32,000 bases of DNA from a bacterium (GTDB taxonomy: Bacteria; Auribacterota; Erginobacteria; Erginobacterales; DAOSXE01), in assembly GCA_035380285.1 (NCBI GenBank), contig DAOSXE010000002.1, positions 1,207-33,206 on the forward strand. Reading direction: 5' to 3'. The position numbers and the translations under genes are program-made. The first letter of the stretch is position 1. Each line of letters opens with the position of its first letter. Below are positions 1-32,000 of the stretch, one piece after another. The notes under the pieces were generated by a model. It was not told where the DNA came from. It made no database searches and worked only from the letters and a program-made list of their open reading frames with translations.

Positions 1-1
1 G

Positions 2-475
2 ATCAGGCTGGGAGTCCCGGAAAGCCTGGCCGCCCGAATCGAGCCCGGGCGCCGGGCGGAAGTCGCCCTGGAAAGCTTTCCCGGGAAAACCTTCCGCGGC
101 AGCGTCAGCGAAGTGGAAATCGCCCTCGACAACATGACGGGCACCTACCCGGTCACCGTGGTTCTCCTCGATCCCCCGGCCGGGGCGCGGCCGGGAATGG
201 CGGCCGAGGTTTCCTTCTTCTTCGAGTTCCCGGAAGGGGAGGGAATCGTGGTCCCCACCTCGGCCGTTTTCTCCGACCTGGAAACCGGCGCCGATTACGT
301 CTGGGTGGTGGAGGGCGGAAAAGTGAACAAGCGCAGGGTCGCGCTGGGGACGCTCTGCACCGAGGGAGTCGAAGTGACTTCCGGGCTCGAAGGAGGGGAA
401 CGGGTGGTAACCGCCGGGGTATCCCGGCTGGAGGAAGGACGGCGCGTGCGTCTCGGCGACGGGCTCGAACCCTGA
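2..475 (+). CDS. Efflux RND transporter periplasmic adaptor (membrane fusion protein), C-terminal part; 5' end lies outside the window
   Basis: Frame 2 is open from the window edge (IRLGVPESLAARIEPGRRAEVALESFPGKTFRGSVSEVEIALDNMTGTYPVTVVLLDPPAGARPGMAAEV...). This pattern is typical of the beta-barrel/membrane-proximal part of HlyD/AcrA-type adaptors. The stop lies 31 nt upstream of an RND permease gene. Confidence 0.85.
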   Translation: MRLGVPESLAARIEPGRRAEVALESFPGKTFRGSVSEVEIALDNMTGTYPVTVVLLDPPAGARPGMAAEVSFFFEFPEGEGIVVPTSAVFSDLETGADYVWVVEGGKVNKRRVALGTLCTEGVEVTSGLEGGERVVTAGVSRLEEGRRVRLGDGLEP

Positions 476-505
476 CCGGCCCCGACCGCACACGCCGGCA
501 AGACG

Positions 506-3500
506 ATGAACCTTACCGAATTCGCCCTGCAACGCAACCGCCTGACCGTGGTCGTGCTTTTTGTCCTCCTGATCGGGGGGGTGTCGGCCTATTTCTCCCT
601 TCCCCAGTCGGAGGATCCGGATTTCGTCATACGAACGGCCCTGGTCGCGACCTACTTTCCCGGAGCGTCCCCGCAGCGGGTGGAGCAACTCGTCACCGAC
701 AAGATCGAACAGCAGATCCAGGAGATCCCCGAACTGGACAACGTATCGTCCCAGTCCCGGACGGGGGTTTCGCTGATCTTCGTCAACATCAAGGAAAAGT
801 ACGACGATATGCGCCCGATCTGGCGCAAGCTCCGGGACAAAGTGGACGACTCCCGCGCCTCCCTTCCCGAGGGGATCGACGGCCCCTACGTCAAAGACGA
901 TTTCGGCGACGTCTTCGGAATCATGGTCGCCCTGACCGGCGAGGGGTTCTCCCAGGCCGAGATCGACGAAACCGCCAAAAACATGCGCAAGGAGCTTCTC
1001 CAGATCAAAGACGTGGCTCGGGTCGAGATCGTGGGGGAACAGGACGAGAGAATCTTCGTCGAGTTTTCCAACGCCCGGCTGGCCGAACTGGGATTCAGCC
1101 CGCTCCAGCTGGCCGAGAGCCTCCAGACCGAAAACATCGTCCTCCCGGGGGGCTACGTCAACATCGGGCCGGACAAGATCGTGGTCGAACCGACCGGCAA
1201 CTACGAGAACGTGGACGCTCTGCGCGATACCGTCATCCGCCTCGCCCACGGAGGGGGAGGGGACAGCCTCATCGCCCTCAAGGATATCGCTTCGGTGACC
1301 CGCGGCTACGTGGAACCGCCGGATACCATCGTTCATTTCAACGGGGTCCCGGCGGTGCTTCTGGCCGTGAACATGACCAAGGAAGGCAATATCGTCGATT
1401 TGGGGCGCCGGATCGACGAATTCCTGCGGCGGGCGGAGGCGGACCTTCCCGTGGGCATGGAATTCGGCTACGCCGCCTTCCAACCCCGATACGTGACCGA
1501 GGCCATCAACGATTTCATGATCAACCTCATCGAGGGGGTGGCGGCGGTGGTGCTGGTCATGCTGCTCTTCCTGGGCCTGCGCACCGGCCTGGTGGTCGGA
1601 ACCCTGATCCCCATGACGATGGTGGTGACGTTCCTGCTCATGTCGGTCTTCGGGATCGGCCTTCAGCAGGTATCGATCGCCTCGCTGATCATCGCCTTGG
1701 GGATGCTGGTGGACAACGCCATCGTCATGAGCGAAGACATCATGGTCCGCATCCGGTCCGGCCAGGAGCGTTTTGCGGCCGCCGTAGCGTCCGGAAGGGA
1801 ACTGGCGATCCCCCTTCTTACCTCCACGCTGACCACCGCCGCCGCCTTTCTGGCGATTTATCTGGCCGAATCCGCGGTGGGAGAGTACTGCGCCAGCCTC
1901 TTCGAAGTGGTGACCATGTCCCTGGTCTCCTCGTGGGTCCTGGCCCTGACCATGATCCCCCTCTTCTGCCTCTGGTTCCTGAAACCGGCGACGGCGGGTT
2001 CGGCCCGCGGTTTCGGGGAAGGGTTCTACCGGCGTTATCGGGGTTTCCTGCTCTGGCTCCTCACCCACCGGGCCGTAGCCGTAGCCGTTCTCCTGGCCGT
2101 GTTCGCGGGGAGCCTGCAGCTTTTCGGAGCGATTCCCCAGATATTCTTCCCCCCGTCGATCCGCCCCCAGTTCGTCGTCGATTTCTGGCTGCCGGAAGGA
2201 ACCCACCTCGCGGAGACGTACCGGGAGATGCTCCCGGTCGAAGAATATTTGAGCGGGCGCAAGGAAGTGGAAAATTTCTCCATGTACGTGGGCGAATCGA
2301 GCCCCCGTTTCTACCTGGCCCTCAACCAGGAACAGAGCAACGAGAACTACGGTTTCTTCCTGGTCAACTGCGTCTCGACCGAGGGCATGGACGAGCTCAT
2401 GGACGGAGTCTACCGGATGATGATCGAAACCATCCCCTCCGTCAATCCGGTGGTTAAAAAACTGGAAACCGGAGCGATGGTGGGAGCCCCGATCCAGATC
2501 AGAATCAGCGGAAACGACGTCAGCGACCGGGGGATCAGGACCCTCTATCGCCTGGCGGGAGAAGTCAAGAGCGCCTTGCGTGAAACTCCCGGCGCCGTCT
2601 CGGTGCGCGACAGCTGGGGTTCCGCCATTAAAAAGCTCTACGTCCGGATCGACCAGGCCCGGGCCCGGAGGGCGGGGCTGACCAGCCAGGATATCGCGGT
2701 CTCGCTCCAGGCCCAGCTGGCCGGTTACCGCGCCACCGAATACCGGGAAGCCGACCAGGTCATCCCGGTGGAACTGCGTTCGACCCGGGCCAACCGCACC
2801 GACCTGGGGAAGATCGAGGGGCTCAACGTTTATTCCCTGGCCGGAGGCCAGAGCATCCCCCTGCTTCAAATCGCCCTGCCCGAATTCCGTTCCGAAGTCT
2901 CCACCATCGAGAGGCGCGACCGCAAAAGAACCCTGACCGTCAAATGCGACGTTTCCGGCCGGACCGCCGCCGACGTGCTCAAAGAGGTCAGGCCCGCAAT
3001 CGACGAGCTGGCCGCCGGCTGGCCCGCGGGCTACGACGTCGAGTACGGAGGAGAGTTCGAAGAGAACGAGAAAGCCTCGCAATCGATCTTCGCGCAGCTG
3101 CCGATCTCGTCTTTCATCATCCTCATGCTCCTGGTCTGGCAGTTCAACTCCTTCCGCAAGACCCTGATCATTTTCTGCACCATCCCCATGGGTCTGATCG
3201 GGGCCGTCCTCGGTCTCTTCCTGACCGGCAGCGAATTCGGGTTCATGTCCATGCTGGGGATGGTGAGCCTGGCCGGGATCGTGATCAACAACGCCATCGT
3301 ACTCATCGACCGGATCAACCTCGAAATCGAAGCGGGGAGGGCTCCCCAGGACGCCATCGTCCTCTCCGGCCAGAAACGGCTGCGCCCCATTCTGCTCACC
3401 ACCATCACCACGCTGGGAGGCCTCCTGCCGCTGGCGCTTCAGGGAGGGCCGCTCTGGGAATCGATGGCCTGGACCATCATCGGCGGCCTCCTTTTCGCCA

Positions 3501-3625
3501 CCGTTCTCACCCTCGGTTTCGTGCCGATCCTCTACTCGGCGTTTTTCGGGATCCGATTCCGAAAGGGAGTGGAGTACGGAAGCGAGGATGGCCCCACCGA
3601 GGCGGCGTTTGAAGCCGGCGCCTGA
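506..3625 (+). CDS. Efflux RND transporter permease subunit (AcrB/AcrD/AcrF family), 1039 aa
   Basis: Length and 12-TM architecture with two large periplasmic loops. Family-typical segments are present: MNLTEFALQRNRLTVVV N-terminus, SIASLIIALGMLVDNAIVM in TM4, and GMVSLAGIVINNAIVLIDRIN in TM10. It directly follows the adaptor gene. Confidence 0.95.
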   Translation: MNLTEFALQRNRLTVVVLFVLLIGGVSAYFSLPQSEDPDFVIRTALVATYFPGASPQRVEQLVTDKIEQQIQEIPELDNVSSQSRTGVSLIFVNIKEKYDDMRPIWRKLRDKVDDSRASLPEGIDGPYVKDDFGDVFGIMVALTGEGFSQAEIDETAKNMRKELLQIKDVARVEIVGEQDERIFVEFSNARLAELGFSPLQLAESLQTENIVLPGGYVNIGPDKIVVEPTGNYENVDALRDTVIRLAHGGGGDSLIALKDIASVTRGYVEPPDTIVHFNGVPAVLLAVNMTKEGNIVDLGRRIDEFLRRAEADLPVGMEFGYAAFQPRYVTEAINDFMINLIEGVAAVVLVMLLFLGLRTGLVVGTLIPMTMVVTFLLMSVFGIGLQQVSIASLIIALGMLVDNAIVMSEDIMVRIRSGQERFAAAVASGRELAIPLLTSTLTTAAAFLAIYLAESAVGEYCASLFEVVTMSLVSSWVLALTMIPLFCLWFLKPATAGSARGFGEGFYRRYRGFLLWLLTHRAVAVAVLLAVFAGSLQLFGAIPQIFFPPSIRPQFVVDFWLPEGTHLAETYREMLPVEEYLSGRKEVENFSMYVGESSPRFYLALNQEQSNENYGFFLVNCVSTEGMDELMDGVYRMMIETIPSVNPVVKKLETGAMVGAPIQIRISGNDVSDRGIRTLYRLAGEVKSALRETPGAVSVRDSWGSAIKKLYVRIDQARARRAGLTSQDIAVSLQAQLAGYRATEYREADQVIPVELRSTRANRTDLGKIEGLNVYSLAGGQSIPLLQIALPEFRSEVSTIERRDRKRTLTVKCDVSGRTAADVLKEVRPAIDELAAGWPAGYDVEYGGEFEENEKASQSIFAQLPISSFIILMLLVWQFNSFRKTLIIFCTIPMGLIGAVLGLFLTGSEFGFMSMLGMVSLAGIVINNAIVLIDRINLEIEAGRAPQDAIVLSGQKRLRPILLTTITTLGGLLPLALQGGPLWESMAWTIIGGLLFATVLTLGFVPILYSAFFGIRFRKGVEYGSEDGPTEAAFEAGA

Positions 3626-3642
3626 CCCGCGCTGCCGGGCCC

Positions 3643-3726
3643 TGCCGAAGGGGGGACTCGAACCCCCATGGAGTTACCCCCACATGGTCCTGAACCATGC
3701 GCGTCTGCCAATTCCGCCACTTCGGC
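3643..3726 (-). tRNA. tRNA-Leu, anticodon CAG, 84 nt, long variable arm, no encoded CCA
   Basis: Reverse complement reads GCCGAAGTGGCGGAATTGGCAGACGCGCATGGTTCAGGACCATGTGGGGGTAACTCCATGGGGGTTCGAGTCCCCCCTTCGGCA. Acceptor stem is GCCGAAG/CTTCGGC. Anticodon stem CATGG/CCATG carries loop TTCAGGA (anticodon CAG). The variable arm is long, and the T arm is GGGGG-TTCGAGT-CCCCC. Confidence 0.95.
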
Positions 3727-3739
3727 TCAACCGGCGCAA

Positions 3740-3768
3740 AGACTACGAAAACGGGCGGGTGCTGTCAA
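3740..3768 (-). promoter_or_regulatory. Candidate sigma70-type promoter for tRNA-Leu
   Basis: On the minus strand: TTGACA (3768..3763), a 17-nt spacer, then TAGTCT (3745..3740). The -10 element ends 13 nt upstream of the mature tRNA 5' end. Confidence 0.45.
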
Positions 3769-3902
3769 GGCCCAATCGGGCGGCCGCGGCGCTCCTTGCG
3801 AAAATGCCGCTTGTTCCCGCCGCTTCCGCTTCGGTATGCTTATTAAAGAACAAGTCATCTCAGCCCGAACTCGGGCGGCAGCACAACCCCGGGAGGCGTG
3901 CC

Positions 3903-4331
3903 ATGAAAACCCTGGTTTGCGCGTTCGCGCTCCTGACGGCGGCGGCGGCGGCGGCTCAACCGGTCGTCGATCCCGCGGCCCTGAGGAGCGACCCCTGGCC
4001 TTACCGAAACGCCACCATCACCGTGAAAGACATCTTCACCGCCCGCAAAACCCCGGTGCCGACGGCCATGGCCGAAGCGGGATATTCCGCCCGGGACTAC
4101 CTTCATTTTACCGCCGGACGGTCGGGGATGCCCTGCTACGTGCGCAAGAGTTCCCCGGTGGCGGCCTTGCTCCCAAGCCTTCAGCCGGGGGATCAGGTCA
4201 CCATAGTGGGGAGAGTGGTCCAGCCCAAGATCACGGTCAAGCGCAAAGGCTGGAACCAGGAAAGGATCAAGCTGGAGCGGTTCATCCTCGTCGTCACCAG
4301 CCTGGAGAAGGGCTGGGGGCCTCCGCCCTGA
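3903..4331 (+). CDS. Hypothetical secreted protein, 142 aa
   Basis: ATG at 3903 gives a signal-peptide-like N-terminus ([20 protein letters not shown]). The longer ORF from 3588 would run through the tRNA gene and is rejected. No family recognised. Confidence 0.6.
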
Positions 4332-4350
4332 GCCCCGGAAGGACCGGGAC

Positions 4351-4806
4351 GTGAAGGGACGAGTCCTGATCACCAACCGCAAGGCCCGTCGCGACTACCT
4401 GATCCTGGAAACGTCGGAGGCCGGCATCGTCCTTGAGGGCTCGGAGGTGAAATCCCTGCGCGCCGGGCGCGGGAGCCTGGCCGAAAGTTACGCCCGCGTC
4501 GAGAACGAGGAAGTGTTCCTGGAAGGGATGCATATCACCCCCTACGACCATGGGAGCGTCTTCAACCCCCCGGAACTGCGCCCGCGCAAACTCCTTCTGC
4601 ATAAGCGGGAAATCAGGAAACTGATCGGCCAGACCGCGATCAAGGGACACACGCTGATCCCCCTTTCCCTCTATCTCAGCCGGGGCCGGGTCAAGGTGGA
4701 ATTGGCTGTGGCCCGGGGGAAGAAAGCCTACGACAAGCGGGAGACGATCAGGGAACGGGAAGGGGCCCGGGAGATGGCGGCGGCCGTCAAACGGGCTCGG
4801 AACTGA
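4351..4806 (+). CDS. smpB: SsrA-binding protein SmpB
   Basis: GTG start preceded by GGAAGGA. The sequence [59 protein letters not shown]...[15 protein letters not shown] is a close match to the SmpB family pattern. Length is 151 aa. Confidence 0.95.
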
Positions 4807-4822
4807 AAAACCCGGCTTTCAG
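4803..4822. terminator. Weak hairpin between convergent smpB and permease genes
   Basis: CTGAAA (4803-4808), loop aacccggc, TTTCAG (4817-4822). It spans the gap between the two stop codons. The stem is only 6 bp and AT-rich, with no clear U tract. Confidence 0.2.
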
Positions 4823-6177
4823 AAAATAAGGTATTTGGCCAGGAAAAGTCCGGCCACCGGATAGAGCGGCCAATGCACCTCCCGTCCCCGGCCGGCCAGG
4901 AGCTTGATCGCGGGGTAGGAGACGAACCCCCAGGCGATCCCGTCGGCGATGCTGTAGCAGAGGGGGATACCCACCATGACCAGAAAAGCGGGGAGCCCCT
5001 CGGTCAGGTCGTCCCATTGCACTTTGCGGACGTTGCGGATCATCATCGCCCCCACCACGATCAAGGCCGGAGCGGTGAGGGCGTGATCCTGGGTGACCAT
5101 GCCCACCACCGGGCTGAAAAAAAGCGCGGCGAGAAAACAACCGGCCGTGACCACGCTGGTAAAACCCGTCCTCCCTCCGTAAGCCACCCCGGTAATGCTT
5201 TCGATGAAGGAGGTGACCGTGCTGGTTCCCATCGCCGCCCCCACCACGGTCCCGACCGCGTCCGAGACCAGGGCCCGGTCGGCGCGAGGCAGACGGTTAT
5301 CCTTGATGAACCCGGCCTGTTCGCTGACGCCGATCAGGGTCCCCAGCGTATCGAACACGTCCATGAACAGGAAGATGACGATGAAGGACCACATGTGGGG
5401 GCTGAGGGCGTGAACGAGGTCGAACTTCAGAAAGGTGGGGGAGAGGGAAGGGGGAGGGGCGACCACGGCCCCGCTGAACCGGGTGCGGCCCAAAATCAGG
5501 GACAGGGCCAGGCCGGAGAGAATCCCCCAGAGGATGGCTCCCCGCACTCGGCGCGTCATCAGCGCCAGCGTGACCAGGAAAACGAAACCGAAGACCAGCA
5601 TCTGCAGAGAGTGGAGGCGGGGGTTGAGACCGATCAGGGTTCCGGGGTCGGCGACCACGATCTTGGCGTTCTGCAGTCCGATGAATGCGATGAAGATTCC
5701 GATCCCCACGGCGATCCCGTTGCGGAGACTGGGGCTGACCGCCTCGATGACGACGCGGCGCACCCGGCAGAGCGAGAGGATGAGGAAGATGACGCCGGAG
5801 ATGAACACCACCCCCAGAGCGACCTGCCAGGCCGTGGTTTCTCCGGCGCGGACCGCCGCCAGCGTGCCCGCCTCGGCCACCACGGTGAGAACGAAGAAAA
5901 AATTCTCCCCCATCCCCGGGGCCTGGGCGATCGGGTAGTTGGCCAGAACCCCCATGAGGAGGGTGGCCAGGGCCCCGGAAAGACAGGTGGCGGTCATGAC
6001 CGCCCCGAAATCCAACCCCGAATCGAAGCCGAACATTTTCCCCGAAAGCACCGCCGGCTGCACGAAGATGATGTAGGCCAACGTGGTGAAGGTGGTGATG
6101 CCGGCCCCGATTTCGGTACGGAGATCGGTGCGGCGTTCTGCGAAACCGAAGTATGTCGAAAGGAAATGCCTGTTCAT
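4819..6177 (-). CDS. NCS2 family permease (AzgA-type adenine/guanine/hypoxanthine permease), 452 aa
   Basis: Start taken at the ATG at 6177..6175 (MNRHFLSTYFGFAERRTDLRTEIGAGITTFTTLAYIIFVQPAVLS...), the family-typical N-terminus. The protein is multi-TM throughout. The 659-aa track ORF extends upstream over the divergent gene and is not credible. Confidence 0.9.
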   Translation of the reverse strand: MNRHFLSTYFGFAERRTDLRTEIGAGITTFTTLAYIIFVQPAVLSGKMFGFDSGLDFGAVMTATCLSGALATLLMGVLANYPIAQAPGMGENFFFVLTVVAEAGTLAAVRAGETTAWQVALGVVFISGVIFLILSLCRVRRVVIEAVSPSLRNGIAVGIGIFIAFIGLQNAKIVVADPGTLIGLNPRLHSLQMLVFGFVFLVTLALMTRRVRGAILWGILSGLALSLILGRTRFSGAVVAPPPSLSPTFLKFDLVHALSPHMWSFIVIFLFMDVFDTLGTLIGVSEQAGFIKDNRLPRADRALVSDAVGTVVGAAMGTSTVTSFIESITGVAYGGRTGFTSVVTAGCFLAALFFSPVVGMVTQDHALTAPALIVVGAMMIRNVRKVQWDDLTEGLPAFLVMVGIPLCYSIADGIAWGFVSYPAIKLLAGRGREVHWPLYPVAGLFLAKYLIF

Positions 6178-6258
6178 GGCCCGGCCGCCGGTCGCGGTTG
6201 TTTCCCCGAAGGCGGCTATGATAGCATACCGTTCGTCCATGTAAAGAGGGAGAGAACC

Positions 6259-7062
6259 ATGAGCGCCCCCATCACCCTGGTTACCTGCGGGATCATCTGG
6301 AAGGGAAACCGTTTTCTGATCGCCCAGCGCAAGCCCGATTCGCGACTCGAACCCCTGAAGTGGGAATTCCCGGGAGGAAAGATCGAGTTCACCGAGGATC
6401 CGCCCACCGCCCTGCGCCGGGAGATCCGCGAAGAGCTCGGCTTCGAGATCGACGTCGGGGATATCTTCTGCGTCAGTTCCCACACCTACAGCCGGCCCGA
6501 CGGGACGGCCAAGCATATCATGATGCTGGCCTACAACTGCGCCTATCGGCGCGGGGAACCCTCGGCGATCGACGTGCACGGGTTCCGTTGGGTCGAAACC
6601 CGGGAACTGGACGCCTACGACCTGGCGGCCGCCGACCTCGTCATCCGCGACCGGCTCCAGAGACGCCACGGTCTCCCTCCCTCCGATGCGCCGGCACCGG
6701 ACGAAACCCCCGACCTCCATGACCGGGATACGACCGTGGCCGATCTGCGGAAGGTGGTTTCGCAATTCGTGGAAGAACGCGACTGGGGACAGTTTCATTC
6801 CCCCAAGAACCTGAGCATGTCCATCGCCATCGAAGCGGCCGAGCTCATGGAGCTTTTTCAGTGGAACACGGTCGAGGAATCCCGGTTGATCGGCCAGACC
6901 CCCGAACGCTACGAGGAAGTCTGCCGGGAAGTGGCGGACATAGCCGCCTACGTTCTCAGCCTGGCCAATTCCCTCGACATCGATCTCAGCCGGGCGGTCA
7001 CCCGGAAGATGAGGCTGAACCGGCTGAAGTACCCCCGGGAAAAATTCTATGGGAAATTCTGA
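6259..7062 (+). CDS. Fusion protein: N-terminal Nudix hydrolase (MutT-like) plus C-terminal MazG-like all-alpha nucleotide pyrophosphohydrolase, 267 aa
   Basis: ATG at 6259 is preceded by AAGAGGGAGAG. An intact Nudix box is present: GGKIEFTEDPPTALRREIREELGF (GX5EX7REUXEEXGU). The C-terminal half (DLRKVVSQFVEERDWGQFHSPKNLSMSIAIEAAELMELFQW...EVADIAAYVLSLANSLDIDLSRAVTRKMRLNRLKYP) has the EXXE...EXXD pattern of MazG/dCTPase-type proteins. Confidence 0.85.
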   Translation: MSAPITLVTCGIIWKGNRFLIAQRKPDSRLEPLKWEFPGGKIEFTEDPPTALRREIREELGFEIDVGDIFCVSSHTYSRPDGTAKHIMMLAYNCAYRRGEPSAIDVHGFRWVETRELDAYDLAAADLVIRDRLQRRHGLPPSDAPAPDETPDLHDRDTTVADLRKVVSQFVEERDWGQFHSPKNLSMSIAIEAAELMELFQWNTVEESRLIGQTPERYEEVCREVADIAAYVLSLANSLDIDLSRAVTRKMRLNRLKYPREKFYGKF

Positions 7063-7098
7063 GGGGCCGACCGCGGCGGGCGCCGGCGGGGTCCGGCA

Positions 7099-7398
7099 AT
7101 GAAGTCCTCGGGGGAAACCCGGATCCGGATCCTGGTGCGGGGGCGGGTCCAGGGGGTGTTTTTCCGGGCTTCCACCGTCGAGGTGGGAACCGGGTTGGGG
7201 CTGGCCGGCCGGGTCCGCAACCTCCCCGACGGCGGCGTGGAGGTTCTGGCCGAAGGCCCCCGCCCGGCCCTGGAAGAGCTCGCGGCCTGGGCCCGGCGGG
7301 GGCCGGCCGGCGCCCGCGTGGACTCGGTCGAAGTGGAGTGGGGCGCGGGTCCGGGCGGATACGCCGGGTTCGGCATCGCCGGGAGGTGGGATCGATGA
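7099..7398 (+). CDS. acyP: Acylphosphatase, 99 aa
   Basis: RIRILVRGRVQGVFFRASTVEVGTGLGLAGRVRNLPDGGVEVLAEG contains the acylphosphatase signatures V-x-G-x-V-Q-G-V-x-F-R and G-x-V-x-N-x-x-D-G-x-V. Confidence 0.9.
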   Translation: MKSSGETRIRILVRGRVQGVFFRASTVEVGTGLGLAGRVRNLPDGGVEVLAEGPRPALEELAAWARRGPAGARVDSVEVEWGAGPGGYAGFGIAGRWDR

Positions 7399-8582
7399 TC
7401 CGGACCCTGGCGGCGGCCCTGCTTTTTCTTCAGGCGGCCGGAACCGGCCCGGAGCCGGCCGGCGCCCCGGCCTGGAGGCAACAGGGGGGAGGGTCCGACC
7501 ACGGCGGAGGGGAGGGGGGGGTTCCCACCGACCCGGTTCTGGCGTGGCGCTATTCGGGGCGCTACGCTTTTTTCACCCCTCCCTCGGTTCTCGGCGACCG
7601 GCTGGTGGTGGGGGACGAGCATGGACGGCTGACCTGTTTTTCGGCCGAAGACGGTCACCGGATCTGGGACCGGAAGTCCTCCGGGTACTACGCCGCGGCC
7701 CCGGTGGCGGCGGAGGGCCGGATCTACGCCGCCTGCTCCCGCCGCGAACAGTGGACGGAAACCGTTAAAAGCGGGGGGATGTTTTCCGGCGGCGCCGACC
7801 AGATCGTGTCCATGGTCGAGGAGCGGGGGACCATCGCCTGTTACGCCCTGGAGAACGGGCGCAAGCTGTGGAGCCGGCGGTTTCCCAAGGTCATCCACGC
7901 CACACCCGCCCTGGAAGGAGACCGCCTGGTCGCGGGCAGCGGCGATTTCAAGATCTACTGCCTGGAAGCTCAGCGGGGGAAACACCTGTGGGAAGTCAAA
8001 ACGGAGGGACCGGTGGAAGCTTCCCCGGTCATCACCGCGGGGAGGGTCCTGGCCGGATCCAGCGACGCCAACCTTTACTGCCTCGACCTCGGCGACGGCT
8101 CCCTGCTCTGGCGTTTCAAGGCATCGGGCGCGATCCGGGTCGCCCCGGCGGCGGCGCGGGGCGGGGTTTTTTTCGGGACCGTGACGGGGACCATGTACTG
8201 CCTGACCGTTTCCGCGGGAACGAAGGTTTGGGAGAAGGACCTCAAAGCGCTCCTGGTTTCTCCGCCGATGATCGTTCACAACGATCTCGTCCTCGCCTGC
8301 AGCGACCACACCATCCGCTGTCTCCGGGGGGGGGACGGCGAAGAGAAATGGCGGCTCGAGACCCGGGGCATGGCCCGGAGCCTGGCCGCCGGCGCTGACG
8401 CGGGGTTGGCCGGCTGCGACGACGGAACCCTGGTCGCCTTCGGCCTGGAAGACGGCCGGGGGAGGTGGGAGCAGACGCTGGCCCGCAAGGAACCGCTCCT
8501 GGTCTCCATCGGGGGAGGGAAAATCTTTGCTTCTTCTCCCGACAAATCTATATATTGTCTGCGTCAGAACCGGGGCCGTTAG
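7395..8582 (+). CDS. PQQ-like (BamB-like) beta-propeller repeat protein, secreted, 395 aa
   Basis: ATG at 7395 overlaps the acyP stop (ATGA). The N-terminus is hydrophobic (MIRTLAAALLFLQAAG). About eight repeats of the l-Y-C-L-D-x-x-x-G-x-x-x-W type are present (LTCFSAEDGHRIW, IACYALENGRKLW, IYCLEAQRGKHLW, LYCLDLGDGSLLW, MYCLTVSAGTKVW, IRCLRGGDGEEKW, LVAFGLEDGRGRW). Confidence 0.85.
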   Translation: MIRTLAAALLFLQAAGTGPEPAGAPAWRQQGGGSDHGGGEGGVPTDPVLAWRYSGRYAFFTPPSVLGDRLVVGDEHGRLTCFSAEDGHRIWDRKSSGYYAAAPVAAEGRIYAACSRREQWTETVKSGGMFSGGADQIVSMVEERGTIACYALENGRKLWSRRFPKVIHATPALEGDRLVAGSGDFKIYCLEAQRGKHLWEVKTEGPVEASPVITAGRVLAGSSDANLYCLDLGDGSLLWRFKASGAIRVAPAAARGGVFFGTVTGTMYCLTVSAGTKVWEKDLKALLVSPPMIVHNDLVLACSDHTIRCLRGGDGEEKWRLETRGMARSLAAGADAGLAGCDDGTLVAFGLEDGRGRWEQTLARKEPLLVSIGGGKIFASSPDKSIYCLRQNRGR

Positions 8583-8612
8583 GGCGGCCCAAGCCTAAAC
8601 CCGGAGAGGGAA

Positions 8613-9344
8613 ATGAAAAGATTGGGTTCAGGGGCGTTGTTGCTGTTGTTGATGTCCGCGGTCGGAACGGTCCGGGCCGAACCGGCCGCCCCCGAAGACG
8701 GGTACCGGCTCCTGCGGGAAGCGACCGCCGCCGAAGCGGCGGGCCGCGCGGACCAGGCCGCGGCTCTGAACCGGCAGGCCCTGGACGTCTTCCGCGCCCT
8801 GGCCGGCGCCTCCGTCCCGGAAACGGACCCGGAACTGGATTCTTCCCGGCTGCGGATAGAAGAGGATCTCCCCTCGAAGCCCACCGACCTGGAACTGAAG
8901 CTGTTGCGCCAACAGGAGCTGATCCTCAACCAGCAGCAGCTGATCCTGCAGAAACTGGCTCAGGTCGCGGAGTCCAACGCCGCTTTCACCGAGGAGATCA
9001 AGGGGGTACGCGCGGACACCTCGGAGATACCCAATCTGTCCGACGAGATCGACGACATCCGTTCGAATTCGGAGACGATTCTCGACTTCGAGGGGCTCCT
9101 GGCCCGTATCGAGGACAACACCCAGGACATTCCCGAGATGCTCAACACCGTCGACGAGATCGACAACAACACCAGCGATATCGGCAATATCGACGACTCC
9201 CTCCAGGACATCCGGGACAACCGCGATCTGCTCGATCAGGTCATCAGCATCGTCGAGGACATCAAAAACGACACCGACCGCATCGGGGACGTGGAGTCGG
9301 CGGTGGAAGACGTCAAGGACGAGATCAGCTCCGGCGGCAATTAA
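8613..9344 (+). CDS. Secreted acidic coiled-coil protein, 243 aa, no family recognised
   Basis: RBS GGAGAGGG precedes the start. Signal peptide MKRLGSGALLLLLMSAVGTVRAEP. The C-terminal ~130 aa is strongly acidic, with I/L/V at heptad-like spacing (EIDDIRSNSETILDFEGLLARIEDNTQDIPEMLNTVDEIDNNTSDIGNIDDSLQDIRDNRDLLDQVISIVEDIKNDTDRIGDVESAVEDVKDEI). Confidence 0.7.
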   Translation: MKRLGSGALLLLLMSAVGTVRAEPAAPEDGYRLLREATAAEAAGRADQAAALNRQALDVFRALAGASVPETDPELDSSRLRIEEDLPSKPTDLELKLLRQQELILNQQQLILQKLAQVAESNAAFTEEIKGVRADTSEIPNLSDEIDDIRSNSETILDFEGLLARIEDNTQDIPEMLNTVDEIDNNTSDIGNIDDSLQDIRDNRDLLDQVISIVEDIKNDTDRIGDVESAVEDVKDEISSGGN

Positions 9345-11191
9345 GGAACCGGGCCGCCGGGGCCGGGCGTGGGCGGCGGCAGGGCCAGGAGCTGAGTTTT
9401 CAGTTTCGTCTCGCCGGGGTTGAGCCGCAGTCCGCGCCGCAAGGTGCTTCGGGCTTCGGCGAACAACCCCCGGCCGACATAGAGGCGGGCCAGGACCGCG
9501 AACCCGGTCGGATGCCGGGGCGCGCGGCGCAACGCTTCTTCGGCGGCCGCCAGCGCTTCGGGAAACCGACCCCGTTCCTGAAGCAACAGGGCCAGATTGC
9601 GCAGAGGCACCGCGTACTCGCGGTTGATCTCCCCCGCCTTCCGGTAGGCTTCGGCGGCTTCGGGAAACCGCGCTTCCCGCTCCAACGCAATGCCCAGGGC
9701 GTTATAGGCTTCGGGGACCCAGGGGTTGGCGGCGACGACCGAACGGATGATCGTCTCCGCCTCTTCGATCCGGCCCATGCGCAGGTAGGTTTCGGCCAGA
9801 TTGAGGGAGGCGACGTGGTAGAGAGGGTCCGCGGAAAGACTTTGCTCGAAATGGCGGACGGCTTTCTTCAACGCCCCCCGGTTGCGATAAAACACGCCCA
9901 GGTTGTTGTGGGCCTCGCAGTGCCGGGGGTTGATGGTCAGGGCTTCCCGCAGGGCGCCGATCGCGGCCCGGTCGTCCCCCCGGACATGGTACGCGATGGC
10001 CAGGTTGTTGTAGGCCAGGGAAGCCCGGGGCGAATAGATGCTGGCGCGAAGCCAGAGATTGAATTCGCTTTTCCAGGCCCAGAGATAGTCGACGCTCCCC
10101 AAAGTCAACGCGACCAGCACGATTCCCAGGACCGTCCCGGCCCAACGCCGGCGCCGGCACGTCCCCCCGGAAAGAAGCGGAGCCAGGAAAAGGCCCGCCA
10201 GAATGCATCCGAAGACCGAGGGAAAATACAGCCGCTGTTCGGCCACGGTCCGCCCGGCCTGGGCCACCTTGCTCAAGGCCGGCAGCAGGCTGATCGTCAA
10301 CCCGGCCCCCGCCCAGAAAATGCCGCGGCGGCGGCGGACCCGGCCCAGCGCCAGCAGGAAGGCGACCGCACCCAACAACGGCAGCAACCAGAGCCAGCCC
10401 CCCCAGTAAACCGGCAGCCTGAAGCTGTAGAGCGTCTTCAGGCGGACCGGAAAAATCAACAGCTGCAGATAGCGCGCCCAGAGCCGGACCATGTCCGGAG
10501 GGTAATCGACCAGATTTCCCGGCCGGGGCAGGCCCGCGGATTTAAGCATTACCGCCTTCCACGCCCCCGAGACCAGGGCGAGGCCCCAGAAGGGGAGACT
10601 GAGGCGCCAGGCGCGCTTCCAACCGGCGCGGAGAAGGACCGTGAACACGACCAGGGGGGGGAGGATCAGGGCCGTCTCCTTGGTCAGCAGCGCGGCGGCA
10701 TAGATCAGCGAGAGACCGGCGATCCGCAACGCCCCGGGCGGTCGGGCGGAAAGCAGGCCGGCCAGCACCAGAGTCATGAACAGCGAGGGCAGCAGCTCGG
10801 AAATGTTGCGGGGGTTGACCACGGCTTCCACGTGGGCGGGATGAACGGCGTAGAGGGCGGCGGCGACCAGGGCGGCGACGGCGCTCCCCCCCACGCGGAA
10901 GGCGAGCAGAAACACGGCAACGGTGGCCAGAGCGTTGACGAGGATGTTGGCGCACCGGTAGGGAGCCGGATCGGCCCCCCCCCACCACGCGGGGACGCTG
11001 AGCGCAAGCATCTGGAGCGGGCGGTAGTCGTTGCGGGAGATCGGCACGCGCCAGCGCCAGAAGTCCGGTTGAAAGTAGAGCAGGGGAGATTCCGCTCCGC
11101 GCAGCAGGCTGTTGTCCCGGACCACCCGCACGTCGTCCCAGAGCAGCGGGTAGCGGAGGGCCGGAAGATAGATCGACCCGCCGGCCACCAC
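9341..11191 (-). CDS. Multi-pass membrane protein with C-terminal TPR repeats (GT-C fold, TMTC/PMT-like putative glycosyltransferase), at least 616 aa
   Basis: The N-terminal ~400 aa is polytopic, with the WDD motif in the first loop (YPLLWDDVRVVRDNSLL) seen in TMTC/DUF1736-type proteins. The C-terminal ~200 aa carries repeated TPR units (AYNNLAIAYHVRGDDRAAIGALREALTINPRHCEAHNNLGVFY...). The N-terminus is uncertain; see the finding at 11189-11257. Its stop overlaps the convergent gene's stop within TTAA at 9341-9344. Confidence 0.8.
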   Translation of the reverse strand: MVAGGSIYLPALRYPLLWDDVRVVRDNSLLRGAESPLLYFQPDFWRWRVPISRNDYRPLQMLALSVPAWWGGADPAPYRCANILVNALATVAVFLLAFRVGGSAVAALVAAALYAVHPAHVEAVVNPRNISELLPSLFMTLVLAGLLSARPPGALRIAGLSLIYAAALLTKETALILPPLVVFTVLLRAGWKRAWRLSLPFWGLALVSGAWKAVMLKSAGLPRPGNLVDYPPDMVRLWARYLQLLIFPVRLKTLYSFRLPVYWGGWLWLLPLLGAVAFLLALGRVRRRRGIFWAGAGLTISLLPALSKVAQAGRTVAEQRLYFPSVFGCILAGLFLAPLLSGGTCRRRRWAGTVLGIVLVALTLGSVDYLWAWKSEFNLWLRASIYSPRASLAYNNLAIAYHVRGDDRAAIGALREALTINPRHCEAHNNLGVFYRNRGALKKAVRHFEQSLSADPLYHVASLNLAETYLRMGRIEEAETIIRSVVAANPWVPEAYNALGIALEREARFPEAAEAYRKAGEINREYAVPLRNLALLLQERGRFPEALAAAEEALRRAPRHPTGFAVLARLYVGRGLFAEARSTLRRGLRLNPGETKLKTQLLALPPPTPGPGGPVP

Positions 11192-11266
11192 GATCAGGGC
11201 GAGGGCGGCGGCGGCGGGGACGGAGAGTCGGGAGTGCTTAATCGTTTTCTCCGGTCAGATTTTATG

Positions 11267-11295
11267 TTGACCATGACGCTGGCCGGAAATACTAT
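11267..11295 (+). promoter_or_regulatory. Candidate sigma70-type promoter for the 11340-16760 gene string
   Basis: TTGACC (11267-11272), a 17-nt spacer, then TACTAT (11290-11295). A strong RBS GAAGGAGG (11326-11333) sits 6 nt before the ATG at 11340. Confidence 0.5.
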
Positions 11296-11339
11296 AGGGG
11301 CTGAATCTACCTGTCAATCATCCAAGAAGGAGGTTGCTC

Positions 11340-14147
11340 ATGACCAGAGCCAGGAGCATTTCGCTGGCCTCGGGTGTATTCACGGCGGGTGTTCTCGTCT
11401 TCCTCTTGTTCGCCTTGGGCGGTTTCACTTCCCCGCTCCCCTCGACCTGGGAGATGAAGTATACCAACCTCAAGGACGACCTCCGGGCCCTGGCCGTCAA
11501 CCCCCTCGATCCCCAGATACTCTACGTCGGCACGGATCAGGCCGTGCTCGGCAGCACCGACGGCGGCCAGACCTGGAACCAGCTCTACAGCTTCCGCGAC
11601 GACAAGATCGATATCTCCGACGTGCTTTCGGATGAAGCCATCCAGGTTTTGACCGACATCGGAGCGGACGCCGCCCAGGCGTCCGCCCCCGCCGGCCAGG
11701 CGGAGGAAAGCGCTCCGAAGGAAGCCGAAAGAGCCCCGCGCGGCCGCGAAAGCGCTCCTTCCGGAACGGGAGGGTCGGGCACTAGCTCGACGGCCGAACT
11801 GGCCGGCCAGGTGGAGACGGCGCTGCAGAAAATGACGGAAACCCAGGACGCCCTCGCCCAGGCCGAGGACGCCTACATGGAATGGACCCCGGACGAGCTC
11901 ACCATCTCCGAGGTGGACGGGATTCCCGAAGACGACAGCGGCTTCGTGGAACAGCCCATGTACGACGAACTGGCCAACTGGCTCTCCGAACGTTCCCTGA
12001 GCGTCCCCGACAACGGGGCCGAGCGCAAAGACACCCTGGTCGATTACCTCAAGACCCACGAGGCCGAAGGCGAAACCCTGTCCAAGGCGGTGGACTCGGC
12101 CAAGTCGCAATACACCAACGCCGAGGGGGAATACAACAACCTCAAGGCGCAGCTGGAACAGGCCGAGGCCGCCCAGGGGCAGGCCGAGGACCAGGAGGAG
12201 ATGGCGGCGACGGAAGAATTCCAGTCCGAAGAGGCCGGCGCCTCCGCCCCGGAACCGGGAGCCCAGTCCACCCCCGCGATCGAAGGCGGGTATCTCACCG
12301 GGGTAACCGACCTGGCCGTCAACCCCGCCAATCCGGACCATGTCTTCGCCACCACCTTCGACGGGGTCTACCGGTCGCCGGACGGGGGACAGACCTGGGA
12401 ATCGATCTACACCGGCGCCAACCCCCGCCAGGGATGCAGTCTCTGCATCACCATCGACCCCTCCAACCCCGACATCATCCTGCTGGGGACCCTGGTCGGG
12501 GTCGGAATATCCAAAGACGGAGGCGTCAGCTGGACCCGGGCGCTGGGCAGCCTCAGCAACGACGTCGTCACCGCCGTCGCCGTGCATCCCTTCGACTCCA
12601 GCGTCATCCTCGCCGGGACCCAGGGGGACGGCATCTTCAAGAGCACGGACGGGGGCGACAGCTGGGAAAAGGTCTTCAACAACCCCTCGTCCGGAGCCCA
12701 GAACATCGGGGCCGTCGCCTTCGCCCCCGCCAACCCCAACATCGTCTATGCCGGAACCCAGAACGGCATCTACGTCAGCCACGACGCCGGTTCCACCTGG
12801 GACACCGCCTCGGGCATGGGCCTGGGAAGCTACGGCGCCCGCGACCTGGCCATCGACCCCACCGATTCCAACACTGTCCTCATGGCCAGCTGGGACGGTG
12901 TCTTCGGCACCATGAATGGCGGCAGCCAATGGCGGCGCCTGACCTACGGGCTCAAGTACCGGGGGGCGGACCGCGTCCTCTTCGACCCGCTCGCCCCGGA
13001 AACGATCTGGATGCTGACCGACGACCATGTCTTCCGGGGAGAAAGCCCCGCCACGGTCGACGTCGAAGGCGACGGCAAAGCCTACCTTACCGGCAACTGC
13101 GAGTTCAGTTTCGGGGGCACCGAGCGCCACACCCTGACCATCCTCAACGTCGATCCGCAGGCCAAGACGGTCAAGATCGAACTGCGCTCCGAACCCCAGG
13201 ACCTGACCCTCGAAGTGGGCGTGCCCACGGAGGTCGATCTGAACGGGGACGGGACCAAGGACGCTCTCATCACCCTGGAGAAGATCGACCAGGGCGAACC
13301 CAAGATCTCCATCTACAAGGTGCTGCGTATATCCGCCCGGGAAGAGTCCATCCAGCTGAAATCGGCCGAAGAGGTCAGGGGGCTCGAGGACCTGGAACCG
13401 TACTTCGCCGCCGAGCCCAGCTGCGTCGAGGTCCAGGATGCCGCCTCCCGCTGGGGAGAAGTTCACCCCGAGATGATCGAGGACTGGCGGGAAGGCGCCC
13501 GCTTCCGCGCGTTTCTCCCCGAGGTCCAGGTCCAGTACACCTACCGGGTGGATAACGATACGGCCACCGACAGCTATGATTCCTATTCCCGGGAATACGA
13601 CTTCTACACCGCCTACGGCGGCAACTCCGAAGTCAGCAGCAGCCGGGGAGACGAGTACACGGAGGGTTTCTACCCCTCCACCAGCCTGGGATGGCCCGAT
13701 ACCTACGAATGGTTCGACTCCTACTCCACCTACGACGAGTCCTCGGCGTATCAGTCCTACCAGGATTACGAGGGCACCTCCTCCCGCGACGAGCACCGCA
13801 CCCGCGACGGAGCCCGGGACCGCAACTCCAAGGCCTGGAAGTTCCAGCTCGACTGGTACCTGGGCGATTTCCTCTTCGAGAGGCAGCAACTCTACATCAG
13901 CCGGGAAGCCCGCGACCTGGTGGAACTGCGCCAGGACATCCTGGAGCAGGTGACCATGTACTACTTCGACCGCAAGGCCGCCCGGATCGACATGATCATG
14001 AACCCGCCGGCCGACTCCTACTCCAAGCTGGACATGCTCCTGCGCCTGCAGCAGCTCGACGCCAGCCTCGACGCCCTCACCGGGGGATTCTTCACGGCCA
14101 CGATCAAGGAGAGACGTGCTCAGTACCCGGAACTCCCGGTCTATTGA
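11340..14147 (+). CDS. Membrane-anchored BNR/Asp-box beta-propeller protein with an acidic coiled-coil insertion and an unassigned C-terminal module, 935 aa
   Basis: The ATG at 11340 has better RBS spacing than the TTG at 11334. N-terminal TM segment: GVFTAGVLVFLLFALGGF. Six S-x-D-x-G-x-[TS]-W type Asp-boxes are present (STDGGQTW, SPDGGQTW, SKDGGVSW, STDGGDSW, SHDAGSTW, TMNGGSQW), each preceded by an LAVNPxxP..h..G-like strand. The C-terminal ~250 aa is paralogous to the next gene. Confidence 0.85.
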   Translation: MTRARSISLASGVFTAGVLVFLLFALGGFTSPLPSTWEMKYTNLKDDLRALAVNPLDPQILYVGTDQAVLGSTDGGQTWNQLYSFRDDKIDISDVLSDEAIQVLTDIGADAAQASAPAGQAEESAPKEAERAPRGRESAPSGTGGSGTSSTAELAGQVETALQKMTETQDALAQAEDAYMEWTPDELTISEVDGIPEDDSGFVEQPMYDELANWLSERSLSVPDNGAERKDTLVDYLKTHEAEGETLSKAVDSAKSQYTNAEGEYNNLKAQLEQAEAAQGQAEDQEEMAATEEFQSEEAGASAPEPGAQSTPAIEGGYLTGVTDLAVNPANPDHVFATTFDGVYRSPDGGQTWESIYTGANPRQGCSLCITIDPSNPDIILLGTLVGVGISKDGGVSWTRALGSLSNDVVTAVAVHPFDSSVILAGTQGDGIFKSTDGGDSWEKVFNNPSSGAQNIGAVAFAPANPNIVYAGTQNGIYVSHDAGSTWDTASGMGLGSYGARDLAIDPTDSNTVLMASWDGVFGTMNGGSQWRRLTYGLKYRGADRVLFDPLAPETIWMLTDDHVFRGESPATVDVEGDGKAYLTGNCEFSFGGTERHTLTILNVDPQAKTVKIELRSEPQDLTLEVGVPTEVDLNGDGTKDALITLEKIDQGEPKISIYKVLRISAREESIQLKSAEEVRGLEDLEPYFAAEPSCVEVQDAASRWGEVHPEMIEDWREGARFRAFLPEVQVQYTYRVDNDTATDSYDSYSREYDFYTAYGGNSEVSSSRGDEYTEGFYPSTSLGWPDTYEWFDSYSTYDESSAYQSYQDYEGTSSRDEHRTRDGARDRNSKAWKFQLDWYLGDFLFERQQLYISREARDLVELRQDILEQVTMYYFDRKAARIDMIMNPPADSYSKLDMLLRLQQLDASLDALTGGFFTATIKERRAQYPELPVY
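13390..14144 (+). other. Copy 1 of the shared unassigned module (C-terminus of the BNR protein)
   Basis: Contains GEVHPEMIEDWREGARFRAFLPEVQVQYTYRV, then a Y/S/D-rich segment, then AWKFQLDWYLGDFLFERQQLYISREARDLVELRQDILEQVTMYYFDRKAARIDMIMNPPADSYSKLDMLLRLQQLDASLDALTGGFF. Confidence 0.7.
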
Positions 14148-14197
14148 GAAACAATTAACCCAATGCGGCATTTTCAAATAGCGAGAAGGAGGGTGCC

Positions 14198-15043
14198 ATG
14201 ACCCCAAGAAGCGCACTGCCGATCACGGCGGGAGTCGTGCTCTTGACGATCCTCTTGAGCCTCAGCATCAGCCAGGAGATCGTGACCCAGCCGCCTCCGG
14301 TGGAGACTCTGGACGACCTCAACGCCCTGTTCGCCGACGAGCCCACCTACAACGAGATCCAGGAAGCGGCCATGAGGTTCGCCGAGGTCCATCCGGACAA
14401 GATCGAAAGCTGGAGACAGGGGGCAAAATTCCGCGCCTTTCTTCCCCGGGTGAGCTACCGGTACAACGTCTACGACGATTGGACCGACGAAATCTCGACC
14501 GGTAGCGAGGACAGCATCTCCTTCGAGTACTCCTACGACTACGAGGTCATGAGCTCTTCCGAGCAGGGGACCAACGACGGCTACGGCCAGGCCGGCAGCA
14601 GCGGCTGGCCGGTCCCGGAATGGTCCATGACCCAGGAGTACACCAACCGCAGCGGCCAGGCGGCGTCGACCCGGGACGCCTACGGAGAGTCGGGAGGGAC
14701 CCGCGACTACATCGGCACCTACGAGGAGGACGGCAACACCAAGGAGTGGGGGGTCATGCTGGAATGGGACCTGCGCGACTTCCTCTACAGCGAGGAGCAG
14801 ACCCGGATCAGCAAGGAGGCGCGGGAACTGGTCGAGCTTCGCCAGGACGTGATGGAGGAAGTCAACACCTACTTCTTCGACCGGCGCCGGTCCCAGATCG
14901 ATATGCTCTTTTCCCCTCCGACCGACACCGCCAGCCGGATCGACATGCAGCTGCAGATCGCCCGTCTGACCGCCAACATCGATGCCCTGACCGGTGGCTT
15001 TCTGAGCAAGCGCCTGGCGGAGACCAAAACCGCCGTGCAGTAA
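14198..15043 (+). CDS. Hypothetical exported or membrane-anchored protein, 281 aa, made up almost entirely of the module shared with the upstream gene
   Basis: RBS GAAGGAGGG. N-terminal hydrophobic segment: ITAGVVLLTILLSLSI. Contains AEVHPDKIESWRQGAKFRAFLPRVSYRYNVY, then a Y/S/D/G-rich segment, then EWGVMLEWDLRDFLYSEEQTRISKEARELVELRQDVMEEVNTYFFDRRRSQIDMLFSPPTDTASRIDMQLQIARLTANIDALTGGFL. Confidence 0.75.
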   Translation: MTPRSALPITAGVVLLTILLSLSISQEIVTQPPPVETLDDLNALFADEPTYNEIQEAAMRFAEVHPDKIESWRQGAKFRAFLPRVSYRYNVYDDWTDEISTGSEDSISFEYSYDYEVMSSSEQGTNDGYGQAGSSGWPVPEWSMTQEYTNRSGQAASTRDAYGESGGTRDYIGTYEEDGNTKEWGVMLEWDLRDFLYSEEQTRISKEARELVELRQDVMEEVNTYFFDRRRSQIDMLFSPPTDTASRIDMQLQIARLTANIDALTGGFLSKRLAETKTAVQ

Positions 15044-15076
15044 TCCCGCGCGCCGCGGACAGGCCCGGGCGGAGTC

Positions 15077-15586
15077 ATGGCCGCCGCGGGATGGGGACCG
15101 GAACGGCGGGTTCGGCGGAAACGGGAGGGGAGGCGAACGGGGGTGAACGGCTTCACCTCGAGTTTCTTTCTGGTCAATTTTCTCCTGCAGCTGCTGGGGT
15201 TCAGCTCGGGCCAGTACCTGGAACGCCGGGTGGACATGGACGTGGCGGTGTTCTGGCGCAATCAGGCCCTGGCCGCCCCCCGATGCTCCTATACCCGGAT
15301 AGACTGCTATAACAAGGCGCTGGCGAGGGACTCCGGGTACCTGGCCGCCCGGTGCGAGCTGGCCGACGTTTACTACGAGCTGGGCATAACCTACGGGCAC
15401 CGCGACCTTTTTCGGGCCGCGGCCGATTGCCTGGAGGCGGCCGCCGCCCTGGAGCCGGACGACCCGGAAATCCACCGCCGGTTGGGCCGCGTGTACTTTC
15501 TCCTGCGCGATTTCGACGGCAGCCGCCGCGAGTTGGAACGAACCCGGGCCCTTTCTCCGCAAGCGAACCCGGTCCCGGGACCATGA
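15077..15586 (+). CDS. Small TPR-like protein with one N-terminal hydrophobic segment, 169 aa (alternative GTG start at 15143)
   Basis: Hydrophobic FTSSFFLVNFLLQLLGF is followed by TPR-like helices (YNKALARDSGYLAARCELADVYYELG...AADCLEAAAALEPDDPEIHRRLGRVYFLLRDFDGSRRELERTRALSP). The GTG at 15143 is preceded by GGGAGGGGAGG. The stop overlaps the next start (ATGA). Confidence 0.55.
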   Translation: MAAAGWGPERRVRRKREGRRTGVNGFTSSFFLVNFLLQLLGFSSGQYLERRVDMDVAVFWRNQALAAPRCSYTRIDCYNKALARDSGYLAARCELADVYYELGITYGHRDLFRAAADCLEAAAALEPDDPEIHRRLGRVYFLLRDFDGSRRELERTRALSPQANPVPGP

Positions 15587-16035
15587 AGGGGAGGGGACCG
15601 GGACGAACGTTCCTCGTCCTGGTCATCGCGTTTACGGCCGCAGCGGCGTGGGCCAAGGTCAACATCAACACCGCCACCCAGGCCGAACTGGAAAGCCTTC
15701 CGGGGATCGGGAAGGTCAAGGCCGAACGCATCATCCAGTACCGGGAAAAGCACAGCGGTTTCCGGCGGCTGGAAGAACTGATGGACGTTTACGGCATCGG
15801 CCCCAAAACGTTCGAAGCACTCGAACCCCTCTGTTGCCTTTATGACGAAATCGGAACCGGGGCCCGGGCAGAGGCCGGGTCCCCGGGTTCCGGACAGGGC
15901 CCGCGCTCGACCGAACCCCTGCCGGGGAGCATGGAGGTTAAATGCTGGAAGTGCGGCAAGGTCTTCGAAGTGCCCAGAGCCGCCCGGGAAGGAACCTGCC
16001 CGTACTGTTCGGCCAAATTCAAGGTTTCCCGGTGA
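15583..16035 (+). CDS. comEA: ComEA-like helix-hairpin-helix DNA-binding protein with a C-terminal zinc ribbon, 150 aa
   Basis: Signal/anchor segment: MKGRGPGRTFLVLVIAFTAAAAWA. ComEA-type HhH pair: KVNINTATQAELESLPGIGKVKAERIIQYREKHSGFRRLEELMDVYGIGPKTFEAL. A G/P/S-rich linker follows, then CWKCGKVFEVPRAAREGTCPYC (CxxC-x16-CxxC). Confidence 0.85.
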   Translation: MKGRGPGRTFLVLVIAFTAAAAWAKVNINTATQAELESLPGIGKVKAERIIQYREKHSGFRRLEELMDVYGIGPKTFEALEPLCCLYDEIGTGARAEAGSPGSGQGPRSTEPLPGSMEVKCWKCGKVFEVPRAAREGTCPYCSAKFKVSR

Positions 16036-16760
16036 AACGAACCGTCGGCACTCTGGAGTACCGTACGAAAACCGGCGCCGGAGACCTGACTATTTTCGAA
16101 GTAAGGGAGGGGGAATCCGACCTGCGGGTGGCGGCGGAGCGCGATTATTCCCGGGAAGCGGCGGCGGCTCTGTCCCGGATCCGGAGAGGGCTCAAGGAGT
16201 TCACGGCCCGGGAGCCCCGGTTCGGATCCACCTTTCTCCCCTGGTTCCCGGCCGGAGCCGTCCCCGCCCCCTTGCGGCGCATGGCCGAGGCCGCGGCCCG
16301 GTTCAACCTGGGCCCCATGGCGGCGGTGGCGGGCGCCGTGGCCGAAGCGGTGGGACAAGCCCTGCCGGGAACGGAAGCGATCGTCGAAAACGGCGGCGAC
16401 CTCTTCATCCGCTCCGCCCGCGGGCGTTTCGTGGAGATTCTTCCCGGCCCGGGCCACCCCCTGGCGGGGAAACTGACGTTGGCGGTGCCCCCGGCCCCCG
16501 GAGGAATCGGCATAGCCACTTCCTCGGGACGCTGGGGCCGCTCGATCAGCTTCGGGAACGCCGATTCGGTCACGGTGGTGGCCGACGACCCCATCTGGGC
16601 CGACGCCGGCGCCACGTCGCTGGCCAACCGCGTCGCCCGGGAAGATCGGGCCCGCAACCCCCGAACGGGCGACTACCTGCTGGAAGCGGGCGGGGTGCGC
16701 GGCTTCCTGATCGTCTGCGGCGGAACCGTTCACCTCCGGGGGCGGATTTCCCTGGCCTAG
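16032..16760 (+). CDS. UPF0280 / COG2122 family protein (ApbE-like superfamily), 242 aa
   Basis: The GTG at 16032 overlaps the comEA-like stop (GTGA). LGPMAAVAGAVAEAVGQAL, ENGGDLFI, GIATSSGRWGRSISFGNADSVTVVADDPIWADAGATSLANRV match my memory of the UPF0280 pattern. The assignment is from recall, not a search. Confidence 0.7.
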   Translation: MKRTVGTLEYRTKTGAGDLTIFEVREGESDLRVAAERDYSREAAAALSRIRRGLKEFTAREPRFGSTFLPWFPAGAVPAPLRRMAEAAARFNLGPMAAVAGAVAEAVGQALPGTEAIVENGGDLFIRSARGRFVEILPGPGHPLAGKLTLAVPPAPGGIGIATSSGRWGRSISFGNADSVTVVADDPIWADAGATSLANRVAREDRARNPRTGDYLLEAGGVRGFLIVCGGTVHLRGRISLA

Positions 16761-16773
16761 GGCCTAAATTTTG

Positions 16774-16806
16774 TTGCTCGGGAGCCCCTGGGAATGGTAC
16801 TATAAT
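16774..16806 (+). promoter_or_regulatory. Candidate promoter for the two large secreted-protein genes
   Basis: TTGCTC (16774-16779), an 18-nt spacer, then TACTAT (16798-16803), which overlaps a perfect TATAAT (16801-16806). A G-rich RBS (16835-16840) precedes the ATG at 16846. This is the only sizeable intergenic gap (85 nt) between 11.3 and 23.7 kb. Confidence 0.45.
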
Positions 16807-16845
16807 TTGACGACTAAAAGCTCCATACCGCCACAGGGGGGTTAG

Positions 16846-19206
16846 ATGACAACCTTGGTCAGGAAGCCTGTATTCATGCTGGTTTGCGCCTTCGCGATCT
16901 TTGCCGTATCCGCCCCGTTGCCGCGAGCGGAGGCGGCGGGGCCCACCCCGGAGGACCAGGCGCTTTTGGAAGAAATGCGCCAGGAGATCGCGGCGCAGGG
17001 CTACGGATTCACCGTGGACTGGGATCCTCACCTCAACTCCGACGCCTGGTTCACCCCGGACCGCTCGGCCAAGGACAGACTGCCCCGGGCCCTTCCTCCC
17101 CGTACCGCCGCTCCCTTGCCGACCGCCTTCAGCTGGGCGGACTACGACGCCCTGACCCCGGTCCGGGACCAGGGGTACGTCTGCGCCGGCGGCTGGGCCT
17201 TCGCCATGGGGGGGGTGGTCGAATCTCTCTTCAAGATGAGCTACGGCCTCGATCTGGATATCTCCGAACAGTGGATCATCGAGTGCAACACCCTGGGGTA
17301 CGACTGCATCCCCAGCCACGACGCCTACTTCTGCTACCAGTTTCTCTGCGACCAGCCGGCCCTCGACGGCGAAGCCGGGATCGTCCCCGAATCCGAGTTT
17401 TTCTACGCCGACACCGACGTCCTTCCCTGTTCCACCAACTACCCTTACCTCAAGGTCGGCCGGCTGGACAGTTTTCTCCTGGTGGGAGACGACGGCGACC
17501 TCAGCGACCCCGAGCCCCGGGTCGAGGATATCAAGCGCGCCATCTACGAAACCGGCCCGGTCTCGGTCATGCTGGGCGCCGATATTTATTTCAGCGGCTA
17601 TTCGGGGGGGATTTTCGACTACGACATCCGTGAACCGGAAGCGGTCCAGGCCGTGGTCCTGTACGGCTGGGACGATTCCCAGGGCGACCACGGGGTCTGG
17701 TTCCTCCGCAACAGCTTCGGAACCGGCTGGGGCGAGCCCATGAGCTACAGCACCGGAATCTCCCCCGGTCCCGACCGGGGCTACATGCGCATCGCCTACG
17801 GCGCCAGCCGGGTGGGGATCGACGCTCAATACGCCGAATTCCAGCCCTCGACCCAGCGGCGCTCCTACAGTGTGAGGCGGTTCGAGAACGATTTTACGGG
17901 AGGGGGCACCGCCCAAAACTGGAAAGCGGACGAGGCGCTCTGGCAGTACGCGCTGCCCTTCACCTTCCCCTTCTACCGGCGCCCCTACAACAATATCTGG
18001 GTGTCTTCCAACGGCTACATATCCTTCTCCGCCGGGACCTGTCTCTGGAACGCCGATATCGACACCCTGCGCTCCACCCGCATGATCGCTCCCTTCTGGA
18101 TCGACCTTTCCACGGCCGACACGGGCCGGGACATCTACATCGACGAGCAGACCGACAACGTCACCATCCGCTGGAACGCCATCCAGCCCGGGCTTCCCAC
18201 CATCGCCATCCAGGCCGAACTCATTCTCAACCGCGACGGCAGTTTCCAGATCAACTACGGCGACGGCAACATCTTCGCCGGTTTCTACCCGGTCGTCGGC
18301 TTCTCCGACGGCAACGGTATCGACTTTCAGCTTACCGACTGCAACGGGCGCTGGAACCTCCAGTCCGATTTCCCCGAAACCAACAATTACACCGGGGCTT
18401 TCTGCCCCGGGGTGCTCAAATCCCGCCGGGTGCTCTCCCGCACCTTTACCCCGATCAGCTCCGCCGCCGGAATCGTCGACGGCGACTACAGCGGCAACGG
18501 GAAATCCGATATCGCGGTGCTGCGGTCCTACCGGGGCAAGTGGAGCATCCGGGGATTTTCGAACGTATACTACGGCGCGGCCGGCGACCTCCCGGTCTCC
18601 GGCGACTACGACGGCGACGGCACCGCCGACATCGCCGTTTTCCGGCCCTCCACCGGCCTCTGGGCCGTCCGCGGCGTCACCGCCGCCTACTACGGAATTC
18701 TGGGCGACAAGGCCGTTCCCGCCGATTACAACGGGGACGGCAAAACCGACATCGCCGTTTTCCGGCCCGATACCGCCGCCTGGAGCGTCCGGAACCTCAG
18801 CCACTTCTACCACGGCAAACGCATGGACGTCCCTCTCCCGGGGGATTACAACGGCGACGGCAGAGCCGAAGCCGCCGTCTACCGGCCCTTGACCGGCGGC
18901 TGGATGATCCGGGGGATGGGTTCCCGGTGGCTGGGCACCTACGGGGACATTCCCGTCCCCGGAGATTACTCCGGGGACGGCAGCACCTACCCGGCGATCT
19001 TCCGGCCTTCCTCCGGGCTCTGGGTGATCCAGGGCCTTTCCCGGCTCTACTTCGGGGCTCCCGGAGATTCGCCGGTGCCGCTCGACTATTCGGGGGTGGA
19101 CGCCCTGCGCTTGGGCATATTCCGTCCCTCCAGCGGCCTCTGGGTCGTCCGGCAAGTCACCCGCGCCTACTTCGGAGCCACCGGGGATACCCCCGTCACC
19201 AAATAA
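16846..19206 (+). CDS. Secreted multidomain protein, 786 aa: papain-like (C1) domain with substituted catalytic Cys/His, NIDO-like middle domain, six C-terminal FG-GAP/VCBS-like repeats
   Basis: Signal peptide: MTTLVRKPVFMLVCAFAIFAVSAPLPRAEA. C1-like motifs: VRDQGYVCAGGWAFAMGG, QAVVLYGWDD, VWFLRNSFGTGWGEPMSY. Middle domain: LPFTFPFYRRPYNNIWVSSNGYISF...IAPFWIDLS. The C-terminal repeats are listed separately. Confidence 0.85.
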   Translation: MTTLVRKPVFMLVCAFAIFAVSAPLPRAEAAGPTPEDQALLEEMRQEIAAQGYGFTVDWDPHLNSDAWFTPDRSAKDRLPRALPPRTAAPLPTAFSWADYDALTPVRDQGYVCAGGWAFAMGGVVESLFKMSYGLDLDISEQWIIECNTLGYDCIPSHDAYFCYQFLCDQPALDGEAGIVPESEFFYADTDVLPCSTNYPYLKVGRLDSFLLVGDDGDLSDPEPRVEDIKRAIYETGPVSVMLGADIYFSGYSGGIFDYDIREPEAVQAVVLYGWDDSQGDHGVWFLRNSFGTGWGEPMSYSTGISPGPDRGYMRIAYGASRVGIDAQYAEFQPSTQRRSYSVRRFENDFTGGGTAQNWKADEALWQYALPFTFPFYRRPYNNIWVSSNGYISFSAGTCLWNADIDTLRSTRMIAPFWIDLSTADTGRDIYIDEQTDNVTIRWNAIQPGLPTIAIQAELILNRDGSFQINYGDGNIFAGFYPVVGFSDGNGIDFQLTDCNGRWNLQSDFPETNNYTGAFCPGVLKSRRVLSRTFTPISSAAGIVDGDYSGNGKSDIAVLRSYRGKWSIRGFSNVYYGAAGDLPVSGDYDGDGTADIAVFRPSTGLWAVRGVTAAYYGILGDKAVPADYNGDGKTDIAVFRPDTAAWSVRNLSHFYHGKRMDVPLPGDYNGDGRAEAAVYRPLTGGWMIRGMGSRWLGTYGDIPVPGDYSGDGSTYPAIFRPSSGLWVIQGLSRLYFGAPGDSPVPLDYSGVDALRLGIFRPSSGLWVVRQVTRAYFGATGDTPVTK
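18478..19203 (+). repeat. Six tandem ~40-aa FG-GAP/VCBS-like repeats (coding), C-terminus of the 786-aa protein
   Basis: Unit consensus is DY[DN]GDGxxDxAVFRPSxGLWxVRGxxxxYFGxxGDxPVPx. Examples: DYDGDGTADIAVFRPSTGLWAVRGVTAAYYGILGDKAVPA and DYNGDGKTDIAVFRPDTAAWSVRNLSHFYHGKRMDVPLPG. Confidence 0.85.
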
Positions 19207-19250
19207 TGAACGTACTGGTCACAAGCAACAAATACCTGCCGAGGTTGTCG

Positions 19251-22200
19251 ATGAGAGTTTTTGTACGCACCGTTTTCAGCGCAGCCGCCGCCCTGGCGTT
19301 GTTTCTGCCCCCGGCGTTTTCCCAGGCCCAGTGGGGGTCGGGAGTGATCAAGGGGCGGGTGACCGACGCCGCCACCGGAGCGGGCATCGCCGGAGTGAGG
19401 ATGCTGGCCATGTCTTCCGGGGGAGGCCGGGCCGGAGTTACCGACGCCGGCGGCTACTACACCCTGAGCAACCTCATCCCCGGACTCTACCGGCTTCAAG
19501 CCTACACCGACCTGGAGTTCCCCGGCATCGGCTACGCCACCCAATACTACTCGCAGAAGTACTACTTCGAGACCGCGGATCCGATCAAGGCCGAAAACGG
19601 GGTGGAGACGACCGGAGTGGATATGCAGCTGGACCGGGGGGCGGTCATCACCGGGCAACTGACCGACGCCCACACCGGGGAAGTGGTCGTCGGGCTCAAG
19701 ATCGCCGCCTACACCCTGGGCGAGAAAGCCGCTTTCTGGAACAACTCCGACGAGAACGGCATCTTCGAACTCCAGCCCCTGCGTGACGGCTACTACCGGC
19801 TTCTGGCCTACACCCAGCCCTACAACTACACCAACCCCGAGGGGAAATGTTTCCAGCAGGAGTGGTACCTGCACAGCGAATTCGGGTCCGCGACCGTTTT
19901 TCAGGTCGCCAAGGGAGAAGTGCGGACCCTGAGCGGGCCCTGGGAACTGGATTACTGCAAGACCCCCACGCCCGAGCCCGAGCCCACTCCAACTCCGGAA
20001 CCGCCCCCGCTGCAGATCTACCAGGTCTGGCCCGGCTACCCCTCCGACCCGGGCGACGGCATCGGCCAGGCCACCGTGGTCATCGCCCCCAACGACAAGG
20101 TCTGGCTCTTCGACTGCGGCGACCGCTACTGGGCCGGGGAGCTGGATAAGGACTGTCCCCGGGAAGTTCTCTACCTCCTCGATTCCCTCGGCTACAGTTC
20201 GATCGACTACGCCGTGGTCAGCCACTACGACGCCGACCACTGTTACGGATTCATCACCATCGCCAACGGCACCGGCGACCCCGGCGACCCGCCCCTGGTC
20301 CGGGACGGGGTGGGACAGATCCCGGTGGCGTACGACCGAGGCGGCACCACCGACGTCGACGGGGATCCCCTCTCGGTCTTCTACACCGCTGGGATCTCCC
20401 AGCGCAAGACCCCGGTCCTGGGGACCGACATTCCCCTGGGCAGCGGGGCGGTCCTGCGCTGGCTGGCTTTCGGGAACCCCAACTACGGGGCTCCGGGAGA
20501 GACCAACGAAGTCTACGTCCTCGACCACGCCCCCCTGACCACGGCCGACGGCAACATCGACGAAAACTCCAAGAGCATCGTCGTTTCCCTGCTCTACGGG
20601 GGCTTCGACTACTACATCGGCGGCGATTCGACCTGCAGCTCCCTCAGCTCCTTCGTGGGGGTGGAGGAGGCCGTAAGCGAAGTGTACCGGACCACGTTCA
20701 ACCGCTCCTTCGACATCATCCTCCTCGACCACCACGGGTCCAGTTACCACACCCCCACCTACTTCCTCATGCGCACCCTCCCCGAGGCGGCCATGGTGGC
20801 CTGCTGGGACAACAATTACGGCCACCCCACCTGCGCCACGCTGGACCGGGTGGTGCAGTACACCGAAACCGGCCCCGGGCGCCAGTCGGTCTTCCAGGTC
20901 GACGAGGGGAGCAGCTCCTACCCCTGCAACGCCTACGCCCTCTCCGCCAACGCCCCCATCCGGATCTTCACCGACGGCTACTACTACTCGATCGAACCCC
21001 GTTCCGACCTGGCCCCGGCCTACTACACCACCGCCTCCCCGCTCCCGATCTCCCGGTATACCTCCCTGGACCCGATCACCGACACCGCCTGGGACAACCA
21101 CCCGGTCGACGACATCGGCATCCCCACGCCCACTCCGGCACCCACCCCCCCGGTGGAGCGTTCGGTCGTCATCAACGAAGTCTGCTGGGCCGGGACCCAG
21201 GCCAGTTATTATGACGAGTGGATCGAGTTCTACAACCGTACCGACACCGCCGTCGACATCAGCTCCTGGTCGATCATCAGCCCCCGCTACTCCTTCAACT
21301 TCTCCGAAGCCGAGGGTTCTCTGGTGATTCCGGCCCACGGCTACTGGGTCTTCGCCGACAAGCAGATCTTCTCTTCGGGAGCGACGGTCAATATCACCGG
21401 GTCCATCGCCCTCTACAACGACAACCAGGGTCAGTTCCGGCTTTACAACCAGCCCGACGGCGCCGGGGTCCTGGTCGACGCCGTCAACCCCGACGGAGCC
21501 ACCGTCTGGTGCGGAGGGTCCAGCGGGGGAGAGGCCGACCGCCGCAGCATGGAGCGCAGGAACTGGGGCCTGGACGGCGCCGTCTGCGCCAACTGGTGCA
21601 CCTACGGGGGCGTACCCGTCGTCGAGGACAGCAGCGGGTACCCGGTCCTGGGCAGCCCGGGCTACGAAAACAGCTGTTTCTTCACCACCCCCTCGCCGTC
21701 GCCCTCTCCCATCGCCTCCCCGACCCCGACGACGACTCCGATCGGCTTCAAAACCCCCAGCCCCTCGACCACCCCCACTCCGCTGCCGCCGGTGGTCATC
21801 GTCAACGAGATCGCCTGGTCCGGCACCGCCGCCGGCGGGAGCTACGAGTGGATCGAGCTCTACAACGCCACCGGGAGCACGGTCGACCTCACCAACTGGT
21901 TCCTCGAAATCGGCGGCGTCAGCATCGACCTGACCGGGTCCATCGACCCCATGGGATACTACCTGCTGGAACGCTACCAGGCGGCCGTCAGCGACATCCC
22001 CGGCGACATGGTCTACGACTTCGGTTCCATCAGCAACCTGGGGGAGACGGTCGCCCTGCTCAACACCGGAATAACCGTGGACTTCATCGACTGCCTGAGC
22101 GGCTGGTTCGCCGGTTCGGCCAGCCCCGGGTATTACTCGATGGAAAGAATCTACCCCGGCTACTCCGGTTCCAACCCCTCAAACTGGCAGAACAACAACG

Positions 22201-23660
22201 GCGTCCAGACCAACGGCCACGACGCCGACGGGAACCCCCTCAACGCCACCGCCCGGGCCCAGAACAGCGCCTACCTGCCCACGCCTCCGCCGACGCCGAG
22301 AGTCATCACTCCCACCCCCACCATATCCCCCATCACGCCGACCCCGACCGTGACCCCGTTCGGCTACAAGACTCCCCCCCCGACGCCGCCGCCGCCGGCG
22401 GTCGTCATCAACGAAGTCGCCTGGGCCGGGACCGCGGCCTCCACCAGCGACGAGTGGATGGAGCTCTACAACAACACCGGCAGCGCCGTCAGCCTGGCCG
22501 GCTGGGTTCTGGCCTCCACCGACGGCAACCCCAACATCTCTCTCGCGGGGTCGATCGGTGCCCACTCCTACTACCTGATCGAGCGCACCGACGACAACGT
22601 CATCAGCGACATCCCCGGCGACCTGGTGGTCAGTTTCGGCACCGGCCTCTCCAACACCGGGGAGCACCTGCAGCTCAAGAACGGGGCGGCCGAAGTGGTG
22701 GACGAACTCGACTGTTCCGGGGGCTGGTGGGGCGGCGACAACACCACCAAGGCCACCATGGAACGGATCGATCCCGAGGAATACGGCAACCTCTCCTCCA
22801 ACTGGAGCTCCTGGGCGGGACCGTCCTGGAACGGCCGAGACGCCAACAACAACCCGGTCAAGGGTACCGCCCGGGCCCAGAACAGCATCTACGCGCCCGG
22901 ATCCGCGTTCCTGCGCCTGGACAACGGCGATTACAACGGCGACGGCATCGCCGATATCGCCGTCTTCCGTCCCTCCTCGGGGCTCTGGGTGATCCGGCTG
23001 TTGAGCAGCTTCCACTTCGGACGCCCCGGCGACCTGCCCGTCTCCGGGGATTACGACGGCGACGGGACTTCCGACGCCGCCGTGTACCGCCCCGAAAAAG
23101 GCCTCTGGCTCTCCGCCTCGGGTCTCAGGCTCTACCTGGGCCGCGGCGGTGACGTTCCCGTTCCCCGCGACTACAACGGCGACGGCATCACCGATCCCGC
23201 CGTCTTCCGTCCCGCATCGGCCCTCTGGGTCGTCGACGGACAGGAGCGCTTCTACTACGGCGCTCCCGGCGATCTGGCCGTTCCGGCGGACTACCTCGGA
23301 ACCGGCGCCGTGCCCGCCGTCTTCCGGGAAGGTTCCGGACTCTGGGCCGTCCGGGGCGGTTTCAAGACCTGGCTGGGCCGAAGCGGAGATATTCCCGTCC
23401 CCGCCGATTACGACGGCGACGGGCGGGCCGACGTGGCCGTCTATCGTCCTTCCTCCGGGCTCTGGGCCGGAGAAGCGGGCCTTTCCTACTTCGGCGCTCC
23501 GGGCGACCTGCCGCTTCCCGCCGATTACAACGGCGACGGCACCGCTCAGTCCGCGGTCTACCGCCCGTCCAAATCGCTCTGGGCGATCGAGGAAGGCGAG
23601 GGAAAAACCGGAGCGATAATCTACTTCGGGACCGCGGAAGACATCCCGGCCACCCGGTAA
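19251..23660 (+). CDS. Very large secreted protein, 1469 aa: 2x CarboxypepD_reg-like, ComEC-type MBL-fold domain, 3x lamin-tail domain (LTD), 6x FG-GAP/VCBS-like repeats
   Basis: The ATG at 19251 follows GAGG with a 6-nt spacer and gives signal peptide MRVFVRTVFSAAAALALFLPPAFSQA. An alternative ATG at 19206 overlaps the upstream stop (TAATG). Motifs seen:
- CarboxypepD_reg-like: GVIKGRVTDAATGAGIAGVRML...GYYTLSNLIPGLYRLQAY
- MBL: VWLFDCGD, VVSHYDADHCYG, LLYGGFDYYIGGD, LLDHHGS
- LTD starts: VVINEVCWAG...DEWIEFYN, VVIVNEIAWSG...YEWIELYN, VVINEVAWAG...DEWMELYN
Pro/Thr-rich linkers separate the domains. Confidence 0.85.
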   Translation: MRVFVRTVFSAAAALALFLPPAFSQAQWGSGVIKGRVTDAATGAGIAGVRMLAMSSGGGRAGVTDAGGYYTLSNLIPGLYRLQAYTDLEFPGIGYATQYYSQKYYFETADPIKAENGVETTGVDMQLDRGAVITGQLTDAHTGEVVVGLKIAAYTLGEKAAFWNNSDENGIFELQPLRDGYYRLLAYTQPYNYTNPEGKCFQQEWYLHSEFGSATVFQVAKGEVRTLSGPWELDYCKTPTPEPEPTPTPEPPPLQIYQVWPGYPSDPGDGIGQATVVIAPNDKVWLFDCGDRYWAGELDKDCPREVLYLLDSLGYSSIDYAVVSHYDADHCYGFITIANGTGDPGDPPLVRDGVGQIPVAYDRGGTTDVDGDPLSVFYTAGISQRKTPVLGTDIPLGSGAVLRWLAFGNPNYGAPGETNEVYVLDHAPLTTADGNIDENSKSIVVSLLYGGFDYYIGGDSTCSSLSSFVGVEEAVSEVYRTTFNRSFDIILLDHHGSSYHTPTYFLMRTLPEAAMVACWDNNYGHPTCATLDRVVQYTETGPGRQSVFQVDEGSSSYPCNAYALSANAPIRIFTDGYYYSIEPRSDLAPAYYTTASPLPISRYTSLDPITDTAWDNHPVDDIGIPTPTPAPTPPVERSVVINEVCWAGTQASYYDEWIEFYNRTDTAVDISSWSIISPRYSFNFSEAEGSLVIPAHGYWVFADKQIFSSGATVNITGSIALYNDNQGQFRLYNQPDGAGVLVDAVNPDGATVWCGGSSGGEADRRSMERRNWGLDGAVCANWCTYGGVPVVEDSSGYPVLGSPGYENSCFFTTPSPSPSPIASPTPTTTPIGFKTPSPSTTPTPLPPVVIVNEIAWSGTAAGGSYEWIELYNATGSTVDLTNWFLEIGGVSIDLTGSIDPMGYYLLERYQAAVSDIPGDMVYDFGSISNLGETVALLNTGITVDFIDCLSGWFAGSASPGYYSMERIYPGYSGSNPSNWQNNNGVQTNGHDADGNPLNATARAQNSAYLPTPPPTPRVITPTPTISPITPTPTVTPFGYKTPPPTPPPPAVVINEVAWAGTAASTSDEWMELYNNTGSAVSLAGWVLASTDGNPNISLAGSIGAHSYYLIERTDDNVISDIPGDLVVSFGTGLSNTGEHLQLKNGAAEVVDELDCSGGWWGGDNTTKATMERIDPEEYGNLSSNWSSWAGPSWNGRDANNNPVKGTARAQNSIYAPGSAFLRLDNGDYNGDGIADIAVFRPSSGLWVIRLLSSFHFGRPGDLPVSGDYDGDGTSDAAVYRPEKGLWLSASGLRLYLGRGGDVPVPRDYNGDGITDPAVFRPASALWVVDGQERFYYGAPGDLAVPADYLGTGAVPAVFREGSGLWAVRGGFKTWLGRSGDIPVPADYDGDGRADVAVYRPSSGLWAGEAGLSYFGAPGDLPLPADYNGDGTAQSAVYRPSKSLWAIEEGEGKTGAIIYFGTAEDIPATR
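21165..22895 (+). repeat. Three tandem lamin-tail-domain (LTD) copies separated by Pro/Thr/Ser linkers (coding)
   Basis: Copies start at about 21165, 21792 and 22401. The first and third begin with nearly identical DNA (gtcgtcatcaacgaagtc.gc.tgggccgggacc). Copies two and three end with NP[LV].[AG]TARAQNS.Y. Confidence 0.8.
22929..23657 (+). repeat. Six tandem ~40-aa FG-GAP/VCBS-like repeats (coding), C-terminus of the 1469-aa protein
   Basis: Same unit as at 18478-19203. Examples: DYNGDGIADIAVFRPSSGLWVIRLLSSFHFGRPGDLPVSG and DYDGDGRADVAVYRPSSGLWAGEAGLSYFGAPGDLPLPA. Confidence 0.85.
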
Positions 23661-23673
23661 CGCTTCCGCCGTT

Positions 23674-23710
23674 CGGAGAAAGCGTCCGCCGCCGGCGGGC
23701 GCTTTCTCCG
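23674..23710 (+). terminator. Strong GC-rich hairpin just after the large gene; probable terminator or RNA-stabilising stem, no U tract
   Basis: CGGAGAAAGCG (23674-23684) pairs perfectly with CGCTTTCTCCG (23700-23710). Six further inner pairs (tccgcc/ggcggg, one G-U) leave a 3-nt loop. It starts 14 nt after the TAA at 23658-23660. Downstream sequence is ggcggcaacgg, not T-rich. Confidence 0.45.
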
Positions 23711-23728
23711 GGCGGCAACGGTGGGCGG

Positions 23729-24934
23729 ATGGCAAAGACGATAGCCGAAATCAACGAGAAAATCCGTTCCGGAACGGCGGTGGTCCGCACCGCCGAGGAG
23801 ATCATCGGGATCGTCGAGGAACGGGGCGCGGACGCCGCCGCCGCCGCCGTGGACGTGGTCACCACCGGCACCTTCGGGGCCATGTGCTCTTCGGGGGTCT
23901 TTCTCAACCTGGGCCATACGCGTCCCAAGATGAAGATCTCCCGGGCCTGGATCAACGACGTCGAGGCCTACAGCGGTATCGCCGCCGTGGACGTCTACCT
24001 GGGCGCGGCCCAGGTGGCCACGAACGATCCCTTGAACATGGTCTTCCCCGGAGAGTTCCGCTACGGGGGAGGGCATGTCATTCAGGATCTGGTGGCGGGT
24101 AAATCCGTGCGCCTGGCCGCCGAGGCCTACGGAACCGACTGCTACCCCCGGAAACACCTGGAAACCTCGATCTCTCTGGCCGAAATCAACGAAGCCACCC
24201 TGTTCAATCCGCGCAACTGTTATCAGAACTACAACGTCGCGGTCAACGCCGGCGCCGGGAGAACCATCTACACCTACCTGGGAGTGCTCAAACCCCACTG
24301 CGGAAACGCCAATTATTCCAGCGCCGGTCAGCTCAGCCCCCTGCTCAACGATCCTTTCCTGCGGACCATCGGGATCGGGACCAGGATTTTCCTGGGAGGC
24401 GGGGTGGGCTATATCGCCTGGCAGGGCACCCAGCACAACCCGGGGGCGCCCCGGGACGAGGGGGGGATTCCCACCGAAGGAGCCGCCACACTCTCCCTGA
24501 TCGGGGACCTGAAGCAGATGAACCCCCGTTGGCTGGTGGGGCTGAGCCTGCTCGGATACGGCGTATCCCTGATGGTCGGCGTCGGCGTTCCCATTCCCCT
24601 TCTCGACGGAGAGGTCGCCCACCGGACGGCGGTGCGGGATCGGGATATCCTGGCCCCGATCGTGGATTATTCCTCCGACTACCCCGAACGCTCCCCCCGG
24701 ATATTGGGCCGAGTCTCCTACGAAGAGCTGCGTTCGGGATCGATCGGAATCGAGGGGAAGCGAGTGCCGACCGTTCCTCTCTCCAGTTACGCCGGCGCCC
24801 GGGAGATAGCCTCCCTGCTCAAATCCTGGATCGAGAAGGGGACATTCTCCCTCACCGAGCCGGCGGCCCGGCTGCCGGGACCGGAATCGGCCGTAACCCT
24901 CAAACCCCTGGAAATCCGGAGGCGGGACATCTGA
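23729..24934 (+). CDS. Homocysteine biosynthesis protein, DUF39/COG1900 family (L-aspartate-semialdehyde sulfurtransferase-like), 401 aa
   Basis: MAKTIAEINEKIRSGTAVVRTAEEIIGIVEERG...VDVVTTGTFGAMCSSGVFLNLGH...YGGGHVIQDLVAGKSVRLAAEAYGTDCYPRK...NPRNCYQNYNVAVN...GNANYSSAGQLSPLLNDPFLRTIGIGTRIFLGGGVGYIAWQGTQHN...IGDLKQM...GYGVSLMVGVGVPIPLL follows the COG1900 pattern closely. Confidence 0.9.
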   Translation: MAKTIAEINEKIRSGTAVVRTAEEIIGIVEERGADAAAAAVDVVTTGTFGAMCSSGVFLNLGHTRPKMKISRAWINDVEAYSGIAAVDVYLGAAQVATNDPLNMVFPGEFRYGGGHVIQDLVAGKSVRLAAEAYGTDCYPRKHLETSISLAEINEATLFNPRNCYQNYNVAVNAGAGRTIYTYLGVLKPHCGNANYSSAGQLSPLLNDPFLRTIGIGTRIFLGGGVGYIAWQGTQHNPGAPRDEGGIPTEGAATLSLIGDLKQMNPRWLVGLSLLGYGVSLMVGVGVPIPLLDGEVAHRTAVRDRDILAPIVDYSSDYPERSPRILGRVSYEELRSGSIGIEGKRVPTVPLSSYAGAREIASLLKSWIEKGTFSLTEPAARLPGPESAVTLKPLEIRRRDI

Positions 24935-24946
24935 GCCCGGAAATTC

Positions 24947-25354
24947 ATGCCCCGGCACAGAATCGTCGTTAAGTTTCCGCCTTTCAAAATCGATCAACCC
25001 ATCATCTACCGCCTGGCCAAGGATTTCAGCCTGATCTTCAACATCCTCCAGGCGCGGGTCAACCCGGAACAGGAATCGATACTGGTACTGGAAATCACGG
25101 GGGAAAACGATCAATGCCAGGCGGGAATGGCCTACCTGGCCAAGGCGGGGCTGGAAGTCCAACCCCTCAGCAGCGACATCAACAAAAACGAAGACAAATG
25201 CACGCACTGCGGGGCTTGTCTCGCCGTCTGCCCGACCGGGGCCCTGGCGGTGGACCCGGAAACGTACAAGGTCGTTTTCGACAACACCCGCTGCATCGCT
25301 TGCGAAGCCTGCGTTCCGGCCTGCCCGGCCCGAGCCATGGAAATCCACTTTTAA
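24947..25354 (+). CDS. NIL-domain plus 2x[4Fe-4S] ferredoxin protein (partner of the DUF39 protein), 135 aa
   Basis: N-terminal NIL-like domain: RIVVKFPPFKIDQPIIYRLAKDFSLIFNILQARVNPEQESILVLEITGENDQCQAGMAYLAKAGLEVQPL. Two ferredoxin motifs follow: CTHCGACLAVCP and CIACEACVPACP. It begins 12 nt after the DUF39 gene. Confidence 0.9.
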   Translation: MPRHRIVVKFPPFKIDQPIIYRLAKDFSLIFNILQARVNPEQESILVLEITGENDQCQAGMAYLAKAGLEVQPLSSDINKNEDKCTHCGACLAVCPTGALAVDPETYKVVFDNTRCIACEACVPACPARAMEIHF

Positions 25355-25388
25355 CGGCGCTGCCCGCGCCCACGACAAGGAGACCTCC

Positions 25389-26765
25389 GTGAACACCGGC
25401 GCCGATTACGTTCCGTCGCACCCGCACCGTTTCCGGGCGGCTCTGTTCGCGGCCGCCTTCTGCGCCCTGGCGGCCGCGGCGTCCGCGGGGAGCCAGACCA
25501 GGTGGATGCGGGAACATCCCGATGTTTCCTGGAATTACCTGCGGTCCTGGGAAGCTCGGCATCAGTGGCTGACTCCCCGCCGCGAGGGGAGACTGCTCTT
25601 CCAAAAAGAGCGGCCGGAAGAAGCCCGCCGGGCCCTGGAGGAAGCCGTGCGCCAGGGTGCGGAGGACGGAGAAACCCTCTACGAACTGGGCTACTGCCGC
25701 CGGGTGCTGGACGGCGTCGGCGAGGGGTCCCTGGAGTGTTTCAGTCGGGCGGCATCCTGGTTCGAAGTCAACGATCCGGCCCATCCCTATTTTTTCAACT
25801 CCCTCTACCTGGCCGGCGACACCTTGTCCGGCCAGGGGAACAACCGGGAAGCCCTGGCCCGGTTCGAAAAGGCGGCGGAGCTCGATCCCGGGAATGGGAC
25901 CGTCCTTTTGAGGATCGCTCTCTGCCGGCGCCGGGCGGGAGATCCGGCCGGGGCGCTTCGGGCGCTGGAGAATATCGCTCCCGAAGACGAAGCGGCCGGC
26001 CCCGCCGCCGTCCTGGGCGCGGTCATGTCGATCGAGACCGGCCGACCGGAACTGGCCGAGCGGTTCCTCTCCCGGGTGCCGGCGGATGCGGAAACCCTTT
26101 ACCTCCGGGGACGTCTGCTCCAGGACCGAGGCGACAGAACCGAGGCCCGGCGATGCTACGAACAGGCGCTGGAAGTCGACAACGGGTACCGTGAAGCCCT
26201 GATCTCTTCGGCCAACCTCGCCTACGCCGAAGGCGACCTCGCGCTGGCCCGCGACCGGTTCCGGAAACTTACGGAGATCGAACCGGAGACCCCCCGCTGG
26301 CATTTCAATCTCGGCGTCGTCTTCTCCGAGATGGGGAAGCCGGAGGAAGCGGCGGAGGAATGGGCCCGAGCCGGAGGATTCGATCCGGAGCAGAGGGAGG
26401 CGTCTCGCGACGCCGGTATCTTCGAAGAGGCGCGCCGTTTGCAGGAGACCGGTCAGGCCGAAGCCGCGGCCGAGCTGTACCGGCGCATCCTGGACGACGA
26501 GCCCTTTTTCATCGCCGCCCGCTATAATCTGGCCATTTCCCTGGCGGCGGAGGGCGACGCCGGGGCGGCCTTGCGCGAATACGAACGCCTGCTGCGCATC
26601 GACGAGGACTATGCGCCCGCCCACCTCAACTTCGCGATTCTGGCCGAAGCCAAGGGCATGAACCGCGACGCCGCCTATCATTTCCGGCGCTATCTCGCCC
26701 TGGAGCCGGAGAGCCCTCAGGCGGAACTGGTCAAGCGGCGCCTGCGGCAGCTTCGGGGATGGTGA
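25389..26765 (+). CDS. Secreted TPR repeat protein, 458 aa
   Basis: The GTG start is preceded by AAGGAG with a 6-nt spacer. Hydrophobic N-terminal segment: AALFAAAFCALAAAASAGS. Multiple TPR units are present (e.g. YLRGRLLQDRGDRTEARRCYEQALEVDNGYREALISSANLAYAEGDLALARDRFRKLTEIEPETPRWHFNLGVVF). Confidence 0.85.
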   Translation: MNTGADYVPSHPHRFRAALFAAAFCALAAAASAGSQTRWMREHPDVSWNYLRSWEARHQWLTPRREGRLLFQKERPEEARRALEEAVRQGAEDGETLYELGYCRRVLDGVGEGSLECFSRAASWFEVNDPAHPYFFNSLYLAGDTLSGQGNNREALARFEKAAELDPGNGTVLLRIALCRRRAGDPAGALRALENIAPEDEAAGPAAVLGAVMSIETGRPELAERFLSRVPADAETLYLRGRLLQDRGDRTEARRCYEQALEVDNGYREALISSANLAYAEGDLALARDRFRKLTEIEPETPRWHFNLGVVFSEMGKPEEAAEEWARAGGFDPEQREASRDAGIFEEARRLQETGQAEAAAELYRRILDDEPFFIAARYNLAISLAAEGDAGAALREYERLLRIDEDYAPAHLNFAILAEAKGMNRDAAYHFRRYLALEPESPQAELVKRRLRQLRGW

Positions 26766-26778
26766 GGTTTCTCCCCCG

Positions 26779-26793
26779 GCCGTTTCGAACGGC
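26779..26793. terminator. Small hairpin between convergent TPR and nuclease genes
   Basis: GCCGTT, loop tcg, AACGGC: a 6-bp stem with a 3-nt loop in the 30-nt gap between stop codons. No U tract. Confidence 0.2.
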
Positions 26794-26795
26794 GG

Positions 26796-28481
26796 TTACT
26801 CGTACTCTTCGGGAACGGGAGCGTCCGCGGCGTATTCGGCGTCGCTCAACTCGCTGTCCCCCATGATATCCGCCCGAAGAGCGCAGGTTTCGAGGTGGTC
26901 GCAGGTTTTGCAGTAGCGGTTTTTCCGGGGGGGGAAGAATTCGCTCTCTTCGCTGGCCCCGGCCGCCTGGTAGCTCTTGATCTTGTCTTTGATCTCGCCG
27001 GCGGTGGCGTCGATCCCGGCCAGAACCTCGGGGAGGTTTTCCCGCCGGCGATGTGTCACTATCTCTTCGTCGTGAGCCAGCATCTGCAGGGCCAACCGGG
27101 AAATCTTCAGCCGGAAAAGCGACTCGCACGCCAGGAAATAAATCGTAAGCTGATCGTCTTCGTCGACCTGCCGCTGGGTCCGGCGGCTGGGCTCGGTCTT
27201 GTAATCGACGATCCCGTACGTGCCGTCCTCGAGAAGATCGATGCGGTCGATAAAGCCGGTCATAACCGCGTTTTCCCCTACCGGGAGTTCGAAATACTCC
27301 TCCACCCTGAAAGCGGGACGGTACTTATCCCCCTCGACGTAACGGGCGAAGTAACGTTTAAGCATCTCCACCCCCTGATCGTGATACCGCCTGGCTTCTT
27401 CGGGATCGGCGTAACCTTCCTGGTACGAAGAAAAAGAGCGCTCCCAGAGTTCCAGAAGCGCGGCCGCGGTGGTCTTGCCCCGGTATTCCGGGTTATAAAA
27501 CCGTTCCAGGGCGTCATGGACCGCGGTCCCGTAGGAGAAGAAGGGGCGCGACCTGGTTCCGCAACCGTCCAGGTACACCTTTTTCCAGGCCCGGGGGCAT
27601 CGCTGGTAGGAACTGAGCTTGGAGTAACTGAGCCGCAGACGTTCGGAAAACCGTTCCGGCGCATCCCCGCTCAGCGTCAGGGGAGTGACCGGCCAGGCCG
27701 GGCAGGCGGCGAGGTATTCGCAGGTGCTGCAGAGCGGGCCTTTCTCCGCCAGCGATTCCGGGTGTTCCAGGGGACTGTGCCGGCGCAGGGCCTTGTCCAG
27801 CAGGGTAGGGGGCCGAGTCATGCGGGCGATGCTGGTGACGGTTTGATCGATCAGGGCGTTGGCCGCCTTCAGATCGTCCGCGGTCGGGGTGACGCTTACC
27901 TTGCGGTTCGCTCTTAAAAAATAAAAACCGACTTTCGAAACGCGCCCATGGAGATGCTTGTCGGCGTTGGCCCCCTGGAAAAGAACCGCCGCTTGAAGAT
28001 CGCGAGCCAGTTCGTCGGGTTCGAGAGTGTTCTTGCCGGTCTTGTAGTTGATGACTTCATACGTGCCGTCTTCGAGAAGATCGACCCGGTCGGCCCGGGA
28101 CGAAACCGAGGCGGCGCGGGTCTGGAAAGACACGGTGACGTCGACATAACGAACCTTGGGAGGAGCGGCGGAGAAGTCCTGGTAGAACCTGCGCAGAATC
28201 TCCTGCGCCTGGGTCTTGAACTGATTTTCCTCGAGTTGGTCCCGATATCCTTCCGAAGCCCAGTTGCGATCGAGCAGTTGCATGAGATCGTCGAGGGAGG
28301 GGAGCTGGGATGTCCCGCGCTTGTGAAAATACTGGAGCGCTCCATGGAGGGATTTATAGAAGCTCAGCGCGGCTCCGGGCTTTTTGTCCCCTTCGACTTG
28401 ATCGATATAGGCCAGCTTGTACTTGAGCGGGCAAGCTATGAACGTCTTGATCCTGCCCAGGGAAAGTTTAACCGTTTCCAT
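26796..28481 (-). CDS. Tandem PD-(D/E)XK nuclease protein: two Cas4/AddB-like domains, each with a four-Cys Fe-S signature, 561 aa
   Basis: Start taken at the ATG at 28481..28479, preceded by AAGGAGGGCGG (the track ORF starts 28 codons earlier).
- Domain 1: IKTFIACPLKY, RADRVDLLEDGTYEVINYKTG, CSTCEYLAAC.
- Domain 2: LSSYQRCPRAW, GFIDRIDLLEDGTYGIVDYKTE, QLTIY, CKTCDHLETC. Confidence 0.85.
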   Translation of the reverse strand: METVKLSLGRIKTFIACPLKYKLAYIDQVEGDKKPGAALSFYKSLHGALQYFHKRGTSQLPSLDDLMQLLDRNWASEGYRDQLEENQFKTQAQEILRRFYQDFSAAPPKVRYVDVTVSFQTRAASVSSRADRVDLLEDGTYEVINYKTGKNTLEPDELARDLQAAVLFQGANADKHLHGRVSKVGFYFLRANRKVSVTPTADDLKAANALIDQTVTSIARMTRPPTLLDKALRRHSPLEHPESLAEKGPLCSTCEYLAACPAWPVTPLTLSGDAPERFSERLRLSYSKLSSYQRCPRAWKKVYLDGCGTRSRPFFSYGTAVHDALERFYNPEYRGKTTAAALLELWERSFSSYQEGYADPEEARRYHDQGVEMLKRYFARYVEGDKYRPAFRVEEYFELPVGENAVMTGFIDRIDLLEDGTYGIVDYKTEPSRRTQRQVDEDDQLTIYFLACESLFRLKISRLALQMLAHDEEIVTHRRRENLPEVLAGIDATAGEIKDKIKSYQAAGASEESEFFPPRKNRYCKTCDHLETCALRADIMGDSELSDAEYAADAPVPEEYE

Positions 28482-28623
28482 ACCGCCCTCCTTGTGCTGT
28501 CGCCGGAACAGTACGAGCGCCCCGGTTCGAGGTTTTACTCTAAACCGTTCGAATTGTGAGCGCAAGAAAAAGCGATCTGGGGGCGGGCGGGAAAAAAACC
28601 GCGTTCGGCCTCCCTTCTTTGCG

Positions 28624-28629
28624 TATAAT
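28624..28629 (+). promoter_or_regulatory. Perfect TATAAT hexamer 8 nt upstream of the annotated trkH-like ATG
   Basis: gcgTATAATaataagccATG. No Shine-Dalgarno sequence lies between the hexamer and the ATG at 28638, and I see no convincing -35. Confidence 0.3.
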
Positions 28630-28637
28630 AATAAGCC

Positions 28638-30044
28638 ATGAAAGCAGGGGGGCCGATAGCGCTGCCGGGGATGGGGCCGAGAGCCAATCCGCCTCGGATG
28701 ATAGTCCTTTCGTTCCTGGGGATAATCCTGGCGGGGACCATCGTACTCATTCTTCCCCTGTCGACGGTTCAGCCGGGGTGCATGAACCCGATCGACGCTC
28801 TGTTTACCGCCGCGTCCGCAACCTGCGTCACCGGTTTGATCGTGGTCGATACCGGGACCTTTTTCTCCCCCTTCGGGAAAGCGGTCATTCTGATCCTTAT
28901 TCAGATCGGCGGATTGGGCCTGATGACCATGTCCACTTTTTTCCTGGTGCTACTGGGGAAACGACTGAGCCTCCGGGAACGCCTGGTCCTGGAGGATACC
29001 ATGGGGAACGTCCGGATCCGGGGCCTGAAGGGGCTGTTGCGGATGGTGGTCATGACCACGCTGCTGCTGGAAACCGCGGGAGCGGCGATTCTGACCTGGC
29101 GTTTTCACCTTTTTCACGGCATGGAGTTGAAGGAAGCCCTCGTCAAAGGGGTATTCCACTCGGTTTCCGGGTTCTGCAACGCCGGCTTTTCCCTGTTTTC
29201 CGACAACCTCATGGCCTTCGGCGAGGACTGGTGGGTCACCGGAACCGTCAGCGGCCTGATCTTCCTCGGCGGGATCGGCTTTCTGGTTCTGTTCAACCTG
29301 ATCAACATCCGTTTCTGGAAGAGGGACCGGACCCGGAGGGGCAGGCTGCGCCTTCATTCCCGTCTGGCACTGCTGATGAGCCTCTACCTCTTCCTGGGGA
29401 TGTTCGTTCCTCTCCTGCTCGGAGAATGGGACAACACCCTGTCGGGGATGCCCGTCAGCGAGAAGTTCAGCCGCACGGTGCTGCAGGCGCTGACGCCTCG
29501 AACCGCAGGGTTCAACACGGTTCCGGTCGACGAACTCAGGCCCTTCAACCTGTGGATAACTCTTTTCATGATGTTCGTCGGAGCTTCTCCCGGGGGAACG
29601 GGCGGGGGGATCAAGACCGTGACGTTCGTCGTTCTGGCCGCCGCCGTTTACGCCCTGGTGGCCCAAAAGAAGGAAGTGGTCATCTTCAGGCGGACCATTC
29701 CCCAGAAAGTGGTGCTGGAATCCCTGGGGATAGCCGTTATCGGGGTCATGGTCATTTTTATCGGGTGCGCCGCCCTGCTGCTGACGGAATTTCCCAACCA
29801 GACGGTGGTCAGCTCCGCGGGGCACGCCACCGACCTGCTCTTCGAGACCGTTTCAGCCTTCGGAACCGTGGGGCTGTCGGTGGGGCTGACTCCGCATCTG
29901 ACGGCATTGGGAAAATTGATCGTCGCTTCCATCATCTTTCTGGGACGGGTCGGGCCCCTGGCGGTCGTGCTCATGATCGGCCGGGTGGCGGCGACGCCGG
30001 GCGGCAAGATCAAATACCCCGAAGAAATGGTGGTCGTCGGATAA
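28638..30044 (+). CDS. trkH: TrkH/KtrB family potassium uptake transporter, 468 aa (start uncertain; in-frame ATGs also at 28671 and 28698)
   Basis: The protein is polytopic. Family-typical segments: RMIVLSFLGIILAGTIVLILPLS, DALFTAASATCVTGL, FHSVSGFCNAGFSLF, LTPRTAGFNTV, GASPGGTGGGIKT, FETVSAFGTVGLSVGLT. Confidence 0.9.
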   Translation: MKAGGPIALPGMGPRANPPRMIVLSFLGIILAGTIVLILPLSTVQPGCMNPIDALFTAASATCVTGLIVVDTGTFFSPFGKAVILILIQIGGLGLMTMSTFFLVLLGKRLSLRERLVLEDTMGNVRIRGLKGLLRMVVMTTLLLETAGAAILTWRFHLFHGMELKEALVKGVFHSVSGFCNAGFSLFSDNLMAFGEDWWVTGTVSGLIFLGGIGFLVLFNLINIRFWKRDRTRRGRLRLHSRLALLMSLYLFLGMFVPLLLGEWDNTLSGMPVSEKFSRTVLQALTPRTAGFNTVPVDELRPFNLWITLFMMFVGASPGGTGGGIKTVTFVVLAAAVYALVAQKKEVVIFRRTIPQKVVLESLGIAVIGVMVIFIGCAALLLTEFPNQTVVSSAGHATDLLFETVSAFGTVGLSVGLTPHLTALGKLIVASIIFLGRVGPLAVVLMIGRVAATPGGKIKYPEEMVVVG

Positions 30045-30096
30045 CCTGTGCTATGATCCCTGAACCTAAAAAGCGGAAAACGAGGGAGTTTCGGAC

Positions 30097-30783
30097 ATGA
30101 GGCAATTCGTGGTCATCGGCGCCGGGAGGTTCGGACGGTCGGTGGCGACCACCCTGGCCGAAAACGGGTGTCAGGTTCTCTTGCTGGATTCCGACGAGAA
30201 CCGGGTCCAACAGATGGCGGAAACGGTCACCCAGGCGATTCAACTGGATGTAACCGATGAAAAAGCCTTGCAGAGCCTCGATTTGGGGGAGATGGACGTG
30301 GGGGTGGTGGCCATCGGCAGCAAACTCGAAGCCAGCATTCTGGCGACCATGAAACTCAAGGAGATGGGGGTAAAAACGGTGGTCTCCAAAGCCGGTAGCA
30401 TGCCCCACAAGAAAATACTGGCCCGGGTCGGGGCCGACATCATCGTCTTTCCGGAACGGGACATGGGCGTGCGCACGGCCAACCGCCTCCTCTCGCCCGA
30501 CATCACCGACTATATAAATATCTCCTCCGGCTACAGCCTGGTCGAGATCAGGGTACCCGAACACCTGGTCGGGCAAACGCTGGCCGAAGCCAATATCCGG
30601 GCGCAATACGGCGTGGATGTGGTGGCGATCAAACGCCAGAAACCTCAAATCGAAAAAGACGGGCAGACCGGGCTCAGCGAAGAGATGGAAATAGCGCCGT
30701 CGGCCTCGGAAGTATTCGCCGAGGGCGACGTACTGGTCGTGATCGGCAAGGTCAAGGATATCGAAACCTTCAGGATGGTTTGA
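30097..30783 (+). CDS. trkA: TrkA/KtrA family potassium uptake regulatory protein (RCK_N + RCK_C), 228 aa
   Basis: RBS GAGGGAG. Rossmann motif: MRQFVVIGAGRFGRSVATTLAENGCQVLLLDSD. RCK_C-like tail: YSLVEIRVPEHLVGQTLAEANIRAQYGVDVVAIKR...GDVLVVIG. Confidence 0.95.
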   Translation: MRQFVVIGAGRFGRSVATTLAENGCQVLLLDSDENRVQQMAETVTQAIQLDVTDEKALQSLDLGEMDVGVVAIGSKLEASILATMKLKEMGVKTVVSKAGSMPHKKILARVGADIIVFPERDMGVRTANRLLSPDITDYINISSGYSLVEIRVPEHLVGQTLAEANIRAQYGVDVVAIKRQKPQIEKDGQTGLSEEMEIAPSASEVFAEGDVLVVIGKVKDIETFRMV

Positions 30784-30785
30784 GC

Positions 30786-31103
30786 ATGGGCGCAGAGGGA
30801 ACCGGAGCCAGGAAGGAACGCAAGCTGCGTAAAGCGTTCGAAGCGAACCCCGCCGGGGCGGAAGCATGTCTGGATCTGGGGAAATACTACTTTCTCAAGG
30901 AAGAGTTCGCCCGCGCCGGAGAGGTATATCGCCAAGGACTGGAGCATAACCCCGACTCCGTCGGCATCCTTCTCAACCTGGCCGTCACCCGGGAAGCACA
31001 GGGACGCTGCGAGGACGCCAAGAAACTCTATCTCAAAGTCCTGGAAGTGGACGCCAACAATCAATCCGCCCAAGAACGGTTGGAGCGCCTGACGTCCTTC
31101 TAG
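30786..31103 (+). CDS. Small TPR protein, 105 aa (alternative TTG start at 30780)
   Basis: ACLDLGKYYFLKEEFARAGEVYRQGLEHNPDSVGILLNLAVTREAQGRCEDAKKLYLKVLEVDANNQSAQERL has TPR-like spacing. The gene is short and I found no other support. Confidence 0.55.
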   Translation: MGAEGTGARKERKLRKAFEANPAGAEACLDLGKYYFLKEEFARAGEVYRQGLEHNPDSVGILLNLAVTREAQGRCEDAKKLYLKVLEVDANNQSAQERLERLTSF

Positions 31104-31109
31104 TCCCGG

Positions 31110-32000
31110 ATGGAAAGAACCTTCCGGCAAACGATGAGAGCGTTGATATGGGCAAGCCTGCTGCTGGCGGTTCCCGGCGAGCCGGCGGCCGCTTCCGGGC
31201 AAGCCGAACGGACGTGGTGGGCCCTGGCCGAAGAGGCCGCCGGAGCGGGGGATTACGGCCGGGCCTTGGAGTATATCTCCCGTCTGGAGGCCGTCGGCCG
31301 GCGCGACCCGGGCCTCGACCGGGCTAAAAACGATCTTCTCTGCGCCGAAGGACACCGCCTGCTCCGACGTAAGAATTACGATGGAGCCCGAAGCCTGTTT
31401 CTGGAGGCGCTCGACCGGGACCCGACGCTGGTCGGGGCCTGGAAGGGATTGGGCGTCTCCGCCTATTTCCGGCAGGAGATGACGGACTCCCTCCGGGCCT
31501 GGGAAAAGGTTCTGGCTCTGGCCCCCGGGGACCGGGACGCCGCGGAATGGTCGAAACGGGTGAGAAAGGAAAGCCGGCTGGAGGGGGATCTTGATTCTTC
31601 GCGGATGGGGAACTTCATCTTCCGCTACGAAACGGAAATGCCCGCGGATACGGTCGGCGATCTGGAAACCTTCCTGCATCAGGCTTACCGGGAAGTCGGT
31701 TACGACTTCAACTACTACCCCGATCGGCCCGTCGTGGTCATTCTCTATCCTCCCGATCGGTTCCGGCGCCTCCACGGCACGCCCGGATGGGTGGCGGGAC
31801 TCTACGACGGCAAGATCCGTTTGCCCTCTCCCGGGGGGGAGGGGGAAGGGGAGGATTTCAAACGGATTCTATGGCATGAATATACTCACGTCGCGGTTCA
31901 CGACCTCTCGGGGGGAAAAGCTCCGATCTGGCTCCAGGAAGGGCTGGCCCAATATGAGGAGAACAAAGTGATTCCGGTCGAGGGAGAGGCCGGCGCAACA
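31110..32000 (+). CDS. Secreted TPR plus HEXXH (peptidase MA-like) protein; 3' end lies outside the window
   Basis: It is absent from the ORF track because it has no stop inside the window. I translated it by hand from the ATG at 31110: MERTFRQTMRALIWASLLLAVPGEPAAASG (signal-like), then TPR-like helices, then RILWHEYTHVAVHDLSGGKAPIWLQEGLAQYEE with HEYTH at 31875-31889. The frame is open to position 32000. The 376-aa antisense track ORF (30645..31775) is rejected. Confidence 0.7.
   Translation, partial: MERTFRQTMRALIWASLLLAVPGEPAAASGQAERTWWALAEEAAGAGDYGRALEYISRLEAVGRRDPGLDRAKNDLLCAEGHRLLRRKNYDGARSLFLEALDRDPTLVGAWKGLGVSAYFRQEMTDSLRAWEKVLALAPGDRDAAEWSKRVRKESRLEGDLDSSRMGNFIFRYETEMPADTVGDLETFLHQAYREVGYDFNYYPDRPVVVILYPPDRFRRLHGTPGWVAGLYDGKIRLPSPGGEGEGEDFKRILWHEYTHVAVHDLSGGKAPIWLQEGLAQYEENKVIPVEGEAGAT

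Follow-up and report, generated by a model that had tools for sequence, protein, structure and literature searches.

An unannotated C-terminal module shared by adjacent genes of an Auribacterota bacterium and its likeness to a TolC-type repeat

Two adjacent genes, here called A and B, in a 32,000-nucleotide stretch of an Auribacterota contig (DAOSXE010000002.1; this whole stretch is referred to as the window) encode proteins that share a region of similar sequence. What is this shared module, and what might it do for the two proteins? BLASTP comparison of the two copies (Table 1) gave 183 bits and an E-value of 1e-56, with 108 of 260 positions identical (42%) and 59% positives. The sequence-only reading of this locus had proposed that the C-terminal ~250 aa of A are paralogous to nearly all of B through an old duplication. 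Both points were borne out, with copy boundaries near the earlier ones. Nucleotide identity over the aligned codons was 56.7% (53% at third positions), which indicates that the duplication is old.

Table 1. Positions in the window of genes A and B, their parts and their neighbours.
Feature	Position	Strand	Description	Basis
Divergent membrane protein	9341-11191	-	616 aa, TPRs C-terminal; upstream of gene A	Pfam TPR families
Sigma-70-like promoter candidate	11267-11295	+	TTGACC-17-TACTAT, in divergent intergenic region	consensus scan; consensus match only
Shine-Dalgarno-like sequence	11323-11332	+	AAGAAGGAGG, 7 nt 5' of gene A ATG	sequence read
Gene A	11340-14147	+	935 aa, predicted exported BNR/Asp-box propeller protein, module C-terminal	ORF
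N-terminal hydrophobic segment of A	11340-11450	+	MTRARSISLASGVFTAGVLVFLLFALGGF, signal peptide or signal anchor	sequence
Acidic coiled-coil-like insert of A	11622-12269	+	~215 aa, splits first BNR blade from remaining propeller	translation
BNR β-propeller of A, main part	12270-13019	+	residues ~311-560	Pfam stretches 381-491
Module copy A	13374-14117	+	residues 679-926	BLASTP to B; family HMM E 5.6e-61, one domain
Strand S1, module A	13521-13550	+	EVQVQYTYRV, after invariant LP	alignments; alternating hydrophobic/polar columns
Strand S2, module A	13833-13862	+	AWKFQLDWYL	alignments; W-x-V-x-L-x-W-D-L columns, W invariant
Helical hairpin, module A	13878-14129	+	…ISREARDLVELRQD…NPPAD…LDALTGGFF…	alignment to B (equivalent region pLDDT 90-98)
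Gene B	14198-15043	+	281 aa, predicted exported, signal peptide + module	ORF
Signal peptide of B	14198-14275	+	MTPRSALPITAGVVLLTILLSLSISQ	sequence; hydrophobic N-termini align in 30 orthologues
Module copy B	14300-15028	+	residues 35-277	BLASTP; family HMM E 1.6e-72; AlphaFold models
Strand S1, module B	14447-14473	+	VSYRYNVYD, after LP82-83	AF2 strand from residue 84, pLDDT ~76-81; column statistics
Hairpin-tip insert, module B	14474-14743	+	~90 aa, polar, low-complexity, lineage-specific	two extra long strands, pLDDT 33-55
Strand S2, module B	14744-14773	+	EWGVMLEWDL; invariant W190/L192	AF2 pLDDT ~80
Helical hairpin, module B	14792-15037	+	helix 199-238, SPP turn, helix 244-265, GG kink, helix 268-280	AF2 pLDDT 90-98
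Small TPR protein	15077-15586	+	169 aa, N-terminal hydrophobic segment; adjoins B	Pfam TPR_2/TPR_11
ComEA-like protein	15583-16035	+	150 aa, predicted exported HhH protein	Pfam HHH_3 6e-23; NCBIfam comEA; PDB ComEA 8DSS E 1.4e-15
UPF0280/COG2122 (ApbE-like) protein	16032-16760	+	end of tight string	NCBIfam PRK04334 2.4e-54; PDB 2O34 E 1e-29

Gene A, which was also called on identical public contigs, matched Sortilin-Vps10 (1e-19), PSII_BNR and BNR in Pfam, and its propeller matched GH74 xyloglucanase propellers (E 1.8e-12) and Ycf48 (E 2.6e-4) in the PDB. Its acidic insert, which gave only weak coiled-coil Pfam matches in the orthologue P0051, is missing in the homologues of the ~520-aa Omnitrophota type. 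No Pfam or NCBIfam family was found for gene B, and its 50 homologues are all without a name. As had been read from the sequence, the genes form one tight string, with gaps of 50 and 33 nt and then two overlaps of 4 nt, behind a promoter candidate and a Shine-Dalgarno-like sequence, and the Pfam and NCBIfam matches agree with the TPR, ComEA-like and UPF0280/COG2122-like identities given to the neighbours. The TPR assignment is generic, a PilW match (E 0.006) being far below the cut-off. The ComEA-like protein has a zinc-ribbon-like CxxC…CxxC at its C-terminus. The UPF0280/COG2122 gene matched Pfam AbpE_bact on the public contig and is conserved in the clade; the divergent gene has an orthologue on the opposite strand in every clade locus, one of which (L006) gave a weak PMT_2 match.

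In AlphaFold models the module starts as helix–kink–helix, continues as an amphipathic β-hairpin whose tip is hypervariable, and ends in a helical hairpin of ~40 residues that is modelled with confidence. The AF2 model of B with a deeper alignment (pLDDT 71.9, helices 90-98) showed the order H-H-E…E-H-H-H, in line with the strand and helix architecture expected earlier, and the helical hairpin of B also appears in the first AF2 model. Amphipathic strand S1 comes after the conserved helix–kink–helix (…A-x-R-Y-A-E-V-H-P-x-K-I-x-x-W-R…A-x-L-P), and the return strand S2 (W-x-V-x-L-x-W-D-L) after the tip; the two antiparallel helices of the final hairpin are joined by a PP turn, and the hairpin ends in D-A-L-T-G-G-Y/F. 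In alignments and column statistics, hydrophobic and polar residues alternate strictly along S1 and S2, the strand ends are aromatic and one W is invariant; in S1 the clearly lipid-facing positions number three only. Across the family the tip measures anywhere from about 20 to 100 aa and varies in composition too, as expected of a surface loop between the strands; it is highly variable among orthologues and merely ~20-35 aa long in Omnitrophota-type members. The sequence-only reading had described a ~250-aa module with three strands, which has to be revised: the core common to the family spans ~165-190 aa and contains one β-hairpin, and the larger size and extra strand are due to the lineage-specific insert. 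Of the blocks it quoted, EVHPx.IE.WR.GA.FRAFLP, strands 1 and 3, and ISxEARxLVELRQD...DALTGGF are conserved family-wide, but strand 2 and the spacer rich in Y/S/D/G belong to the low-confidence insert.

The module is a member of a large, so far unannotated family of C-terminal domains of Sec-exported proteins. Our exhaustive profile search found 1,932, 1,339 and 312 cluster representatives at E ≤1e-3, 1e-10 and 1e-30, respectively, mostly ~520-aa proteins of Omnitrophota that consist of propeller and module. A single 10-residue pattern gave 311 confirmed matches in GTDB species genomes, mostly of Omnitrophota and the PVC group/Auribacterota. An N-terminal hydrophobic export segment was present in 99 of 108 full-length members. 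The passengers fused to the module were BNR in 73 of 102 members, and also HHH_3 and LTD. No match of the module reached threshold in Pfam, NCBIfam or the PDB, so that its description as unassigned holds. Thus, a module that is old and well conserved, and that occurs in some two thousand clusters of proteins from uncultivated bacteria (Omnitrophota, Auribacterota and their relatives), has hitherto gone unannotated.

Outside the propeller and HhH families, the only recurrent Pfam match was OEP (PF02321), found in 4/31, 7/45 and 18/102 members. These matches were all sub-threshold (best E 5e-4) and none reached the gathering score; B itself gave 9 bits (E 1.3). At E≤10, a custom HMM of the OEP half repeat matched 155 of the 198 modules, and its best-scoring matches all shared one register. 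In hhalign, the module against 48 OEP half repeats gave a probability of 75.5% (P 2.4e-5, score 36.1), compared with scores of 11-13 for reversed profiles and a maximum of 26.6 in 100 block shuffles. Other alignments gave 23.5% and 33.6% with the register unchanged, so that overall the probability was 23-76% depending on the alignment, with P from 2e-5 to 9e-4, above all nulls. A high-probability OEP match, named beforehand as the result that would make the module known biology, was not obtained at these values. The signal is confined to the region of the helix end, the hairpin and the first half of H3. The motif order is as in OMF repeats: an [N/H]P kink, LLPxL ahead of S1 and xLTG ending the last helix. 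In OMFs the lengths of the two short helices add up to that of the long helix (PMC8277102 section 6.2), a rule that the AF2 helices of the module follow (14 + 22 against 40 residues). In the models, the module has the topology of one structural repeat of TolC/OEP, its helices reaching about 60% of the length there; remote homology to one TolC-type OMF repeat is probable. The earlier suggestion of a TolC half-repeat likeness therefore stands for topology, motif order and weak but reproducible profile similarity, but not at the level of a Pfam threshold or a uniformly high hhalign probability.

Adjacent large and small genes were found in 12/12 species genomes of the window's clade, as well as in the window, and in every clade locus that carries the pair the TPR gene directly follows the small gene. 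The retention of both A and B there, and the conserved family, agree with the earlier claim that the module has been maintained. A second lineage (five further genomes and locus L023) has an independent pair, in which a BNR-module protein is accompanied by a small partner that joins a ComEA-type HhH domain to the module. This fusion links the module with the ComEA-like gene of the window operon, and the TPR and ComEA-like neighbours are probable partners of the A/B module proteins. The large and small pairing had been put forward as a feature to look for in other genomes. It holds for the clade but is no general rule, since most family members, those of Omnitrophota, are single genes without a partner or conserved neighbourhood; for the same reason hetero-assembly would be unnecessary for function.

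We tentatively favour the module as an oligomerising outer-membrane anchor or pore module, remotely related to OMF repeats, with A and B in one hetero-oligomer. From the above we infer function, membrane insertion, stoichiometry and A–B co-assembly alike. Several modules, six by analogy with TolC, would assemble side by side, their hairpins closing a small outer-membrane β-barrel and their helices forming a short periplasmic α-barrel. The assembly would hang the N-terminal passenger beneath the outer membrane: a BNR propeller in A and most members, a ComEA-type putative DNA-binding HhH domain in some others. The module thus probably fastens periplasmic propeller and putative DNA-binding domains to the outer membrane; given the TolC-like topology, the propeller of A would be periplasmic. 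In the window's lineage, the module was duplicated, giving a large propeller-bearing and a small bare paralogue, always side by side, and the two most likely co-assemble in one hetero-oligomer. The highly polar, low-confidence hairpin insert of this lineage speaks against this reading, as do the small number of lipid-facing positions in S1, the dependence of the hhalign probability on the alignment and the lack of an OEP match at the gathering score.

Alternatively, the module might be a soluble periplasmic or extracellular domain that forms rings or tubes, whose long β-hairpins make a β-collar or tube outside the membrane, like the FliF MS-ring collar or phi29-type lower collars, and whose OEP likeness is a convergent helix–hairpin–helix grammar. 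We consider this unlikely. Foldseek searches of the module models against the PDB gave nothing at E<1e-3 (the TolC homologue ST50 ranked 41st), and the top weak matches (among them 8egr_I, E 6e-3; 6qz9, prob 0.94; and FliF) were indeed soluble proteins that use long hairpins to form rings or tubes: phi29-type lower collars, the FliF β-collar and toxin pores. With TM-scores of 0.1-0.2 and rmsd >30 Å, however, these matches are uninformative. The AF2 strands, at 18-23 residues, exceed what a membrane requires, and many orthologues have a strongly polar or charged tip, but at the hairpin base aromatic or aliphatic residues alternate with polar ones to give a conserved face, and a hypervariable tip suits a surface loop. 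The OEP similarity is below threshold; it nevertheless keeps one register above all nulls.

A non-channel envelope anchor, that is, a helical bundle and hairpin with no barrel and no OMF homology, is likewise unlikely. It would tether the propeller by dimerisation or by non-covalent binding of outer-membrane lipid/LPS, peptidoglycan or S-layer. The C-terminal position of the module behind varied passengers, weak PG_binding_5 matches in 3/102 members and neighbourhoods lacking transport partners are in its favour, but it leaves unexplained that residues alternate so strictly in the strands, that the motifs are ordered as in OMFs, the helix-length arithmetic and the conservation of passenger-less B beside A in all 12 clade genomes.

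It is very improbable that A and B are highly diverged yet functionally classical outer-membrane factors, i.e. known biology, serving efflux or type I secretion systems encoded elsewhere. The weak OEP similarity and TolC-like repeat topology would fit, but each protein has a single repeat instead of two and no HlyD/MFP, RND, ABC or MFS gene was found in any neighbourhood examined, which indicates that the module is not a classical OMF. Its helices (~40 residues against ~67) are probably too short for the adaptor of an inner-membrane pump, as judged from PMC8277102, a bulky propeller or HhH domain would sit at the periplasmic entrance, and the Pfam gathering score is not reached. Finally, an artefact of low-complexity composition, assembly duplication or chance can be regarded as already refuted: the Y/S/D/G-rich spacer is compositionally biased, but the A/B E-value was obtained under composition-adjusted statistics, identical residues concentrate in non-biased blocks, A and B both recur in independently assembled genomes as well as in 12 further species, and ~57% nucleotide identity excludes an assembly duplication.

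Taken as an outer-membrane anchor or pore module, the module resembles TolC/OprM/CusC (OEP) in being part of an exported protein, in its recurrent weak profile similarity of constant register, and in its order: short helix, kink, helix, LLPxL, β-strand, surface loop, β-strand, long helix down, turn, and helix up to xLTG(G). With one repeat per polypeptide, six chains, possibly three of A and three of B, would be needed for a 12-strand barrel like that of TolC. The module also differs from TolC, whose periplasmic entrance is free, in its large N-terminal passenger, in having no recognisable equatorial domain, and in its loci, where neither adaptor or pump genes nor BAM-related evidence was found in the neighbourhoods examined. 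Phi29/P68/Andhra lower collars, the FliF β-collar and the stems of anthrax PA, CDTb and lysenin likewise combine a helical or globular body with a long β-hairpin that is sensible only in an oligomer, but they have no sequence relationship to the module, their matches are insignificant and their helical parts differ. Like the Gram-negative DNA uptake system of ComEA, the PilQ secretin and a TPR pilotin (PilF/PilW), the window encodes a predicted exported HhH protein of the ComEA type and a small TPR protein alongside what is presumed to be an outer-membrane oligomer, and the second lineage even has the HhH domain fused straight to the module; however, the window locus has no secretin, pilus or ComEC genes, and its presumed outer-membrane component has no relationship to secretins. 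The Asp-box propeller of A is similar in sequence to GH74-type BNR propellers and Ycf48 and, like the envelope-tethered periplasmic propellers Ycf48, BamB and TolB, would be membrane-held, but whereas the known propellers are tethered via a lipid anchor or protein partners, that of A would be tethered via its C-terminal helix/hairpin module.

Our analysis showed that the adjacent genes A, which encodes a 935-aa BNR-propeller protein, and B, which encodes a 281-aa protein with a signal peptide, share a domain of ~250 aa (the module), which is C-terminal in A. The BLASTP alignment of A 679-926 with B 35-277 scored 183 bits (E 1e-56, 42% identity, 59% positives), and the identity lies mostly within non-biased blocks. 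Over the aligned codons the nucleotide identity is only 56.7% (53% at third positions), which indicates an old duplication, as the sequence-only reading had claimed, and not an assembly artefact. Several public assemblies that are independent of one another carry an identical A–B pair, on contigs as long as 206 kb. On conserved columns, identity was 0.72 for A–A, 0.79 for B–B, 0.56 for A–B, 0.41 for A–Omnitrophota, and 0.44 for B–Omnitrophota. It follows that the module was duplicated within the lineage of the window's Auribacterota/PVC-group relatives (the clade) before their diversification, and that both copies are under purifying selection. The two ORFs, their paralogy, the promoter-like site and the ribosome-binding site, and the operon layout described from the sequence alone were all confirmed: the order is A–B–TPR–ComEA-like–UPF0280, with gaps of 50 and 33 nt followed by two 4-nt overlaps. 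An alternative TTG start is possible for gene A, two codons 5′ of the ATG.

Features of the window, and secondary structure in the AlphaFold2 model of B (model residues)
Feature	Position	Strand	Details
tRNA-Leu (CAG)	3643-3726	-	sole tRNA of the window
Very long ORF	8465-11635	+	antisense to or overlapping real genes; not a gene
616-aa polytopic membrane protein	9341-11191	-	C-terminal TPRs
Very long ORF	11307-14216	-	antisense to or overlapping real genes; not a gene
Promoter-like TTGACC-17-TACTAT	5′ of gene A		consensus match
Ribosome-binding site AAGAAGGAGG	5′ of gene A		sequence read
Gene A	11340-14147	+	935 aa from ATG
Insert in A (residues ~95-310)	11622-12269		~215 aa, coiled-coil-like
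Tip insert of A	13551-13832		polar low-complexity sequence
Gene B	14198-15043	+	281 aa
Tip insert of B	14474-14743		polar low-complexity sequence
TPR protein	directly after B		Pfam TPR
ComEA-like exported HhH protein	15583-16035		HHH_3 6e-23; TIGR00426 above its cut-off; PDB ComEA 8DSS E 1.4e-15
UPF0280 (COG2122-type) protein	last gene of string		PRK04334/AbpE_bact; PDB 2O34 E 1e-29
Very long ORF	16570-19155	-	antisense to or overlapping real genes; not a gene
Large surface-type Peptidase_C1 + FG-GAP protein	16846-19206		3′ of operon
1,469-aa surface-type CarboxypepD_reg/LTD protein	~19251-23660		3′ of operon
Helix	model residues 22-33		helical parts pLDDT 90-98
Helix	model residues 37-50		helical parts pLDDT 90-98
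Strands	model residues 55-77 … 138-160		bases pLDDT ~76-81, middle 33-55
Helix	model residues 170-209		helical parts pLDDT 90-98
Helix	model residues 215-236		helical parts pLDDT 90-98
Helix	model residues 239-251		helical parts pLDDT 90-98

The 616-aa membrane protein is divergent from gene A and lies head-to-head with it in every clade locus; one orthologue has a weak PMT_2 glycosyltransferase match. The retention of this arrangement across the clade suggests that the membrane protein and A are co-regulated. The ComEA-like protein of the window carries an HHH_3/ComEA domain behind a signal peptide, and is predicted from its sequence to bind DNA. Its C-terminus has a CxxC…CxxC zinc-ribbon-like motif (weak Pfam Zn_ribbon_4; NCBIfam MJ0042 domain), which is unusual in a protein with a signal peptide; the orthologues in related loci have two HHH_3 domains in its place. 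The translations of the very long overlapping or antisense ORFs are rich in Arg, Gly and Pro, and such spurious ORFs are typical of DNA with 63-68% G+C.

The module is a genuine domain, ancient, widespread, and as yet without annotation. Searched exhaustively with its profile (HMMER), 1.84 billion cluster representatives yielded 1,932 proteins at E ≤1e-3, 1,339 at ≤1e-10, and 312 at ≤1e-30. Scanning one GTDB genome per species with the pattern [IL]D[AG][LM]TGG[YFW][LF]S gave 311 confirmed matches. Candidatus Omnitrophota was overwhelmingly predominant among the best 80 of these 311; others include PVC-group/Auribacterota MAGs (Ca. Euphemobacter and Ca. Erginobacter), MAGs labelled Planctomycetia, and single MAGs labelled CSSED10-310, Bradymonadales, and Eisenbacteria. 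The closest relatives of B (45-73% identity) belong to the PVC-group/Auribacterota set. The typical family protein has ~510-560 aa with the module at its C-terminus, and by the family HMM each module protein of the window and of more than 80 loci has a single copy. An N-terminal hydrophobic export segment was called by a heuristic in 99 of 108 full-length members and also in A and B. With B alone and with profiles of 31 and 45 members, no Pfam-A or NCBIfam threshold was reached and no PDB sequence was found; the only PDB match, 3ol3 (E 0.21), covers no more than a short helix and was set aside. Where public names are given, they read "hypothetical protein", and full-text literature searches returned no description of the family or of a single-repeat outer-membrane factor (OMF, the TolC type). 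The sole genome paper on Auribacterota, which draws the phylum as diderms, has no mention of BNR, ComEA or TolC (PMC9324843). Roughly two thousand clusters at 50% identity, and hundreds of species in phyla without cultured members, carry a domain without a Pfam or NCBIfam model or a solved relative; defining it would give an annotation to an exported propeller protein that is among the commonest in Omnitrophota.

Column statistics over 198 members revealed a family core of ~165-190 aa. The N-terminal block is strongly conserved: E-P-[ST]-x-x-E-[IV]-Q-x-x-A-x-R-Y-A-E-V-H-P-x-K-I-x-x-W-R-x-x-A-x-x-x-A-x-L-P. It is followed by a β-hairpin, whose first strand, S1, is hydrophobic at every other position ([VLF]-x-[FLV]-x-Y-D), and whose second, S2, reads W-x-V-x-L-x-W-D-L with an invariant Trp and a mean Kyte-Doolittle value alternating between about +3.5 and about −2. 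The tip, the segment between S1 and S2, varies in composition and in length, from about 20-35 aa in Omnitrophota to ~90-100 aa in the clade. The C-terminal block reads …Q-T-S-I-D-x-R-S-R-L-M-V-x-L-R-D-D-I-L-x-E-V-T-x-x-Y-F-E-R-R-R-L-Q-I-E-L-L-x-x-P-P-x-D…L-R-x-x-E-L-T-A-x-I-D-A-L-T-G-G-Y-[LF]-S. Of the three short strands proposed earlier from the sequence, the first and third are S1 and S2, but the second, with the low-complexity spacer, belongs to a lineage-specific tip insert. In the tip inserts a small number of Trp and Ser positions are nearly invariant (W142, S157, and W184 in B numbering). AlphaFold2 modelled B poorly with 31 sequences (pLDDT 55.5); once distant members were included, in an alignment of 45 sequences, B 30-281 reached a pLDDT of 71.9 (model m83d25268ab8a). 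The tip insert is drawn there, at low confidence, as a second long hairpin; if this is real, each module would have four strands, as in a whole TolC protomer.

A propeller of the BNR/Sortilin-Vps10 type lies N-terminal to the module in 73 of 102 sampled members (Pfam). That of A matches Sortilin-Vps10 (1e-19) and PSII_BNR (3e-8), both above their cut-offs, and has Asp-box blades (S-x-D-x-G-x-T-W). GH74 chains match it in the PDB at 1.8e-12, and its likeness to GH74/Ycf48-type BNR propellers is at blade level only. Assignment of A to GH74 or the F510_1955 glycosyl hydrolases was rejected: the NCBIfam F510_1955 score of 137 bits is below the cut-off of 175 and only BNR blades align, so we claim no enzymatic role. 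The acidic, Ala/Glu/Gln-rich insert of A lies between the first BNR blade and those that follow, and is absent from the ~520-aa Omnitrophota-type homologues.

The pairing of a large and a small module gene, a prediction of the sequence-only reading, was found in 12 of 12 species-representative genomes of the clade, but it is specific to certain lineages, since the majority form in Omnitrophota is a single gene. Four loci found via B homologues have one constant arrangement: the divergent PMT_2/TPR membrane protein, a BNR-module protein (~920-980 aa), a small module protein (~275-300 aa), and a TPR protein (~155-170 aa), usually followed by a ComEA-like gene and UPF0280. A second, unrelated lineage, from other phyla, has an independent pair in a CSSED10-310 MAG, a MAG labelled Bradymonadales, three unclassified MAGs, and a metagenomic locus (L055, L056, L061, L064, L067, and L023, the last being metagenomic). 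Its first gene encodes a 615-665-aa protein whose module, at the C-terminus, is divergent (E 1e-9 to 1e-22) and which in most loci has a BNR propeller by Pfam (in L023 detected by phmmer only). The next encodes a 260-330-aa module protein with an N-terminal ComEA-type HHH_3, which scored 5e-22 to 8e-20 in the three scanned (L056, L064, and L067); the L055 module protein gave no HhH match. Four further HhH-module fusions were identified among the cluster representatives (P0086, P0094, P0101, and P0187). These fusions are independent evidence that the ComEA-like gene of the window works with the module proteins. L023 also has an additional stand-alone HhH protein 3′ of the pair. Lamin-tail (LTD) domains recur within or adjoining module proteins: P0088 combines LTD, PEP-CTERM, BNR, and the module, and in the second lineage a Big_5×5 + LTD protein (L064:6595-10110) lies directly 3′ of the HhH-module gene. 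No conserved neighbourhood was found for the single Omnitrophota genes in the loci examined, and the module is evidently able to function there by itself or as a homo-oligomer. Its fusion with and proximity to ComEA-type HhH, the recurrence of LTD, and the small TPR protein nearby point loosely to the handling of extracellular polymers, possibly DNA.

The Pfam OMF family OEP (PF02321) was the sole recurrent sub-threshold match outside the propeller and HhH families, in 4/31, 7/45, and 18/102 members (the last count at E≤10; best E 5e-4); B scored 9.1-9.2 bits (E 1.3-1.4), below the gathering score of 22 bits. An HMM of 26 OEP half repeats matched 155 of 198 modules at E≤10, and its top-scoring matches all place OEP positions ~32-79 on helix end–LPxL–S1–tip–S2 in one register. 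Comparing the module profile (198 sequences) with these 26 half repeats, which come from 13 TolC-type proteins, hhalign gave a probability of 23.5% (P 8.6e-4). With 48 half repeats (the earlier set plus CusC, MdtP, SilC, OprJ, and NodT-type OMFs) it gave 75.5% (P 2.4e-5, score 36.1, 88 columns). A 282-sequence module alignment lowered it to 33.6% (P 4.4e-4) in an unchanged register, so we do not take the 75.5% as settled. The observed scores were 27.9-36.1, against 11-13 for reversed profiles and a maximum of 26.9 for 220 block-shuffled OEP profiles; the control, OEP N-half against C-half, gave 99.6%. A permissive alignment was collinear along the whole repeat, with gaps where the module helices are shorter. 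The module HMM had no significant hmmsearch match to E. coli TolC alone, though its two local alignments coincided with the LPxL sites of the TolC halves. We judge remote homology between the module and the OEP repeat to be likely, though unproven. The TolC half-repeat idea of the sequence-only reading is the best available description, with moderate statistical support, but the outer-membrane system attached to it is one that we still infer.

It is established that the domain is exported and C-terminal, that it has a helical hairpin modelled with confidence and an amphipathic β-hairpin whose tip is hypervariable, that N-terminal passengers of several kinds alternate, and that side-by-side module genes have been retained repeatedly. 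The arrangement that we tentatively prefer, at slightly under an even chance, is an outer-membrane oligomer in which modules would associate laterally, their hairpins making a β-barrel and their helices a short (~60 Å) periplasmic α-barrel. As each module contributes two strands, a TolC-like 12-strand barrel needs six modules, which in the genome of the window could be three A and three B, mimicking the alternation of N- and C-repeats in the TolC trimer. Since the hairpin unit has its two ends on the side of the helices, a periplasmic position beneath the pore would follow for the propeller and HhH passengers. If the module is a one-repeat OMF-like unit, adjacent A/B paralogues would show the passage from a homo-oligomer to a pseudo-symmetric hetero-oligomer, a directly testable intermediate in the evolution of the TolC fold.

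Foldseek searches of the PDB with both AlphaFold2 models gave nothing at E<1e-3, and the TolC homologue ST50 ranked 41st. The top weak matches were long-hairpin formers of rings or tubes (TM-score 0.1-0.2, rmsd 30-60 Å), but as they are driven by the long low-confidence hairpins, we did not use them as evidence of fold. The main rival of the preferred oligomer is a soluble β-collar or ring former, which we consider unlikely. The varied N-terminal passengers would also suit an envelope anchor that forms no channel, to which we give a rather low probability. A more specific form of the preferred oligomer is improbable as a whole: the module would be a single-repeat, half-length relative of TolC, forming as a hexamer (3+3 A/B here) a short outer-membrane pore and, with ComEA-type HhH and TPR proteins, a secretin-independent portal for DNA or polymers in Omnitrophota, Auribacterota, and relatives. 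The single repeat would then either have survived from before the duplication or be a miniature derived later; the HhH domain, which one lineage has as a fusion with the module and which lies two genes 3′ here, would be part of the portal, and the portal would serve to capture or import extracellular DNA or other polymers. The recurrent link to ComEA-type domains, fused to the module in one lineage and neighbours of it in another, suggests an outer-membrane function in DNA or polymer handling that could be approached experimentally. A classical efflux duct of A and B would fit the OMF-like design, but it is highly improbable: adaptor (HlyD/MFP) or inner-membrane transporter genes were absent from every module neighbourhood examined, while the control OMFs from plasmids adjoin RND, HlyD or MacB genes. 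That the similarity of A and B is an artefact has practically no chance, given their codon divergence.

The design of the module clearly resembles that of the OMF repeat. The OMF protomer is a duplicated motif in which a long helix and two transmembrane strands are joined by a pair of shorter helices that stack into a pseudo-helix of equal length (Chem. Rev. 2021 review, PMC8277102, section 6.2). In the AlphaFold2 model the module likewise has a helix, two β-strands, a long helix, and a return helix, and its short helices of 14 (after the HP kink, before S1) and 22 residues (return) together roughly equal the long helix of 40; the two short helices would stack end to end in this model. Most of the 24 OMFs compared match the motif order of the module, with N-P at the end of the short helix and L-L-P-x-L before S1, and in most the last helix ends x-L-T-G or A-L-G-G-G, again in the order of the module. 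However, the module chain has one repeat where the OMF protomer has two in tandem, and its helices are ~60% of the OMF length; with its sub-threshold Pfam score and its lack of adaptor or pump neighbours, it does not belong to the OMF family as the family is defined. Duplication of a half-unit is the presumed origin of TolC-type channels (PMC8277102), and if the module is a one-repeat OMF-like unit, it would be the first natural example of such a TolC half-unit.
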